Part shown: positions 1 to 64,000 of the stretch, piece after piece
Layout: each line of letters starts with the position of its first letter
How positions within the stretch are numbered: position 1 is the stretch's first letter
Assembly: GCA_963677835.2 (NCBI GenBank)
Contig: CAXXUX010000001.1
Span: 1,536,362 to 1,600,361, forward strand
DNA length: 64,000 nt
Source: an uncultured Saccharofermentans sp.
Lineage (GTDB): Bacteria > Bacillota > Clostridia > Saccharofermentanales > UBA5734
Direction: 5' to 3'
The notes under the pieces: generated by a model
What the model was told of the DNA's origin: nothing
Seen by the model: the letters and a program-made list of their open reading frames with translations, nothing else
Databases searched by the model: none
Position numbers and translations under genes: made by a program

Positions 1-27
1 AAATAATAAAATCAACCAATCGAAGGA

Positions 28-453
28 TTATGGCAGACTCTTTTCATATAGCCTAAGCAAGTAGGCTGCTAATCCAAATAATAGCATGGCCCAGCCGGCT
101 GCTGTGAAAACAATCGAATAAGCAGAGGATGTGCCGGCGATTTCGAAAATGCCGTTCAGCAAACTGCCCAGGGTGAGCGCAGCGATGCCGGAGTTATAGC
201 TGTTGTAGAACAGGCGATAGGATTTAACACGATCTGCTTCCGGCACGAAAAGCCAAAGCAGGAGAAATGGCAGCGATCCGCCAAGCCCAGGGTAGAGAAA
301 CATCAAGGTCATTGATGGTGACGATACGCCATGACCGAATATCGCATAGATTTGATTAAAAATGATGCAGAAGACGGATACGGCCAGATAGGCAATCGCG
401 GTTTTTCCTGCCTGGCGGCTTTTTTTAAACGGATCAGGTGCCAATGTAGACAA
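28..453 (-). CDS. hypothetical integral membrane protein (about 4 TM helices)
   Basis: 141-aa ORF with hydrophobic stretches (AIAYLAVSVFCIIF, LPFLLLWLF, AAGWAMLLFGLAAYLL). Its start overlaps the stop of the upstream glycosidase gene by 20 nt. No family motif recognised. Confidence 0.55.
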   Translation of the reverse strand: MSTLAPDPFKKSRQAGKTAIAYLAVSVFCIIFNQIYAIFGHGVSSPSMTLMFLYPGLGGSLPFLLLWLFVPEADRVKSYRLFYNSYNSGIAALTLGSLLNGIFEIAGTSSAYSIVFTAAGWAMLLFGLAAYLLRLYEKSLP

Positions 454-1420
454 TGTCGCTCACCTGCCTTTCTGAAGATGATTTTCCATTCGAAGGGCTG
501 TTGATGACCTGACCGTTAAACCACATGGTAGAAGAGCCGCCGCCGTCAAGATTGTAGGCCACGGTGCATCCTTTGCCTGCGAGCACCTGCGATAGCTCAA
601 GCAGCGATAAGCCGGCATTGTCGCTTGTTCGCCCGTCGGACACGACGAAGATATAGTGAAGTTCTGATATTTGCCCAATGGCCGTTCGTGGATTGCTGGC
701 CATGGATTGGCTGACTTCGCTGTTTGCCGTGACGGCTATCTGGCCATCTTCAATCAAGGCGGGCCCGAAGGACAGAACCTGCCATACATTGGAATCGACA
801 AGGGATTGGGCGTCGGTCTGGCTCTCGTCAATGATGGAAAAATTGCCCAGGCTGTCGATGGCCAATCCCTCGTCGCTTCCCGATTTCAAAGAGGTGTCCC
901 GGTACAAAATGCCGTTGCGCAGGACAAAACCGTAATCGCGAAAACCATAATAGTCGCCATTGATGGCAAAAAGGGCCTGATTATTCTCGGCTATGTCCGA
1001 TGTAGTGGCTTTGATATTGCGTCCATAAGTACTTTGAGCAAAAGCGGTTTTAAGGTAGTCAATGCTTGAAAGCTGGATATCCGCCACGTAGATGTTCGTA
1101 TCATAGTCGCGAAGTGTTTCAATGGTAATCTTGATGTTTGCGTCCTGGTAGGAATGACTCGTTATGACAGAACCATCGGTTGCAGTCGCAGCTTTTGCAG
1201 CAGTTTTTGGCGATGAAGAGGAGGCCGCAGCCATCGTCGCTGTTGTTGAGGCAAGGCTTAACGGAGTCCCGGCACGCGGGATCACGAATGTGTCCAGCAT
1301 GACAAACGTCACGGCAACTGCCAGGATGATGGAAAAGGCCGCCGCCCATCGATAAGGTTTTCGTAAAAATGTAATCATCGTATTTGCCGCTACCTGACTT
1401 TTTTGTTTTGATAACGCCAT
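434..1420 (-). CDS. phosphodiester glycosidase family protein (DUF2233/NAGPA-like) with N-terminal membrane anchor
   Basis: 328-aa ORF with an N-terminal TM segment (WAAAFSIILAVAVTFVML) and an Ala/Ser/Thr linker. Motifs AINGDYYGF, GPALIEDG, NPRTAIGQ and YNLDGGGSSTM are typical of this family. The start is uncertain (alternative ATG at 1378). Confidence 0.7.
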   Translation of the reverse strand: MALSKQKSQVAANTMITFLRKPYRWAAAFSIILAVAVTFVMLDTFVIPRAGTPLSLASTTATMAAASSSSPKTAAKAATATDGSVITSHSYQDANIKITIETLRDYDTNIYVADIQLSSIDYLKTAFAQSTYGRNIKATTSDIAENNQALFAINGDYYGFRDYGFVLRNGILYRDTSLKSGSDEGLAIDSLGNFSIIDESQTDAQSLVDSNVWQVLSFGPALIEDGQIAVTANSEVSQSMASNPRTAIGQISELHYIFVVSDGRTSDNAGLSLLELSQVLAGKGCTVAYNLDGGGSSTMWFNGQVINSPSNGKSSSERQVSDIVYIGT

Positions 1421-1505
1421 TATCGCTTTTGCGGGTGATTATTTTGTGATCAAGACCTGATATTTGGCTAAATTCCCTGACGAAAACAAAAAAGATTAGA
1501 AATTC

Positions 1506-1545
1506 AGAAGGAAGTCTGATAACATAGAAGGAAGTCTGACAACAT
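1506..1545. repeat. tandem direct repeat, 2 x 20 bp (AGAAGGAAGTCTGAYAACAT), 19/20 identical
   Basis: Read directly: unit 1 at 1506-1525, unit 2 at 1526-1545, with one T/C difference. It lies in the divergent intergenic region between the glycosidase and cupin genes. Confidence 0.85.
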
Positions 1546-1582
1546 CAATGATGTAAAGACAATGCAATATCGGGAGGATCAT

Positions 1583-1921
1583 ATGAACGAGGATTATAAA
1601 AAATGTTACAGCCCGGCCAGTGCCGTGAAAAATGAATTTGGAGAGGGCTATTATCAGGTCGTGATTGAAACCGATCAGATATCTTGCGGCGAAATCCATG
1701 TGCCCCCGCATGCCAAAGCCGGATATGACGCTGGACATCAGGATGCCGACGAAGTGTTCTTTGTTGTCAGTGGAACCGCGACCGTTCATTTTCCCAATTC
1801 AGGCGAAGCTGAGGACGTTCCAGCGGGCTGCTATATCATGATGCCGCGCAGCACGCCCCATACCGTTGCCAACAACACGGATCAAGCATTGACGCTCACT
1901 TTTTCCTGCGTGAAGAAATAG
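1583..1921 (+). CDS. cupin domain protein
   Basis: ORF 1562-1921. The ATG at 1583 follows GGGAGG with 5-nt spacing, whereas 1562 has no RBS. Cupin-like His/Glu pattern (HVPPHAKAGYDAGHQDADEVFFVVSG ... PHTV). Confidence 0.65.
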   Translation: MNEDYKKCYSPASAVKNEFGEGYYQVVIETDQISCGEIHVPPHAKAGYDAGHQDADEVFFVVSGTATVHFPNSGEAEDVPAGCYIMMPRSTPHTVANNTDQALTLTFSCVKK

Positions 1922-3275
1922 GGCAGGAGCTGCTTGGATCCAGGATCTTGTCGGCAAAGATCCCGATAAACAAGATTCGGATAATCGAAGCAAAGATAAA
2001 GAGTATCTGGTATCGGTCCAGCAATGGCTGTCCGTTGCTTTTGCCAAACAGGACAGTTGCCTTTTCAAAAAGGCCAAGGAGTGCTCCGCTGACTAATGTC
2101 GCCGGGGCATTTCCCAATACTGCGGTAAGAACGGAGAAGGTTGCGATATAGGCCGCTTTGTTTTTGGCAGGCGTTTGGGAAATGAGCATGTGCTGGCTGG
2201 CCAGATCGTTGACGCACCAGAAAAATCCACCGATGATAAAGAAGATGACAGGGATCCAGGGATTGCCTCTTTTGGCCAGAATCCAAATGAATCCGAGGGC
2301 GCCAGTTGCGGCAAATGCTATTTTGATGACCGGTTTGCAGCCGACACGGTCGATCATTTTGCCCCAGAAAGGCAGGATGATCAAAGAGGTCAGGCTTGAG
2401 GTGATCAGACAGCCAATGGTATAGGTCATAAAATTGATCTGCATTTCGCCCAGAATGTAATAGGCGAAAAATGGCGAACACAGCATATAGGAAAAGTTCC
2501 AGAGTATCCAGAATAACGTCATGCGACGAAACGGCTTGTTTTTGAGCGGCTCGGTCAGCAATTGGCGAATCGGCATTTTATTTTGAAGCCGTTCTGTTTC
2601 TTGATCGGGGTAGCGGACAAAAAACAAGGTCAGGATATCAATGACACCAAACAGGCCGGCCAGGAGGAAGGCAATGACATATCCCTGATCGCCGCTGAAA
2701 AAATCGAGGATAAAGGCGACAAGGATGCCGATGATCGAAGCCGACAGGATGGCGAACCGGTTGCGCAGCGACAGATATGAACCGCAAATATGGCTGGGCA
2801 CGATATTGGACAGCATCATCGTAAAAGAGACGACCAGATAATTGCCGGCCACAGCAGCCAGGGTTACCAGCGCGACAAAGCTCCAAATAGGATTTTCCCG
2901 GCCAAAATCAGGCATAAAGATGGATAGCAGGGCAAAGATCAGCCATAATCCGCGCTGAATCAGGCCGGCTATGATCGTGATGGTCTGGCAGGCTTTCCGG
3001 GATCGCAAAAGCAGAACCGAATGGAATTGAAAGGCGGCGCCCAAAAACGGCAGTGCGGCGACCAGGCCGAAAATAAAATCGCCCGCGCCAATATGATAGA
3101 TGTAGCCGGTCAAGGCCGAGCCGGTTGTGATGCTGGTAAAAATGCTTCCCAGGGCAATGCTGGCAACAAGGATCCTAAGGTTCTGCCGGGTTCTTGGATT
3201 GCTGATTTCCCATTCATTGAACAAGGTATTCAAATAACCTTTGAACACCTTGCTTTTTAACAAATTAATATTCAT
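1896..3275 (-). CDS. MFS transporter
   Basis: 459-aa ORF that is hydrophobic throughout, consistent with about 12 TM helices. RBS GGCGGAG. It lies 53 nt downstream of the ABC permease gene with no terminator in between. Confidence 0.75.
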   Translation of the reverse strand: MNINLLKSKVFKGYLNTLFNEWEISNPRTRQNLRILVASIALGSIFTSITTGSALTGYIYHIGAGDFIFGLVAALPFLGAAFQFHSVLLLRSRKACQTITIIAGLIQRGLWLIFALLSIFMPDFGRENPIWSFVALVTLAAVAGNYLVVSFTMMLSNIVPSHICGSYLSLRNRFAILSASIIGILVAFILDFFSGDQGYVIAFLLAGLFGVIDILTLFFVRYPDQETERLQNKMPIRQLLTEPLKNKPFRRMTLFWILWNFSYMLCSPFFAYYILGEMQINFMTYTIGCLITSSLTSLIILPFWGKMIDRVGCKPVIKIAFAATGALGFIWILAKRGNPWIPVIFFIIGGFFWCVNDLASQHMLISQTPAKNKAAYIATFSVLTAVLGNAPATLVSGALLGLFEKATVLFGKSNGQPLLDRYQILFIFASIIRILFIGIFADKILDPSSSCPISSRRKK

Positions 3276-3328
3276 ATCGGATCTCCGCCGTTATGCGACT
3301 TTTGCAGTAAACGGATCTGGCTTTTGCC

Positions 3329-4165
3329 TCATCCTTTAACGCTGCCGGCCGCCAGACCGCGCACAAATTGTTTTTGTGTCAGCAGAAACAGGGCAATAAC
3401 CGGCAAAATGGACAGGGTCAGGCCGGCAATAACGACGCCCCAGTTCGTTTCAGTGTTGGAAATCATGCCTTTCAAGCCGACTGTGATGGTTTTCAATTTG
3501 CTTGATTCGATAAAGACCAAAGCGAACATGAATTCATTCCAGACAACACGAACGGACAGCAAAATACTGGTCGCAAGGATGGGCTTGGATATGGGCAGAA
3601 TGACTTTGGCCAAAATCTGATTGATGGTCGCACCATCAACAAATGCCGCTTCTTCCAGCTCTTTGGGAATCGTCAGGAAGTGGGACCATAATAGAAATGT
3701 TGTAAAGGGGATGCGAAAGGCCAGGTTCGGGACGATCATCGCCAGATAGGTGTTGTAGAAATGCAGGGTTTGCAGCAGCTTGTACAACGGAATCAAGGCG
3801 ACTTGCGGCGCAAGCATCAGGCCCGCCATGATGAAAATCAATACCGAGCGGCTCAGTTTGGTTTGAACTCTTGCCAAAGGATAAGCGGCAAGCGTTGAAA
3901 AGACAGTCGCGCCAATGGTCGAGACCACGGTTACAAACAAGCTGTTAAAAAAGTATTGCCCGACACCGGTTTTCCAGACTTTGACAAAATTGGCGAACCG
4001 CCAGACTTTCGGCAAATCCCAGGAGCTGACAAAAATTTCGGCATTGTTCTTGAAACCACAGAGAATCATCCAGATGAAAGGATAAAGGGTCAAGCCTGCC
4101 AGGAAAATCAGCATCAGGAAAAGCAACACGTGGATGGCTCGTTTAGGCAAAATTTTTGTATTCAT
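3329..4165 (-). CDS. carbohydrate ABC transporter permease (MalG/UgpE-like)
   Basis: ORF 3329-4189. The ATG at 4165 is preceded by AAAGGAG with 9-nt spacing. EAA-type loop IPKELEEAAFVDGA. Confidence 0.85.
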   Translation of the reverse strand: MNTKILPKRAIHVLLFLMLIFLAGLTLYPFIWMILCGFKNNAEIFVSSWDLPKVWRFANFVKVWKTGVGQYFFNSLFVTVVSTIGATVFSTLAAYPLARVQTKLSRSVLIFIMAGLMLAPQVALIPLYKLLQTLHFYNTYLAMIVPNLAFRIPFTTFLLWSHFLTIPKELEEAAFVDGATINQILAKVILPISKPILATSILLSVRVVWNEFMFALVFIESSKLKTITVGLKGMISNTETNWGVVIAGLTLSILPVIALFLLTQKQFVRGLAAGSVKG

Positions 4166-4189
4166 GTCAACCAACTCCTTTATTTCCAT

Positions 4190-5071
4190 TCATTGGACTT
4201 TGCCGATTTTGGCTTGCCGCATCTGGATGATCGACAAGGTGAATGTGATCAGGAAAACCAGCACAGCGATTGCTGAAGCATAGCCCATTTCATCATTCCT
4301 GAAACCGGCATTATAAAGGTAAGTCGCCAGGGTATGTGTGGAGGTTCCGGGACCGCCTCCTGTCATGACATAGATTTCATCAAAGACCTTGAAGGCGCCG
4401 ATGATCGTAATGACCATATTGACCAGCGTGGTCTCGGCTACCTGGGGTATGGTGATATGGCGGAATTTGGCGATGGCGCTGGCGCCGTCGATCGTCGCGG
4501 CTTCGTAAAGATCCGCAGGTATTTTCTGAATCGATACGATAAAGAGCATCGTCGTGTAGCCAATGTATTGCCACTGGGATACGCCGATGACCGTAAAGAT
4601 GGCGGAAGCCTTGTTGCCGAGCAGGTCCAGATGGGAAACATCAAAACCAAGCTGGGAGAACAAGGCGTTTATGATGCCCATATTAGGATTGAAGACGAGC
4701 TGGAAAAGGATTCCGCAAACGGTGATGGACATTAATGACGGCAAAAAATATACCGTGCGAAAGACGGGCGATAATTTTCGAAAACGCGTATCCTCAAGAA
4801 TAGCCGCCAGGACAAGCGAGCCGCCAACTTGAAAGATAACGGAGAAGACCGCAAAAAGGATGCAGTTCTTCAATGCGGTCAAGATGACAGCGTCACTGAA
4901 AAACCGGGTGAAGTTTTCCAGGCCGTTCCATTTCAGGTCTGGAGAAAAAGCGCTCCATCGGAAAAGGCTATAGAAAAAATTCATGACCACAGGGTAATAA
5001 ATGAACAAACTACAGATGATTAATGCGGGCAACAGATAAAAGAATAAAACTTTTTGCCTGTTATAGGACAC
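4190..5071 (-). CDS. sugar ABC transporter permease (MalF/UgpA-like)
   Basis: The ORF track starts at 5161, but that extension runs through a GC hairpin. The GTG at 5071 follows AAGGAG with 9-nt spacing and gives a typical N-terminus (VSYNRQKVLFFYLLPAL). EAA loop IPADLYEAATIDGAS. Confidence 0.8.
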   Translation of the reverse strand: MSYNRQKVLFFYLLPALIICSLFIYYPVVMNFFYSLFRWSAFSPDLKWNGLENFTRFFSDAVILTALKNCILFAVFSVIFQVGGSLVLAAILEDTRFRKLSPVFRTVYFLPSLMSITVCGILFQLVFNPNMGIINALFSQLGFDVSHLDLLGNKASAIFTVIGVSQWQYIGYTTMLFIVSIQKIPADLYEAATIDGASAIAKFRHITIPQVAETTLVNMVITIIGAFKVFDEIYVMTGGGPGTSTHTLATYLYNAGFRNDEMGYASAIAVLVFLITFTLSIIQMRQAKIGKVQ

Positions 5072-5120
5072 CGGCCATCGCTCCTTAAAGGTTATTATCA
5101 AACGATTGATCAAAGATTTC

Positions 5121-5148
5121 GGAGAGAGGGGATTTCGCCCCTCTCTCC
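5121..5148 (-). other. intercistronic GC-rich stem-loop after the SBP gene (11-bp stem GGAGAGAGGGG/CCCCTCTCTCC, 6-nt loop)
   Basis: A perfect inverted repeat read in the sequence, lying between the SBP stop (5205) and the permease start (5071). Confidence 0.6.
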
Positions 5149-5204
5149 GATTGGGCAGCAAGGTGACAACGGGATAGGCTGTTGGTCAGGGTTGTTGTCC
5201 AGGC

Positions 5205-6566
5205 TTAATTGCCGCCAAGTTCCACGCGAACGGTCTTGGCGATTGTCTGGATTTCCTGCATGACTTTGGTGGTGTCTTTGCTGTCGAAAATTTCCTGGAT
5301 GTTGGTCAGGTATTTGTCGACAATTCTGGCTTCGAATGCGGTATCGAGCCATTCGGCGATGCCGTCGTACTTCTCGATATACTTCATCGCTTCCATGGTT
5401 TCCGGCAAGGCGGTGTTCTCGTTGACCGCGCCTTTGACCGGGATCGGATAACCGGTTTCTTTGGCAAATTTCGCGGCGTTTTCGCTGTTTGTCATATACT
5501 TCAGGAAAGCGACTGCCACATCCGGGTTTTTACACTTTGAGGATACCATGAACATATCGGCGCCGCCAACAATATATTGTTTTTCGCTCGCGCCTTGTTC
5601 ATAATTCGGGAAACCGAAGAAACCCCAGTTGCCATCGCCCATGTTTTCCTTGTACTTCGGGAAATCGGACAGAACGTCTAGGAATATTCCGCCTTTGCCG
5701 GTGTAGAAAACTTCGCGCATCTGGTAGAAAGTCGTCGAATTGACATTGTTGCTCATATAGCCTTTGGTCTGCAGGCTCTTGAGCAGATCCAGGGCTTGCA
5801 CGTAGCCGGCATCGGTAAATTCACCGGTTTTCGGATTGACATCTTTGACCTGGTTGGCATCCGTGACGCACATTGAATTCAGTGCAGTCAAATAATGGGC
5901 GCCAGCCCAGGGCTGCTGATTGCCAAAAAGAATCGGCGTAACCTTGTTGTCCTTCAGGGTCTGGCAAACCGTCATGAACTGGTCCCAGGTTTCCGGCGCC
6001 TGCAGGCTGTACTGGCTGAAGATTTTTTTGTTGTACATGCACATCAGCAAGTCGAGCCGCATGGGGATGCCGTAGCTCTTGCTTTCAAACGTGCCTGGCT
6101 GGATGGCAGCGTCGATAAAGGAATCGCGCCAGGCGGCGTCTGCTTCAAAGTAAGGATCCAGGGGCAGCACATTGCCGGCCCGGACGAACTTGGCAGCGAA
6201 CTCGCCGCTCCAGGAGAAGAAAATGTCAGGCGTTGAACCGCCGACCATGACCCGGAGCTTGTCTTTGATATCCTGGTCGCCAACCGCTTCCATCTTGATG
6301 GTGACGTTGGGATGTTCGGCGACGAATCCGTCGATAACCGACTGGAAATAAGCCATATTGGCTTCTTCCGGCCACTTGTGCAAGAAGGAGAGGGTGACCG
6401 GCTCATTATTGGCTGTCGTGGTGACGGCGGTTTGGCCCGATGTGGATGTCTGAGCCGGTGATGCCGTAGTCGCCGTGCTGGATGATGTTGTTGCCGAAGA
6501 ACAGCCCGTTGTCAGCAAAATGGAAAAAACTAATAGAATGGCAACAGAGATTAAGTGCTTCTTCAT
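5205..6566 (-). CDS. ABC transporter substrate-binding lipoprotein (family 1, sugar/fructosamine type)
   Basis: The ATG at 6566 follows AAAGGAG. Signal peptide with lipobox LLTTGC, followed by a Ser/Thr-rich linker. Its position in the operon corresponds to that of the SBP gene in the B. subtilis frl operon. Confidence 0.8.
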   Translation of the reverse strand: MKKHLISVAILLVFSILLTTGCSSATTSSSTATTASPAQTSTSGQTAVTTTANNEPVTLSFLHKWPEEANMAYFQSVIDGFVAEHPNVTIKMEAVGDQDIKDKLRVMVGGSTPDIFFSWSGEFAAKFVRAGNVLPLDPYFEADAAWRDSFIDAAIQPGTFESKSYGIPMRLDLLMCMYNKKIFSQYSLQAPETWDQFMTVCQTLKDNKVTPILFGNQQPWAGAHYLTALNSMCVTDANQVKDVNPKTGEFTDAGYVQALDLLKSLQTKGYMSNNVNSTTFYQMREVFYTGKGGIFLDVLSDFPKYKENMGDGNWGFFGFPNYEQGASEKQYIVGGADMFMVSSKCKNPDVAVAFLKYMTNSENAAKFAKETGYPIPVKGAVNENTALPETMEAMKYIEKYDGIAEWLDTAFEARIVDKYLTNIQEIFDSKDTTKVMQEIQTIAKTVRVELGGN

Positions 6567-7444
6567 ACTAAATGCTCCTTTAACCATTGTTTTGATATTG
6601 GCATTTCATAACCGATGGCCCCTTTGATCGAACAGATTTTAGTTGCATAGGCTGTCGCGGCAGACATGCAATCAGACAGGTCTTTTCTAGTCAGTTCAAC
6701 ATTGGGCCGTTCTTTCCGTTTTTCGGTGTGTGCTTTTAAAAATGCTGTGATATAGGCGTCACCTGCACCCATGGTATCAATGATCTGGCCGTCAATTGCG
6801 GGCTGTTCGATAAAATCATGCCCGTTATAGAGAATGGATCCGTCTGCCCCCCGGGTTCCAATGACCAGGCGGCTGCCCAGGGCGTTGACTTTTTTTAATA
6901 GCGCCAGGGTCGAATCGTGATCGAGATGCCCGCAAGAAAGAAAGGCATAGTCGACCCATGGCGCAAATTCCTGAAGCATGGCGTCGTTGAAAAAGTCGGA
7001 AAAATCGAAGGATACCCATTGGCCGGCTGCTTTGATTTTCTGGATTTCCGATAACCGGAGGCGGGCATTGATGCTGGTCGAAACCACATCATACCTCTTG
7101 ATATAGGACAGGTCATTTTCTGTAAGCTCGATCGGGTATTTGCCGGTTACGCCGCCCTGGTTGGTTTTGCCGAATACGCGGTTGCCGTCGATCAGCTCAA
7201 CCATGGCATAGCCGTTCTCGCCTTCGCGATACCGGCAATGACTGATATCGACGCCGGTTTCCCGGATTGCCCTGACAATCCCCAAAGCAAGCTCGTCATT
7301 GCCAAAGACTCCGAGAAAGGCGGAATTAGCCCCCTGCCAGTCTGCGTATACGGCAACATTGTACTCGTTGCCTCCGGGATACATCACGCCAAGTTTGCCA
7401 TAGACATCCATAACATTTAAGCCAATGCTGATTATTCCGATCAT
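6563..7444 (-). CDS. frlD: PfkB-family kinase, fructoselysine 6-kinase-like
   Basis: 293 aa. N-terminus GLNVMDVY...YPGGNEYNVAVYA and the PfkB signature DTMGAGDAYITAF. Adjacent to the SIS deglycase-like gene. Confidence 0.7.
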   Translation of the reverse strand: MIGIISIGLNVMDVYGKLGVMYPGGNEYNVAVYADWQGANSAFLGVFGNDELALGIVRAIRETGVDISHCRYREGENGYAMVELIDGNRVFGKTNQGGVTGKYPIELTENDLSYIKRYDVVSTSINARLRLSEIQKIKAAGQWVSFDFSDFFNDAMLQEFAPWVDYAFLSCGHLDHDSTLALLKKVNALGSRLVIGTRGADGSILYNGHDFIEQPAIDGQIIDTMGAGDAYITAFLKAHTEKRKERPNVELTRKDLSDCMSAATAYATKICSIKGAIGYEMPISKQWLKEHLV

Positions 7445-7465
7445 GACTTTGCTCCGCCAATCAAA

Positions 7466-8464
7466 TTAATATTCGACTTTCCACATATATCTTCTGTTTG
7501 TCCAGGGATGCTGTTTGGCATCCGACAGTTTGCGCAAGTAGACATTATTTAGGATAGACGAAAAGATTAAATGATTAAAGTATTCAACAACTGAATCATT
7601 GATCTGGTTCAGGCCAAGCTCTTTGGCATCCAGAAGGAACAGCCGTTCGCCATAATTCTTGAGGAATTTCAAGGACCGTTCATCGACCGGACGGGTACGG
7701 CCTTCGCTCATCAGGACCACAATGGCCAGATTTTTGTCAACTGCTTCAAACGGGCCGTGCAGAAGTTCGCCGCTATTGACGGTCGGCGAATGGATCCATT
7801 GCATTTCCATCAGATTGCAGATTGAGAAAATATAGGCCGAACCCATGCTTGGACCGCCGCCGATAACGTAGATGACTTTGTCGTCTTTACATTGCTCGGC
7901 AAAGATTTCCGCTTTTGGCAAAGCATATTCGTAGGCCTGGCGATAGATCTTGTCAATAATTTTCATGCCCTGGACCGCGTCGGCATAATGGCTGTAACCT
8001 TCCAGCTGATAGAGCAGTTCGAATGCGAACATCAGGCCGATGCTGGAATTGACATTTTCTACTTTGGATTCGTCAAGGGCAATACTTTCATATTGAATGG
8101 CGTATTCACTGACCGTTGTCAATTCGGATTCCTGAACGTAAAGCGCTACAGTCGCTGCTCCTGCATTACGGGCGGCCTTGGCTGCTTCGGTCGTTTCAGG
8201 GGTTCCGCGCATCGAGCAAAGAACAACAATGCTGTTTTGATCGACGCCTTTGGGCAGGGCATGGACAAACTCATTGCTGGTATAAATGCCGGTGACGAGG
8301 TTGGGCGATTCATGTTCAATCAAATAGAAGGCCGGGTAGAAACCTGCATAGGATCCGCCGCAGGCTACAAAATAGACCCTCTTGATACCTCCTTTCTCTT
8401 TTCTGCTGTCCAGGATCTCTTTGACAATTGGTTGGACATCCATGACGGCGAATTCTCCTTTCAT
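7466..8464 (-). CDS. frlB: SIS-domain protein, fructoselysine-6-phosphate deglycase-like
   Basis: 332 aa. SIS motif VYFVACGGS, with a C-terminus RRYMWKVEY shared with the paralog at 61359-62372. An alternative start ATG at 8443 is preceded by AAAGGAG. Confidence 0.7.
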   Translation of the reverse strand: MKGEFAVMDVQPIVKEILDSRKEKGGIKRVYFVACGGSYAGFYPAFYLIEHESPNLVTGIYTSNEFVHALPKGVDQNSIVVLCSMRGTPETTEAAKAARNAGAATVALYVQESELTTVSEYAIQYESIALDESKVENVNSSIGLMFAFELLYQLEGYSHYADAVQGMKIIDKIYRQAYEYALPKAEIFAEQCKDDKVIYVIGGGPSMGSAYIFSICNLMEMQWIHSPTVNSGELLHGPFEAVDKNLAIVVLMSEGRTRPVDERSLKFLKNYGERLFLLDAKELGLNQINDSVVEYFNHLIFSSILNNVYLRKLSDAKQHPWTNRRYMWKVEY

Positions 8465-8499
8465 GTTAGGTTATTTGGTTGTACGCTGATGTAACGTGT

Positions 8500-8508
8500 T
8501 GTCTGGTG
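8500..8508. promoter_or_regulatory. candidate operator half-site TGTCTGGTG (copy 1) in the frlR/frlB divergent region
   Basis: The identical 9-mer recurs at 8587-8595. This copy lies just downstream of a TATAAC hexamer on the minus strand. Confidence 0.3.
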
Positions 8509-8586
8509 TTATATTCTTCATTAGCGTACCATCGTTTCGCCGGTTTGTCTAGAGCAGAATATTAAATTGCCCGATCAGGCAAAATA

Positions 8587-8595
8587 TGTCTGGTG
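8587..8595. promoter_or_regulatory. candidate operator half-site TGTCTGGTG (copy 2)
   Basis: An identical 9-mer that overlaps the -35 position of a TGnTAGAAT extended -10 promoter (8611-8619) facing the GntR gene. Confidence 0.3.
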
Positions 8596-8660
8596 ATGTA
8601 TGATTTGGCATGATAGAATAAAAATTGAATCTAGAGACAACTAAACGGAGCACAAAAAAC

Positions 8661-9389
8661 ATGGTGAACGATAGAAACCACTCAATAGACGGCACAAGCT
8701 TGCTTTTGTACAAAAACCTGGCCGATCGGATCAGGGACGATATTTTCAACGGCAGATTCAAAGCCAAAGAACAAATTCCAACAGAATTTGATTTGTGCGA
8801 GACTTATCATGTCAGCCGCAGCACCGTCCGCAAGGCCATAGCCGACCTGGTTGACGAAGGCCTTTTAACCAAAGTGCACGGCAAAGGGACTTTTGTCGCT
8901 TCCGCACGGGTCACGCAGCCGGTCAGTGAGTTTAGCAGTTTTACCGGGCGGGCTCGCAATGCTGGGATTGCCGTAACCTCTCAAGTGCTGGATATTGCCT
9001 ATGAATTGCCAACCAACCGGGAAGCCGCTTTTTTCAATATCGATGCCAAGGAAAAAATCCTGGTGGTCCGCCGGTTGCGGTTTGCCAACGGCAAACCGGT
9101 CATGATCGAAACGAACCGCTTCACTTCTGAATTTGATTTTCTGCGGGAAGAGAATCTGGAAGGATCCCTTTATGAAGTTATCCTTCGCCGAAGCGCCAGA
9201 AAGCCAAGTTCCGGCAGCAAGACCATCGAGATCTGCTATGCGACCCCTGAAGAAGCGGAATTGTTGAAAATTCCGCGAGGCAGCGCCTTGATCCTGTTTG
9301 CCGACTCCGTTTTCGACCAGCATGGCCGTGCGCTTCATCTCTCCAAACAGGTCATTCGCGGCGATGAATTCAAGTACCCGATCGGGTAA
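8661..9389 (+). CDS. GntR-family (HutC/UTRA subfamily) transcriptional regulator, FrlR-like
   Basis: ORF 8625-9389 (TTG). The ATG at 8661 follows ACGGAG. wHTH motif IPTEFDLCETYHVSRSTVRKAIADL. Divergent from the frlB-like operon. Confidence 0.8.
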   Translation: MVNDRNHSIDGTSLLLYKNLADRIRDDIFNGRFKAKEQIPTEFDLCETYHVSRSTVRKAIADLVDEGLLTKVHGKGTFVASARVTQPVSEFSSFTGRARNAGIAVTSQVLDIAYELPTNREAAFFNIDAKEKILVVRRLRFANGKPVMIETNRFTSEFDFLREENLEGSLYEVILRRSARKPSSGSKTIEICYATPEEAELLKIPRGSALILFADSVFDQHGRALHLSKQVIRGDEFKYPIG

Positions 9390-9415
9390 AAAACCCTTTT
9401 GGTCAATAATCCATT

Positions 9416-10573
9416 TTAAACAACGGATGGTTCAAAGACCGGTTCGCCTCGGGCGAACCGGTTCAAATCAAGTTTTTCAATCGGAAAATCAGATTTTTCG
9501 CCCAGAATCAACTGGGATATGACAAGGCCGGTTACAGGCCCGAACATAAATCCGTGACCGCTGAATCCGCAGGCCAGATAAAATCCTTTTACGCTGTCGA
9601 CGCCGCCATAGATGGGCTGGCGGTCCGGCGTATTTTCGTAAAGGCCGGACCACTGCCGGAGAACGCTTAATTTGCCAAGCGGCGGAAGCAGGTCGCAGCA
9701 GGTTTTGGCCATTTCCTCGAGAAAATTCCAGGAGGATTTGAGGTTGCAGCCATTAGGCTCATTGGCGTCGCCCCTGCCCATGATAAAGCTTCCGTGCGGG
9801 GTTTGCTGGCAATAAATATTGAGTGAAAAGGACATGACCATTGGTTTTTGGACAGGATCAACCGGCTCGGTAACCAGGATCTGATGCCTTTCCGGAGCAA
9901 CCGGAATTTTGACGCCGACCATTTCCCCGATCTTTGCGGAGTACCCGCCGGCGGCATTGATCACAATCCGGGTCGAGATAAATCCCTTATCGGTGTCCAC
10001 GCCTTTGATCGTGCCATGCTCTGTCCGGATGCCGGTCACTTGAGTATAGGTCAGGATCTTGACGCCCAAACGAATGGCGGCGTTTGCAAAGGCCTGGGTC
10101 GCGTGAAAAGGATTCAAATGCCCGTCTTTTCCGCAGTATGCGGCCAATGATATTTTACGCTCGTCAAGGTAAGGGACGATTTCTTTTGCCTGTAAAGGGC
10201 TCAATAATCTGGATGGGATGTTCAAGCTGTTTTGAAGCTCGACATTTTTCCTGAACTGCTCTTCCTCTTTGGGCGTTGTCGCCACCAACAGGTAGCCGCC
10301 CTGCTTGAATTCGATATCATTTTCATAGCCCAGTTCTTCATTTGCCGTTTCAAAAAAGTCCACGCTGTATTTGGAAAGTTTGCAGTTCATTTCGGTTCCC
10401 CATTGGGTCCGGATTCCTGCGCCGCATCTGCCGGTTGATCCGCTGGCCAGATAGCTTTTCTCGATGACCGCAATATTCTTGACGCCTTTTTTGGCTAGAT
10501 TGTAAGCGATCGAGCATCCGGAAATTCCGCCGCCGATAATGACAACATCAAAAACTCTAGTCATTTTTTTCAT
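9416..10573 (-). CDS. FAD-dependent oxidoreductase, sarcosine-oxidase-beta/HcnC/proline-dehydrogenase-beta-like
   Basis: The ORF track extends to 10768, but ATG 10573 (MKKMTRVFDVVIIGGGISG) follows GGGAG and carries the dinucleotide-binding GGGxxG fold at the N-terminus. Confidence 0.75.
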   Translation of the reverse strand: MKKMTRVFDVVIIGGGISGCSIAYNLAKKGVKNIAVIEKSYLASGSTGRCGAGIRTQWGTEMNCKLSKYSVDFFETANEELGYENDIEFKQGGYLLVATTPKEEEQFRKNVELQNSLNIPSRLLSPLQAKEIVPYLDERKISLAAYCGKDGHLNPFHATQAFANAAIRLGVKILTYTQVTGIRTEHGTIKGVDTDKGFISTRIVINAAGGYSAKIGEMVGVKIPVAPERHQILVTEPVDPVQKPMVMSFSLNIYCQQTPHGSFIMGRGDANEPNGCNLKSSWNFLEEMAKTCCDLLPPLGKLSVLRQWSGLYENTPDRQPIYGGVDSVKGFYLACGFSGHGFMFGPVTGLVISQLILGEKSDFPIEKLDLNRFARGEPVFEPSVV

Positions 10574-11330
10574 CTCCCAGCAATAAATCAAGTTTGATCG
10601 GTTTGGTTGGGGGCCTGAAGGTAGACAGCATGAGATCCTGGATCGGGATATTGTCAAGCGCGGCGATCTCCTGCATGACGAGTTGCCGGCATGTTCTGCC
10701 CTGACAAGAGCCCATGCCGCAGCGGGATATTCTTTTGATTTCATCCAGGCTTTTATAGCCGTTGGCAATCAGCTGTCTGATTTCGCCCAAGGTAATTTCT
10801 TCACACCGGCAAACAATGGTGTGATCGCCAAAATAATCATCCAGCCGGATGTTCCTGACCAAAAATCCCATCTCTTTCGGCACGGCGATGCTGATCACCG
10901 GGGTTTTATCCTGGACTTTGGCGTTTAAGACTTTGATGACGCGCGATCTGCAGACCGGCTTGCCGGCGCGGTCCAGACCGGTGACAAAAGCGCCTTCCCG
11001 GGGAAGCGGCAAAAATTCATAAGGCAATTTGATCAGCGTCTCCGAGGCTGAAAAGGTCTCGTCGACGACAAACATGGCCAGCCCGGGGCATTTGCTGATG
11101 CACACCCCGCAGCCGTTGCATTTTTCCCAATCAACCACCGGGCACTCGTTGATATCCTCCGACGCCAGAATGGCGCCCTTGCTGCAAGCCTTTGAACAGG
11201 GGTTGCAGGGGATTTTCTGAAAACATTCCACAATGACGGCAGGGCCTTGATGAAGCCTTTCCGCTGGCGGCAGGGTTTTTTGAAGCTCTTTTTCTGTAGC
11301 GACACCTGTTTTCTCGATCAAATTGGTCAC
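10557..11330 (-). CDS. iron-sulfur subunit (4Fe-4S ferredoxin-type plus BFD-like 2Fe-2S domains)
   Basis: 257 aa with a GTG start. Cys motifs CNPCSKAC, CNGCGVCISKCP and CRCEEIT...CGMGSCQGRTC. Confidence 0.65.
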   Translation of the reverse strand: MTNLIEKTGVATEKELQKTLPPAERLHQGPAVIVECFQKIPCNPCSKACSKGAILASEDINECPVVDWEKCNGCGVCISKCPGLAMFVVDETFSASETLIKLPYEFLPLPREGAFVTGLDRAGKPVCRSRVIKVLNAKVQDKTPVISIAVPKEMGFLVRNIRLDDYFGDHTIVCRCEEITLGEIRQLIANGYKSLDEIKRISRCGMGSCQGRTCRQLVMQEIAALDNIPIQDLMLSTFRPPTKPIKLDLLLGDEKND

Positions 11331-11332
11331 CC

Positions 11333-12430
11333 CTATTTCATGGAATCGGCCGGAATCATGACTTTTTCCAGTCCTTTAAGGATCTTGCCGCCTGACGGAC
11401 CGCTCCTCAAGGCCTGGAGCTGATCCAGGCAATCCTGCTTTTCAAGCTCGAAGTCTTTAATTTCCAACCCCAGTTTTTTCGCCGCGCATAGACCGGCAAG
11501 CCTGCCTTCAACCATTGCGCTGCTTGCTTCTTCGATCCCGGCGACGTCCCCGGCGACGTAGATATTTTCGACAGTTGTTTCATAGTCGCCATTTCTTAAA
11601 GGAACATGCCCGCCCAGTTCGGGTACATAGATCATTTTGCAGCCGATTTGCCAGAGCAGTTCCGCAAGCGGAGTCAGGCCGACAGCAATGCACAAGACGT
11701 CGGTCTCCAGGTCAAACTCCGAGCCGGGTACGGGTTGCCAGTGCTCATCGAGTTTACATAGCGTGACTTTTTCGAGTTGCTCGTCCCCATGGGCATACCG
11801 GACGGACGTCGACGTGAAGATGGGAACGCCGGCTCTGCGGATTTTTGCCGCATGCACGAGATAGCCGCCGATTTTCGGCGCGGCGTCGATGATGGCCTTG
11901 ACTTGGATTCCTGCCTGCAAAAGCTGGTAGCTGACGATCAGGCCGATGTTGCCTGCGCCGACCATGACGACGCTTTTGCCCGGAGCCACACCGTATAAGT
12001 TCATCAGGGTCTGGACCGCTCCCGCTCCGCAAATGCCGGGAAGGTCATTATTGGGAAACGCGAGGAATTTTTCGGAAGCCCCCGTTGCCGCAATGATTGC
12101 GGCAGGTTTGATCTTTTTATATTTTCGCTCGCTCTCCACGGTCAGTACGCCGTCCTCATAAAGGCCGATGACAGTGGAATCCAGCAAAATATCGATTTTG
12201 TCCTGATAGCGGTCCAGTTCGGCAATCAACAGGCCGGCAATGTCGAAACCTCTTGCGGAGGCGTGCTGCTTGGCAGAGCCGAAGAACATGTGCGTTTGTT
12301 TTAAAAGCTGTCCGCCCAGACCGCCATTCCGATCGATCAAGGTAACTTTGGCTCCCGAAGATGCGGCAGCGATCGCTGCGCATAAACCTGCAGGCCCGCC
12401 GCCCACAATGGCAATATCCGTGTTTGTCAT
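11333..12430 (-). CDS. NAD(P)/FAD-dependent pyridine-nucleotide-disulfide oxidoreductase (HcnB / proline dehydrogenase alpha-like)
   Basis: 365 aa. IAIVGGGPAGL and VVMVGAGNIGL Rossmann motifs. ATGA overlap with the upstream small 2Fe-2S gene. Confidence 0.75.
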   Translation of the reverse strand: MTNTDIAIVGGGPAGLCAAIAAASSGAKVTLIDRNGGLGGQLLKQTHMFFGSAKQHASARGFDIAGLLIAELDRYQDKIDILLDSTVIGLYEDGVLTVESERKYKKIKPAAIIAATGASEKFLAFPNNDLPGICGAGAVQTLMNLYGVAPGKSVVMVGAGNIGLIVSYQLLQAGIQVKAIIDAAPKIGGYLVHAAKIRRAGVPIFTSTSVRYAHGDEQLEKVTLCKLDEHWQPVPGSEFDLETDVLCIAVGLTPLAELLWQIGCKMIYVPELGGHVPLRNGDYETTVENIYVAGDVAGIEEASSAMVEGRLAGLCAAKKLGLEIKDFELEKQDCLDQLQALRSGPSGGKILKGLEKVMIPADSMK

Positions 12431-12735
12431 GTTGATAAATCACCTCTGCCTGCCTGAGTTTTGACGACCATTCCTTCTGACAATTTTTCGGTGCAAACTC
12501 TTACATTGGGCTCCCCGTTGACTTCCATAAAACAAGAAGAGCAATTGCCGATGGCGCAATAAATCCCTCTGGCCCGATTCAAGCGGTGACTATGGCTAAG
12601 AACCCTTATTCCTGCCGCCTGCAGAGCCGCCGCGATCGGTTCTCCTTCAAAGCCTTCGCATTCCTTGCCGTTGAAGGTGAATTTCACGATTTTCTTTTGA
12701 GCAAATGTCAAGATGGGATGCTCGTTAATCCGCAT
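12427..12735 (-). CDS. small (2Fe-2S)-binding subunit (HcnA/SoxA N-terminal-like)
   Basis: The ATG at 12735 follows GGAGG with 7-nt spacing. About 102 aa with the motif CAIGNCSSCFMEVNGEPNVRVC. Confidence 0.65.
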   Translation of the reverse strand: MRINEHPILTFAQKKIVKFTFNGKECEGFEGEPIAAALQAAGIRVLSHSHRLNRARGIYCAIGNCSSCFMEVNGEPNVRVCTEKLSEGMVVKTQAGRGDLST

Positions 12736-12774
12736 TTTCCTGCCTCCATGATCTTCCATCCGGTGATGCTGGCG

Positions 12775-14403
12775 TTACTTCTCCTGCATGAAAGGGTAAT
12801 CAATGGCCACGGACGGGAGAAAAGATTCTTTGATGGAGCGTACGCTCATCCAGCGGTATAAATTGATGGGGCTCCCTGCCTTGTCGTTGGTTCCCGAGGC
12901 GCGCGCGCCGCCAAATGGCTGCTGTCCGACAACGGCGCCGGTCGGCTTGTCGTTGATATAGAAATTGCCGGCCGCATTTTGCAGCGCAGCCTCCATCATG
13001 GCGACCGCCTGCCGGTCTTGGGCGAAAATGGCGCCCGTCAGGGCATAAGGCGATGCGGAATCGCAAATTTTCAGCGTCTCGGCCAGCTCGTCATCGGGGT
13101 AGACATAGATCGACAGGACAGGGCCGAAAATCTCTTCAACCATCGTGCAAAAATCAGGTTTTAAGGCCTGGATGACGGTTGGTTGAATAAAATAACCCTT
13201 GGAATCGTCGTAACTGCCGCAAAGGACCTTGGCGTCAGGCGAATTTTTGGCTTTTTCGATATAGCCGACAATGTTGTCGAATGAATCTTTATCGATCACC
13301 GCACCCATAAAATTGGTGAAGTCGCTGATATCGCCAACCTTCAGCCTGGCAATTTTATCAAGCAGTCCGGTCTCGACCTGCGGCCAGAGGCTTTCCGGGA
13401 TGAATGCGCGGGAAGCGGCGGAACACTTCTGGCCCTGATATTCAAATGAGCCGCGGATCATAGCGGGAACCAGCTGCTCTACGCAGGCGCTCGGGTGTGC
13501 GAAAATAAAATCCTTTCCGCCGGTTTCGCCAACGAGCCTTGGATAAGATGAATAGTTCCTGATGTTTTTCCCGACCTGCTCCCAAACACTCTGAAACACT
13601 TTAGTGGAGCCGGTAAAATGGAAACCGGCCATTTTCGGGTGGCTGAGCACAAATTGGCTGATATCCGAACCTCTGGAAGGAACAAAATTAATCACGCCGG
13701 ATGGCAGGCCCGCTTCCATCAGGAGCTCCATAAAGTAGTAGTTGGACAAAACAGCCGTGGAAGAAGGCTTCCAAACGACCGTATTGCCAGTGATGGCAGG
13801 CGCCACGCCAAGATTGCCGCCGATAGACGTAAAGTTGAAAGGGGTGACGGCGACGACAAAGCCGTCCAATGGGCGATAAACCTGACGGTTCCAGACGCCG
13901 GCCGAGCTTTCGGGCTGTTCGAGGTAAATCTGCTGGGCAAAATAGGCATTAAAACGCAAAAAGTCCACCATCTCGCAAGCGGAGTCAATTTCAGCCTGAT
14001 AAGTCGTCTTGCTCTGCCCGAGCATGGTCGCGGCGTTGAGCTTGTCGCGATAGGGACCTGCCAGAAGCTCTGCGGCCTTTAAAAAGATGGCCGCACGGTG
14101 CTCCCAGGGGAGCGCCTCCCATTCGGCTTTGGCTGCAAGCGCGGCATCGGCCGCCATTTTCAACTCTGCTTCGCCGGCTATACAATATTCGGCAAGAACG
14201 TGTTGATGGTCGTGGGGCATGACGACTTGGGCAACTTTGCCCGTGGTCACTTTTTTGCCGCCGATGATCAGCGGGATAGAAAGACGGCAGCCCGACTGGC
14301 GGGCGAGCTCCTGCTTTAAGGCCATGCGCTCCGCTGTGCCGGGAGCATAGCTGCGGCAGGGTTCATTGACCGGTTTGGCAAGATGGAAAAATGCGTTTGT
14401 CAT
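12775..14403 (-). CDS. pruA: L-glutamate gamma-semialdehyde (1-pyrroline-5-carboxylate) dehydrogenase
   Basis: 542 aa. ALDH motifs VGETGGKDF and QGQKCSAASR, with an N-terminus PVNEP..SYAPG typical of PruA-type enzymes. First gene of the operon. Confidence 0.8.
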   Translation of the reverse strand: MTNAFFHLAKPVNEPCRSYAPGTAERMALKQELARQSGCRLSIPLIIGGKKVTTGKVAQVVMPHDHQHVLAEYCIAGEAELKMAADAALAAKAEWEALPWEHRAAIFLKAAELLAGPYRDKLNAATMLGQSKTTYQAEIDSACEMVDFLRFNAYFAQQIYLEQPESSAGVWNRQVYRPLDGFVVAVTPFNFTSIGGNLGVAPAITGNTVVWKPSSTAVLSNYYFMELLMEAGLPSGVINFVPSRGSDISQFVLSHPKMAGFHFTGSTKVFQSVWEQVGKNIRNYSSYPRLVGETGGKDFIFAHPSACVEQLVPAMIRGSFEYQGQKCSAASRAFIPESLWPQVETGLLDKIARLKVGDISDFTNFMGAVIDKDSFDNIVGYIEKAKNSPDAKVLCGSYDDSKGYFIQPTVIQALKPDFCTMVEEIFGPVLSIYVYPDDELAETLKICDSASPYALTGAIFAQDRQAVAMMEAALQNAAGNFYINDKPTGAVVGQQPFGGARASGTNDKAGSPINLYRWMSVRSIKESFLPSVAIDYPFMQEK

Positions 14404-14726
14404 AAATGATTACTTTTCCTTCCGTTAAGAAATTTATTCTTGCAGCTGCTTTAAAAAACAAATGCATATCGTATAATGTGATTGATGATTTGTTTATCGG
14501 CAAACTGGGTCTGGCAAATGGCTTTTGCTGGAATCGGGCAGACTTAAAGACAATCCGATCACACGAATACGTCTTTTCGGCTTACCGGCGCTTTTGAAGG
14601 CAATCCATAAAATATTATTAATTTATGATGATTTAGTTGAATTATAGCACGTCATCAACAAGGTCTTTTTACTGATTCAATGTTCTACTTTAACCGTATC
14701 TCGTATTCAAAACAGGGGAGTGCAAA

Positions 14727-15449
14727 ATGCGAAAAATAGAAACACATGTTATCGGCATACCATTATCGACATGCGGCCACTCGCACCCCCATGCCCATAT
14801 CCTGATCCCTCTGGCAGAAGCGCTGCAGGTTCATCTGGACGGAAAAGACTACTATATCGACAACCAGCAATTGTGCGTGGTTCTGTCCGGCGTCGTTCAC
14901 CATTGCCTATGCCCGACGGAGATCATCAGCGTCAATATTCCCGAAAGCATGATTAAAAAGAACGATATTGCCGTCTTTGAGAGAAATGTGGTCTTTCCCA
15001 TCGCTGGTGTTCTCGTTCAGCTGGTTGAGCTGATCAAGACCGAGGTGGTTCGCAACCCGGACAGCGACTCGTTGCGCTATCTTTACTATTATCTCTATGA
15101 CAAGCTGGTTGAGGCGAATGTATCCAAATCACAAAAATATATTCAAGAGCATTTCAGCGAAACGATTTCGATAGCCACGCTGGCCCAGATCGAGAATTAC
15201 AACCTCTCCTACTTTACAGACTGGTTCAAAAAGCAAACGGGACTATCGCCCTCCAACTATTTGCGGAATTTCCGCATTGAGAAGGCCAAGGAACTGCTGC
15301 TGAACACCCACTATCGTCTGATCGAAATCGCGATGCAGGTCGGCTATAACAGCAATGCTTCATTTACGCGGGCTTTTAAAGAGACCGCGGGTGTTTCCCC
15401 GATGTCTTACCGGCTCCAGACCTCGCCCTTTCCCGAAAAAGAATCGTGA
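14727..15449 (+). CDS. AraC-family transcriptional regulator
   Basis: 240 aa, RBS GGGGAG. C-terminal double HTH (ISIATLAQIENYNLSYFTDWFKKQTGLSPSNYLRNFRIEKAKELL ... IAMQVGYNSNASFTRAFKE). Confidence 0.85.
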   Translation: MRKIETHVIGIPLSTCGHSHPHAHILIPLAEALQVHLDGKDYYIDNQQLCVVLSGVVHHCLCPTEIISVNIPESMIKKNDIAVFERNVVFPIAGVLVQLVELIKTEVVRNPDSDSLRYLYYYLYDKLVEANVSKSQKYIQEHFSETISIATLAQIENYNLSYFTDWFKKQTGLSPSNYLRNFRIEKAKELLLNTHYRLIEIAMQVGYNSNASFTRAFKETAGVSPMSYRLQTSPFPEKES

Positions 15450-15477
15450 TCCGCTGTCAGGCAGATGGATTTGGCGA

Positions 15478-15502
15478 ACAGCCGGCTAAGCAAGCCGGCT
15501 GT
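15478..15502 (+). terminator. 10-bp hairpin after the araC-family gene, overlapping the ansA stop codon
   Basis: ACAGCCGGCT-aagca-AGCCGGCTGT followed by CTATTTCT. Convergent gene ends. Confidence 0.4.
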
Positions 15503-16493
15503 CTATTTCTCCGGCCAGATTGGCGGCGAACAATTGCCGCGCTTGGCTGTTGTCGCAAGTCTGGCCCAAAATCCACATCAGTTTGGTGACGGCCGCTTCC
15601 GTAGTCATGTCCAGGGCGGAAATGGCGCCGGTGGACAAGACCCGCTGCCCGACCTCGTAGATGGTCAAATCACTGCGGTCGTAAAGGCATTGGCTGCAAA
15701 TCACCACCAGAACGCCGGCATCACTAAGCATTTTCAGCTTGTGGAGCAAATCCCGGTGCAGATAATGGATTCCCCCGGCGCCAAAAGCTTCGATGACAAC
15801 GCCTTTGTAGCCGAGAGCGGGAAGAACATCCAGGATGTCCGGGCTGGTTCCGGGGATCAGTTTGAGCAAAAAAACGCTGGTGGAGATGCCGTCCAGCAAA
15901 GCCGGCCGCTTATCCGGGCTGGCTGCAGGATCCTGGTGTTCGAAGACCCGGAGGCCGTCGGCATAAATCTGGGCCAGGCAAGCCGCATTGACGCTGTGAA
16001 AAGCATCGAAGCCCATGGTGCTGACCTTGACGGCCCTGGTTCCCCGCATGATTTTCCGGTCGAAGGCAACGGTTACCCCCAAAATACCTGCATTGATGGC
16101 GGACATGGCGGTATAGAGATTGGTCCTGGCGTCAGACAAAGGGTTGTTGATCGGTATCTGCGAGCCGGTGAAAACGACGCTCTTGTTGACGTTCTGCAGC
16201 ATGTAGCTGACCGCCGACGCCGTATAGGCCAGCGTATCGGTCCCGTGGGTAATGATGAAACCGTCGTAATTTTGCAGGTGGCCGAAGATCTTGCGGGCAA
16301 TGATCTGCCATTCTTCCGGCTGGATATTGGAACTGTCCATATCAAAAAGCTTCTCATGGTCAATTTCGAAACGGGGCTCGAAGCTGTTTAGACAATCAAG
16401 CAGCACTTCTGACGAGAGGGTTGGTTCCAGCCCCGAATGCCCCATTTGCGAGGCGATGGTTCCACCTGTTGTTAAAAGAAGTATCTTCTTCAT
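15486..16493 (-). CDS. ansA: L-asparaginase, type I
   Basis: 335 aa. N-terminal active-site motif ILLLTTGGTIAS, then ITHGTDT. Confidence 0.85.
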   Translation of the reverse strand: MKKILLLTTGGTIASQMGHSGLEPTLSSEVLLDCLNSFEPRFEIDHEKLFDMDSSNIQPEEWQIIARKIFGHLQNYDGFIITHGTDTLAYTASAVSYMLQNVNKSVVFTGSQIPINNPLSDARTNLYTAMSAINAGILGVTVAFDRKIMRGTRAVKVSTMGFDAFHSVNAACLAQIYADGLRVFEHQDPAASPDKRPALLDGISTSVFLLKLIPGTSPDILDVLPALGYKGVVIEAFGAGGIHYLHRDLLHKLKMLSDAGVLVVICSQCLYDRSDLTIYEVGQRVLSTGAISALDMTTEAAVTKLMWILGQTCDNSQARQLFAANLAGEIDSRLA

Positions 16494-16621
16494 CAGTCTG
16501 AAGTCCTTTCCGCAATAGAAAAGTCTTAAACCTGCCTGTTTTAGGCGTAGGTTCGGCCTGCATGGTTTCTAGCATAACATGATCAAAGTAGCTCGTAAAG
16601 CCGTCACGTTGCCGCAAAATC

Positions 16622-16650
16622 TTGACGCATCGGCTAAACTATGCTATTTT
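16622..16650 (+). promoter_or_regulatory. predicted sigma-A-type promoter (TTGACG-17-TATTTT) of the thi operon
   Basis: Hexamers and spacing read directly. It lies about 15 nt upstream of the riboswitch. Confidence 0.4.
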
Positions 16651-16664
16651 GAAGCGTAATTAAA

Positions 16665-16762
16665 TAGGGATAGTGGGGGAGCTTGTGCAGCAGGCTGAGA
16701 GGAAGTAATCAACTTCGACCCTTAGACCTGATTTGGGTAATGCCAACGGAGGGAGCTGCTGT
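16665..16762 (+). promoter_or_regulatory. TPP (THI-box) riboswitch aptamer
   Basis: Conserved elements GGGGGAGC...CTGAGA (16695-16700) ... ACCTGATTTGGGTAATGCCAACGGAGGGA (from 16726), upstream of thiD. Confidence 0.85.
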
Positions 16763-16774
16763 GATAGATTTTTC

Positions 16775-16801
16775 GGGAGTGCCTGCGGGCGCTCCCTTTT
16801 T
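16775..16801 (+). terminator. intrinsic terminator forming the riboswitch expression platform
   Basis: GGGAGTGCC-tgcg-GGCGCTCCC (one G-U pair) followed by TTTTT. Confidence 0.7.
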
Positions 16802-16827
16802 GGTTGAATTTTGAAAGGAGAACGGCT

Positions 16828-17631
16828 TTGAAAACTTGTCTTTCGATTGCCGGGTCCGACTGCAGCGGCGGAGCCGGAATCCAGGCGGACATCAAGACTT
16901 TTTCCGCAAACGGCTGCTTCGGGATGAGCGTGATCGTTGCTGTTGTTGCGGAAAATACGAGCCGGGTGATTTCGATTCAAGACGTGGAACCAGGCATCAT
17001 TAAAGACCAGATCGATGCGATTTTTGAAGACATCACGGTTGATGCGGTTAAAATCGGCATGCTTTCCAATGTGGCGACGATGACCGCCGTTGCTGAAAAG
17101 ATAAAGCAATATCATCCCCGGATCATAGTCGCCGACCCCGTGATGATTGCCAAAGGCGGCTGCGCCCTGATGCAGCCGGAAGCGCTGGACACCTTGAAAA
17201 ACGAGGTCATCCCGCTTTCTTTTCTGCTTACGCCAAACATACCGGAGGCGCAAACCATTACCGGCCATCCGATCGATTCGGTCGAGGACATGCGGCATGC
17301 CGCCAAACGGATTTATGATATGGGCGCAAAAAATGTGCTGATTAAAGGCGGCCACCTGAAAGGCGACGCCATCGACATTCTCTTTGACGGGAAGGATTAT
17401 CGCTGCTTTTCCAATCAGCGGATCGATGTTAAAAACACCCATGGAACCGGCTGTACCTTATCTTCCGCCATCGCCGCCAACCTGGCCAGCGGCCATACGA
17501 TCGCCGATGCCGTCGGGCTGGCCAAAGCTTATGTGACCAGCGCCATTTTATATTCGTTGAACATTGGACGTGGACATGGACCGACCAACCATTTTTATGA
17601 ATTTTATCAGATGAAAGGACTTCTCAAATGA
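16828..17631 (+). CDS. thiD: bifunctional hydroxymethylpyrimidine / phosphomethylpyrimidine kinase
   Basis: Motif [20 protein letters not shown]. The TTG at 16828 follows AAAGGAG. The ORF-track start at 16804 abuts the terminator T-tract. Confidence 0.85.
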
Positions 17632-18935
17632 AAAATTATCAAACGCAAATGGAAGCAGCCAAAAAAGGAATCATTACTCCTGAAATGGAAACTGTTGCCC
17701 AAAAGGAAAAGATGGACGTGCTAAAGCTTTTGGATCTGGTTGCCTGCGGGACGGTGGCGATTCCAGCCAATATCAATCATACCGCCCTTTCTGCCGAAGG
17801 GATCGGATCAGGCTTGAAAACCAAGATCAATGTGAATCTTGGCATTTCCGGCGACTGCAAAAATTATGACGCGGAAATGCAAAAAGTGGATTTGGCCTTG
17901 AAATTCGGCGCCGAAGCCATCATGGATTTAAGCAATTACGGGAAAACCAACACCTTCCGCAACGAACTGATCAAAAAATCGCCGGCGATGATTGGCACTG
18001 TGCCCATGTACGATGCGATCGGCTATCTGGAAAAGGACTTGCTGGAAATTTCAGCCCGGGATTTTTTGAAAGTGGTCCGGGCCCATGCCGAAGAGGGCGT
18101 TGATTTCATGACGATTCACGCCGGCATCAACCGGCGGTCGGTCGAGGCTTTCCGGCGCGAAGGGCGGCAGATGAACATCGTTTCCCGCGGCGGATCTTTG
18201 CTGTTTGCCTGGATGATGATGACCGGCAACGAAAATCCGTTTTTCGAGTATTACGACGACGTCCTGGAGATTCTCCGGGAATTCGACGTGACCATCAGTC
18301 TTGGCGACGCGCTGCGTCCCGGCTGTATCGATGACAGCTCCGATGCCGGCCAGATCAGCGAATTGATAGAACTGGGCAATCTGACCTTGCGTGCCTGGGA
18401 AAAAGATGTCCAGGTCATGGTGGAAGGTCCGGGGCACATGGCCATGAATGAAATCGCGGCCAATATGGTCATGCAAAAACGCATCTGCCACAATGCCCCG
18501 TTCTATGTGCTTGGCCCTCTGGTAACGGATATTGCGCCCGGCTACGACCATATCACCTCGGCTATCGGCGGTGCGATCGCAGCGGCAAACGGCGCGGACT
18601 TCCTGTGCTATGTGACGCCTGCCGAGCACCTTCGCCTGCCGGATCTTGCCGATGTCAAGGAAGGCATTGTTGCCAGCAAAATAGCAGCCCACGCCGCCGA
18701 TATCGCCAAAGGCATTGCCGGAGCCAGGGACCTGGACAACCAGATGGCCAAAGCCCGCCAGAAGATCGACTGGGATGCCATGTTCGAAATTGCCATCGAT
18801 GGCGAAAAAGCCAAAGACTACTTTGAAAGCACTCCGCCTGCCGACCGGCACACCTGCTCCATGTGCGGCAAAATGTGCGCGGTCCGGACGACCAATATGA
18901 TCCTTGAAGGTAAAAAAGTCGAATTTGAAAGGTGA
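17628..18935 (+). CDS. thiC: phosphomethylpyrimidine synthase
   Basis: 435 aa, overlaps thiD by 4 nt. Conserved blocks [13 protein letters not shown], and a C-terminal Cys cluster CSMCGKMC. Confidence 0.9.
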
Positions 18936-18954
18936 AATCAAACGGTAAACGGAT

Positions 18955-19773
18955 ATGAAAACAATAATGAAAAATTCGGCGGAATTAATAACCCGGCTTC
19001 GCGCCCAGTCGCCCCTGGTACATAACCTGACCAATTATGTGACGGTCAATGATGTGGCCAATGCAGTCCTGGCGATTGGCGCTTCGCCGATCATGGCGGA
19101 TGACAGCGATGAAACGGCAGACATTACGGCCATTTCATCGGCGCTGGTCATTAATATGGGTACCTTGAACAGCCGGACGATCGCTTCCATGATTCTTTCA
19201 GGCAAAAAGGCCAACGAGCTGGGTATCCCGGTTGTGTTCGATCCCGTAGGCGCGGGCGCCTCGAAGCTGCGCAATGATACGGCGGAAAAAATCATGAAAC
19301 AGGTCAAAATCGCTATTTTGCGCGGCAATTTGTCCGAAGTGTCCTTTGTGGCAGGGCTTGCTGTTTCGACAAAGGGTGTTGATTCTTCCGAAGCCGATGC
19401 CGGCAATGACCGCGTGGCAGTCGCGCAAGATGTCGCGAGAAAATTTGGCTTAGTAGCCGCAATCACGGGTGCGGTTGATGTCATTTCCGACGGCGACAGG
19501 GTCGTGAAAATTGCCAATGGCCATCCAATGCTTGCAAGAGTGACAGGGACCGGCTGCATGACCTCGGCTCTGGTTGGCTCTTATGCAGGCGTTTCTTCCG
19601 ACTATCTCACTGCGGCGGCGGCGGGTGTTGCATCGATGGGTATAGCCGGTGAAATTGCCTATGAAAAGGCAGGTTCAATGGGGACAGGCAGCTTTCATAT
19701 CGGCATTATCGACGCCTTGAGCGGCCTGGATGCCGAAACCATTATGCAGAGGGCAAAATTGGATGAAGAATAA
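18955..19773 (+). CDS. thiM: hydroxyethylthiazole kinase
   Basis: 272 aa. Motifs [27 protein letters not shown] and TGTGC. Confidence 0.85.
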
Positions 19774-20389
19774 TATCGACTATACCCTTTACCTTTGCAC
19801 CGACCGTAAACTGATGTCCGCCCAAACGATTGAGGAGTCGGTCGAGCTGGCTATTAAGGGCGGGTGCACGGTTGTCCAATTGCGCGAAAAGGACTGCTCT
19901 TCCCTCGAGTTCTACCAGCTTGCCCTGCGCGTCAGGAAAATAACCAGCCGCTACAAGGTGCCGCTGATGATCAATGACCGCGTGGACATTGCCCTGGCGG
20001 TCGATGCCGACGGCGTTCATGTGGGACAAAGCGATTTTCCGGCAACAGTTGTCCGCCAGATGATCGGCCAGGACAAAATTATCGGCGTTTCGGCGTCCTC
20101 TCTGGCAGAGGCTAAGAAAGCCTGCCTTGACGGCGCCGATTATTTGGGCGTTGGCGCCATGTATGAGACCGGGACAAAAACGGATGCCGAAGTCATTACG
20201 TTAGATGAGCTTAAGGCGATCCGCAAGGCAGTGGAGATTCCGATTGTTGTGATTGGCGGCATCAATAAAAACACGTTGCCGAATTTTAAAGGGATCGGCA
20301 TTGACGGGCTGGCCGTCGTTTCTGCAGTCATTGCCCAGAAAGACATCGCTGCAGCTGCCCGGGAGCTGGTTACCCTGTTTTTGTCTTGA
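19763..20389 (+). CDS. thiE: thiamine-phosphate synthase
   Basis: The ATG at 19763 ([15 protein letters not shown]) overlaps the thiM end by 11 nt. Motifs [20 protein letters not shown]. Confidence 0.85.
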
Positions 20390-20402
20390 ACGTGCCCGGC
20401 GA

Positions 20403-21272
20403 TCAATGAGCGCGCAGCTTCTTTTTCCATAGTTGACCGGTTTTGGTCGCGGCGAGTCCGCCTATCGCTGTTTCACGCAGCGATGCCGGCATGGAGAGGC
20501 CAATCTGGTACATGGCATCGATGACTTCGTCGCAAGGGACGCGGCTTTCAACGCCGGCCAAAGCCATTTCAGCGGCCAGAAAAGCGTTTGAGGCGCCGGC
20601 TGCGTTGCGCTTGATGCAGGGTACTTCGACCAGTCCTGCCAGCGGATCGCAGGTTAGCCCCAGCATATTTTTCAAGGCCATCGCCATCGCGTTGGCCGCC
20701 TGGATCGGCGTGCCGCCGGCCATCTCGGTCAAAGCGGCTGCGGCCATCGCACTGGCTGAGCCGATTTCCGCCTGGCACCCGCCGGCGGCGCCGGAGATGC
20801 AGGCGTTGTTGGCGATAATATAGCCAAAAGCGCCGGCGGTAAAAAAGTAGTTGATGACCTCATCGTCGCTGATGCCAAATTTCTCCTGAGCCGCGATCAG
20901 CACGGCCGGCAAAACGCCGGATGAACCGGCAGTCGGGGTTGCGCAGATCACCCCCATGGACGCGTTGACTTCGTTTGTGGCTATCGCATAGCAGATCGCG
21001 CGAAGCAGCGTTTGATCCGTGATAAACTGGTTCTTGCGGATATAATCATGTAGTTTTAAAGCGTCGCCGCCGGATAATCCAGACAGAGAATAAACGCCTT
21101 GAATGCCTTGTTCAATGGCCCGTTTCATGACTTGATAGCGAAGACGCATGCTCTCCAGGATTTCGGCGGAGCTTTTTCCAGTCAGTTCCATCTCTTGCCC
21201 GAGCATCACTTCATATATTTTGGATTGCTTTTCCTGAGTTTGCTGAATCAATTCTGCAACATTTTTAAACAT
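20403..21272 (-). CDS. sdaAA: L-serine dehydratase, iron-sulfur-dependent, alpha subunit
   Basis: 289 aa with a Gly/Ala-rich core (GGCQAEIGSASAMAA). It follows the beta-subunit gene. Confidence 0.85.
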   Translation of the reverse strand: MFKNVAELIQQTQEKQSKIYEVMLGQEMELTGKSSAEILESMRLRYQVMKRAIEQGIQGVYSLSGLSGGDALKLHDYIRKNQFITDQTLLRAICYAIATNEVNASMGVICATPTAGSSGVLPAVLIAAQEKFGISDDEVINYFFTAGAFGYIIANNACISGAAGGCQAEIGSASAMAAAALTEMAGGTPIQAANAMAMALKNMLGLTCDPLAGLVEVPCIKRNAAGASNAFLAAEMALAGVESRVPCDEVIDAMYQIGLSMPASLRETAIGGLAATKTGQLWKKKLRAH

Positions 21273-21291
21273 AATAACCCGCCGTTCCTGA

Positions 21292-21954
21292 TTATATATT
21301 GATCACGACAACCTTGACGATATGGTCGCACGATTCAATTTCCCGGCTGGTCCCGACCGGGATCGCCTGATCCGTTTCGATCACCATCAGGGCATTTTGA
21401 CCTTTTTCGATCCGGGACACTTCCATATGGCTGATGTTGATTCGATGTTTGGTCAAAACATTGGCGACTGACGCGACTGCGCCGTAAGCGTCCTTATGCA
21501 AAATAAGCATAGCCGGATTTTCTCCGGAGAGCTTCAAGGGAAATCCATTTAATTCTGAAATTTCAACAGCTCCGCCGCCAATCGAAACGCCAGTCAGCTC
21601 GATAGTATCCTGTTGAAAGCTCAATTTGATTTTCAGGGTGTTGGGATGAACCGGAACGGCTTCTTCGCAAAAAAAGCGGACATCGATTCCCTGGTTGCGG
21701 GCAATGGCAATCGAATCGCGGATTCTGGGGTCATCCGTTGCCAACGCCAATATTCCGCCGATAACGGCAACATCGGTGGCATGGCCCTGATAGGTTTCTG
21801 CAAACGATCCGTAAAAATGGATATCGATTTTTTGGGGGACCTGACCGAAAATCTGCCGGGCCAATTGGCCAATCCGGACAGCGCCTGCGGTGTGGGAGCT
21901 CGACGGGCCAATCATGATCGGCCCGATAATTTCAAAAACGCTTCTATATTTCAC
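21292..21954 (-). CDS. sdaAB: L-serine dehydratase, iron-sulfur-dependent, beta subunit
   Basis: The GTG at 21954 (VKYRSVFEIIGPIMIGPSSSHTAG) follows GAGGGTG. C-terminal ACT-like domain. Confidence 0.8.
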   Translation of the reverse strand: MKYRSVFEIIGPIMIGPSSSHTAGAVRIGQLARQIFGQVPQKIDIHFYGSFAETYQGHATDVAVIGGILALATDDPRIRDSIAIARNQGIDVRFFCEEAVPVHPNTLKIKLSFQQDTIELTGVSIGGGAVEISELNGFPLKLSGENPAMLILHKDAYGAVASVANVLTKHRINISHMEVSRIEKGQNALMVIETDQAIPVGTSREIESCDHIVKVVVINI

Positions 21955-22193
21955 AAAAACACCCTCTGGCTTGAAATCTTGATAAACCCATCGTCTGGAG
22001 TATAGCAGCAAAATTCAGTCGTCGTCAAATATTTGCCTGATCATAAGATCGTCATCAAGACCAAAACGTCAGAACCAGGCAGATCGATTTGTGCATTAGA
22101 TCAAGTTTGTACAAGTTATCTGTCTATTTTCACGATTTTCATTTCGTCACTTGATTTTTCACGTCAAACGACTGTAATATATAATTAGCACAA

Positions 22194-22209
22194 CTGGGAA
22201 CGTTCCCAG
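22194..22209. promoter_or_regulatory. perfect 16-bp palindrome CTGGGAACGTTCCCAG, LacI-family operator candidate
   Basis: Read directly, with a central CG as in LacI/GalR operators. It lies just downstream of TAATAT/TATAAT hexamers (22175-22185) and 80 nt upstream of the LacI-family gene. Confidence 0.55.
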
Positions 22210-22289
22210 AAACGTTATCATAAGACATATTATCTTAATTAAAACCCAAAATGACAGAATCATTCGGAAACTTCAGGGAGTAATTGCTG

Positions 22290-23303
22290 ATGCCAAATAA
22301 TATGACCATTAAAGACATTGCCCGGGAATCGGGCTATTCGGTGAGCACGGTATCCCGTGTTCTCAATAACCATCCGGATGTCAGCCGGGAGGCCAAAGAC
22401 GCCATAGCCCGTGTTGTCGAGCAGCACAGTTTTATTCTGAACAGTACGGCCCGGCTGCTCAAGCAGCAGCATAGCCGAAATATTCTGATCATTGTCAAGG
22501 GTACAATGAATCTCTTTTTCTCGAAGATCGTCGAGAAGATGCAGCAGATGATCAGCAGCCACGGCTATAATGCAGTGGTGCACTATCTGGATGAAGAGGG
22601 CGATGAGATAAGGCTGGCCAGCCAGCTTTGCCGTGAACGCAAGCCTTTGGGACTGATTTTTCTTGGCGGCAGCCTTGAAAATTTTCAAAAAGGATTTGCC
22701 CATATCGGACCGCCGACTGTCCTGGCGACCACTTTGACGGGCAAACTGAACTTTAAAAATTTATCCAGCGTCAGCATAGACGATATCAAAGCCGGATCCA
22801 GCGCGATCGATTATCTTTTAGACTTGGGACATCGCCGGATCGGCATCATCGGCGGCAGCTTGAAGCTTTCCTACATCAGCCAGCAACGGTTTTCTGGCTG
22901 CCAGCAAAGTTTTTCGGCGCGGGGCTTAACCTTCGATCCAGATCTTTACCAAAAAGCGAACTTTCATTTCGACAGCGCCTATAACGCGGCGAAAAGCCTT
23001 TTGTCCCGCCAACCGGATTTAACCGCCCTGTTTTGCATGAGCGACGTGATGGCAATCGGCGCGATCCGGGCAATAACCGATTTAAAGCTTAAAGTTCCGG
23101 ACGATGTCTCGGTCATAGGCTTTGACGGCATTGAAATAGGCCAGTATTACAACCCCCGCCTGACGACCGTTTCGCAACCCCAGACGGAACTGGCGGAAAC
23201 AAGTGTCGAGCTTTTGATTGAAAACATCCGGCGGCCGAATGGGGCGAAAGTGATTACCCTGGAGGTCACCCTGACAGAAGGCGAGTCTGCTAGAAAGATT
23301 TAA
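22290..23303 (+). CDS. LacI-family transcriptional regulator (maltodextrin operon)
   Basis: The ATG at 22290 follows GGGAG. HTH MTIKDIARESGYSVSTVSRVLNN. A short hairpin GCCGGA-ttga-TCCGGC at 23322-23337 follows the stop. Confidence 0.85.
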   Translation: MPNNMTIKDIARESGYSVSTVSRVLNNHPDVSREAKDAIARVVEQHSFILNSTARLLKQQHSRNILIIVKGTMNLFFSKIVEKMQQMISSHGYNAVVHYLDEEGDEIRLASQLCRERKPLGLIFLGGSLENFQKGFAHIGPPTVLATTLTGKLNFKNLSSVSIDDIKAGSSAIDYLLDLGHRRIGIIGGSLKLSYISQQRFSGCQQSFSARGLTFDPDLYQKANFHFDSAYNAAKSLLSRQPDLTALFCMSDVMAIGAIRAITDLKLKVPDDVSVIGFDGIEIGQYYNPRLTTVSQPQTELAETSVELLIENIRRPNGAKVITLEVTLTEGESARKI

Positions 23304-23369
23304 ATCCTTATTTGTCATATGGCCGGATTGATCCGGCTTATGAAATATTATTAAGGAGGAGCAGAACTT

Positions 23370-24776
23370 ATGAAAACCTTATCAAAGCTATTAGTCGTTG
23401 CTTTAGTTGTTGCCCTGATGGCGTTGACACTGGCAGCTTGTGCAAAAACGCCAACATCAACGACAACGGGGACAGGCAGTACGGCGACAACCGGAACGAG
23501 TGGGACAACATCGGCAGCTGGAAAGGGTCAGGTGTATTTTTTGAATTTCAAACCCGAACAGGCAGATGCTTATAAGGCAATTGCCACCGAGTATACTGCT
23601 TCGACAGGCGTGGAAGTCAAGATCGAGACTGCCGCTTCCGGCACCTATGAGCAGCAGCTGAAATCGGAAATTGCCAAAACAGATGCACCGACGATATTCC
23701 AGATTAACGGACCGGTTGGCTATGCCAGCTGGAAAGATTATACCGCTGACCTGTCCAAGTCGGAAATTTATGGCCATTTATTGGACAAAAGCATTGCCAT
23801 TACCGATGGCGCTGGCGTTTATGGCATCCCGTTTGCTATTGAAGGCTATGGAATCATCTACAACAATGCCATCATGAGCAAATATTTTGCCTTGAGCGGC
23901 GCGGTCGCCACTTCGATGGACAAAATCAACAGTTTCACCGCTTTGAAGAATCTGGCCGCAGACATGACCGCCAAGAAAGCCAGTCTTGGCATTAAAGGCG
24001 TGTTTGCCTCAACATCGCTGTCTCCTGGTGAAGACTGGAGATGGCAGACCCATCTGGCCAACGTACCGGTCTATTATGAATTCCAGGCCAACAAAGTTGA
24101 CCTGAAATCCGCAGCGGCCACCGCTGAAATCAAATTCCAGTTCGGCGACAATTTCAAACAGCTTTTTGACCTGTATCTGGCAAACTCCACAGTCGACAAG
24201 AAACTATTGGGCAGCAAGACGGTCAATGACTCGATGGCTGAATTTGCCTTGGGCCAGGCCGCCATGGTGCAAAACGGCAACTGGGCTTACGGCCAGATTT
24301 CCGGAGTCGCCGGCAATATCGTCAAAGCTGAAGACGTCAAATTCCTGCCGCTCTATATGGGCATCAGCGGTGAAGAGACCCAGGGTTTGTGCATCGGCAC
24401 GGAGAACTTCTTCTGCATCAACAAGAAGGCTTCTGCCGATGACCAGAAAGCATCCCTTGATTTTCTGACCTGGCTTTACACCAGCGACAAGGGCAAGGCC
24501 CACGTCACCAAAGATCTCGGCTTTATTGCCCCGTTTGACACGTTCGGCGCAGCAGATAAGCCATCTGATCCATTGGCGCAGGAAGTGCTTGCCTGGTCCG
24601 CCAAGGCGAATATCAAAAATGTGCCCTGGAATTTCACCGTTTTCCCGAGCCAGACCTTTAAAGACAATTTTGGCGCAGCCTTGCTGCTTTACGCTCAAGG
24701 CAACAATACCTGGGACGCTGTGAAGAAAACCTTTGTAGACGGCTGGAAGACAGAGAAAGCTGCAGCCGCCAAGTAG
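23370..24776 (+). CDS. ABC transporter substrate-binding lipoprotein (maltodextrin-type)
   Basis: 468 aa, RBS AGGAGG, lipobox LTLAAC followed by a Thr/Gly-rich linker. Confidence 0.8.
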   Translation: MKTLSKLLVVALVVALMALTLAACAKTPTSTTTGTGSTATTGTSGTTSAAGKGQVYFLNFKPEQADAYKAIATEYTASTGVEVKIETAASGTYEQQLKSEIAKTDAPTIFQINGPVGYASWKDYTADLSKSEIYGHLLDKSIAITDGAGVYGIPFAIEGYGIIYNNAIMSKYFALSGAVATSMDKINSFTALKNLAADMTAKKASLGIKGVFASTSLSPGEDWRWQTHLANVPVYYEFQANKVDLKSAAATAEIKFQFGDNFKQLFDLYLANSTVDKKLLGSKTVNDSMAEFALGQAAMVQNGNWAYGQISGVAGNIVKAEDVKFLPLYMGISGEETQGLCIGTENFFCINKKASADDQKASLDFLTWLYTSDKGKAHVTKDLGFIAPFDTFGAADKPSDPLAQEVLAWSAKANIKNVPWNFTVFPSQTFKDNFGAALLLYAQGNNTWDAVKKTFVDGWKTEKAAAAK

Positions 24777-24865
24777 TCCGCAAAAAAAATCAATGGGCGA
24801 GACGGGTGGCCAATGGCAAAAGATACAGCCGGCGGCCACTCGCTATTTGAACAGGAGGTGCAAAG

Positions 24866-25711
24866 GTGCAAAAGAACTTGAGAAAATTCGGTGTCATTTT
24901 TACACTGCCGACCCTGATTGCATTTGCCATTGCCTTTTTGATACCCTTTGTAATGGGCATCTATTTGTCCTTTTGCCGCTTTACAACGGTGACGAACGCG
25001 ACCTGGATAGGGTTTGACAACTATATCAATGCCTTTTCCGGAAATCGCGACTTTCTGAATGCGCTATGGTTCACGGTTCGCTTTGCCGTGGTGACGGTCG
25101 TAACGATCAATGTTTTCGCTTTTACCCTGGCGTCCATATTAACGCGAAAGCTATTGGGAACCAATATTTTCCGGACGATATTCTTCATGCCCAACTTGAT
25201 TGGCGGCATTGTCCTTGGTTATATCTGGCAGCTGATCATCAACGGCGTCCTGATTAATTTTGGCGTCGACATTACCGTTGATGCGGCTTATGGCTATTGG
25301 GGCCTGGTTATCCTGATGAACTGGCAGCTGGTTGGCTACATGATGGTCATCTACATTGCCGGCATCCAGAATATTCCAACGGATTTGATCGAAGCAGCCC
25401 GCATCGATGGCGCCAGCAACTGGCAGATCCTGAAAAAAGTCACGATCCCGATTGTCATGCCGGCGATTACCATCTGCACCTTTTTGACTTTGACCAACTC
25501 ATTCAAGCTGTTTGACCAGAACCTGGCCTTGACCAAAGGCGCGCCAGCCAAACAAACAGCCATGCTGGCTTTGGATATCTACAATACCTTTTACGCCCGC
25601 ACCGGAAGCGAGGGCGTCGGGCAGGCAAAAGCCGTCGTGTTTTTCATGATGGTCGGACTGATCGCTTTCATCCAGCTGCGGCTGACGCGAGGGAAGGAGG
25701 TTGAGTCCTGA
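24866..25711 (+). CDS. sugar ABC transporter permease
   Basis: GTG start after AGGAGG. EAA loop IPTDLIEAARIDGAS. Confidence 0.85.
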   Translation: MQKNLRKFGVIFTLPTLIAFAIAFLIPFVMGIYLSFCRFTTVTNATWIGFDNYINAFSGNRDFLNALWFTVRFAVVTVVTINVFAFTLASILTRKLLGTNIFRTIFFMPNLIGGIVLGYIWQLIINGVLINFGVDITVDAAYGYWGLVILMNWQLVGYMMVIYIAGIQNIPTDLIEAARIDGASNWQILKKVTIPIVMPAITICTFLTLTNSFKLFDQNLALTKGAPAKQTAMLALDIYNTFYARTGSEGVGQAKAVVFFMMVGLIAFIQLRLTRGKEVES

Positions 25712-26565
25712 TGGCTGACCAAAAGACCATCCGATCCCGGAAGGGACGCAATCCGATAGCCTTCGTCTTCATCCTGATTCTTGCCGTGCTCTTTCTCATG
25801 CCGATCGCGATTGTGCTGATGAATTCTTTTAAAGGGCGGTTCTTTATCTCGGACGCCCCCTTTGCCCTGCCCAACAGCGAAACCTATGCCGCTTTCTCCA
25901 ACTATATAACCGGGGTCGTGAAGATCGGCTTTGCATCGGCTTTTGGCTATTCCACTTTCATCACGATATTTTCGGTGCTCATCCTGGTTTTTTTCACCAG
26001 CATGACTGCCTGGTATATCACACGGGTGAAAAGCAAGGCAACTTCGATCATCTATTATCTTTTTGTATTTTCGATGATCGTGCCTTTCCAGATGGTGATG
26101 TTCAGCATGGCCAAGATTGCGAACATTCTTCGCCTGGATACCCCGATAGGAATTCTGGTGATTTATCTTGGCTTTGGGGCAGGCCTTTCGGTTTTCATGT
26201 TCAGTGGTTTTGTCAAAAGCATTCCCATAGAAATCGAAGAGGCCGCGATTATCGACGGCTGCAATCCGCTGCAGTCCTTTTTCAAAGTGGTGATGCCCAT
26301 TTTGAAATCGACGGCGATTACGGTTTCCATCCTGAATACCATGTGGATCTGGAACGACTTTTTACTGCCGTATCTGGTCATCGGAACCAATTATAAAACC
26401 TTGCCGGTGGCCGTGCAGGGGGTTCTTACAGGTTCCTACGGCGGAAAAGACATGGGTGCCCTGATGGCGATGCTGATCTTGTCCATCCTGCCGATCATCA
26501 TTTTCTATTTGAGCAGCCAGAAGTATCTCATCAAAGGCGTAGTTGCCGGCGCTGTAAAAGGCTGA
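25711..26565 (+). CDS. carbohydrate ABC transporter permease
   Basis: 284 aa. The start overlaps the upstream stop. EAA loop IPIEIEEAAIIDGC. Confidence 0.85.
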   Translation: MADQKTIRSRKGRNPIAFVFILILAVLFLMPIAIVLMNSFKGRFFISDAPFALPNSETYAAFSNYITGVVKIGFASAFGYSTFITIFSVLILVFFTSMTAWYITRVKSKATSIIYYLFVFSMIVPFQMVMFSMAKIANILRLDTPIGILVIYLGFGAGLSVFMFSGFVKSIPIEIEEAAIIDGCNPLQSFFKVVMPILKSTAITVSILNTMWIWNDFLLPYLVIGTNYKTLPVAVQGVLTGSYGGKDMGALMAMLILSILPIIIFYLSSQKYLIKGVVAGAVKG

Positions 26566-26608
26566 TGAAACCAAGGGCGGGTAGTTCCTGGCAAAGGGGG
26601 GATGTAAA

Positions 26609-28117
26609 TTGCGAAGCAGCGGCATTCTGATGCCTGTAAGCAGTCTGCCATCACCGTATGGCATTGGCAGCATTGGCAAGGCAGCTTATGAATTTGTCGA
26701 TTTTTTGCATGAAGCCGGCCAGCGCTGCTGGCAGATTTTGCCGATTGGGCCGACCGGTTACGGCGACAGCCCCTATCAGAGTTTTTCGTCCTTTGCGGCG
26801 AATCCGTATCTGATCGATCTGGATATTCTGGCTGAGCAGGGGCTTTTGGAGCCGGAGGAGATTTCGGCCATCCATTGGGGCGATTTGGCGACCCGGGTGG
26901 ATTACGGCTTGCTGTACCAATACCGGTATCCTTTGCTGCGTAAAGCCGTCAGCCGGATCGATCCGGCGGCAGACGGCTTTTTGCATTTTTGCGCCGCCAA
27001 TGAAGAATGGCTGGAAGACTACGCCTTGTTTATGGTGGTCAAGGTCAGCCGGAACATGGCTTCTTTGCGGGACTGGCCGTCTGATTTAAGGAAAAAGGAT
27101 CGGGAGGCTTTGCACAAGATCCGTGAGCAAAGTAATGCCGAGATCGATTTCTGGAAACGGGTGCAGTATCTGTTTTTCCGGCAATGGTTGGCCTTGAAGG
27201 CTTATGCCAATCAAAAGAACATTCGGATTATCGGCGATATCCCCATCTACGTTTCGCCGGATTCAGCTGACCTGTGGGCACAGCCGGAGTTATTCCAAAC
27301 TGATGAAAATCTGAATTTGATTGAGGTGTCGGGATGCCCGCCGGATTCCTTTGCCCCCAAAGGGCAGCTGTGGGGCAATCCGCTTTACGATTGGCCCAAA
27401 CACCAGGATACCGGCTATCAGTGGTGGATCAGGCGGCTAAGGCATGCTGGCAAGGTCTATGATGTTGTCCGGATCGACCATTTCAGGGGCTTTGAAAGCT
27501 ATTATTCCATTCCCGGAAATGCGCAGACCGCAGCTAATGGCCGTTGGCGCCAAGGCCCGGGCTTGCCGCTGATCAAGGCCATCAAGGCGGAATTGCCGGA
27601 ATTGCCGATTATTGCCGAGGATCTGGGCTATGTGACGGCCGAGGTTAAACAGCTTTTGGCACAAAGCGGATACCCTGGCATGAAGGTTTTGCAATTTGCC
27701 TTTGATTCGCGCGAAGGCGGGGATTACATGCCTTATAATTGCCCCAGGAATTCGGTGGTCTATACCGGTACGCACGATAATACGACGACCGAAGACTGGC
27801 AGTATAGCGCCCCGGCTGAAGATGTCCGCTTTGCCAAAGAATTTCTGGATGTAAAATGTCCGGAGGAATTTACCTGGCGATTTATCCGGATGGCCTTGGC
27901 GACAGCAGCGAACACCTGTATAATCCCATTGCAGGATTATCTTGGCCTGGGGTCGGAGGCGAGGATCAACACGCCCAGCACCCAGTCAAACAACTGGCAG
28001 TGGCGGGTCGACCGGCAGCTCTTGACCCGTGGGCTTGCCGCGGAGATAAAAAGGCTGACCTGCTTGTATGGCCGGTGCGCTGATGATTTTTCTGCGACAG
28101 GGCCATTAATAAACTAA
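26609..28117 (+). CDS. malQ: 4-alpha-glucanotransferase (amylomaltase, GH77)
   Basis: 502 aa with a TTG start after AAGGGGGGA. Motifs SGILMPVSSLPSPYGIG, VVRIDHFRGF, IAEDLG, YTGTHDN. Confidence 0.9.
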   Translation: MRSSGILMPVSSLPSPYGIGSIGKAAYEFVDFLHEAGQRCWQILPIGPTGYGDSPYQSFSSFAANPYLIDLDILAEQGLLEPEEISAIHWGDLATRVDYGLLYQYRYPLLRKAVSRIDPAADGFLHFCAANEEWLEDYALFMVVKVSRNMASLRDWPSDLRKKDREALHKIREQSNAEIDFWKRVQYLFFRQWLALKAYANQKNIRIIGDIPIYVSPDSADLWAQPELFQTDENLNLIEVSGCPPDSFAPKGQLWGNPLYDWPKHQDTGYQWWIRRLRHAGKVYDVVRIDHFRGFESYYSIPGNAQTAANGRWRQGPGLPLIKAIKAELPELPIIAEDLGYVTAEVKQLLAQSGYPGMKVLQFAFDSREGGDYMPYNCPRNSVVYTGTHDNTTTEDWQYSAPAEDVRFAKEFLDVKCPEEFTWRFIRMALATAANTCIIPLQDYLGLGSEARINTPSTQSNNWQWRVDRQLLTRGLAAEIKRLTCLYGRCADDFSATGPLIN

Positions 28118-28140
28118 AAAATTAAAGCAAAGGCAAGGGC

Positions 28141-28779
28141 ATGATCATGAAAGTTTTACTGGTTAACGGCAGCCCGCATCAAAAGGGATGCACCTATACG
28201 GCGCTTTGTGAAATTTCCAAAGAATTAGAAAAAGAGGGCATCGAAACGGAGATTTTTCAGCTGGGCTTAAAACCGATCAGGGGCTGCACAGGCTGCGATC
28301 AATGTGTGGATAAAAATCCTGGCCGATGCGTTTATGATGATGATCCGGTCAATATCGCCATTGCCAAGGCGAAAGCCGTCGATGGCTTTATTTTCGGCTC
28401 GCCGGTCCACTATGCAGGAGCCTCAGGGGCCATGACCTCATTTCTGGACAGGCTGTTTTATGCGGGCGGAGACTTGTTCGAATACAAACCCGGGGCCGCA
28501 GTCGTCAGTTGCCGCAGGAGCGGAGCAACGGCCGCTTTTGATCAATTGAACAAGTATTTTACGATTGCCAATATGCCGGTGGTCTCCTCTCAATATTGGA
28601 ACATGGTGCATGGGAACACGCCTTCGGAAGTTGTTCAGGACCTTGAGGGCATGCAAATCATGCGGACATTGGGAAAAAATATGGCTTGGCTGCTGAAATC
28701 GATCGAGGCTGGTCAAAAAGCCGGGATCGCATTGCCTCAAAAGGAAGAGCCGCAATATACGAATTTTATCAGAGCATAG
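28141..28779 (+). CDS. flavodoxin-fold NAD(P)H-dependent FMN reductase / iron-sulfur flavoprotein-like protein
   Basis: 212 aa. MKVLLVNGSPHQKG plus Cys motif CTGCDQC. Alternative start at 28147. Confidence 0.7.
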   Translation: MIMKVLLVNGSPHQKGCTYTALCEISKELEKEGIETEIFQLGLKPIRGCTGCDQCVDKNPGRCVYDDDPVNIAIAKAKAVDGFIFGSPVHYAGASGAMTSFLDRLFYAGGDLFEYKPGAAVVSCRRSGATAAFDQLNKYFTIANMPVVSSQYWNMVHGNTPSEVVQDLEGMQIMRTLGKNMAWLLKSIEAGQKAGIALPQKEEPQYTNFIRA

Positions 28780-28799
28780 CAGAACAGGAGTACATTCAC

Positions 28800-29519
28800 A
28801 TGACAGGCATGGGTACAATTGTCAACGTTTTAGCGGTTCTTGCCGGCGGCTGCATCGGGATGTTTTTGAATAAAGGTTTAAAAAAGCGTTTTCAAATAAT
28901 CATGATGCAGGCATTAGGGGTATGCGTCCTGTTTATCGGGATTGCCGGAGCCTTGAAAGGATTATTTGTCGTCAATGGATCTGCGCTTGAAACTGCCGGG
29001 ATCATGATGATGATCATTTCCATGGTGGCCGGCGCCCTCATCGGTGAAGCGATCGACATCGAAAAGAGAATCGAGACCTTTGGCGAATGGCTGAAGATGA
29101 AAAGCAAAGACGGCAGCGATTCAAAATTTGTGCAAGGCTTTGTATCGACCACGCTGGTCATCAGCATAGGGGCCATGGCCGTAGTTGGCTCCCTGCAGGA
29201 CGGATTGACCGGCGATGCTTCCATGCTCTACGTCAAGGCTATTCTGGACCTGATTGTCGTGATGATTTTCGCCTCGGCATTTGGCAAGGGCGCAATCTTC
29301 TCGGCCATTCCGCTTGGCCTTTTCCAAGGATCGATCACCGCTTTTGCCCACTTCATCGAACCCATTCTTACGCAGCAAATGATATTGAACATATCGCTTG
29401 TCGGTTCCATCCTGATTTTCAATGTCGGGGTCAATATGGTTTTTGACAAGAAGCTCAAGACCGGCAACATGTTGCCGGCCCTTTTGATTGCCGCCATCTG
29501 CAGCGTGATTAAATTTTAG
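28800..29519 (+). CDS. DUF554-family membrane protein
   Basis: The ATG at 28800 follows AGGAG. MTGMGTIVNVLAVLAGGCIGMF is a typical N-terminus for the family. Multi-pass hydrophobic profile. Confidence 0.7.
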   Translation: MTGMGTIVNVLAVLAGGCIGMFLNKGLKKRFQIIMMQALGVCVLFIGIAGALKGLFVVNGSALETAGIMMMIISMVAGALIGEAIDIEKRIETFGEWLKMKSKDGSDSKFVQGFVSTTLVISIGAMAVVGSLQDGLTGDASMLYVKAILDLIVVMIFASAFGKGAIFSAIPLGLFQGSITAFAHFIEPILTQQMILNISLVGSILIFNVGVNMVFDKKLKTGNMLPALLIAAICSVIKF

Positions 29520-29703
29520 TGTAAATCGTATAAACTGACAAGTTAATTTCATGCCTCTTTCAATGCGCTGGCGCGCCTTTTGATGGGCGTTTGCCGGCCT
29601 CTTCAAGTTCGGATCAAATTCTCGACCAAGTCAATATTTTTATAAAATCTCAATAAAAGCAAACTTTTTTGGCAATATATTTTTAATTCCCAGCAAAAAC
29701 ATC

Positions 29704-29732
29704 TTGACAACGATCAAGAAGGGTTATATATT
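29704..29732 (+). promoter_or_regulatory. predicted promoter TTGACA-17-TATATA
   Basis: Consensus -35 hexamer and an AT-rich -10 with 17-nt spacing, upstream of the FCD-domain regulator gene. Confidence 0.45.
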
Positions 29733-29805
29733 TGCAGTATAGTCCTCCTCAATGATGAGAAGGCCAAACAGGCCAAAAAGAACAGGACATTTTGGAAGGC
29801 AGGTA

Positions 29806-30594
29806 ATGTTTTTGGAAAATATTTCGCACGATCTTGAAGATTTGATTGAATTGAACTGCTTTTCATCCAAAAGTGAAGTCATTCAGTATATGATCCTGGA
29901 TTATATGAGCCGTTCGAAAGAGACTGTGGGTTCATGGGCATTGCGGGTGATGCTCGAGTATCGGGGGGTAAGCATCAGCGTGGCATCGGTCGGCCGGGCG
30001 TTGATCGAACTCGACTCCAAAGGCTATACGGAATCCATTTCAACCAAAGGCCGGATTATTGCCGCCAAAGGCCGGGAATTTCTTGAAGAGAAAAAGAATC
30101 TGGTTGAGCACGAATTGCTGCAGAAGAGACTGCTGAAATCAGTGACGCCCCAGGATTACAGCGAATTACTGGATCTGGTGCGGGCCAGACGTTCCCTGGA
30201 AGCCGAATCGGCCCGGCTAGCCGCCAAACGGGCGACTGACCAGGAGAAAAAGCAGTTGCTGGCTAGCCTGAACAATCATATTACGAAAGTTGCCTGCGGC
30301 ATCGACCCGACAAATGAAGCGTTTGATTTTCATATTAAAGTGGCTGAAGCGTCCCATAGCCGGTTCATTTTGGCAACAATCAATCTCTTGATCTATTACA
30401 ACGAGCAGCTCGAATACAATTTCCCCTATCTGGTCACCCGTGAGCTTGGAACACAATATAATCAGGATCACCAGGCCATTGCGGAAGCCATTTTCCAGGG
30501 TGAGCCGGCGGAAGCCGAAAAGGCGATGCGGTTGCATATGACCAATATTCTGGAAGCGCTGAAGAGCCAGGGGAAAATCGAAGAAGCAGAATAA
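29806..30594 (+). CDS. FCD-domain (FadR C-terminal type) transcriptional regulator with atypical N-terminal winged helix
   Basis: ORF 29752-30594. The ATG at 29806 follows GGAAGG and lies downstream of the predicted promoter. The C-terminal region (ARRSLEAESARLAAKRAT...FHIKVAEASHSRF...HQAIAEAI) looks like an FCD domain. Confidence 0.65.
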   Translation: MFLENISHDLEDLIELNCFSSKSEVIQYMILDYMSRSKETVGSWALRVMLEYRGVSISVASVGRALIELDSKGYTESISTKGRIIAAKGREFLEEKKNLVEHELLQKRLLKSVTPQDYSELLDLVRARRSLEAESARLAAKRATDQEKKQLLASLNNHITKVACGIDPTNEAFDFHIKVAEASHSRFILATINLLIYYNEQLEYNFPYLVTRELGTQYNQDHQAIAEAIFQGEPAEAEKAMRLHMTNILEALKSQGKIEEAE

Positions 30595-30647
30595 AGGGCG
30601 GTTCCAGGCCGAGTTAAAGATTAGGCATGAAAATCAATTGAAAGGGT

Positions 30648-31823
30648 ATGACAATGATCTCGTTATCGGAAATTTCAAAAACTGTTGAGCCATCAAGAAT
30701 CCGGAAGATGTTCAATTTGTCGCAAGGGCTGGAAGACATCGTCAGTTTTGCTTTAGGCGAGCCGGATTTTACAGCCTCGCAAAATGTAGTCGATGCAGCT
30801 GTCAAAGCGATGGCGGAAGGAAAGACCAAGTACGCGCCCAACGCCGGCATCGTCCAGCTTCGGAACGCCGTTGCCAGGCACTTGAATCAGAAAATCGGGA
30901 ACGACTATAATCCGGACGATGAAATAATCATCACGACCGGAGGGATGCAGGCCCTGTTCATGTCCATGCTGACCATCCTTGATCCGGGAGACGAAGTGAT
31001 TCTCAGCAATCCTTGCTGGACCAACTATCCGCAGCAAATCAAAATGTGCGGCGGAGTCCCCAAATTTGTCAATGTCTATGAAGAAGATGAATTTGCATTT
31101 ACTGAAGAAAACCTTAGAAATGCCATAACCGGCAAGACCAAGGCAATTGTGATCAATTCACCGGCAAACCCGACCGGCGCGGTAATCAGCCTGGCGTGTT
31201 TGGAAAAAATTGCAGCGATTGCCATCGAATTTGACCTTTACGTCATTTCCGATGAAGTCTATAAATATATTCTTTATGATGGCCTGAAGCATTCAAGCAT
31301 CGCATCACTTCCGGGGATGAAGGAGCGGACGATCATTATCGACAGCTTTTCCAAAACATACGCCATGACCGGATGGCGCGTCGGCTATGCCGCAACCAAT
31401 TCTTCCGTGATCAAGAACATGGTCAAATATCAGGAGAACGTCGCCGCCTGTGTGAATACGCCGGCTCAATATGCGGCACTCGAAGCCCTGGAAGGCCAGC
31501 AGGAACATCTGCATCATATGCTGAACGAATACACCAGAAGGCGCGATTTGATATACGAAGGGATCAATGCCATCCCGGGTTTATCTTGCGCCAAACCTAA
31601 AGGGACTTTCTACTCGTTTATCAATATCAAAAAGACCGGATTATCTTCGGATGATTTTGCCATGCAGCTGCTGAATCAGGAACGGGTTGTCACCATTCCG
31701 GGAAACGCATTTGGCGAAGCCGGGGAAGGATTTATCCGGATTTCGTATGCCACGTCGGAAGCGCTGATCAAAGAAGGGCTTTTGCGCATGCAACGGTTTG
31801 TCAATTCATTGAAGGTCCATTGA
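30648..31823 (+). CDS. pyridoxal-phosphate-dependent aminotransferase, class I (AspB-like)
   Basis: 391 aa with PLP-lysine motif SFSKTYAMTGWRVGY and NSPANPTG. Alternative start at 30654 with better RBS spacing. Confidence 0.85.
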   Translation: MTMISLSEISKTVEPSRIRKMFNLSQGLEDIVSFALGEPDFTASQNVVDAAVKAMAEGKTKYAPNAGIVQLRNAVARHLNQKIGNDYNPDDEIIITTGGMQALFMSMLTILDPGDEVILSNPCWTNYPQQIKMCGGVPKFVNVYEEDEFAFTEENLRNAITGKTKAIVINSPANPTGAVISLACLEKIAAIAIEFDLYVISDEVYKYILYDGLKHSSIASLPGMKERTIIIDSFSKTYAMTGWRVGYAATNSSVIKNMVKYQENVAACVNTPAQYAALEALEGQQEHLHHMLNEYTRRRDLIYEGINAIPGLSCAKPKGTFYSFINIKKTGLSSDDFAMQLLNQERVVTIPGNAFGEAGEGFIRISYATSEALIKEGLLRMQRFVNSLKVH

Positions 31824-31851
31824 CTATTGATGTTGCAGTGAGGAATGCTTT

Positions 31852-33054
31852 GTGGAGATTAATATCGATCGACTGAAGAATAGTCTGGAACGGCTGGGCC
31901 AGATAGGGTTTGAAGAATCGGTTGGCGTAACCAGGCTTGCCTATTCAAAAGAATACGGGCAAAGTGTCGCATTTGTCGAAGCCCTTTTCCAGGAAGCCGG
32001 AATGACCACCCATATCGACCCGGTAGGCAATCTGATCGGCAGATTGGCCGGCGCTTCGGGAAAAACCATCATGATCGGCTCACATATCGATACGGTACCG
32101 GGCGGCGGGATATTTGACGGTTGCCTGGGCGTTATGGGAGGGATTGAATGCGTTAGGACACTCGTCGAAAATCATTATCCAAACAACCATAGCATCGAAG
32201 TTGTGGCCTTTATCGAAGAAGAAGGCAATGTTGTCGGAGGCACATTTGGCAGCAAATGCCTGGTCGGCGACCCGATCGATGATAGCTTTGCCAGTCATTT
32301 TGCATCGGCCGGCCTATCCTTTGAAGCCGTCAGGCAAGCCAGGCGCGATGCCTCGTCGATTGGCTGCTACCTTGAATTGCATATCGAGCAGGGCGGCATA
32401 CTGGACCATGAGAAAATTGCGATTGGCGTTGTCGAAGGGATCGTCGGGATCCACCGGTACAAGATCAAAATCGAAGGCTCGGAAAATCATGCCGGAACAA
32501 CGCCGATGTATCTTCGAGATGACGCCCTCGTCAAAGCCTCGCACATAATCGGCCGGCTGGACACGCTGGTCCGGGAAACGGACAGGGATCTGGTCGGGAC
32601 TGTCGGGGTCATTTCCATTAAGCCCTGCGCGGTCAATGTAATCCCTGGACAAGCCGAATTTGTCATAGAAATGCGGGATAAAAACGTGGCCAACATGGAT
32701 CAGGTCATATCCAGGCTCCAGGCGGAATTTTCCGATTATAAGATGCAAATGGAATGCATTTTACGCGAAGGTGCCACGGCCATGGACAAGAACATTCAGG
32801 ATACCATTCGGCAATCCAGTCAAAAACGGGGGCACGCCTATAAGAATATGTATAGCGGTGCCGGACACGATGCGATTAATCTGGCAAAAGTAACGCCAAC
32901 CGGAATGATTTTCATTCCCAGCATCAAGGGGGTCAGCCATTCAATCAGAGAAAAGAGTGATTGGACTGATGTCAAGAATGGCACAGAGGTGTTGCTTGAA
33001 ACAATTGTCGCATTAGATCGAACGATTAACGATAAGGACGGAACAGTGTTGTGA
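31852..33054 (+). CDS. M20-family Zn-dependent amidohydrolase (N-carbamoyl-L-amino-acid hydrolase / allantoate amidohydrolase / beta-ureidopropionase family)
   Basis: 400 aa with a GTG start after GAGGAA. Motif IGSHIDTVPGGGIFDGCLGV is typical of AmaB/AllC-type enzymes. Confidence 0.8.
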   Translation: MEINIDRLKNSLERLGQIGFEESVGVTRLAYSKEYGQSVAFVEALFQEAGMTTHIDPVGNLIGRLAGASGKTIMIGSHIDTVPGGGIFDGCLGVMGGIECVRTLVENHYPNNHSIEVVAFIEEEGNVVGGTFGSKCLVGDPIDDSFASHFASAGLSFEAVRQARRDASSIGCYLELHIEQGGILDHEKIAIGVVEGIVGIHRYKIKIEGSENHAGTTPMYLRDDALVKASHIIGRLDTLVRETDRDLVGTVGVISIKPCAVNVIPGQAEFVIEMRDKNVANMDQVISRLQAEFSDYKMQMECILREGATAMDKNIQDTIRQSSQKRGHAYKNMYSGAGHDAINLAKVTPTGMIFIPSIKGVSHSIREKSDWTDVKNGTEVLLETIVALDRTINDKDGTVL

Positions 33055-33776
33055 AGATCAAAATCATCAATCCGAATACGACTCTGAGCATGACCAGAAA
33101 CATCGAAGCGGCAGGCAGAAAATATGCCCGGAAAGATACGGACATCCTATGCGTCAGCCCCAGGACCGGTCCGGAAAGCATTGAATGTTATGTCGACGAG
33201 TATCTGGCGGTGCCAGGTGTCCTGGAAGAAATTCTGATCGGGGAAAAGGAAGGTGATGTCGATGCCTATGTGATTGCCTGCTTTGGAGATCCAGGATTGC
33301 AGGCAGCACGTGAATTAACCAAAAAACCGGTAATCGGCATAGCTGAAGCAGCGATTGCCGCTGCCAAAATGCTGGCTCCCTGTTTTTCGGTCGTATCGGT
33401 TCTGGATCGGTCAAGACGCGTTACGGAAGATGTTCTGCAGCTTCATGGCGCCGAGAGATTTTGCAAATCAATCCGCTCAACGGGATTAGGCGTCCTGGAT
33501 TTTGACCGCGACATGGCCAAAGGCCTGGCAGCGCTGGCAGAACAAAGTAAAAAAGCAGTCGAAGAAGACAAGGCGGAATGTATTTTGCTGGGTTGTGCAG
33601 GTTTCGTGCAATTTGTCGAAGATCTGCGGAACCAACTAGGCGTTCCGGTTCTGGACGGCGTAAGTCCTGCTGTCAAATTTGCAGAAGCATTAGTTGATCT
33701 GGGGTTGTCAACCAGTAAAATCAGGACTTGGGGATACCCTGAGAAGAAACAGATAACCGGATATCAGTTTTTCTAA
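33051..33776 (+). CDS. Asp/Glu/hydantoin racemase family protein (hydantoin racemase-like)
   Basis: 241 aa, GTGA overlap with the carbamoylase gene. Two Cys motifs, IACFGDPGL and LLGCAGF. Confidence 0.75.
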   Translation: MKIKIINPNTTLSMTRNIEAAGRKYARKDTDILCVSPRTGPESIECYVDEYLAVPGVLEEILIGEKEGDVDAYVIACFGDPGLQAARELTKKPVIGIAEAAIAAAKMLAPCFSVVSVLDRSRRVTEDVLQLHGAERFCKSIRSTGLGVLDFDRDMAKGLAALAEQSKKAVEEDKAECILLGCAGFVQFVEDLRNQLGVPVLDGVSPAVKFAEALVDLGLSTSKIRTWGYPEKKQITGYQFF

Positions 33777-33938
33777 TCACGACATTCATCTAGTAAAGAC
33801 AATTTCAAAGACCGGGAAATGACATCAATGGGCCGTTTTGGTTATCTCTCGTCAGTGTTTTAGCTTCCTATGAGAAAGATAGGCTTATATTGTTGCGCTT
33901 AATCAGGGTGTATTTGGTTTCGATCAATTTTGGCGTTA

Positions 33939-33966
33939 TTAAAATACCGTCTGATTGGTATTTTAA
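33939..33966. promoter_or_regulatory. inverted repeat TTAAAATACC-N8-GGTATTTTAA, candidate operator
   Basis: Perfect 10-bp arms read directly, ending 34 nt upstream of the SBP start codon. Confidence 0.45.
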
Positions 33967-33999
33967 AATAATTTAATCATCATTCAAGGAGGAAAGAAA

Positions 34000-35010
34000 A
34001 TGAAAAGAACGACCATGATTGCACTTGCGGTTCTGATGATGCTGGCCTTTGTGTTCACTGCCTGCACGCCGGACACCACAACAACCCAGGCGACCACGGC
34101 AGCCGGCAGCACAACCGCTGCAAGCTCAGGCGCAGAGACAACCTCATCCCAGTCTGGCACCTCTGGAAAAATCAAAATCGGTGTCAGCATCAATGCACTC
34201 TCCAATATCCATAACCAAAAGGTGTTTGAAGGCACGCAAAAAGCGGCCAAAGATGCCGGCCATGAAGTCATTGCAACCAATGCAAACGGAATTGCCACCC
34301 AACAGGTCACCGACATCGAGACCTTGATCCAGCAAAGCTGCGATGTTATCATTATCCAAAATGGCGATACTGAAGCCTTGAAGAATGTGGTCAAAGAAGC
34401 AAGCGAACAAGGCATCTACACCATCAGCATGGAATCTGGCTGGATCCCTGGCGTTTCCGCCATGTTCGCCTTGAACGACTTTGCAATCGGTTCGGCTTTG
34501 TATCCGATGGTTGCCGGCGAAATGGGCTTTGCCGGTGAAGTGATCTGCATCAACCACAATGACCACCCGGCTATCCGCGCCAGGCGCAATATCCAGGAAG
34601 CAGTCCTCAAAGAATACACCAACATCAAGAATGTCACGACCGTTACCTCAGGTTTCCCCGGCACCGTGGAACTGGCCTATAAAGGCGTTGAAAGCGCCTT
34701 GCAGGCTCATCCGGATGTCAAAGCGATCTGGGCGACCTTCGACCTGGAAGCGATCGGCGCAGCTCAGGCCTGTAAAGCGCTTGGCAGAGAAGACATCATC
34801 ATTGTTGGCGTTGATGGCGAAGCGGACGCCCTGAAGATGATCAAAGAAGGCGGCCCGATTATCGCAACCGTCATCGGCGATCAGGAATGGTCCACGACCG
34901 AAGCGGTCAAAGCTGCCGAAAAACTTGCAGCAGGAGAAAAAGTCCAGGCCTTCTATTCCATTCCTTTTGAAATCGTCACGAAAGACAATGTAGACAAATA
35001 CATTAGCTAA
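34000..35010 (+). CDS. ribose/monosaccharide-type (CUT2) ABC transporter substrate-binding lipoprotein
   Basis: 336 aa, RBS AAGGAGG, lipobox VFTAC plus a Thr/Ser linker. RbsB-like core (KIGVSINALSNIHNQ...). Confidence 0.8.
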   Translation: MKRTTMIALAVLMMLAFVFTACTPDTTTTQATTAAGSTTAASSGAETTSSQSGTSGKIKIGVSINALSNIHNQKVFEGTQKAAKDAGHEVIATNANGIATQQVTDIETLIQQSCDVIIIQNGDTEALKNVVKEASEQGIYTISMESGWIPGVSAMFALNDFAIGSALYPMVAGEMGFAGEVICINHNDHPAIRARRNIQEAVLKEYTNIKNVTTVTSGFPGTVELAYKGVESALQAHPDVKAIWATFDLEAIGAAQACKALGREDIIIVGVDGEADALKMIKEGGPIIATVIGDQEWSTTEAVKAAEKLAAGEKVQAFYSIPFEIVTKDNVDKYIS

Positions 35011-35026
35011 TCTAAAAACCGATTGG

Positions 35027-35063
35027 CTCCGGGCAAAGGAAAGCCTTTACCCTTTGCCCGGAG
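35027..35063 (+). other. intercistronic stem-loop after the SBP gene (13-bp stem CTCCGGGCAAAGG/CCTTTGCCCGGAG)
   Basis: A perfect inverted repeat with an 11-nt loop, followed by TTCATTC. It lies between the SBP and ATPase genes. Confidence 0.55.
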
Positions 35064-35102
35064 TTCATTCTATGATCCATTCAACGTAAGGAGGAATATA
35101 AC

Positions 35103-36608
35103 TTGCCTTCCGAAAATGTAATATGCATGAAGAACATCGATAAGCATTACGGCGGCATTTACGCGTTGCGCAACGTATGCCTGGAACTGAAAAAAGGTAC
35201 CGTGCATGCGTTGGTCGGAGAAAATGGCGCAGGAAAGTCAACCTTGATGAAAATCCTATCGGGCGTTGTTAAAAAAGACCAGGGAAGCATCGAGCTTTAT
35301 GGTGAAGAAACGGAAATCAACAGCTATGTCCATTCGCAGGAACTGGGCATTGCGCTGGTTCCCCAGGAACTGGCCCTGGTTGATTACTTTTCTGTCAGTG
35401 AAAACATTTTTCTCGGCAGAGAACCCTATCGTAAAGGGACCAAGTTCATCGACTGGAAACGGCTTCACAAAAACACGGCCAATCTGCTTAAAGACCTGAA
35501 GATTGAATTGGATCCCAGAAAGAAGGTCAAGGATCTCAGCGTCTCGGACAAACAGATGCTGGTCATTGCGCGGATACTGTCCCTGAATGCCAACATCATC
35601 ATCATGGATGAGCCGACAGCTAGGCTTGGGCATCACGAAGTCGACAAGCTGCTGGAATACATCAGGTATCTGAAAGCTAACGGGAAAAGCATTATCTACA
35701 TCTCGCACCGGCTTGAAGAGATCTTTACCATAGCCGACGAAGTGACCGTTTTGCGAGACGGCCAGGTCGTTGGCAACATGCCGGTCAATGATTTGGACGA
35801 AAAAGACCTGATCAAGCTGATGGTCAACCGGGCTATCGACAATAACCATAACGAGTATATCAAGAAGAGATTGATTGGCGACGAAATTTTAAGGGTAGAA
35901 AATTTAAGCCGGAAAAATGTGATCAAGGACGCCAGCTTTTCGCTTCACCGCGGTGAAGTCCTCGGATTTTTTGGTATTGTCGGTTCGGGCAGGACCGAAT
36001 TGATCCGCGCGATGCTTGGCATCGACAAGAAAGACACCGGCAATATTTATCTGGAAAACAAACTGGTCCAGTTTAAAAACATCAATGATTCCCTGGAAGC
36101 CGGGCTGGCGCTGGTTCCGGAAGAAAGAAGGCAGCAGGGGCTGGTCCTGAGCCTGCCGATCCGCACCAATGTGACGTTGGGCAGTCTGGAGCGGTTCTGC
36201 AAATTTGGCTTGATCCAGGCTAATCATGAAAAGAAATTCGTATCGCAAACAGTCGACAAACTGCGGCTGGTAAGACGGAGCATTGAACAGAAGGCTTCCG
36301 ATTTAAGCGGAGGGAATCAGCAAAAAGTGGTCCTGGCCAAATTGATCGGCCGGGGCAAAATTAAAATCTACATTTTGGATGAGCCAACTAGAGGAATCGA
36401 TGTCGGCGCCAAGAGTGAAATTTATGCGTTGATATCCAGCATTGCTGAAGAAGGAATCCCGGTGATTGTCATATCATCAGAAATACCAGAGCTGCAAGCA
36501 ATTTGCGACCGCATCATTGTCATGAAAAAAGGACAGGTGGTTACATCTTTGAATAGAGAAGAATTCAGTAATCCGGAAAATATACTGAAACATGCAGTTG
36601 GAGGATAA
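35103..36608 (+). CDS. sugar ABC transporter ATP-binding protein with duplicated NBD (RbsA/MglA-like)
   Basis: 501 aa with a TTG start after AAGGAGG. Walker A motifs GENGAGKST and GIVGSGRTE, and signature LSGGNQQK. Confidence 0.9.
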   Translation: MPSENVICMKNIDKHYGGIYALRNVCLELKKGTVHALVGENGAGKSTLMKILSGVVKKDQGSIELYGEETEINSYVHSQELGIALVPQELALVDYFSVSENIFLGREPYRKGTKFIDWKRLHKNTANLLKDLKIELDPRKKVKDLSVSDKQMLVIARILSLNANIIIMDEPTARLGHHEVDKLLEYIRYLKANGKSIIYISHRLEEIFTIADEVTVLRDGQVVGNMPVNDLDEKDLIKLMVNRAIDNNHNEYIKKRLIGDEILRVENLSRKNVIKDASFSLHRGEVLGFFGIVGSGRTELIRAMLGIDKKDTGNIYLENKLVQFKNINDSLEAGLALVPEERRQQGLVLSLPIRTNVTLGSLERFCKFGLIQANHEKKFVSQTVDKLRLVRRSIEQKASDLSGGNQQKVVLAKLIGRGKIKIYILDEPTRGIDVGAKSEIYALISSIAEEGIPVIVISSEIPELQAICDRIIVMKKGQVVTSLNREEFSNPENILKHAVGG

Positions 36609-36609
36609 C

Positions 36610-37575
36610 ATGATATTACAAGACTCAAAAAAGAAACTAGAAGTGTCTAATTATGCCAAGCGATATGGGACTTTGGTCGGGCTGATCGCTATCTGCGTTA
36701 TCTTTTCGTTTTTAAGCCCGGTCTTTTCAACCATGGGCAACATTTTAACCGTTTTAAGGCAAATTGCGATGCTCAGCATCATGGGCGCCGGCCTGACGGT
36801 CGTCATGATCACCAAGCGCATCGATTTGTCGATTGGCTATTCGGTCAGCTTTCTGGGCATACTTTGCGCGGCGCTGATCGTAGACTACGGCATTCCGATG
36901 TGGCCGGCCATTCTGATTACCCTGGTCGCCGGCATGCTGGTTGGCCTGCTCAACGGCGTTGCCGTCGCGGTGATCGGCATACCCGACTTCATTGCAACCC
37001 TGTCGGTCGGTTTTCTGGTCTCCGGCGTCAATCAGGCCTATACCAAGGGGCACCCGATTTCCGGCCTGCCGGATGCCTTCAATATCTTTGGCGCTTCCAA
37101 AATTATCGGAATACCCAGCGCGATCTTTATCATGTTCGGATTCCTGATCGTCGTCTATATCGTTTTGTCGCATACCAGATTTGGCCGATACACCTACGCC
37201 ATCGGCGGCAATGAAGAAGCGGCCATGATGTCCGGCGTCAAAGTCAAGTTCAACCAGATCATCGGCTATATTCTCTGCGGTGTTGGCGTGGCCATAACCT
37301 CGGTGGTTCTGACATCGCGCCTGGGCTCGGCCCACCCCCTGGCCGGCGATGCTTTGCTGATGGATGCGATCGCCACCGTTTACCTGGGCGGCACGGCTTT
37401 CAAGGAAGGCGAACCTAACCTGGGCGGAACCTTTGTGGGCGCGCTGATCATCGGCGTACTGGGCAACGGACTGACGCTTTTGAATGTTCCCTACTATTAT
37501 CAGAACATCACCAAAGGCCTGGTCATCCTGCTGGCAGTAACCATTACTTCGCTGCAGAGGATCAAGAAAAAATAA
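36610..37575 (+). CDS. ABC transporter permease (RbsC-like)
   Basis: The ATG at 36610 follows GGAGG. Polytopic hydrophobic profile. Confidence 0.85.
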   Translation: MILQDSKKKLEVSNYAKRYGTLVGLIAICVIFSFLSPVFSTMGNILTVLRQIAMLSIMGAGLTVVMITKRIDLSIGYSVSFLGILCAALIVDYGIPMWPAILITLVAGMLVGLLNGVAVAVIGIPDFIATLSVGFLVSGVNQAYTKGHPISGLPDAFNIFGASKIIGIPSAIFIMFGFLIVVYIVLSHTRFGRYTYAIGGNEEAAMMSGVKVKFNQIIGYILCGVGVAITSVVLTSRLGSAHPLAGDALLMDAIATVYLGGTAFKEGEPNLGGTFVGALIIGVLGNGLTLLNVPYYYQNITKGLVILLAVTITSLQRIKKK

Positions 37576-37594
37576 TTGTTAAGGAGATTGTCAA

Positions 37595-38995
37595 ATGAGC
37601 ACGTTGATTAAAAATGGCTGTATTCTGACTGCGGAAAATGAATACCAGGCTGATATTTTTATCGAAAATGAAAAGATCAGCATGATTGCAGATTCGATCA
37701 ATCTCGCGGCAGATACCGTTATTGACGCAAAAGGCAAATATGTTTTTCCCGGCGGCATTGACCAGCACACGCATTTTGACGCGCTGTGCAATTCCGGCGA
37801 CGAAAATACTTCAGGCTACGAGGCGACCGGATCGGTCATTGCCGGCGGCACGACGACCATTGTGGATTATGCGCCGCAAGATCCTGGCTGCGGCCTGATC
37901 GATTCGATTGATCGGCGGATCAACGAGCGGGCCAAAGGCCTGATCGCGGTGGACTTCGCCTTGCATGCCCTGGTTACGGAAGTGTCAGATAAAATATTCG
38001 ATGAACTTCCGCTGCTGGCAGCGCATGGCGTTCCTTCGATCAAGCTTTTCATGGCATACAAGGGCTCGCCGCTTTATGTGGATGACGGAACCTTGTACAA
38101 AACACTTCAAATGTCGACCGAATATGGCGTTACGGTCTTCGTGCATGCTGAAAATGCCGATATCATCAATCTAATGCAAAAACAGCTCGTATCCGAAGGG
38201 AAAACCGAACCCAAATACCACGCGGATTCAAGACCCCCCTTTGTTGAAGCTGAGGCGACACAGCGGGCGATCCTTCTGGCCAGGGCCGTCAACGCGCCCA
38301 TCCATATCGTGCATGTATCCTGCAAGGAAGCCCTGGATGCGATCCGTGATGCCCGTTCCCAAAATTTGCCGGTATTTGCCGAAAGCGTCACCCATCATCT
38401 GGTTTTAACCCGCGAAGAATTGGAGCGGCCTGATTTTGAAGGCGCAAAATATGTCTGTTCGCCGCCGCTAAGAGACAACAGCCATATCGACGCCTTGTGG
38501 GAAGGCCTTCGGAACAATTGGCTGCAAACCATTTCGTCCGACCATTGCGGCATCAACTTCAAAGTCATGAAACATTTTGGCGACGACGATTTTTCACAAA
38601 TCCCCAATGGCAGTCCAGGAGCGGCCGACCGGATGCATATGATCTGGACAAACGGCGTTGCCAAAGGAAAAATCAGCAGGCAACGGTTTGTCGAAGTGAC
38701 TTCGACAAATCCGGCCAAGATCAACGGCATCTATCCCAGAAAAGGTCAGATCGGCGTCGGCGCGGATGCGGATATTGTCATTTTCGACCCGGAGTACCGG
38801 GGCGTGGTCAAATTCAGCGACAACCCCAACGGCGTCGACTATAACGTCTATGAAGGCCGGGAGCAAATCGGCCGCAGCGAAAAGGTGTTGTTAAGAGGCA
38901 AGCTTGTCGTTGACAACGGAAAATTCATTGGCGAAATGGGGCAAGGCCAGTTTATTCCAGGCAAACCGTTTGGCTCTTGCTATCAAAACCTTTAA
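37595..38995 (+). CDS. dihydropyrimidinase / D-hydantoinase (cyclic amidohydrolase)
   Basis: 466 aa. Motifs GGIDQHTHFD, IKLFMAYKG (carbamylated Lys region), VHAEN, IVHVS, FEGAKYVCSPPLR, SSDH, ADADIVIFD. Confidence 0.85.
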   Translation: MSTLIKNGCILTAENEYQADIFIENEKISMIADSINLAADTVIDAKGKYVFPGGIDQHTHFDALCNSGDENTSGYEATGSVIAGGTTTIVDYAPQDPGCGLIDSIDRRINERAKGLIAVDFALHALVTEVSDKIFDELPLLAAHGVPSIKLFMAYKGSPLYVDDGTLYKTLQMSTEYGVTVFVHAENADIINLMQKQLVSEGKTEPKYHADSRPPFVEAEATQRAILLARAVNAPIHIVHVSCKEALDAIRDARSQNLPVFAESVTHHLVLTREELERPDFEGAKYVCSPPLRDNSHIDALWEGLRNNWLQTISSDHCGINFKVMKHFGDDDFSQIPNGSPGAADRMHMIWTNGVAKGKISRQRFVEVTSTNPAKINGIYPRKGQIGVGADADIVIFDPEYRGVVKFSDNPNGVDYNVYEGREQIGRSEKVLLRGKLVVDNGKFIGEMGQGQFIPGKPFGSCYQNL

Positions 38996-39028
38996 ATTGC
39001 AGACCGGTCTTTAAGGTGGTGCGCATTG

Positions 39029-39676
39029 ATGAAAGAGACAACAATCCAGAAAATCAGAGCCGGTAAAATCGTGGCCATTTTCCGCAGGGTGGAATTGGAA
39101 CAGGTGGAAGCTGCAGCTCAGGCGTTAATATCGGGCGGCCTCTCGCTGATTGAAGTGGCGCTGGATCATAAAAGCGCCGAAGGCCGGGAAAATGCGCTGC
39201 AAGCCATCAAGCTGCTGCAAAGCACTTTCAAAGACCGCGTCTTAGTCGGAGCGGGCACCATATTGTCGGAGGAAGACGTGCAAATGGCTTGCGACGCGGG
39301 CGCCCGATACATCATATCTCCCGATACGAACGAAAAAGTCATCAAATGCTGCAACCGGCTGGGCGTCGTATCCATGCCGGGCGCGTTGACTCCCAGTGAA
39401 ATCACGAAAGCGTTCGAATATGGCGCCGATATCGTCAAACTTTTCCCGGCAGGGGAAATGGGCGTCGATTATACGAAAGCAATCATGGCGCCGCTGGGAC
39501 ATCTTCCGCTCGTGGCCGTTGGCGGAATCAACGAAACCAACATCGGTAAATTCATGCAAAGCGGCGTCATTGGCGTTGGCGTCGGCTCCAACCTGGTCAA
39601 TGGCAGCTTGATCAAGGCTGGACGTTTTGAAGAATTGGCCGCCCTTGCGCAGTCGTTTTTCAAGCAGCTCCAGTAG
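39029..39676 (+). CDS. eda: KDPG / 4-hydroxy-2-oxoglutarate aldolase family protein
   Basis: The ATG at 39029 follows AAGGTGGTG. Motifs IVAIFR, IEVAL, GAGTIL, VKLFPAG (Schiff-base Lys region). Confidence 0.75.
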   Translation: MKETTIQKIRAGKIVAIFRRVELEQVEAAAQALISGGLSLIEVALDHKSAEGRENALQAIKLLQSTFKDRVLVGAGTILSEEDVQMACDAGARYIISPDTNEKVIKCCNRLGVVSMPGALTPSEITKAFEYGADIVKLFPAGEMGVDYTKAIMAPLGHLPLVAVGGINETNIGKFMQSGVIGVGVGSNLVNGSLIKAGRFEELAALAQSFFKQLQ

Positions 39677-39712
39677 TTCGACACCCATCAAGTTAAAATT
39701 CTGGAGGAGAAA

Positions 39713-40969
39713 ATGGAAAATAAATATAATCCTTATCAGCAAATGCTATCCATCTTGGATCAGGCCGCCGAAAAACTCGGATTGGCTCAGGATGATTACA
39801 TTGTATTGAAATATCCGGAACGGGAACTGAAAGTCGCTGTTCCGGTCGAAATGGATGACGGAACCTTGAAGGTGTTTACCGGATACCGGATCCAGCATTC
39901 AAGCTCGCGCGGCCCCTGTAAAGGCGGCATCCGCTACCATCCCAGCGTCGATCCGGATGAAGTCAAGGCTTTGGCAGCCTGGATGACCTGGAAATGCGCA
40001 GTAGTCAACATCCCTTACGGCGGGGCCAAAGGCGGGATCGAAGTCGATCCGTCCACCCTGAGCACCAAAGAATTGTCGAGGCTGACCCGGCGCTACACCG
40101 CGGCAATTTTGCCGATATTAGGCCCTGAACGGGATATCCCGGCGCCGGACGTCAATACGGACGCGCGGATCATGGGCTGGATCATGGACACCTACAGCAT
40201 GTTCAAAGGGTATGCGGTGCCTGGCGTTGTCACCGGGAAGCCGATCGAGATCGGCGGGTCGCTTGGCCGCAAGGAGGCAACTGGCCGCGGCGTCACGATT
40301 GTCACGGAAGAGATTGCCTTCCGCGCAGGGTTGCCGATCCAGAAGGCCAAAATAGCGATTCAGGGATTTGGCAAGGTCGGCAGCACGGCGGCAGAATTGT
40401 TTTATGAGAAAGGCTACAACGTTGTTGCCATCAACGATGTGAATTGCGGCCTTTATAATGAAAAAGGGCTGAATATTGCCGAAGTGCTGAAGCACGTGCA
40501 GAACTGCGGGACAATCAAGGGCTATACGGAAAAAGGGATTAAAGAGATCAACAATGAAGAGCTCTTGACGATGGATGTCGACATCCTGGTTCCGGCGGCC
40601 ATGGAAAATCAGATTACGGCAGAAATCGCGAAGCAGATCAAAGCCAAAATCATTGTCGAAGGCGCCAATGGCCCGACAACGACCGAAGCCGATGCCATCC
40701 TGAACGAAAAAGGCATCATTGTCGTTCCGGACATTTTAGCCAATGCCGGCGGCGTTGTCGTATCCTATTTCGAGTGGGTGCAAAACCTCCAGGCCATTTT
40801 CTGGGACGTGCATGAAGTCAATTCCATGCTCAAGAAAATCATGCTAAAAGCCTTTGATGACGTCTACCAGCTGTCCTGCGAGAAAAACGAATCCCTGCGC
40901 ATTTCAGCTTATATGGTTGCCCTTGACCGTGTGGTCAAAGCCAAAAAGATTAGAGGGGTATTCCCTTAA
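39713..40969 (+). CDS. gdhA: Glu/Leu/Phe/Val dehydrogenase, glutamate dehydrogenase-like
   Basis: 418 aa, RBS GGAGGAG. Motifs CKGGIRYHP, PYGGAKGG, GFGKVG. Confidence 0.85.
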   Translation: MENKYNPYQQMLSILDQAAEKLGLAQDDYIVLKYPERELKVAVPVEMDDGTLKVFTGYRIQHSSSRGPCKGGIRYHPSVDPDEVKALAAWMTWKCAVVNIPYGGAKGGIEVDPSTLSTKELSRLTRRYTAAILPILGPERDIPAPDVNTDARIMGWIMDTYSMFKGYAVPGVVTGKPIEIGGSLGRKEATGRGVTIVTEEIAFRAGLPIQKAKIAIQGFGKVGSTAAELFYEKGYNVVAINDVNCGLYNEKGLNIAEVLKHVQNCGTIKGYTEKGIKEINNEELLTMDVDILVPAAMENQITAEIAKQIKAKIIVEGANGPTTTEADAILNEKGIIVVPDILANAGGVVVSYFEWVQNLQAIFWDVHEVNSMLKKIMLKAFDDVYQLSCEKNESLRISAYMVALDRVVKAKKIRGVFP

Positions 40970-41021
40970 TCGCATAGATCCTCCTAAATCCGGCTGATAT
41001 TCAGCCAATCCTCCGTACCAG

Positions 41022-41068
41022 GCGGCCTGCATGTTTAATTGGCTCATGCAGGCCGCTATTTATTTTTC
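41022..41068 (+). terminator. intrinsic terminator (12-bp stem GCGGCCTGCATG/CATGCAGGCCGC plus T-tract)
   Basis: A perfect stem with an 11-nt loop, followed by TATTTATTTTTC. It ends the hydantoin-type operon. Confidence 0.75.
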
Positions 41069-41089
41069 TATCTAAACCGGAAGCAGGGC

Positions 41090-41117
41090 TTGACAATCAC
41101 TATTCGAATGATAATAT
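41090..41117 (+). promoter_or_regulatory. predicted promoter TTGACA-16-TAATAT (TG-extended)
   Basis: Read directly. It is followed immediately by a GGTATATAT motif and a leader of about 230 nt before the first gene. Confidence 0.5.
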
Positions 41118-41354
41118 GGTATATATGAGGTTAAAACTTGTCCATGTCATATACATAAGACAAAAAGATGGCGACTAAAATTGACCTGAAATTTTCATCA
41201 CAAAACCGGACTGCAGACCAGATCTGAAAGACCATTTAGCCAGAGTCACTGTTTGATGTAGACGGAACTGTCACTTCGTCAACAACGGACTGCTGTTGTT
41301 GTGTACAAATCTGCATCTGAAATAGATCCATTGAAAGGGCAAGAAGGAGAAATT

Positions 41355-42185
41355 ATGAAGCTTTCATTTTTTACGGCAAGTCTTGCGCGTTATCCGCTGG
41401 AAAAATGTTTTCAGGTTGCAGCCGACTGCCAATTTGAAGGCGTTGAAATTTGGGGCGGCCGGCCCCACGCCTTTGCGCCGGACTTGAAAGACGGCGATAT
41501 CAATCATTTAAACCAGCTGGCCAAAGACTACAATCTGCCAATTATCGCTTTCGAGCCGGAACAGCCCGTCCATCCTTATAGCATCATGCATCGCAATGAA
41601 AAATGGCGCAAAGAAAGCATGGAATATTTCAGGATTTGCCTGGAGATGACCAAAGCCATGAACGCCAATCTGATGGTCATGGCGCCGCAGCATCCAGGTT
41701 ACGGCACGGATGGTGAAGAGAACTGGAAAATCATGATCGAAGGTTTGCATGAACTGGCAGAATTCGCTGAGAAAATCGGGACGATCCTGTGTTTGGAAAC
41801 CATAACGCAGTATGAAGGAAATCTCCTGACCCGCGCCGATGACTTGGTCCGGGCCATGCGTGAGCTTAAATCGCCCAATGTCAAGGGCATGCTGGATCTG
41901 GTTGCGCCGCTGACCATGGCTGAGCCGGCGTCTGAATACTTTGAAAAACTGGGTGCGGACATGATCCATATTCATCTTGTGGATGGCAATATCAACCATG
42001 AAGATCACTTGATCGCCGGCGACGGCGTCATCCCTTTTGTTGAAACGCTTGAAATGATCGATTCGTATGGCTACCAAGGTTATGGCAGTCTCGAAATCTT
42101 CCAGGAATACAGGATTGATCCGGTCCTGTTTACCAAAAAAGCCGTCCGGGCTGTCCGCGAATGCCAGGCCCAAATGAACAAATAA
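41355..42185 (+). CDS. xylose-isomerase-fold TIM-barrel sugar epimerase, fructoselysine 3-epimerase (FrlC)-like
   Basis: The ATG at 41355 follows AAGGAG. Motif GVEIWGGRPHAFAPDL resembles E. coli FrlC as I recall it. 276 aa. Confidence 0.65.
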   Translation: MKLSFFTASLARYPLEKCFQVAADCQFEGVEIWGGRPHAFAPDLKDGDINHLNQLAKDYNLPIIAFEPEQPVHPYSIMHRNEKWRKESMEYFRICLEMTKAMNANLMVMAPQHPGYGTDGEENWKIMIEGLHELAEFAEKIGTILCLETITQYEGNLLTRADDLVRAMRELKSPNVKGMLDLVAPLTMAEPASEYFEKLGADMIHIHLVDGNINHEDHLIAGDGVIPFVETLEMIDSYGYQGYGSLEIFQEYRIDPVLFTKKAVRAVRECQAQMNK

Positions 42186-42215
42186 TTTTAGCTTAAGGAT
42201 CATAGGAGAAGAAAT

Positions 42216-43100
42216 ATGGCATCATCTATTGACGTGAAAAAGCTCTATCAATGGTGCAGCATCCCAGCTGCCGATCTTGAAAACCATCCGGATTCGAAAA
42301 TTAAATTGAAGGTATTTGCCAGAAAAAATGATGTTTCGTCCCTGGTCGGCAACATGATGGCCGATGAGGTCATCGCAAACAACAAAATCGGCGCCTGTAC
42401 ACGATGGATTCTGCCGGCCGGCCCGATGGCCCAGTATGAAATATTCATCGATCGGGTCAATCACGAACGAATCAGCCTGGAAAATGTTTATGCGTTCCAT
42501 ATGGACGATTTTCTGGATTGGCAAGGGCGGCCTTACCCGGTTGTGAACAATTACTTCAGTCTAAAAGCCAATATGCTTGCGGATTTCTATGGCAAAATCG
42601 ACCCAAAACTTACCATTCCGGAAGAAAACCGGTTTTTCCCCGATATCAACAACATAGACTTGCTTGATAAAAAGATTGAAGAACTGGGCGGGGTCGATAC
42701 GGTTTGGGCCGGTCTTGGCTACAAGGGGCTGGTTGCGTTTTGCGAAGCGCCGAACTCGCCTTATATCGCCATTACCGAGGAAGAATATGCGAATTCCAGG
42801 ACCCGGATCGTCCATTTGAACGAGGACACCCTGATTGCCTGCAGTGAGCGGGATGTGGGCGGCCTGGTCCAAGCCATACCGCCGATGGCGATCACCATCG
42901 GCTTCAAGTCGATGCTTGCGGCGAAACGCGCCGTATTCATTGTCACCACAGGATCCTGGAAACGTACGGCGATCAGGATGTTGATGTTCAGCGAGCCGAC
43001 TCTTGAATATCCGGCCACACTGTTTCCCAAATATATTCCCGAAGTCATCGCGGTTTGCGATGAAAATACCGCGGAACCCCCGCTAAATGGCCAATTTTAA
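42216..43100 (+). CDS. glucosamine-6-phosphate deaminase/isomerase (NagB)-fold protein, divergent
   Basis: 294 aa. ILPAGP, FHMDDF (cf. NagB FNMDEY) and GLGYKGLVAFCEAP (cf. NagB GVGNDGHIAFNEP). Confidence 0.65.
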   Translation: MASSIDVKKLYQWCSIPAADLENHPDSKIKLKVFARKNDVSSLVGNMMADEVIANNKIGACTRWILPAGPMAQYEIFIDRVNHERISLENVYAFHMDDFLDWQGRPYPVVNNYFSLKANMLADFYGKIDPKLTIPEENRFFPDINNIDLLDKKIEELGGVDTVWAGLGYKGLVAFCEAPNSPYIAITEEEYANSRTRIVHLNEDTLIACSERDVGGLVQAIPPMAITIGFKSMLAAKRAVFIVTTGSWKRTAIRMLMFSEPTLEYPATLFPKYIPEVIAVCDENTAEPPLNGQF

Positions 43101-43133
43101 CATTAATTTTTGGGGGAGGAGCATGACTTAAAG

Positions 43134-44120
43134 ATGAATAACGTCCCTGATGTCATTGTTGTCAACGGGCATGGACTGGGCGAGTACTGTAATGTTAAAA
43201 GGATCCCGGTTGCCGGTGAAACCTGCAGGGCCTACAATCGGCACTTCGAGATGGATGCCGGCAAAGGGACTAATGTTGCCTGCGCGATAGGCCGCCTTGG
43301 CGAAAAGGTTGCCTTTATCGGCAAAGGCGGAGACGATGAAGGCGGCAGGCTGGGGACAGTCTGGATGGGCGAATCGCATGTCGATCTGACGCACTACCTG
43401 ATTGATCCGAATGTCGTGACCAACTTGGGATTATGCATTATTGCCGAGAACGGCGAAAATATGCTGCTGGATTTTGATGATGACAAAAACGCCATGACGC
43501 TGGAAGAAACAGATGAGCATATCCGGCAATGCATTGGCGCCAGGTTCATGACAACCGGATTTGGCGTTCCGGTCAAAACCGCCCTTTATGCCGTGACACT
43601 GGCTAAACGGCTTGGCATGTTCACCCTGATGAATGCCAGCCCGCTGCAAGATGATGTGGTTTTACCAAAGATGCCGGATTTGGATGTCCTGGTTGTCAAT
43701 GAAACGGAGGCGGCCCTGCTTTTGGGCCTTCCTAAAGATTCTGGCCAGCCGCCGCCGGAATTGGCCAAAATGCTGCGTGAAAAATATGAATGCCAAAACG
43801 TCATCATTACACTTGGCGCCCAGGGAAGTGCCGCGGCTTCCAAAGATGAGGAATGGTCGATCGAGCCGACAATCGTTGACATGGTCGATGAAACAGGCGC
43901 TGGCGACGGTTATCTGGCAGCGGTCACGGTGTGCCTTTTATGGGGAAGAAGCCTCTATGAGGCGATGCAATGGGCAAGCGTCTACTCAGCCTATCTGGTG
44001 ACATTGCCGGGATCGCTTGCCTGTTACCCGACAATCGACAAGATCGCTGGGATTTTCAAGTCTTTGGGCCAACAGGAGCTGCTTATTAATAAAAACAATT
44101 TGGAGGAACAACATGGGTAA
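43134..44120 (+). CDS. PfkB-family (ribokinase-like) carbohydrate kinase
   Basis: The ATG at 43134 lies downstream of GGGGGAGGAG. Motifs GKGTNVACAIGRLG and DETGAGDGYLAA. Confidence 0.8.
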   Translation: MNNVPDVIVVNGHGLGEYCNVKRIPVAGETCRAYNRHFEMDAGKGTNVACAIGRLGEKVAFIGKGGDDEGGRLGTVWMGESHVDLTHYLIDPNVVTNLGLCIIAENGENMLLDFDDDKNAMTLEETDEHIRQCIGARFMTTGFGVPVKTALYAVTLAKRLGMFTLMNASPLQDDVVLPKMPDLDVLVVNETEAALLLGLPKDSGQPPPELAKMLREKYECQNVIITLGAQGSAAASKDEEWSIEPTIVDMVDETGAGDGYLAAVTVCLLWGRSLYEAMQWASVYSAYLVTLPGSLACYPTIDKIAGIFKSLGQQELLINKNNLEEQHG

Positions 44121-45015
44121 ACATTTTGTCGAAGGTCTGGTTACCGAAACGATTGCGTCTTTTTTTGATGACGGTTCGGTTGATTACGACACAACGGGGG
44201 ACCTGTTCACTTTCCAGGTCGAAAAAGGAGCAAACGGCCTGTTTGTCAATGGTTTGGGCGATGAAGCTTTTTCGCTCAGCCTTGAGGAAAGGGCGAACAT
44301 TGTCAAGGTCGCCGTTGGCCGCTGCCAGAACACCCCGGTAAAAGTCATTGCCGGCGTGATGGTCAACTGGTCCGGCGAAGGGCTAAAACTGATCGAAATG
44401 TATGAAAAGACCGGCTGTGATGCCATCTGCATAGCGGCTCCGCCTTTTTTTGAATGTACCGAGGACGCGCTTTTCGAATATTTTTCAACTTTGATCGGAT
44501 CGACGAGATTGCCGGTTTACCTTTATAACTGCCGCGAAATGGGAACCCTGGTTTCGCCCAGGCTGCTTGGCAAGCTGGCCCGCACTTTTCACAATCTGCG
44601 CGGCTATAAGGATGCGACACGCAATACGGTTCATCTGCTTCAATGCATGATGGAGGTCGCCAATGATGATTTTGACTTTTTATGCGGCTGTGACGGCAGC
44701 TTTTTCATGCACATGATGGTCGGCGGCTGCGGGACGGTTTCCTTTCTCGCGGTTCCTTTCCCGACCGAGGTAAAAGACATTTATACATACTACAAGCAGG
44801 GCGAAATTGAAAAATCCAAGGCAGCCCAGGAAAAAGTGCTCAAATTGCGCTCGGCGCTTCAAAACTCGCCAAACAGCGCGGCATATATGTATGCCCAAAA
44901 ATATACCGGAGGACCATTTGCCCGCAACACGCGCCTGCCCATGGCCATGATCGCGATGGAAGAGGAAGAAATGGCAAAATTGGACCGGATTGCCAAAGAA
45001 CTGGAAATTGGCTGA
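44113..45015 (+). CDS. DapA/NanA-family (class I, Schiff-base) aldolase
   Basis: The ATG at 44113 follows GGAGG and overlaps the kinase stop by 8 nt. Motifs GLFVNGLGDEAFSLS, YLYN, and GYKDAT (catalytic Lys region). Confidence 0.75.
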   Translation: MGKHFVEGLVTETIASFFDDGSVDYDTTGDLFTFQVEKGANGLFVNGLGDEAFSLSLEERANIVKVAVGRCQNTPVKVIAGVMVNWSGEGLKLIEMYEKTGCDAICIAAPPFFECTEDALFEYFSTLIGSTRLPVYLYNCREMGTLVSPRLLGKLARTFHNLRGYKDATRNTVHLLQCMMEVANDDFDFLCGCDGSFFMHMMVGGCGTVSFLAVPFPTEVKDIYTYYKQGEIEKSKAAQEKVLKLRSALQNSPNSAAYMYAQKYTGGPFARNTRLPMAMIAMEEEEMAKLDRIAKELEIG

Positions 45016-45058
45016 ATTTGTCCTCAAGAACATGAAAAAACGCGGGGAGGCGCCTGAA

Positions 45059-45999
45059 ATGCCGGATATTCCAGATATTGTCGTTGTCAACGGGCATGGC
45101 CTTGGCGAATATTGCACTGTCAAGCGAATTCCATTGAAAGGTGAAACGGCGCTTCCTTATAACCGCCATTTTGAGATGGATGCCGGCAAGGGGACCAATG
45201 CCGCAATCGTCATCGCCAGGCTGGGCGGCAAGGTTGCTTTTGTCGGCAAGGCTGGTATGGATGAAGGCGGGAAGCTCGGCGAAAATGGATGGGCGAATCA
45301 GGGGTTGATTTAACGCACTACATTTTGGATCCAAACGTCGAAACGAATCTTGGCTTGGTCATCATTGCCGAAAACGGCGAGAATATGATTCTGAATTTTG
45401 ACGACGACAAAAACGCGATTGCCAAGGACGAGCTGGAAAAGCATCTGAGGCAATGCGCGGGGGCAAAGTATCTGGTCACCGGATTTGAAATCCCGGTTGA
45501 AACATCATTATTCGCGGCCCGGCTGGCCAAAGAAATGGGCCTGTTTGTCCTGATGAATCCAAGTCCGATCGATGAAGCTGTTGAGCTGCCGGAAATGCCG
45601 TTTGTGGATTTGCTTTGTGTTAACGAGACGGAAGCCTGCATTTTGTTAAAACTAAAGCTGCAGGAGGAGCAGGATTGGCAAAAGATGGCGCAAGCGCTCC
45701 GGGAACATTTCAAATGCCCAAACGCCGTCATCACGCTTGGCAAGAAGGGCAGCGCAGCGGCATCTTCTGCGGGGACCTGGGCCGTCGCTCCGACACCGGT
45801 TGTGATGGTGGACGAAAGCGGCGCCGGCGACGGATACCTCGCAGCTTTAACGCTAAATCTCAGTTGGGGGAAACCCTTGCGTGAAGCGATGGAATGGGCC
45901 AGCAAATACTGCGCTTATCTGGTCACACAAAAAGGCTCGATTGCCATCTATCCATACCTGGATCAAATGGAGGGCATCTTTGCCAGACTCAAGAATTAA
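45059..45999 (+). pseudogene. second PfkB-family kinase, paralog of 43134-44120, interrupted by a 1-nt frameshift near 45281-45288
   Basis: ORF 44990-45313 encodes the N-terminal 85 or so residues (PDIVVVNGHGLGEYC...GKGTN...GGKLGE). ORF 45289-45999, in another frame, continues (W)MGESGVDLTHY... colinear with the paralog (GGRLGTVWMGESHVDLTHY). The junction is GGCGAAAATGG. Confidence 0.7.
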
Positions 46000-46019
46000 A
46001 AAACAGGAGGTAGTATCAA

Positions 46020-46832
46020 ATGCAATGGTGTAAAGAATTATTCGGGGTCGAAAAGCCGATTATCGCGCTGCTTCACATGCGGGCGCTGCCTGGAGATCCT
46101 CAATATAAACGGAATGATACGATGAAACAGGTCATCGAGTTCGCCCGGCAGGATTTGCACAACCTGCAGGATGGCGGCGTGGATGGCGTATTATTCTCAA
46201 ATGAGTACAGCATGCCTTACCAGAAGCATGTGCCTTTCCTGATTCCTTCGGCGATGGCGCGCGTCATTGGCGAACTGATGAGTGAAATCCGCGTGCCTTT
46301 CGGCGTTGATTGTGAAGCGGACGCCATGGCTACACTTGATCTTGCCGCTGCAACCGACGCTTCATTTATCCGGGGCACCTTTACGGGCGGATATGTTGGC
46401 GATATCGGCATCATCAACACGGATATTGCCCGGCTTTTGCGCCGGAAGCATGATTTGGGGCTGGATAATCTCCGGATGCTCTACTTTCTGAACTCGGAAT
46501 CCGACGAATACCTGGCCCATCGCGAACTGCCGGCAATTGCCAGATCGATCATCTTCACCTGCAAGCCGGATGCGCTTTGCATATCCGGCGCCAATGCCGG
46601 CCTTGAAGCCAATTCGTCCTGGATTGCCGATGTTCGCGCCGTTACGAACGGCGTACCTGTTTTTTGCAACACCGGCTGCAGTGCGGAAAACATCCGGCAA
46701 AAGCTTGCCATTTCCGATGGCGCGTGTGTCGGCACCGCCTTTAAAGTCGGCGGCAAATTTGACAACCTGGTCGATGGCGAACGGGTCAGGCAATTTATGG
46801 AGCAGGTCATGGTGTACCGCAAGGCACATTAA
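46020..46832 (+). CDS. BtpA/SgcQ-family TIM-barrel protein (function unknown)
   Basis: 270 aa, RBS AGGAGG. N-terminus KPIIALLHMRALPGDP is typical of the family. Confidence 0.7.
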   Translation: MQWCKELFGVEKPIIALLHMRALPGDPQYKRNDTMKQVIEFARQDLHNLQDGGVDGVLFSNEYSMPYQKHVPFLIPSAMARVIGELMSEIRVPFGVDCEADAMATLDLAAATDASFIRGTFTGGYVGDIGIINTDIARLLRRKHDLGLDNLRMLYFLNSESDEYLAHRELPAIARSIIFTCKPDALCISGANAGLEANSSWIADVRAVTNGVPVFCNTGCSAENIRQKLAISDGACVGTAFKVGGKFDNLVDGERVRQFMEQVMVYRKAH

Positions 46833-46875
46833 TCAACATCAGCTAAAAATATATTGTGGTGTAGAGGGAATAAAA

Positions 46876-48399
46876 ATGTCGATGGAATATTTTTGCGGCA
46901 TAGACGTTGGCACCTACGAAACCAAAGGCGTCATTATTGACGGGCAATGCCGGATTATTGCGGAAAACACGGTCAAACACGGTCTGGATAACCCCAAGCC
47001 GAATTATTTTGAGCATGATGCCGAACAGGTCTGGTGGCATGATATTTGTGAAGTTTCGCGCGGCCTGCTGCTGAAAGCGGGGATCAAAAATACCGAAATT
47101 AAAGCGGTCGGCGTGAGCGCCATCAATGCTTGCGTCGTTCCCGTCGACGAAAACGGCGTGCCGCTGCGCAAGGCCATTTTGTACGGCATCGACGCGCGAG
47201 CCGAAGCCGAGATGGCATTCATTGAGCAGTACTACGGCGAAGAGCGCCGCAACCAGCTGTTTAACGGCCGGCCGATTTGTTCGTCGGACTGCATGCCTAA
47301 AATCATGTGGATAAAAAATAACGAGCCGGAGATTTTCCGCAAGACTTCAAAATTTCTGACGTCATCTTCCTACATAACCGCAAAACTGACTGGCGAATAT
47401 GTAATCGACCGCTTCCTGGCGCTTTCTTCCTTCGCGCCCTGCTACAATCCTGATTTGTCCGTCAACAAAGAATTGTGCGAGGAGTTGTACTGCCAATCCG
47501 GGCAGCTGGCTTCTGGCAGGGAATCAACGGATGTTGTCGGATACGTCACGGCAAAAGCTGCCGGGGAAACGGGGCTTTCTGAAGGCACGCCGGTTATCAC
47601 GGGAACGGATGATTCGGCGGCGGAGGCAATCAGCACCGGCGTTACACGCCCGGGCGACCTGATGATCCAACTGGGATCAACGTGCTACATCATCTACTGT
47701 TCCGATAAAATGGTCGTTGATGAGCGGCTTTGGGCAGAAGATTATATTATTCCAGGCACGATCAGCATCGATGGGGGGACAAATGCAGCCGGCGCTTTGA
47801 CAAAATGGCTGAGGGACACGATTTTTACGGATTTTGCAGCAGAACAGGAAAGGACCGGGCAAGATGCCTACGGCAGGATGGCGGCCTGCGCCAGGGAAAT
47901 TCCTGCAGGCTCGGATGGCTTAATCACACTGCCCTATTTTGCCGGCGAACGAACGCCGATCAATGATCTGAACGCCAAAGGCGTCATCTTTGGCCTGCAG
48001 CTGCATCACACCCGCGAACACATCTACCGGTCGGCGCTGGAGGGCATTGCCTACTCGATTGCCCAGCATGTCGACATCATCGAAGAGCACGGGCTAAAAA
48101 TCAATAAACTGATGGCTGTCGGCGGCGGCACGAAAAATCCTTTATGGCTGCAGATTATTGCCGATGTGACCGGACATGCCGTCAATACGGCAAAAGTGAC
48201 CATCGGGGCGTCATACGGCGACGCCATGATGGCGGCAATCGGCGTTGGCCATTTTAAAAGCTATTATGATCTTTCGGAATATATCTCCCCCGATAAAGTC
48301 CTGCGGCCAAACCCGGAAAACCATGCGGTTTATCAATCTTACCAAAAGATTTTTGGACAAATATACCTTGCAACAAAGGAGCTGATGCATATGCTTTAA
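46876..48399 (+). CDS. FGGY-family carbohydrate kinase (xylulokinase-like)
   Basis: The ORF track extends to 46537 in a frame overlapping the BtpA gene. The ATG at 46876 follows GAGGG. Motifs CGIDVGTYETKG and AVGGGTKNPLW. Confidence 0.85.
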   Translation: MSMEYFCGIDVGTYETKGVIIDGQCRIIAENTVKHGLDNPKPNYFEHDAEQVWWHDICEVSRGLLLKAGIKNTEIKAVGVSAINACVVPVDENGVPLRKAILYGIDARAEAEMAFIEQYYGEERRNQLFNGRPICSSDCMPKIMWIKNNEPEIFRKTSKFLTSSSYITAKLTGEYVIDRFLALSSFAPCYNPDLSVNKELCEELYCQSGQLASGRESTDVVGYVTAKAAGETGLSEGTPVITGTDDSAAEAISTGVTRPGDLMIQLGSTCYIIYCSDKMVVDERLWAEDYIIPGTISIDGGTNAAGALTKWLRDTIFTDFAAEQERTGQDAYGRMAACAREIPAGSDGLITLPYFAGERTPINDLNAKGVIFGLQLHHTREHIYRSALEGIAYSIAQHVDIIEEHGLKINKLMAVGGGTKNPLWLQIIADVTGHAVNTAKVTIGASYGDAMMAAIGVGHFKSYYDLSEYISPDKVLRPNPENHAVYQSYQKIFGQIYLATKELMHML

Positions 48400-48406
48400 G
48401 TTAATG

Positions 48407-48434
48407 TTGACATTTGACAAGTGGTATATATAAT
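48407..48434 (+). promoter_or_regulatory. predicted consensus promoter TTGACA-16-TATAAT
   Basis: Read directly. It is overlapped by AAGTGGTATATA (48419-48430), and a second AAGTGGTA lies at 48449-48456. Confidence 0.55.
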
Positions 48435-48496
48435 AGAAACATAGGGGTAAGTGGTAAACAATAGAGCTAAAAGGAGTATGTTTTACTGAAGGGAGG

Positions 48497-49228
48497 TTGA
48501 CTGTCATCAGCAAATACGCGAACCTTGTCAATTCAGATCTGACGGAAAAAATCGAAGAATACATCATCGGCAACAATCTTGGCAGCGGTGACAGGCTGCC
48601 ATCTGAGCGTGATTTTTCCCAGATTCTCGACGTCAGCAGAATGACATTAAGAGATTCCATCAAGAAACTGTGCAATACCGGGGTCCTGGAAAATATTCAC
48701 GGCAAGGGGACCTTTGTGGCACAAAAGCGTGTTTGCATTGATGTTTTGAACTTCTACTCCCCCCGAAAACAATCTGGCGAGGACTGCGATGCAGTAAAGT
48801 ATAAACTGATTGGCATAGAAAAAGTTAAAGCGGAAGGGTCTATTGCAAGACATCTTAATGTTGCCGTTGGAATCGATCTCTATCAGATCAAGCGGCTTCG
48901 GAGCGTTTCAAAGCAAAGATTTGCAATTGAAACGACCTATATCCCAATGAGTTTATGCCCCGGCATTGAAAAATTCGACCTTGAATCCAATCACCTTTAC
49001 AAGACCTACAACAATCATTATCACATGAAGCTCACCCATTCAAATATCGACATTAGCATTGGACAGGCAACTTTCGAAGAAGCCGAATGGTTGGGAATTT
49101 CTGAAGGCGGTTATATTTCTGTTGAAAAAAGGACGTCATTCGATAAGCGTGACGTTCCTTGCGAGCATGTCCTGACCGTCTCAAGCGTCAACAATGTCTA
49201 TTATTTTGCCGATCTTGTCGCTAAGTAA
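48497..49228 (+). CDS. GntR-family (HutC/UTRA) transcriptional regulator
   Basis: 243 aa with a TTG start. Motif LPSERDFSQILDVSRMTLRDSIKKL. Confidence 0.8.
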   Translation: MTVISKYANLVNSDLTEKIEEYIIGNNLGSGDRLPSERDFSQILDVSRMTLRDSIKKLCNTGVLENIHGKGTFVAQKRVCIDVLNFYSPRKQSGEDCDAVKYKLIGIEKVKAEGSIARHLNVAVGIDLYQIKRLRSVSKQRFAIETTYIPMSLCPGIEKFDLESNHLYKTYNNHYHMKLTHSNIDISIGQATFEEAEWLGISEGGYISVEKRTSFDKRDVPCEHVLTVSSVNNVYYFADLVAK

Positions 49229-49404
49229 ATTTTGCCTTTCTTTTTAACCTCTCTCGATAAGACAAAAGTATTGTAAAACAAAGAAAATAAGTATTTAAGC
49301 ATCAGCAAGCCACTCAACGGTGTATTTTGTGCTGCTCGAATTTTCTTTTTTAATGAAACTGCCTGTCGCATGAAAATACTGATTATTTGTCGGAGGGAAT
49401 TATT

Positions 49405-50928
49405 ATGGCTGAAAGGGTAACGTTTGAAGAACAAACCGTTTCTGAACAAACAAAAACCACGGTAAAATCCAAACAAAAAATACGTACGGCTATCGGATAC
49501 ATTTTTGTTGCCTTATGCTTTGTTGTTACCGCCTTTTTTGCGCCGGCGGTCGGCTCGGAATATTATGGATTCTGGAGCGCACTCCCGCCAATTTCGATTT
49601 TTGCCTTCATCCTTTTAACCAAGCATATTCTGGAAGGGTTCTTGTGGTCCGGCTTGCTTGCCGTTTTTATCGAATACCACGAAACATTATTCACACAATA
49701 TATCGATGAAACATTTACCTCGGTCTGCGATCCGGATAACTTTTACGTTGTGCTTCTCTTCTTGTTGATCGGCGTCGTTGTCGTTATCTTGAAAAAGAGC
49801 GGCGCAAGCACTTACTTTGCCCGCTGGATATCCAGCAAGGCGAAAAGCAGCAAGACGGTTTTATTCATTACCTATCTGGTAGGAATTGCCCTCTGCGTTG
49901 ACGACTATACTTCTGCTTTGGCAGGAGGCGCGGCGCTATCGCCGGTCAATGACGAATACCACATCCCGCGTGAAATGACAGCTTACGCCCTGAGGGCCTC
50001 GGTCACAACGCCGGCCTGCCTGGCGCCGATCGGCTCATGGGTCATCTGGACCGCGGCGCTGCTCGAGCAAAATGGCGTTGCGACAGAAGGACAAGGCGTA
50101 ATGGTCTATATGACAAAGCTCCTGCCTTATCTGTTCTTCCCGTTTATTGTCTATATTGTCGGCCTATTGGTCATTTTTGGCGTGATCCCCAAGTTCGGCA
50201 AGATGAAGCGCGCTTATGAACGTGTTGCTGCCGGCGGGCCGCCGGCGCCCGTTGTCGAAAAAACGGCTTATGAAGAAGAAGAAATCGAGAAAGTATCTGA
50301 ACCTCGCAAAGGCGTCAATTTGATTCACTTTTTCCTGCCGATCGCCGCGCTGTTCCTGTTTGGCTACCTGTTTGACTGGAACATGGTTTATGGATTGATT
50401 GCCGCCATCTTTACAACCTTCATCTTCTATATCGTCACCAAAGTTTTTTCCGTTTATGACGCGACCAATAGTGTCTTTGAAGGTTTTTCCTATATGACGC
50501 AGCTGGCGATCATGATGGTTTTCGGCCTGACCCTCTGCCGTGTATGCGGCGAGCTGGGCTTCACCGAATATGTGGTCGGATTGACTCAGAATTTCGTTAC
50601 TCCGCAAATGCTTCCATTCATTATCTTCGTTGTCTTCTGCGCAACAGAATTCCTGGTAACCTTCAACTGGACCTTGTACCTGATTGCGATGCCGATCGTG
50701 GTCGCCCTGGCTTCAAGCACCGGCTCCAATATCTTCCTTTGCCTTGGCGCTCTTGTGTCTTCCGGCGTTTTCGGATACTGCCTGGCTTTTTCCTCGGATG
50801 GCGGCATGTGTGCCTGCGGCGCCTGTGGAATCGACATTTACGAACAGAATACGACACAAATGCCATACATGCTGATTTCGATGGGCTTGTCGGCAATCGC
50901 TTACCTGGCCTGCGGATTCATCCTGTAA
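49405..50928 (+). CDS. NhaC-family transporter
   Basis: The ATG at 49405 follows GGAGGG. About 507 aa, polytopic. Clearly alignable with the paralog at 59014-60474. Confidence 0.75.
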   Translation: MAERVTFEEQTVSEQTKTTVKSKQKIRTAIGYIFVALCFVVTAFFAPAVGSEYYGFWSALPPISIFAFILLTKHILEGFLWSGLLAVFIEYHETLFTQYIDETFTSVCDPDNFYVVLLFLLIGVVVVILKKSGASTYFARWISSKAKSSKTVLFITYLVGIALCVDDYTSALAGGAALSPVNDEYHIPREMTAYALRASVTTPACLAPIGSWVIWTAALLEQNGVATEGQGVMVYMTKLLPYLFFPFIVYIVGLLVIFGVIPKFGKMKRAYERVAAGGPPAPVVEKTAYEEEEIEKVSEPRKGVNLIHFFLPIAALFLFGYLFDWNMVYGLIAAIFTTFIFYIVTKVFSVYDATNSVFEGFSYMTQLAIMMVFGLTLCRVCGELGFTEYVVGLTQNFVTPQMLPFIIFVVFCATEFLVTFNWTLYLIAMPIVVALASSTGSNIFLCLGALVSSGVFGYCLAFSSDGGMCACGACGIDIYEQNTTQMPYMLISMGLSAIAYLACGFIL

Positions 50929-51015
50929 AAATATTGAAAGATTGTTTTGCGGCAAAGGGGTAATGGCGGGCGACCTGGCAAAATAAAATCAGTCGACAAT
51001 TAAAGGAGAATGACT

Positions 51016-51852
51016 ATGTCAAAAATCACGATGTCACAGGTTGCAACCAGCAACTTCACCTATCGTCGCTACACTTTTGACTACTTTTTAAAATCAGCCC
51101 AAAAGCTCGGTGTGGAAAACATCGAGCTGAGTGGCTGCCATCCGCACTTTTCGGTTTATGAAGCTTTGCAGTTTGACGTGAAAAGTCTGGCGAAGCAAAT
51201 CAAAGAACACCATCTGACCGTTTCCGCGATTGAACCAGAACAAAACTTCCTCCCGATCAATATCGCTGCACGTGATCAATACTTTCGCGAACAGAGTGTG
51301 AAGCAGCTCGGCTTCTACATTGAAAACGCCCATGAGTTCAACTGCAGCAAGGTCATTATCTATCCAGGCAAAACGTTAATCAATCATCCCCGTTCGGAGG
51401 CCTGGAAATATTCGCGGGACTCGATTCATCAGCTCAGCAAGCTTGCGAAAAAAAATGACGTAACGATTCTTCTGGAAAGTGTATCGGGATTTGTTTCGGA
51501 CTTGATGACGGACTCCAAAACCGTCAAACGGATGATCGATGAAATCGGCGCCGACAATATCGGCTGCTGCGTCAATTCCTCCGCGGCCTTTGCCGCGGGG
51601 GAAACGCTCGAAGACTATTTCAGGCTCTTCGGCAGTAAAATCGGCATGGTTCAGCTCTCCGACAGTACGGCCGACAATGAACAGCTGGTCTGGGGCGACG
51701 GCGAACAAAATCTTGATGTGCATATCAATACCCTGCGCGAATATGGCTATGCCGGGGCTGTGGCCCTGGAACTGTTTATGGAAGAATTGGCTGATGGCGC
51801 CGAAGAAAACTATGCGGCCTGCATTGAATACTTCAAGAAACATATTGATTAG
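51016..51852 (+). CDS. xylose-isomerase-fold TIM-barrel protein (sugar phosphate isomerase/epimerase family)
   Basis: The ATG at 51016 lies 8 nt after AAAGGAG. About 278 aa. Family call by overall pattern (IELSGCHPHF ... ILLESV ... ALELF). Confidence 0.7.
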   Translation: MSKITMSQVATSNFTYRRYTFDYFLKSAQKLGVENIELSGCHPHFSVYEALQFDVKSLAKQIKEHHLTVSAIEPEQNFLPINIAARDQYFREQSVKQLGFYIENAHEFNCSKVIIYPGKTLINHPRSEAWKYSRDSIHQLSKLAKKNDVTILLESVSGFVSDLMTDSKTVKRMIDEIGADNIGCCVNSSAAFAAGETLEDYFRLFGSKIGMVQLSDSTADNEQLVWGDGEQNLDVHINTLREYGYAGAVALELFMEELADGAEENYAACIEYFKKHID

Positions 51853-51862
51853 GAGAACTGAT

Positions 51863-52723
51863 ATGAAACAACTCGATTTTTCCCAATTCGGCATTATGTC
51901 GGTGCAATATCAGCAATACAGCCTTGACTACTGTCTGGACTCCATCGCCTCAAACGGATTTACGTTCATTGACTTTTGGGGAGGCGCTTCGCACTACTGC
52001 GCGTTTGATACGCCTCCCGAAAAACGCTTGCAGCGCGTTTCGAAAATCCGGCGAATGCTGGATGACCGGGGCTTGAAAATGTCGGTCTTTACCGCTGAGC
52101 AAATCTGCCTGTATCCGATCAATGTGGCGTCATCAAATGATTACGTTCGCAAAAACAGCATAGAAATAGTCAAACGCTACCTGGAAGACACCAAGGAGTT
52201 TGGCGCAGATTACTATTTCATGCAGATGGGTTACGGCCTGTTTGACGAAGATATCGATGCCGCCAGGGCCCGTTCGATTGACGCCCTGAAAGAGATGACC
52301 GAATATGCTGAAAAAATAGGCGTCAAAATGGTGATGGAGCAATTGCAATACTATGAATCCAACCTCTGCCACAATCGGAAAACGTTGAAAGACCTGATTG
52401 ACGCGGTCGATTCCCCGTACCTGACGGCCTGCGTCGACTGTGTTGCAGCGGCTGCTGCCGGCGAATCGGTTGAAAGCTATTATGACGTATTCAATGGCGC
52501 GATCAACCATGCCCATCTTGCGGATGGCTGTCCAACCGGCCACCTGGTGCCGGGCGATGGTGAAAACCCGCTCGAAGACTATCTCAGGACTTTTGCCGAA
52601 CATGACTATAAAGGTTCGATTACCCTTGAAATCAACAACCAGATGTATTTCAACGATCCTGACCAGGCGGTTGCCCGGGCGGCGGACTGGCTGAAAAAAT
52701 GCCCGGTCATTGCCGGATCTTAA
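51863..52723 (+). CDS. xylose-isomerase-fold TIM-barrel protein (sugar phosphate isomerase/epimerase family)
   Basis: The ORF track extends to 51539 in the wrong context. The ATG at 51863 follows AGGAG. 286 aa (IDFWGGASHYCAF ... VMEQL ... TLEIN). Confidence 0.7.
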   Translation: MKQLDFSQFGIMSVQYQQYSLDYCLDSIASNGFTFIDFWGGASHYCAFDTPPEKRLQRVSKIRRMLDDRGLKMSVFTAEQICLYPINVASSNDYVRKNSIEIVKRYLEDTKEFGADYYFMQMGYGLFDEDIDAARARSIDALKEMTEYAEKIGVKMVMEQLQYYESNLCHNRKTLKDLIDAVDSPYLTACVDCVAAAAAGESVESYYDVFNGAINHAHLADGCPTGHLVPGDGENPLEDYLRTFAEHDYKGSITLEINNQMYFNDPDQAVARAADWLKKCPVIAGS

Positions 52724-53511
52724 GTTAATTTCTGAAACTGCGGACGCATGTCCGAGTAGATGGCCACATAACCGAAACCGGCATCTTTGATGCAGTTTAT
52801 GGCATCGCCGGCCATAAAGCCGATGGTGTCAAGGCGGTGAGAATCCGTGCCGATCGTCACGATCTCGCCGCCAAGCTCCCAATATCGCCGGAGTATGGTT
52901 TTTATCCGCCCGAAATTTTTTGAAAAACGATTGCTGGCAGTGTTCACTTCGATCCCCTTGCCTTTTTGCACCAGGGTCGTCAGGATGCTGTCGATCTTGT
53001 CCGCCGCGTTTTTATAATCCATCGGAATAGTTTGAAACTGCTCGATTTTGGAAAGATAATCAATATGCCCCAAGACGCTGAAGTGATCAAAATGCTTGAG
53101 GACATAATCGATCTGTTCAAGATATTCTTGAAAGATCTGCTTAAGTCTTGGGGCCGGATAGATCAGGTTATAGGGGTCAACTTGATCATATTCATGGACA
53201 GATAAAATAATGAAGTCAAGTTCAAGACTTTGCAGATACCGTTCGGCATATTTTAGCGTTTGCCGGGCTGCCCCGGCTTCCAGGCCCATTTTTATATCCA
53301 TGTCCGGGAAAAGGCTGCGGGCTTTTTCAATTTCCTTTTGATAGGCCTTAACATCAAGCGGCACAACTGGATCGCCGGAATAGGATTCAAAATCGGCATG
53401 CTCCGTAAAGCAAATTTGATCAAAGCCGAGCCGGCTGCATTCTGCCGCCATATTCAGCAAGGGTTGATCCGAATCATGAGAAAAGGATGAGTGAAGGTGA
53501 TAATCCCACAT
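52720..53511 (-). CDS. PHP-domain phosphatase, histidinol-phosphatase (HisJ) family
   Basis: 263 aa, RBS GGAGAG. N-terminal MWDYHLHSSFSHDS metal-binding motif. Its 3' end overlaps the convergent TIM-barrel gene by 4 nt. Confidence 0.8.
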   Translation of the reverse strand: MWDYHLHSSFSHDSDQPLLNMAAECSRLGFDQICFTEHADFESYSGDPVVPLDVKAYQKEIEKARSLFPDMDIKMGLEAGAARQTLKYAERYLQSLELDFIILSVHEYDQVDPYNLIYPAPRLKQIFQEYLEQIDYVLKHFDHFSVLGHIDYLSKIEQFQTIPMDYKNAADKIDSILTTLVQKGKGIEVNTASNRFSKNFGRIKTILRRYWELGGEIVTIGTDSHRLDTIGFMAGDAINCIKDAGFGYVAIYSDMRPQFQKLT

Positions 53512-53675
53512 GGCTGCTCTCCATCTGCTGCTGGTATAAATTAATTAATTTAACAGAACATCAATCCGACCAGATTAAATACACCAATATTTAACAAAAG
53601 TATACCACTAAATATAAGAAGTTGTCAAGTTATACAAGATGTTTGGGGAATGATTATTGATTTTCAATGAGGTGC

Positions 53676-53704
53676 TTACAAGTTTGTTTATGTTATGGCA
53701 TAAT
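53676..53704 (+). promoter_or_regulatory. predicted promoter TTACAA-17-CATAAT
   Basis: Read directly, 50 nt upstream of the GntR gene start. Confidence 0.4.
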
Positions 53705-53752
53705 ATGGATAATTATATAATTTTACGCCCAGTGAAATGAAAGGGATTGCCG

Positions 53753-54466
53753 ATGGCCAAGAGGGAAGCGCTCTATTTGCAAATCAGCAATATCATACGC
53801 CGCAAAATCGTACATGGTGAATTGTGCTATGGCCAGCGGATTCCATCTGAACACGATTTGGCCGAGCAATTTTCGATCGATCGTAAAACCTTGCGCCGCG
53901 CCATTTCCGTACTCGTCGAAGAAGGCATACTTACGCGAATCCATGGCAAAGGGACCTATATCAACAAACGCCAGGTTTCCTATGATGTGAATGTTGTCGA
54001 CAATTTTGGCCAGATGCTTTTCAAAAGCGGAATCAGGCACACCTGCAGGCTTCTCCACAAAGAAAAGCGCAAAGCCGGCGTAAAGTATGCCAAAATTCTT
54101 GAGATTGGCGAAAATGACGCGATTTACCGCCTGGTGCGCCTGCGGCTGGGGGACGGGGAGCCGATCGCGCTTCAGAACACCTACGTGGCCTATGATCTGG
54201 TCAACAACATCGAAGATGTTGATTTTGAAATGTATTCGCTCTACGACCTGTTTAGCCAGAACGGCATTTATCCAAACCGTGTCAAAGAAAAATTCCTGTT
54301 CGTGGAACTGTCCAACCCGGAAGCAAAAATGCTTAATATGGAGGAAGGCAGCATGGGATTCATGGTCGAGGATGTCACCTATGACCAGAACGACCGGGTT
54401 GTCGAATATACCAAAGCCTTGATCAATAACGACAATATTGTCATCAGCGCCGATTTGGAATATTAG
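53753..54466 (+). CDS. GntR-family (HutC/UTRA) transcriptional regulator
   Basis: The ATG at 53753 follows AAAGGGA. Motif IPSEHDLAEQFSIDRKTLRRAISVL. Confidence 0.8.
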   Translation: MAKREALYLQISNIIRRKIVHGELCYGQRIPSEHDLAEQFSIDRKTLRRAISVLVEEGILTRIHGKGTYINKRQVSYDVNVVDNFGQMLFKSGIRHTCRLLHKEKRKAGVKYAKILEIGENDAIYRLVRLRLGDGEPIALQNTYVAYDLVNNIEDVDFEMYSLYDLFSQNGIYPNRVKEKFLFVELSNPEAKMLNMEEGSMGFMVEDVTYDQNDRVVEYTKALINNDNIVISADLEY

Positions 54467-54482
54467 CTTTTAATGGGCCGGG

Positions 54483-55196
54483 CTATTTCAATTTGGTCGT
54501 CAGGACGATGCGCCTGCTGTTGGTGAAAGCCTGGTTATATTCAATCACTCTCCCGGTTGTGTCATAGGTTATGTCTGAGATCAGGAAAGTGTAGCTATCG
54601 GGTTCCATGTTCAGATAATTGGCTTCTACGGCAGGAATGGCGGCTGCGTTGACCGTCTCTTTGATTTCGCCGATTTGAATGCCGTTTTTCTCCAGAAGGT
54701 CATAAAGAGAATAAATACTGAAATCAATCCCGTCAAAATTCGGGATCAGTCCGTCCAGAATGAAGGTCTTTTCATAAGCGATTGGCTCGTCGTCGCCATA
54801 CCGGATGCGGATCATCTTGTAAAGCTTGGCCTCGCGGTCAATCTGAAAGATCTTGGAAAGCCTGTATCCAGCGGTTTCCTTGTTAAGGGAGATGATCTTG
54901 CTTTTAACCTTGATGCCTTCCTGTTCCAGCAGACGCGTAAAACCGACCAGCTTTTCCATCGAATATTTAATCGCCGGCTTTTTGATAAAAGTGCCTTTGC
55001 CCTGAAGCCGAATCAGCATGTCTTCGTCGACCAGTAAATCCATGGCTTTGCGAATCGTTTTGCGGTCAATGCCATATTGGGCGGAAAGTTCGCGTTCTGA
55101 AGGCAAGGCCTGACCATAAACGAATTCCTCGTTCAGGATCATCTTTCTGATTCTTTCGCAAAATTGAAGATACAGAGGCATTTTCAAGAACGGCAT
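54483..55196 (-). CDS. GntR-family (HutC/UTRA) transcriptional regulator
   Basis: 237 aa. Motif LPSERELSAQYGIDRKTIRKAMDLL. Alternative start at 55181. Confidence 0.8.
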   Translation of the reverse strand: MPFLKMPLYLQFCERIRKMILNEEFVYGQALPSERELSAQYGIDRKTIRKAMDLLVDEDMLIRLQGKGTFIKKPAIKYSMEKLVGFTRLLEQEGIKVKSKIISLNKETAGYRLSKIFQIDREAKLYKMIRIRYGDDEPIAYEKTFILDGLIPNFDGIDFSIYSLYDLLEKNGIQIGEIKETVNAAAIPAVEANYLNMEPDSYTFLISDITYDTTGRVIEYNQAFTNSRRIVLTTKLK

Positions 55197-55230
55197 TCCT
55201 CGCGATCATCAGTGATCAAATTATAATTGA

Positions 55231-55259
55231 ATTATATAGGAAGGCTATGTGTCTGTCAA
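55231..55259 (-). promoter_or_regulatory. predicted consensus promoter TTGACA-17-TATAAT (minus strand)
   Basis: The reverse complement of 55254-55259 is TTGACA and of 55231-55236 is TATAAT. It drives the GntR gene at 54483-55196. Confidence 0.5.
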
Positions 55260-55286
55260 AAACAAACCTCATGGCGATTGTTTTTG
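55257..55286 (-). terminator. A/T-rich hairpin (CAAAAACAA-N12-TTGTTTTTG) directly after the yjbQ-like stop
   Basis: 9-bp arms read directly. The T-rich 3' arm lies on the transcribed strand. Confidence 0.4.
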
Positions 55287-55288
55287 TT

Positions 55289-55717
55289 TCATTCTCCTAT
55301 AATGCACAGGCTGATCGTCCGCTTTTGCGGCCCGTCGAATTCCGCCAGATAGATTTCCTGGGCGCTTCCGGCTTGAAGCTCGCTGTCCAATATGGGAAAG
55401 GCGCAATGGTTGCCGGTCAGGAGCGATTTTAAATGCCCGGTTGGATTTCCGGCCATCGAACCATATGAATGCAGGAAACGGGCATGGAAGTAAATGTCTG
55501 CTTCAGGCACTTGCCGGGTCAGGAAAGCCAGGATGTCCTTTTCAAGACATTCCAGCTTTTCATTAACCAGGATTCCGGTGGTTGTGTGCTTGGTTATCAC
55601 ATAAATGACACCGCGTGAAACGTGGCTTTCAGCAATTGCCGCTTTGATCTTGTCCGAAATCGGCAGCAGCTGATTGTATTTTTCGGTATAGAGAACCAGT
55701 TCCTTATATTCTACCAT
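55289..55717 (-). CDS. YjbQ/UPF0047-family protein (secondary thiamine-phosphate synthase family)
   Basis: The ATG at 55717 follows GGAGA. Motifs VITKHTTTGILVNE and GHLKSLLTG. Confidence 0.75.
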   Translation of the reverse strand: MVEYKELVLYTEKYNQLLPISDKIKAAIAESHVSRGVIYVITKHTTTGILVNEKLECLEKDILAFLTRQVPEADIYFHARFLHSYGSMAGNPTGHLKSLLTGNHCAFPILDSELQAGSAQEIYLAEFDGPQKRTISLCIIGE

Positions 55718-56579
55718 GGACGTCATCTCCATAAACAAATCTGAGGGCGTTTTGCCCGAGGATCATGTCAAAAAAATCTTCTTGCAGGGGCATTTCCCGA
55801 ATGGCCTGCAGCATCCGTATCTGTTCCAGACGAGGTTCGTCAGAACCGAAAATCACCTGGTGCCGGAAAGTCCGCTCCAGCCAGTCCGGTCCCATGTCGG
55901 TCTGGAAGACTTGATGGTAGAAGGCTTTGGGATTGTCGAAATAGAGCAGGGCGGTATCGGCAAAAATATTAGCGTATTTCAGCAGAAGCATGCAGGTATC
56001 GCCAATCCAGGGCCAGCCAAAATGGGCCAGGCAAATTCTTAATTCGGGGAATCGGAAGGCGACTTCTTCGAACCTCAGGGGATGGGCGTATTTGGCCAGG
56101 GTGCCAGGCTCCAGCGACATGCCTGAATGGAAAATGACCGGCTTGCCGAATTTGATGCAAGTGCGGTAAATGGCGTCCATTTGGGGATCGTCCGGATAAA
56201 ACCGCTGTTTGGATGGATGCAGTTTAAGCCCCATCAGCTTCAAGTGGCAAAAGGCATGCTCCAACCTTTCCAGCGCATCCGGCGAACCAGGATCGATGCT
56301 GGCAAAGCCGATAAACCGGTCCGGATACCGGTCAACTAGAAATTTAACCTGCTCATTGCTTCCGACGCAGGCGCCATTGATCGAGGCGAGGTCGAGCGGC
56401 AGCAAGATCATCTTGTCAATGCCGGCATAATCGCACTGGTTGAAGAGTTGCCGGATAGAAATCCGATCGGTCTTGAAAAGCCCCATTGCCTCCTGGTTGG
56501 CTTTCAGCTGTCCATCGTCGAGTCCCGGTTCATCAAGAAAAGCGGCATGCACATGTGCGTCAATAATTTGCTTTTTCAT
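55704..56579 (-). CDS. amidohydrolase-2 (PF04909-like) metal-dependent TIM-barrel hydrolase
   Basis: The ORF track extends to 56807. The ATG at 56579 follows AGGAG. N-terminus MKKQIIDAHVHA, later LAHFGWPW and FGSDEP. Confidence 0.75.
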   Translation of the reverse strand: MKKQIIDAHVHAAFLDEPGLDDGQLKANQEAMGLFKTDRISIRQLFNQCDYAGIDKMILLPLDLASINGACVGSNEQVKFLVDRYPDRFIGFASIDPGSPDALERLEHAFCHLKLMGLKLHPSKQRFYPDDPQMDAIYRTCIKFGKPVIFHSGMSLEPGTLAKYAHPLRFEEVAFRFPELRICLAHFGWPWIGDTCMLLLKYANIFADTALLYFDNPKAFYHQVFQTDMGPDWLERTFRHQVIFGSDEPRLEQIRMLQAIREMPLQEDFFDMILGQNALRFVYGDDVHGRI

Positions 56580-56592
56580 CGGCTTTCTCCTG

Positions 56593-57381
56593 TCAATCGA
56601 TCCATGGCGCAAATGTCCCGACAACCTGTGCGGCCAGTCTGGCGCCGGCTTGCTGCGCTTCCAGGATGCTTTTGCCCTGCATGATCCGATGGATGAAGCC
56701 GGCAATGTAGCTGTCGCCGGCACCGACTGTATTGACAACTTCGGCCGGATAGATGCCAAATGCATGGAAATCGGTTCCGTCCCAGACCAGGCTCCCGGCT
56801 TCGCCAAAAGTCACGACGCATAAGGTGGCGCCCTGCCTGACAATATCTTTCATGAACAATTCGATTTGCGGATCCCTGTTCGGATAGGAGAAAAAAGCAT
56901 AATCGACTACCGGCGCAATTTGCCGGACTAAAGGATCATTTAACTCGGTGGCAAAGTCAAAGCTTATAGCGACGCCGCGTTTGTGCAAGTCGGGCAGGTG
57001 TTCCTGGGCATTGCCCCAAAATGCCGAATGCACCAGATCGTGTTTGGCAGCGAAGTTAATGTCTTCCGCCGAAAATTCAATATCTTTCATGACGCCCTCG
57101 ACATAGTCGCCGTAAGTTCGTTCCCGGTCGATCAGCTGCATGTACGATACGGCGGTTTGCCCCTGGCAAACATGCAGGTGGGAGACGTCCAGGCCCTGGG
57201 CTGTCAAGGTCAAAAGCATCTCCTGCCCGTAGCGGTCATTGCCGGTCGACGAGATGATGGAAGTCTGTATGCCCAGCTTTTGCATATTGACCGCGAAATC
57301 AACAGCATTGCCAGTCATGTAATAACAATTCAAATCGGTATAATAATCAACACAGTTATCGCCAATTGCTGCAATTTTCAT
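56593..57381 (-). CDS. PfkB-family kinase, fructoselysine 6-kinase (FrlD)-like
   Basis: The ATG at 57381 follows AAAGGA. MKIAAIGDNCVDYY and NTVGAGDSYIAGF. Closest in pattern to E. coli FrlD as I recall it. Confidence 0.75.
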   Translation of the reverse strand: MKIAAIGDNCVDYYTDLNCYYMTGNAVDFAVNMQKLGIQTSIISSTGNDRYGQEMLLTLTAQGLDVSHLHVCQGQTAVSYMQLIDRERTYGDYVEGVMKDIEFSAEDINFAAKHDLVHSAFWGNAQEHLPDLHKRGVAISFDFATELNDPLVRQIAPVVDYAFFSYPNRDPQIELFMKDIVRQGATLCVVTFGEAGSLVWDGTDFHAFGIYPAEVVNTVGAGDSYIAGFIHRIMQGKSILEAQQAGARLAAQVVGTFAPWID

Positions 57382-58975
57382 TTGATGTCCTTTCAATCAC
57401 GCTATTTTGACAAGTGTCTTGCCAAATGATTTTGCCATTGAAAATGGTCAGGGAAACCTTGGCCTCAGGCAGCTTGTCGACCGGCATTGAAAAAATGTTC
57501 CGGTCGAGGACTGCAAGGTCCGCCAGCTTGCCGGCTTCGATTGTCCCGAGCGATTTTTCCTGGAAATTGGCGTATTGCCCGCCGATTGTCCAGGCCCGCA
57601 GGCATTCGGCGACGGTTAGCGCCTGGCTTGGATTAACGCCATTTTCAGGTTTTCCATCCCTGAACCGGCGAGATAGGGCGAGATAAGCCGACAAAGGAAT
57701 GTCAGGCGCTGTCAGCGGCAGATCGGTGCCACAGCAGACATTGACGCCCGCAGCCAGCATGTTGCGATAAGGCCAATAGTTCTTGATCCGGTCCATGCCG
57801 ACAAATTCATATCCATAAAAATCTTCCGAGGTGCCAATGCAATCCATGATCTGCATATAATTGACCGCTGTAATCCCGAGCTTGGCCATCCGCTTTAAAT
57901 CATCCGGCTGCACCATTTCCAGGTCGACGATCATATGGCGGGAGTCTTTTGGGCCATTGGCCTCACGGCATTTCTGGAAGATGTCGATCGTTTTTCGGAC
58001 CGCCTGGTCGCCTTCGGCATGCAGGGCGCACCGGTACCCCTGGCGGTCGGCCTCCAGCACGGTCTTTTCCAGGGCGTCATAGTCGATGATCTGTTCGCCG
58101 AAGCTTTCCGGCCGATTGGCATACGGTTCTAGCAGATGGGCGTTCCATTTGGCAATTTCACCGTCAACCATCAGATTGAAGCCCATGAATTGGATTAACG
58201 GGGAGCTGAAACGCTCGCGGCAAGCTCCGGCGTATTCAAAATCGGCCGGCCGGCCTACCGGCTGGGAAACCAGATTGACCCGATGCATCAGCTGCCCTTG
58301 GCTGGCGAGCTCGTGCAAAACATCCGTAAAACCGGAGTAGTCGTCAAAACCGATTTCCTTGATTGCCGTTACCCCGCGTGCCGCAAGAAAATGACTGAAA
58401 CGCCCGTATTCGGCTTTGATAAACTCCCGGTCAGCGAGGAAATCCTGAAAGACTTTGTAGCAGTTTTCCGCAAAAACCGCATTGCCGTTAAAACCATATC
58501 GCCGGATGGCTGCCTGGTTTAACAGGCAGCCATCCCGGTCCGCGGTAAAGCCCAAAACCGGGCGGGATCCAAATTGTTCAAGCAATTCCAGATCTTTCCC
58601 GGCGTTTTCCAGCACAAAACCGGGCAGGTTATGCCCGAAAACCGGTTTGCCGGCGGGCGTCAGGCTGGCTTGCCGGACAAAAAGCTCACAAGCCTCGCTG
58701 ACAGTCCTGGCTGATGCCAGATCAATCCCCAGCTGCGACCACACCTGTCCGGTGAAGAAAACGTGATTGTCGACAAAACCGGGGCAGACAAGCTGTTCGC
58801 CCAAATCAAGGACTGCCGTATGGTCAGCAAGCCAGGGCCCCATTTCTTCAAGAATGCCGACTGCGGCTATGCGGTCGCCGGCAATGGCGACAAAGCCCGG
58901 AAATGGGGCGTCAACCGGATCGGCGCCGGTATAGAGGCAGGTGGAAACCAGGATCAGATCTGCTTTCTGAATCAT
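57356..58975 (-). CDS. amidohydrolase-3 (YtcJ-like) metal-dependent hydrolase
   Basis: The ATG at 58975 follows GAGGAG. About 539 aa. CPGFVDNHVFF (degenerate HxH), ALHAEGD, CCGTDLP. Confidence 0.75.
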   Translation of the reverse strand: MIQKADLILVSTCLYTGADPVDAPFPGFVAIAGDRIAAVGILEEMGPWLADHTAVLDLGEQLVCPGFVDNHVFFTGQVWSQLGIDLASARTVSEACELFVRQASLTPAGKPVFGHNLPGFVLENAGKDLELLEQFGSRPVLGFTADRDGCLLNQAAIRRYGFNGNAVFAENCYKVFQDFLADREFIKAEYGRFSHFLAARGVTAIKEIGFDDYSGFTDVLHELASQGQLMHRVNLVSQPVGRPADFEYAGACRERFSSPLIQFMGFNLMVDGEIAKWNAHLLEPYANRPESFGEQIIDYDALEKTVLEADRQGYRCALHAEGDQAVRKTIDIFQKCREANGPKDSRHMIVDLEMVQPDDLKRMAKLGITAVNYMQIMDCIGTSEDFYGYEFVGMDRIKNYWPYRNMLAAGVNVCCGTDLPLTAPDIPLSAYLALSRRFRDGKPENGVNPSQALTVAECLRAWTIGGQYANFQEKSLGTIEAGKLADLAVLDRNIFSMPVDKLPEAKVSLTIFNGKIIWQDTCQNSVIERTSNENCSNWR

Positions 58976-59013
58976 TTGCAATCTCCTCGATCAATGGCGA
59001 TATTTGAAAATCG

Positions 59014-60474
59014 TCAGAAAATAAAGCCGGCAACCAGGTACATGACTGCCGAGATGGCAAAGGCGCCCACCTGATAAGGCATGCCTGCCAGGTTGTGATC
59101 ATACAGGTCGACGCCGGTCGCCGCAGCCGTGCAAAGGCCGGCATCCGAAGCGAAGCTTGAATTGCTGCCGAAAAGTCCCGCGCAGAACATGGCCGCCAGG
59201 CACAGGTAGGGATTTGCCCCGGTCGCCGCGGCCAGGGCGATAACGGACGGCATGACCATCATGTACAAAGTCCAGTTGAAGGTGACCAGGTATTCTGTGC
59301 CGCAAAACAAAATGAAGATAATGACTGGCAGCAGGTGAGGATTCAGAACGCCGCTGGTGGCGCTGACAACGAATTCCGTGAAGCCCAGCTCGGAAATCAT
59401 GCCGGTCATGGTGAAGCCGATGACCAGCAAGAAAGTCATTGCCATCATGCTGTTGAAACCATCGATCACCATGGTGAAAATCCGGTCGATCTTGAAAATT
59501 CTTTGAATAAAGAACAGGATGCCCGTGACGACGATCGCCAGGCCAAGGCCGTACTGCATGTTGAAATCAAAGTAGATGCACAGTCCGATCATGGAAACGA
59601 TCGGCACGATAAAAGAGATGAGATTGACGCCCTTTCTGGGCTCGACGATTTCCTCCTCCAGTTCGACGTTTTTTTCGCCGATGTCCACGGGGCCTGCCGG
59701 CAAAGCCGGGCCGCCTGCAGAAACCCGTTCATAGGCCTTTTTGATCAGGCCGATTTTCGGCAGCCAGCCCATGCAGAAAAGAAAACCGAACAACAGGCTG
59801 ACAAAGCAGTAAAACATGTAGGGAACGATTTTCATGTACTCGCCTACGCCGGTTCCGCTGGCTGCAAAATTATTGGTTTCAAGGAGGGACGCTCCAAAAA
59901 TGACCCAAGATCCAATGGGAATTATTGACGAAGTATGGACGGCGCTTGAACGGATAATGAATGCGGTTGCTTCCCTTGGAATGCCAAACTGGTCATTCAT
60001 CGGCGAAAGGCTGGCGCCGGTGACAAAGGCGCAGAGGTAGTCGTCCACACTCAACAGCCAGCTCATGATCCAGGTCAATAAAAGCGCAACCTTGGAGCTC
60101 TTGGCTTTTTTGGCGACTTTGCGGGCAAAAAAGGTAGCCGCGCCGCTCATTTTCAAAAAAGTGATCAAAACGCCAAGCAAAAGGAAGACGATGATCAGGT
60201 AGGCGTTGTCGGGATCGGTGATGGTCCCGGCGATCCGGTCGCTGTAAATCAAGTAGAATCCCCAGCGGTATTTGATGAAAACCGCCAGCACGCCAGACCA
60301 GAGAAAACCTTCGATGACGCTTTTGGTTAAGATGATGAAGACGAAGATGGCAACAGCAGGCAGCATGGCCCAGGCTGCATAATAGTCTTGACTTTCGGGC
60401 GCGAATATCGCTGCCGCCGCAAAGCAGGCCAGCATAAAGACGTATCCGATAGTCTTGCGATTAAGAAACTTCAT
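59014..60474 (-). CDS. NhaC-family transporter
   Basis: The ATG at 60474 follows GAGGGGG. About 486 aa, polytopic. Paralog of 49405-50928. Confidence 0.75.
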   Translation of the reverse strand: MKFLNRKTIGYVFMLACFAAAAIFAPESQDYYAAWAMLPAVAIFVFIILTKSVIEGFLWSGVLAVFIKYRWGFYLIYSDRIAGTITDPDNAYLIIVFLLLGVLITFLKMSGAATFFARKVAKKAKSSKVALLLTWIMSWLLSVDDYLCAFVTGASLSPMNDQFGIPREATAFIIRSSAVHTSSIIPIGSWVIFGASLLETNNFAASGTGVGEYMKIVPYMFYCFVSLLFGFLFCMGWLPKIGLIKKAYERVSAGGPALPAGPVDIGEKNVELEEEIVEPRKGVNLISFIVPIVSMIGLCIYFDFNMQYGLGLAIVVTGILFFIQRIFKIDRIFTMVIDGFNSMMAMTFLLVIGFTMTGMISELGFTEFVVSATSGVLNPHLLPVIIFILFCGTEYLVTFNWTLYMMVMPSVIALAAATGANPYLCLAAMFCAGLFGSNSSFASDAGLCTAAATGVDLYDHNLAGMPYQVGAFAISAVMYLVAGFIF

Positions 60475-60487
60475 GAACAAACCCCCT

Positions 60488-61339
60488 CTAATAATGTGTG
60501 CCATAACCGAATGCGCCATCAACCAGACAATTATTGGCGGAAAATTCTGCTGCAGTCAAAAAAGCCTGCTCAATCTTTGTCTGGTTGATGCGGACATTCT
60601 TTTTCCAGCCCTGTTTCAGTAAACTAATTGAAAATGATGTAAAAAATGAATCTCCGGCGCCCATGGTGTCGACGGCCCTGACCAGCCTGACTTCGCCGCT
60701 GTACTGCCTGACGCCGTCGAAAAGGCTTTGCCCTTTGGTCCCCATCGTTGTCAGCACGTATTTCGTGCCAAACGCAGACACCTTTTTTTGAAGCTGGCTA
60801 ATCGCATCGCCGTCCATGCCTTCACAGGAAAATAAGGCCATGTCGATCCAAGGGCAGATCAACTGCAAATAAGCGTCGTTCCGGAATTCTTCTTCAACTG
60901 AGAAATCAAAAGTAATGTTGGCTTTCAAATTCTTGAGCTTTTTGATCTCGGTCTCGACAGAGGCATAGCAACCGCTGTGGATGAGGTCAAAACCTGCCAG
61001 ATAATCAAAGTCGACTGGTTCAAGAAGGTACGGGCCGTGCTTGGTTTCGCGCAGATCGTCGGCGACAAAGACCCGGTCGCCATCGATCAGGTTGACATCA
61101 CAGCGCTCGGTTGTCGTTCCAGGCGCCGTGCGGCAACGGCTGATTGACACGCCCACATCAAGAAGCGCCGATTTGATGCAGTCAGCTTCCCGGTCGTCGC
61201 CAAACACGCCCAGATAGGCTGCTTCGACGCCGGATTTTTTGGCAAAAACGGCAAAATTGACCGCATTTCCGCCAGGGTACATGACTTTTCGGTTGATGTA
61301 ACGATCGACCACATTGTCGCCATAACCTAGTACTTTCAT
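60488..61339 (-). CDS. PfkB-family kinase, fructosamine kinase (FrlD)-like
   Basis: The ATG at 61339 follows GAGAGG. MKVLGYGDNVVDRY...YPGGNAVNFAVFA and DTMGAGDSFFTSF. Confidence 0.75.
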   Translation of the reverse strand: MKVLGYGDNVVDRYINRKVMYPGGNAVNFAVFAKKSGVEAAYLGVFGDDREADCIKSALLDVGVSISRCRTAPGTTTERCDVNLIDGDRVFVADDLRETKHGPYLLEPVDFDYLAGFDLIHSGCYASVETEIKKLKNLKANITFDFSVEEEFRNDAYLQLICPWIDMALFSCEGMDGDAISQLQKKVSAFGTKYVLTTMGTKGQSLFDGVRQYSGEVRLVRAVDTMGAGDSFFTSFSISLLKQGWKKNVRINQTKIEQAFLTAAEFSANNCLVDGAFGYGTHY

Positions 61340-61358
61340 ACTCGAGCCTCTCAATCTA

Positions 61359-62372
61359 TCAGTATTCCACCACTTTGTAATATCGGCGGAAGGTCAGGTC
61401 ATGCCCGGTGGCATCCTGCAGATGCGGATTGATTCTGCCCAATGCGCCGCAGATGACCAGCGGGGAGAACAACGGACGGAATTTCCCGGAAATGCCGGCC
61501 AGTTCATAGTCTTTGGCATCGTAAACAGTCAGTTTCTTGGTATAGCGCTCGCAGAATTTTTGGATGCGGTCACAGACTGCGCGCGATTCATCTTCGCCTT
61601 TGACAACGACCACATGGGTGTTGTCATCAACAAGCTCCAAGGTGCCATGGAAAAAATCTGACGAATGGACCGACTTGGTGCGGATCCATTGCATTTCTTC
61701 CAGAACGCACATCGCATAGCAATAGACTTCACCCCAGGTATTGCCGCCGGCAGTAAAGATGTGGTAATTCTCATCCTTGTATTTGCGGACAAATTCCGCT
61801 GCTTGAACATCGGCCTTCTCCTTGACCGCGGCCATGGCTTCCGGCAATTTTTCAAGATTTTCGACGAAGTCGGCATAATCCTTCATTTCATTGCGCTTGT
61901 GCAGCAAGTAGCCAAAAAACAGGTACTGGATCAAATAGTCGGCATCGGCCGAGTACGGATCCTTGCTGGTATTGACCACAGAATAGTCAACCAGCTTTTC
62001 CAAAGCTGAATTTTCGGTGCCAAGGCCGCAAATCGTCACAGCGCCGCGCGCTTTTGCATAATTGGCGGATTCGATGATTTCTTTGGTGTTGCCGGAATCT
62101 GACATGAAAAAGACAACGGAATTTTCACCAAGATTGCGGTTGCCGGTTGAAATCAGCTCGGCTGCATTTTCGGCATAAACTTTCAGATCCGACATCTTTT
62201 TGAACATATGCATGAATGGCAGCATGATCGCCAGCGTGCCGCCGATGCCGACCAGGAACACGTTCGCCCTTTTTTCCTGCATGACCTGATCGACAATCGT
62301 TTCAATTTCCGATCGTTTTTGCAAGACCAGGTGCATTTTCCTGATGTATTCGTCTTTGAACTGTTTATCCAT
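61359..62372 (-). CDS. SIS-domain protein, fructosamine-6-phosphate deglycase (FrlB)-like
   Basis: 337 aa, RBS AAGGGAG. Motifs VFLVGIGGT and FFMSDSGNT, with C-terminus RRYYKVVEY. Confidence 0.75.
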   Translation of the reverse strand: MDKQFKDEYIRKMHLVLQKRSEIETIVDQVMQEKRANVFLVGIGGTLAIMLPFMHMFKKMSDLKVYAENAAELISTGNRNLGENSVVFFMSDSGNTKEIIESANYAKARGAVTICGLGTENSALEKLVDYSVVNTSKDPYSADADYLIQYLFFGYLLHKRNEMKDYADFVENLEKLPEAMAAVKEKADVQAAEFVRKYKDENYHIFTAGGNTWGEVYCYAMCVLEEMQWIRTKSVHSSDFFHGTLELVDDNTHVVVVKGEDESRAVCDRIQKFCERYTKKLTVYDAKDYELAGISGKFRPLFSPLVICGALGRINPHLQDATGHDLTFRRYYKVVEY

Positions 62373-62535
62373 AGTATTTCTCCCTTTTCGATTTTCAGTG
62401 ATCGTGCATTATCTTCAAGAATCGGCCGGATTCATGGATGATACAAAAAAACGCAAACAAAATAAGCAGGGCGGAAAAGTTTCTCCTGCATGAGGATTGA
62501 TGACAGGGGGCCTTCTATAATTTATCGGTTATCTT

Positions 62536-63258
62536 TCAAGCGCTCTTGATGTCGATTGTATAATTGATGCGCTTGGCGTTGACGATCGTTTTGGTATATT
62601 CTACCGGTTGATTGTCTTTGGCATAGGCAACCGCCTTTTCGACAAATACCGTGTCGTTTTCGAAAAGATCAAGCAACCGGGCTTCTTGCGCAGACGCCCT
62701 GGACAATTTGACTTCGATGTCTTGTTTGGTCATTTGGATGCCGTATTTCTCACCCAGGACCCGATAAAGCGACAACTTCGCAAAATCATGATTTTCCAGC
62801 CCTTTGCACAGCCTGGCGGGAATATGGGAGACTTCCAGCAGAAGATCTTCTCCATCAATGCTGCGAACCCGGGACAAGACGTAGATTGGACTGCCCTGGG
62901 GGATGCTGAGCAATTCGGCAGCGATCCGGTCCGCCTTGGCGACTGTAATACCGATCATTTTGCTTTTGGCAACCTTCCCCTGGGCCAGGACCGAGTCGGA
63001 AAAAGAAATGAAATCCTTCATGTCGATATGGCATTTTTCCGGCGCGATGAAGTTGCCTTTGCCGTGAATAGAGATAATTCGGCCTTCCAGCTGCATCCTG
63101 CCCAGCGCCTCCCGGATTGTTCCCCGGCTGACGCCGCAAAGCAAGGTCAGTTCCCGCTCCGAAGGCAAAGCGTCGTTTGCCTTCAGCTGGTTTAAATCGA
63201 TATGCTCTTCAATTGCGTCAATGACATCTTCGCGAACCAGGTTGTTTTGCTTGGCCAT
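62536..63258 (-). CDS. GntR-family (HutC/UTRA) transcriptional regulator
   Basis: 240 aa, RBS AAGAGG. Motif LPSERELTLLCGVSRGTIREALGRM. Confidence 0.85.
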   Translation of the reverse strand: MAKQNNLVREDVIDAIEEHIDLNQLKANDALPSERELTLLCGVSRGTIREALGRMQLEGRIISIHGKGNFIAPEKCHIDMKDFISFSDSVLAQGKVAKSKMIGITVAKADRIAAELLSIPQGSPIYVLSRVRSIDGEDLLLEVSHIPARLCKGLENHDFAKLSLYRVLGEKYGIQMTKQDIEVKLSRASAQEARLLDLFENDTVFVEKAVAYAKDNQPVEYTKTIVNAKRINYTIDIKSA

Positions 63259-63382
63259 TTGAATACCTCTTACCGGGATTATTTACCGGGACCATTATCC
63301 ATGCGCCGTATACATGATCCACCACTAGATGAAATGAATATACCACACGAAAAATTGAAAATCAACCATTAAATCGAATAAT

Positions 63383-63411
63383 TTGCTAGCCTTGATTGGG
63401 GCGACTATAAT
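63383..63411 (+). promoter_or_regulatory. predicted promoter TTGCTA-17-TATAAT
   Basis: Read directly, 29 nt upstream of the partial ORF start. Confidence 0.45.
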
Positions 63412-63439
63412 AAAGCTATCTTGACTTTTGGGAAAGGCG

Positions 63440-64000
63440 ATGATGTGGATGTCCGACAGTGTGATGGCCTGGCTTTTAAGCGCGGATGATCTGTCAGTCA
63501 GGTATTTTACCTTGACATCGTTGCTTGGCAAGCCTTTTGACGACCAGGAAGTCCGGCTGGCCCAAAAGGACATCATGGAAAAGGGGCTGGTCCCCAAAAT
63601 CCTGGCCAGCCAAAACGAAGACGGATCCTGGGGCATTCCGGAAAAATTCTATCAGCTAAAATATACCGGAACCGTTTGGACCTTGCTGCTTTTGGCCGAG
63701 CTGGCGGCGGACCCGCTTGACATAAGGATTCAAAAAGCCTGCGAGTTCATCCTTTGGCATTCGCAAAATCCGGAGACAGCCGGCTTTTCATACACTTCAA
63801 GCGCCAAAACCGGCACGGGACTTGCCAGCGGAGTCATCCCTTGCCTGACCGGAAATATGGTTTATAGTCTGATCAAGCTTGGCTATTTGCAGGATAGCCG
63901 GCTCCAACAGGCAATTTCGTGGATAAACACCTGCCAGAGGGCGGACGACGGGATCAATAAAGCGCCGGAGGGAGCCATGTACCAACGTTATGAAATGTGC
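63440..64000 (+). CDS. partial CDS (5' end; runs off the window), possible alpha/alpha-toroid prenyltransferase/squalene-oxidase-repeat-like protein
   Basis: My own translation from ATG 63440 gives 187 codons without a stop (MMWMSDSVMAWLLSADDLSVRYFTLTSLLGK...QNEDGSWGIPEKFYQLKYTGTVWTLLLLAELAADP...). It is absent from the ORF track because it has no stop codon. The family call is tentative. Confidence 0.5.
   Translation, partial: MMWMSDSVMAWLLSADDLSVRYFTLTSLLGKPFDDQEVRLAQKDIMEKGLVPKILASQNEDGSWGIPEKFYQLKYTGTVWTLLLLAELAADPLDIRIQKACEFILWHSQNPETAGFSYTSSAKTGTGLASGVIPCLTGNMVYSLIKLGYLQDSRLQQAISWINTCQRADDGINKAPEGAMYQRYEMC

Follow-up and report, generated by a model that had tools for sequence, protein, structure and literature searches.

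A fructosamine-use operon with two uncharacterized accessory modules in an uncultured Saccharofermentans sp.

Seven genes behind a GntR/UTRA regulator gene on the minus strand of the window (the whole stretch of 64,000 nucleotides analysed) form one operon for the use of Amadori (sugar–amino-acid) compounds. We number them g1 to g7 in the order in which they follow the regulator. The accessory enzymes g4, g6 and g7 represent two uncharacterized modules that recur beside fructosamine pathways. The bacterial genomes and metagenome contigs in which these modules were seen number well over a hundred, and we found no paper describing either of them in the literature. With moderate confidence, we favour the reading that a single GntR/UTRA-controlled operon serves fructosamine import and catabolism, with g4 as an amide-type C–N hydrolase and g6 and g7 acting on ketosamines.

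Operon organization and candidate control elements

All seven ORFs are present on the minus strand between positions 55289 and 62372, co-directional and behind the regulator gene R1 (62536..63258), and the gene content and family calls of the initial annotation hold. Its coordinates were those of maximal ORFs; the starts were re-read from the DNA as ATG codons preceded by Shine-Dalgarno sequences. They lie at 62372 (g1), 61339 (g2), 60474 (g3), 58975 (g4), 57381 (g5), 56579 (g6) and 55717 (g7). Successive genes are separated by 19 nt (g1-g2), 13 nt (g2-g3), 38 nt (g3-g4) and 13 nt (g5-g6), or overlap by 26 nt (g4/g5) and 14 nt (g6/g7). The tight packing first described is thus correct, but its proposed maximum of 33 nt is exceeded at g3-g4, where the spacer would measure 32 nt only with the TTG start chosen previously. 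A consensus scan detected a perfect TTGACA-N17-TATAAT promoter at 55259-55231, 3′ of the g7 stop codon. It starts a new transcription unit, and hence the 3′ boundary of the operon is correct. In a Lachnospiraceae genome (L003), the regulator and g1 to g7 are found as eight genes in identical order, with 54-70% protein identity. This synteny, together with partnerships repeated across many loci, indicates that the gene arrangement is not due to chance.

R1 is a GntR/UTRA regulator (Pfam GntR and UTRA, minus strand) of the HutC subfamily located directly upstream of the operon. It is FrlR-like, with 27% identity to E. coli FrlR, and 49 of 56 related loci likewise carry a GntR gene. A candidate sigma-70-like promoter of R1, TTGATT-17-TATATT with a TG, lies at 63337..63365 on the minus strand and is a consensus match only. 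In the 163-nt spacer between R1 and g1, the promoter scan gave nothing above threshold. A palindrome scan of the spacer found the 15-bp GAATC-N5-GATTC (62419..62433), which abuts a TTGAAG hexamer and which we tentatively list, with low confidence, as a candidate operator. This palindrome is not conserved in L003, nor did we find any operator common to the spacer and that genome. The regulatory link between R1 and the operon is therefore one of position only. Three more GntR/UTRA regulators are encoded nearby. The second (54483..55196, minus strand), 30% identical to FrlR, has the perfect promoter mentioned above as its own; the third (53747..54466, plus strand) is convergent with it, and the fourth is found at 48497..49228 on the plus strand. 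Pairs of GntR genes are typical of the related loci.

Deglycase, kinases and carrier

The first gene, g1 (61359..62372, minus strand; SIS PF01380, 58 bits), codes for a two-SIS-domain fructosamine-6-phosphate deglycase of the Salmonella FrlB/GfrF type. Among solved structures it is closest to 2a3n and 8glr, both Salmonella FrlB (E about 1e-69, 237 bits, 35.8% identity), against 130 bits only for FraB. We compared the FrlB residues S46, S91, S93, T96, E98, E224 and H240 (PMC10285752) with those of g1, which keeps the set as T46, S91, S93, T96, E98, E226 and H242, the last two being 16 residues apart as in FrlB. With every tested catalytic residue conserved, g1 is predicted to be an FrlB-type deglycase.

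Both kinases belong to the PfkB family. The product of g5 (56593..57381, minus strand) reaches 339 bits on the FrlD (fructoselysine 6-kinase) equivalog model NF007321, above the curated cut-off of 247 bits, and its identity to E. coli FrlD over the full length is 41%. g2 (60488..61339, minus strand; PfkB 80 bits) codes for a diverged FrlD-like kinase, which obtains 152.6 bits on that model, under the cut-off, and shares 32% identity with E. coli FrlD. Among the 34 g2-type genes of the surveyed loci, 25 directly follow an SIS gene. The proposal that this is a fructosamine catabolic operon of the frl/fra type is borne out by the FrlB-type g1 and the FrlD equivalog g5.

The presumed fructosamine importer, g3 (59014..60474, minus strand; PF03553 Na_H_antiporter, 62.5 bits), is an NhaC-family secondary carrier with weak matches to the ArcD arginine/ornithine antiporter and Tet(35). 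Related loci replace it with an APC or a DcuC/YfcC carrier, such that NhaC, APC or DcuC proteins are encoded in 55 of 56 loci. As all of these are amino-acid-sized secondary transporters, large peptide substrates are disfavoured, while dipeptide-sized ones could still be accommodated.

Accessory modules and the wider island

The fourth gene, g4 (57356..58975, minus strand; PF07969 Amidohydro_3, 202.7 bits), encodes a YtcJ-type protein of the amidohydrolase superfamily, here called AMH3, whose last 19-20 residues form an unconserved tail overlapping the g5 start. Its metal site is non-canonical. D-N-H71-V-F73 is found where HxH is expected, with F73 for the second His, and N267 takes the place of the carboxy-Lys of GVKLFVDG. 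With these two canonical ligands absent, g4 may not be a conventional hydrolase. In a 19-sequence alignment, K206, H347 and D418 are invariant and H319 is mostly conserved, being replaced by T or C in Paenibacillus/Neobacillus members. The predicted structure (pLDDT 91) best matches 3igh and 3icj, both uncharacterized. No signal peptide is visible in the g4 sequence, and the protein is probably cytoplasmic.

Of the genome loci seeded with AMH3, 56 have flanks of 6 kb or more on either side. Both SIS and PfkB genes are present in all 56. Furthermore, AMH3-PfkB fusions occur in four independent protein clusters, and their PfkB domains are 51-60% identical to g5 and 28-31% to g2. A neighbour-joining tree of AMH3, read as leaf order without support values, has three groups that match the type of deglycase (Salmonella-FrlB-like, FraB-like or E. 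coli-FrlB-like) and of carrier (NhaC, DcuC or APC); the g4 of the window falls in the NhaC/FrlB clade. Such co-diversification could also arise if each cluster were simply inherited as a block. In Klebsiella, Paenibacillus and Bacillus, a compact locus comprises a FraB-like SIS protein, an FrlD-like kinase, AMH3, a DcuC/YfcC carrier and a GntR regulator. This is a fra-like five-gene set with AMH3 where fra has FraE, and it agrees with the earlier view of the YtcJ-type enzyme as an integral extra step, non-homologous to FraE.

g6 (55704..56579, minus strand; Amidohydro_2 PF04909, 96.6 bits), or AMH2, codes for a TIM-barrel metalloenzyme. H9, H11, H151, H186 and D208 are kept in most relatives, D247 is Asn in many, and some vary even at HxH. 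Its predicted structure (pLDDT 88.6) best matches the uncharacterized 3irs and 3cjp, followed by LigJ, LigW and ACMSD; the nearest characterized structural relatives are thus decarboxylases and hydratases. An amide-hydrolysing function, as first proposed for g6, is therefore doubtful: it is an ‘amidohydrolase’ only by its Pfam label, and its relatives vary at catalytic residues. g7 (55289..55717, minus strand) encodes a YjbQ/UPF0047 protein (TIGR00149, 91 bits, above the 67.75-bit cut-off) with the family-invariant H44-T-T-T, N52-E53, C57, H78, H95 and K97; its nine solved homologues are all uncharacterized. A canonical ThiE is encoded at 19730-20389 in the window, so that thiamin-phosphate synthesis does not require g7.

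The 14-nt overlap of g6 and g7 suggests translational coupling. In 53 of 54 independently AMH2-seeded metagenome loci, YjbQ directly follows AMH2, making g6 its obligate partner gene. The 24 well-flanked loci of this set harbour an FrlD-like kinase (18), SIS (17) or FrlC-fold gene (19), and AMH3 in only seven cases. The second kinase and YjbQ, initially regarded as lacking counterparts, are thus part of a conserved block of FrlD-type kinase, PF04909 protein and YjbQ.

Nor is the conserved unit limited to seven genes: the operon sits in a larger island (46-63 kb) of one conserved gene set. Its additional members start with a BtpA/SgcQ-family gene (46020-46832) paired with an FGGY pentulokinase-like kinase gene (about 46879-48399), both on the plus strand. 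This pair is repeated in related loci: of 80, 21 contain BtpA and 22 FGGY. A second NhaC-family carrier (49387..50928, plus strand) is 47% identical to g3. Two FrlC-like AP_endonuc_2 genes (Pfam; sugar epimerase fold) follow on the plus strand (51010-51852 and 51860-52723). In NCBIfam they score highest on fructoselysine 3-epimerase (86 and 146 bits), below the cut-off in both cases; their identities to E. coli FrlC are 21% and 27%, and 48 of the 80 loci contain a member of the family. Lastly, a PHP-domain phosphoesterase (Pfam PHP; 52720..53511, minus strand) occupies the slot of Cof-type HAD sugar phosphatases in related loci; HAD Hydrolase_3 genes (clusters c20 and c28) are found in L003, L007, L031 and L078. 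In L007, 12 of these families are colinear on one strand, and the window genes at 46-53.5 kb match them.

Proposed pathway and alternatives

In the model that we favour, the adjacent GntR/UTRA repressor(s) probably control the operon, and one or more fructosamines would be the substrates. By homology to characterized proteins, g3 would import them, and g5 and g2 would phosphorylate the sugar at C6. The kinase fusions of g4, its constant co-occurrence with SIS and PfkB genes and its diversification in step with deglycase and carrier point to a cytoplasmic enzyme devoted to this pathway and specific for the class of substrate. Its most likely reaction is the hydrolysis of a C–N bond (amide, peptide or lactam) in a derivatized fructosamine, and the product would be the substrate of the FrlD-type kinase. 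We infer this amide hydrolysis for a site devoid of the second His of HxH and of the canonical carboxy-lysine. g4 would thus be functionally analogous, not homologous, to FraE. From their context, g6 and g7 may act jointly, possibly as a complex, with a g5-type kinase on a ketosamine or its 6-phosphate; amide hydrolysis is unlikely to be their chemistry.

It is possible, though not probable, that g4 and/or g6-g7 act instead on the sugar part and transform ketosamines or their 6-phosphates, for instance by isomerization, epimerization or dehydration. Amadori compounds of the psicose, tagatose or pentulose type, or Heyns products, might thereby enter the FrlB route; alternative deglycation through enolization and elimination is a further example. 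The degenerate binuclear site of g4 would fit such a role, as would the hydratase and decarboxylase relatives of g6, the Asn for its catalytic Asp and the loss of HxH among its homologues, and the wealth of FrlC-fold, FGGY, BtpA and phosphatase genes in the clusters. The amidohydrolase superfamily also has non-hydrolytic members, e.g. uronate isomerase. Nevertheless, the AMH3 clades track the deglycase and the carrier, which are expected to read the amino-acid part. In addition, the characterized PF07969 members NfdA and the taurine-specific metallo bile salt hydrolases (mBSHs) act on C–N bonds, cutting N-acyl-amine amides, and the minimal Klebsiella/Paenibacillus loci keep AMH3 without any other sugar-modifying gene.

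We consider it unlikely that g4 is a counterpart of FraE that deamidates fructose-asparagine or fructose-glutamine, the resulting acid then being phosphorylated and deglycated. Such a role would account for the 21 of 23 loci with AMH3 and a FraB-like deglycase (35-50% identical to Salmonella FraB) that have a DcuC/YfcC-type carrier and GntR, i.e. the fra set with AMH3 for the asparaginase. It would also agree with the use of fructose-asparagine by some Klebsiella isolates and clostridia, as reported in PMC10100877. However, the FrlB-like g1, the separate NhaC/FrlB clade of g4 and the FrlD equivalog g5 indicate lysine-type substrates, and g4 is cytoplasmic as judged from its sequence, whereas FraE is periplasmic. 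The general logic of the Salmonella fra locus, invoked in the initial annotation, can be retained, but the g1 type and the g4 clade disfavour fructose-asparagine as the substrate in this operon.

An amino-sugar pathway is very improbable. It would require g4 to deacylate an N-acyl amino-sugar phosphate in the manner of NagA, g1 to be a deaminase-isomerase like NagB-II/AgaS, and the PfkB proteins to phosphorylate amino sugars. g1 does match NagB-II and the GlmS isomerase domain at 56 bits each, and E. coli NagA is a single-metal enzyme without HxH. Nevertheless, solved GlmS/NagB-type chains score 27-48 bits against g1, far below FrlB, g5 exceeds the FrlD cut-off, FrlC-like and FrlA-like genes are repeated in the clusters, and NagA models gave no match to g4. 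Finally, we give next to no credence to g4 being an mBSH or a general N-acyl-amine amidase unrelated to the sugar genes: PF07969, the reference structure 3ICJ and the gut Firmicutes host type are common to both, but mBSHs, a set filtered on ligands, keep the canonical ones including the carboxy-lysine, two of which g4 lacks, and mBSH genomes are enriched for taurine catabolism genes, whereas all 56 AMH3 loci are frl-type and AMH3 is fused to an FrlD-type kinase in some relatives.

As for the fructosamine pathway that we favour, it may handle several related ketosamines, to judge from the FrlC-like epimerases, second carrier, BtpA-FGGY pair and phosphatase that the island also encodes.

Core genes and boundaries of the operon

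The seven minus-strand ORFs proposed in the initial annotation for 55289-62372 are all present in the DNA at these outer coordinates, and profile searches upheld each of the family calls: a SIS protein for g1, PfkB kinases for g2 and g5, an NhaC-family carrier for g3, an Amidohydro_3 protein of the YtcJ type for g4, an Amidohydro_2 (PF04909) protein for g6, a member of YjbQ/UPF0047 for g7, and a GntR/UTRA regulator for the gene directly upstream (R1, 62536-63258, minus strand). Reading of the DNA placed the ATG starts of g1 to g7, preceded by Shine-Dalgarno sequences, at 62372, 61339, 60474, 58975, 57381, 56579 and 55717. The tight packing described previously was borne out, with spacers of 19, 13, 38 and 13 nt and overlaps of 26 nt (g4/g5) and 14 nt (g6/g7), although with the corrected starts the largest spacer exceeds the 33 nt given as the maximum. 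A perfect TTGACA-N17-TATAAT sequence that drives the next GntR gene sits past the g7 stop codon, and thus the 3' boundary of the operon is correct.

The closest solved relatives of g1 are 2A3N and 8GLR, two structures of the Salmonella fructoselysine-6-phosphate deglycase FrlB (E ~1e-69, 35.8% identity). The published active-site residues of this enzyme are S46, S91, S93, T96, E98, E224 and H240 (PMC10285752), and the aligned g1 positions T46, S91, S93, T96, E98, E226 and H242 are all conserved or conservatively replaced. The Glu/His pair E226-H242 has the 16-residue spacing of FrlB-type proteins with two SIS domains. Against the E. coli FrlB equivalog model, whose cut-off is 430 bits, g1 reaches just 82, and it is therefore a Salmonella-type homologue and not an orthologue of E. 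coli FrlB. Nor is it of the FraB type, with 130 bits to FraB versus 237 to Salmonella FrlB. The g5 kinase exceeds the cut-off of the FrlD equivalog model (NF007321, 339 bits versus 247) and shares 41% identity with E. coli FrlD across 258 residues; g2 is a diverged kinase less closely related to FrlD (152.6 bits, 32% identity to E. coli FrlD). R1 combines GntR and UTRA domains, is 27% identical to FrlR and is predicted to be an adjacent FrlR-type regulator.

FrlD, FrlB-type and FrlR-type proteins are thus all represented, whereas FrlA and an FrlC inside the operon are not. The operon carrier belongs to the NhaC family (PF03553), no homologue of the APC permease FrlA was found in the window, and there is no FrlC among g1-g7. 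FrlC-like genes lie elsewhere in the window, at 51010-52723 (21 and 27% identity to FrlC) and at 41301-42185 (40% identity to E. coli FrlC, the best match in the window). The g3 carrier matches its family at the Pfam level only, with 22.5 bits against the NhaC equivalog TIGR00931 (cut-off 370). Because a carrier, a kinase, a deglycase and a regulator of the frl type are all present, the prediction from sequence that g1-g7 form a fructosamine catabolic operon is well supported. An amino-sugar pathway of the NagA/NagB-II type was rejected on relative scores.

A second assembly of the same organism, a metagenome contig, is 99.96% identical to the window, and g1 and g3 are split in it. The differences amount to only six single-base insertions, at window positions 63535, 62452, 62188, 60161, 48209 and 48109, several of them in homopolymer runs and two of them breaking g1 and g3. 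The splits are therefore most likely assembly errors of the long-read indel type and not pseudogenes. Searches for cis-acting elements gave little. The search for a riboswitch or leader RNA was negative, with a single chance-level match in Rfam, and the spacer between R1 and g1 folds no better than shuffled sequence (z = +1.56). A repeat finder detected no inverted repeats in the search for operators; the sole operator candidate is a window-specific palindrome at 62419-62433, not conserved in the related locus L003. Terminator-like sites within the operon numbered 10, versus 10.5 expected from shuffled sequence.

The YtcJ-type amidohydrolase g4 and its partners

The homologue search yielded hundreds of g4 relatives in Bacillota, all labelled just 'amidohydrolase'. 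A motif-seeded scan of contigs from one genome per species collected at least 569 of them, and we kept the best 80 loci, among which the best match has 56% identity. Co-localization was counted in the 56 of these 80 loci that have 6 kb or more on either side. Each of the 56 contains genes for a SIS deglycase homologue and an FrlD-like PfkB kinase, 55 code for an NhaC, APC or DcuC/YfcC carrier, and a GntR gene is found in 49.

In four separate protein clusters the g4-type protein is naturally fused to a kinase domain with 51-60% identity to g5 but just 28-31% to g2. The last 19-20 residues of g4 form an unconserved C-terminal tail with pLDDT <50, and their coding sequence overlaps the start of g5. 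In some relatives (P0017, P0021, P0052 and P0054), genes of the g4 and g5 types are fused in frame (cf. window 57356-57415). An inserted subdomain of g4, formed by approximately residues 94-168 and including the otherwise invariant C150, is missing from two of the fusion clusters and from a group of 437-residue relatives.

The deglycase partners of the g4 relatives fall into three types: FraB-like proteins with 35-50% identity to the solved Salmonella FraB (23 loci), Salmonella-FrlB-like proteins (34 loci) and orthologues of E. coli FrlB with 57-60% identity (7 loci). The carriers follow the same division, with DcuC accompanying the FraB-like proteins, NhaC or APC the Salmonella-FrlB-like ones and APC the E. 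coli FrlB orthologues. The leaf order of a neighbour-joining tree of the g4 relatives, midpoint-rooted and without support values, gives the same three groups, the FraB-like partners occurring in the DcuC clade and not in that of the window. A compact form of the locus in Klebsiella, Paenibacillus and Bacillus comprises a FraB-like SIS protein, a kinase, a g4-type protein, a YfcC/DcuC carrier and a GntR regulator. Its carriers include Klebsiella oxytoca NBRC 105695, Paenibacillus polymyxa and P. jamilae, and cultured species with the full cluster are Caproiciproducens galactitolivorans, Hungatella hathewayi and Clostridium manihotivorum. On the strength of this co-localization, fusion and co-diversification, g4 is an integral, substrate-class-specific member of fructosamine pathways.

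The AlphaFold model of g4 is confident (pLDDT 91), and the solved structures close to it are limited to those of two uncharacterized proteins from Pyrococcus (3ICJ and 3IGH, TM 0.72-0.81). For g4, as for g6 and g7, the best sequence and fold matches are uncharacterized structural-genomics entries, which allows no transfer of function from solved structures. In the alignment, the g4 subfamily has D-N-H-V-F versus D-S-H-L-H in the Pyrococcus structures, and G-F-N-L-M-V-D-G versus their carboxy-lysine motif G-V-K-L-F-V-D-G. Thus, H71-x-F73 replaces the strand-1 HxH and N267 the strand-4 carboxy-lysine, whereas H319, H347 and D418 are present. These substitutions are invariant or subfamily-wide. 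g4 lacks the ligand set of YtcJ, NfdA and 3ICJ, and its canonical binuclear metal site is therefore degenerate. The strand-6 H347, the strand-8 D418 and a subfamily-specific K206 are invariant in a 19-sequence alignment. The strand-5 H319 is found in most relatives and is replaced by Thr or Cys in a Paenibacillus/Neobacillus group, where the canonical Lys is retained.

With the PF07969 amidases related to YtcJ and NfdA, g4 shares fold and Pfam family, and characterized members cleave N-acyl-amine amides. They include the taurine-specific metallo bile salt hydrolases (mBSH) of gut Firmicutes described in a 2026 preprint (PMC13081988), which reinforces this view of PF07969. The mBSH enzymes retain the canonical metal ligands, and the genomes that encode them also carry genes for taurine catabolism; the enzymes are delimited by at least 40% identity to the Turicibacter enzyme, and in the Beduini enzyme taurine is bound by Ser144, Gln290, Asn337 and His393 (PMC13081988). 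In contrast, two metal ligands are missing in g4, which has Phe for the second His of HxH, Asn for the carboxy-lysine and its own invariant Lys, and the genetic context consists of fructosamine and not taurine catabolism genes, being frl-type in 56/56 loci. We therefore rejected the assignment of g4 to the mBSH enzymes. Our preferred reading, to which as a specific claim we nevertheless give clearly less than even weight, is that g4 might hydrolyse an amide, peptide or lactam bond of a derivatized fructosamine in the cytoplasm; the product would then feed the FrlD-type kinase. Alternatively, g4 may act on the sugar part and not on an amide-type bond.

The PF04909-YjbQ pair

A metagenome scan seeded with relatives of g6 gave 64 loci. 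In 53 of the 54 with room for it, a YjbQ gene lies directly 3' of the PF04909 gene. Among the 24 well-flanked g6-seeded loci, an FrlD-like kinase is encoded in 18, a SIS protein in 17 and an FrlC-fold protein in 19, while a g4-type gene is found in only 7. The pair usually adjoins a g5-type kinase gene. Based on these counts, g6-g7 is an independent module that has repeatedly been embedded in frl-like loci.

The nearest folds to the g6 model (pLDDT 88.6) are uncharacterized proteins, followed by the LigJ hydratase and by the LigW, ACMSD and resorcylate decarboxylases; among solved folds, the model is not close to amidases or lactonases. The residues H9, H11, H151, H186 and D247 are present in g6 itself. 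Across the family, the strand-8 Asp (D247) is Asn in many members, and HxH reads N-V-S or H-V-S in some. The Absiella/Amedibacillus relatives P0161, P0173 and P0195, which have N-V-S or H-V-S for HxH and Arg for E157, are still ~55% identical to g6, and some family members may thus be able to do without the metal site.

The assignment of g7 to YjbQ/UPF0047 rests on 91.3 bits against TIGR00149 (cut-off 67.75) and 95.5 bits against PF01894. Its nine solved homologues, including 2p6c, 1ve0, 1xbf and 1vmh, are all unannotated. The NCBIfam name of the family implies a (secondary) thiamin-phosphate synthase, an activity of YjbQ that the literature terms non-physiological. Furthermore, the window has a canonical thiamin set (ThiC, ThiM and ThiE, 17628-20389), which argues that g7 is not there to supply this activity.

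Genomic setting, known systems and significance

When every neighbouring ORF in the best 80 g4-type loci was clustered de novo, several recurrent families emerged: AP_endonuc_2, which is the FrlC fold (48 loci), APC permeases, which occupy the slot of the operon carrier where present (36), FGGY kinases (22), BtpA (21) and DcuC (21). Cof-type HAD phosphatases, esterases and polar-amino-acid ABC systems are also recurrent, and in one locus (L007) twelve genes of recurrent families are colinear on one strand. The window carries the same set at 46020-53511, where BtpA, FGGY and GntR proteins, a second NhaC carrier 47% identical to g3, two FrlC-like proteins and a PHP phosphatase are encoded. The functional unit is thus larger than seven genes. 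The initial annotation took the seven-gene operon as the unit; the operon itself holds, but the functional unit takes in 46020-53511. Four GntR/UTRA regulators are encoded within 15 kb (48497-49228, 53747-54466, 54483-55196 and 62536-63258), and two of the genes converge with just 16 nt between them. In APC-type related loci (e.g. L027 and L043), an FrlD-like kinase gene is typically flanked by a pair of GntR genes.

A second fructosamine locus, of canonical make-up, occupies 3329-9389. Its deglycase is a FraB-like SIS protein (7466-8464, 46% identical to Salmonella FraB), and its kinase is FrlD-like (6563-7444, 187 bits). An ABC binding protein (5205-6587) and a pair of permeases (3329-5161) are also encoded, along with a GntR/UTRA regulator (8625-9389) whose gene is divergent. 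At least two Amadori pathways, which differ in the type of deglycase, are therefore present in this genome. Adjoining this locus are genes for a DAO-family FAD oxidoreductase (9416-10768), a protein with [2Fe-2S] and sarcosine-oxidase-A3 domains (10557-11330), a Pyr_redox_2 flavoprotein (11333-12430) and an aldehyde dehydrogenase (12775-14403), a set that resembles opine or sarcosine-oxidase-type amine oxidoreductases. In a further sugar locus (41301-45999), the best FrlC match of the window is accompanied by an ORF without Pfam match (42216-43100), a PfkB kinase gene (43110-44120), a DHDPS-family lyase gene (44017-45015) and a PfkB ORF (45289-45999) that covers only profile positions 74-297 and may be truncated at the N-terminus. 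An ORF with a NAGPA (phosphodiester glycosidase) domain lies at the window edge (434-1420), and an MFS transporter is encoded at 1896-3275.

The operon works like frl and fra. With E. coli frlABCDR it shares a GntR-family regulator, a SIS deglycase, a PfkB 6-kinase, FrlC-like epimerase-fold genes nearby and the same pathway logic from kinase to deglycase. Nevertheless, its carrier is of the NhaC family and not APC-type like FrlA, g1 and E. coli FrlB share just 25% identity, the FrlC-like genes are outside the operon, and g2, g4, g6 and g7 are extra. Salmonella FrlB (GfrF) acts downstream of a mannose-family PTS that phosphorylates its substrate during uptake, in contrast with the route predicted here, uptake by a secondary carrier followed by phosphorylation by soluble PfkB kinases.

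The gene logic of the Salmonella enterica locus for fructose-asparagine (fraR, fraBDAE; PMC4072780), proposed earlier as the parallel for the operon, does apply in its five parts: a GntR regulator, a SIS deglycase, a PfkB kinase, a secondary carrier and one extra, here putative, substrate-preparing hydrolytic enzyme. In the DcuC clade of g4 relatives, the gene sets mirror fra almost one for one, with the g4-type protein in the place of the asparaginase. However, as the deglycase of the operon is FrlB-like and not FraB-like and both an asparaginase (FraE) and a Dcu-family carrier (FraA) are absent from it, the operon is not an orthologue of fra. The amidohydrolases and the carrier are indeed non-homologous to FraE and FraA, as previously noted, g4 belonging to PF07969 and g3 to PF03553. 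In addition, the extra enzyme in the window is a cytoplasmic TIM barrel of the amidohydrolase superfamily, whereas the asparaginase is periplasmic, and fra has no second kinase, PF04909 gene or YjbQ. The fra kinase, FraD, is specific for fructose-aspartate; g2 of the operon is a diverged kinase of the FrlD-like kind. The Firmicute fructosamine loci frlBONMD of Bacillus subtilis and AF_00949-00955 of Intestinimonas also combine a kinase and a deglycase. Their importers are of the ABC type, like that of the second locus of the window, and neither an amidohydrolase-superfamily gene nor YjbQ is reported in them; the word 'amidohydrolase' is absent from the Intestinimonas fructoselysine paper.

Directly beside E. 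coli K-12 frlABCDR, and convergent with it, is the uncharacterized yhfS-yhfZ cluster (3504935-3512344), which includes an aminotransferase-like gene, php of the amidohydrolase superfamily, a mutase-like gene and a gene for a PLP-binding protein. Possibly, this cluster too extends a fructosamine locus in a way not yet explored. When overexpressed in E. coli, yjbQ, php and hisB rescue a pdxB mutant by the same serendipitous route, which echoes the YjbQ, amidohydrolase-superfamily and PHP phosphatase proteins of the window. Given the promiscuous activities involved, this observation is a lead and not homology, and no sequence similarity of Php, a phosphotriesterase-like protein, to g4 or g6 was detectable.

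To our knowledge, the known bacterial routes (frl, fra and gfr) for Amadori compounds (fructosamines) comprise only a transporter, a kinase or PTS, a deglycase, and an epimerase or asparaginase. We found no description of the accessory modules g4 and g6-g7 in the literature on Amadori or fructosamine catabolism, a search outside which lay the survey of fructose-asparagine users (PMC5812934). Thus, two further conserved modules, present in a large set of Firmicute and a few enterobacterial loci, appear to be undescribed. The function of the core is ordinary, while the conserved g4 and g6-g7 modules are experimentally accessible. Taken jointly, the g4 subfamily and the PF04909-YjbQ pair could represent two unrecognized enzyme modules of ketosamine metabolism, which we consider rather unlikely as a whole. 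The YtcJ-like subfamily with its degenerate metal centre would then be a new class of fructosamine-pathway enzyme, its three clades tuned to different glycated substrates, and PF04909-YjbQ would be a two-protein enzyme for an undescribed conversion of a ketosamine or its 6-phosphate. If true, the Maillard products usable by gut and soil Firmicutes would extend beyond free fructoselysine and fructose-asparagine, and the widespread UPF0047/YjbQ family would gain its first physiological function.

Cooked food and decaying plant matter are rich in Amadori compounds, which help to shape the microbiota of the gut and whose catabolism in Salmonella is a drug target. Establishing the functions of these modules would improve the annotation of hundreds of gut genomes that now read 'amidohydrolase family protein'. 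It would also provide functions for a divergent subfamily of amidohydrolases and perhaps for the YjbQ family, long an orphan, and reveal additional glycated nutrients open to these bacteria.
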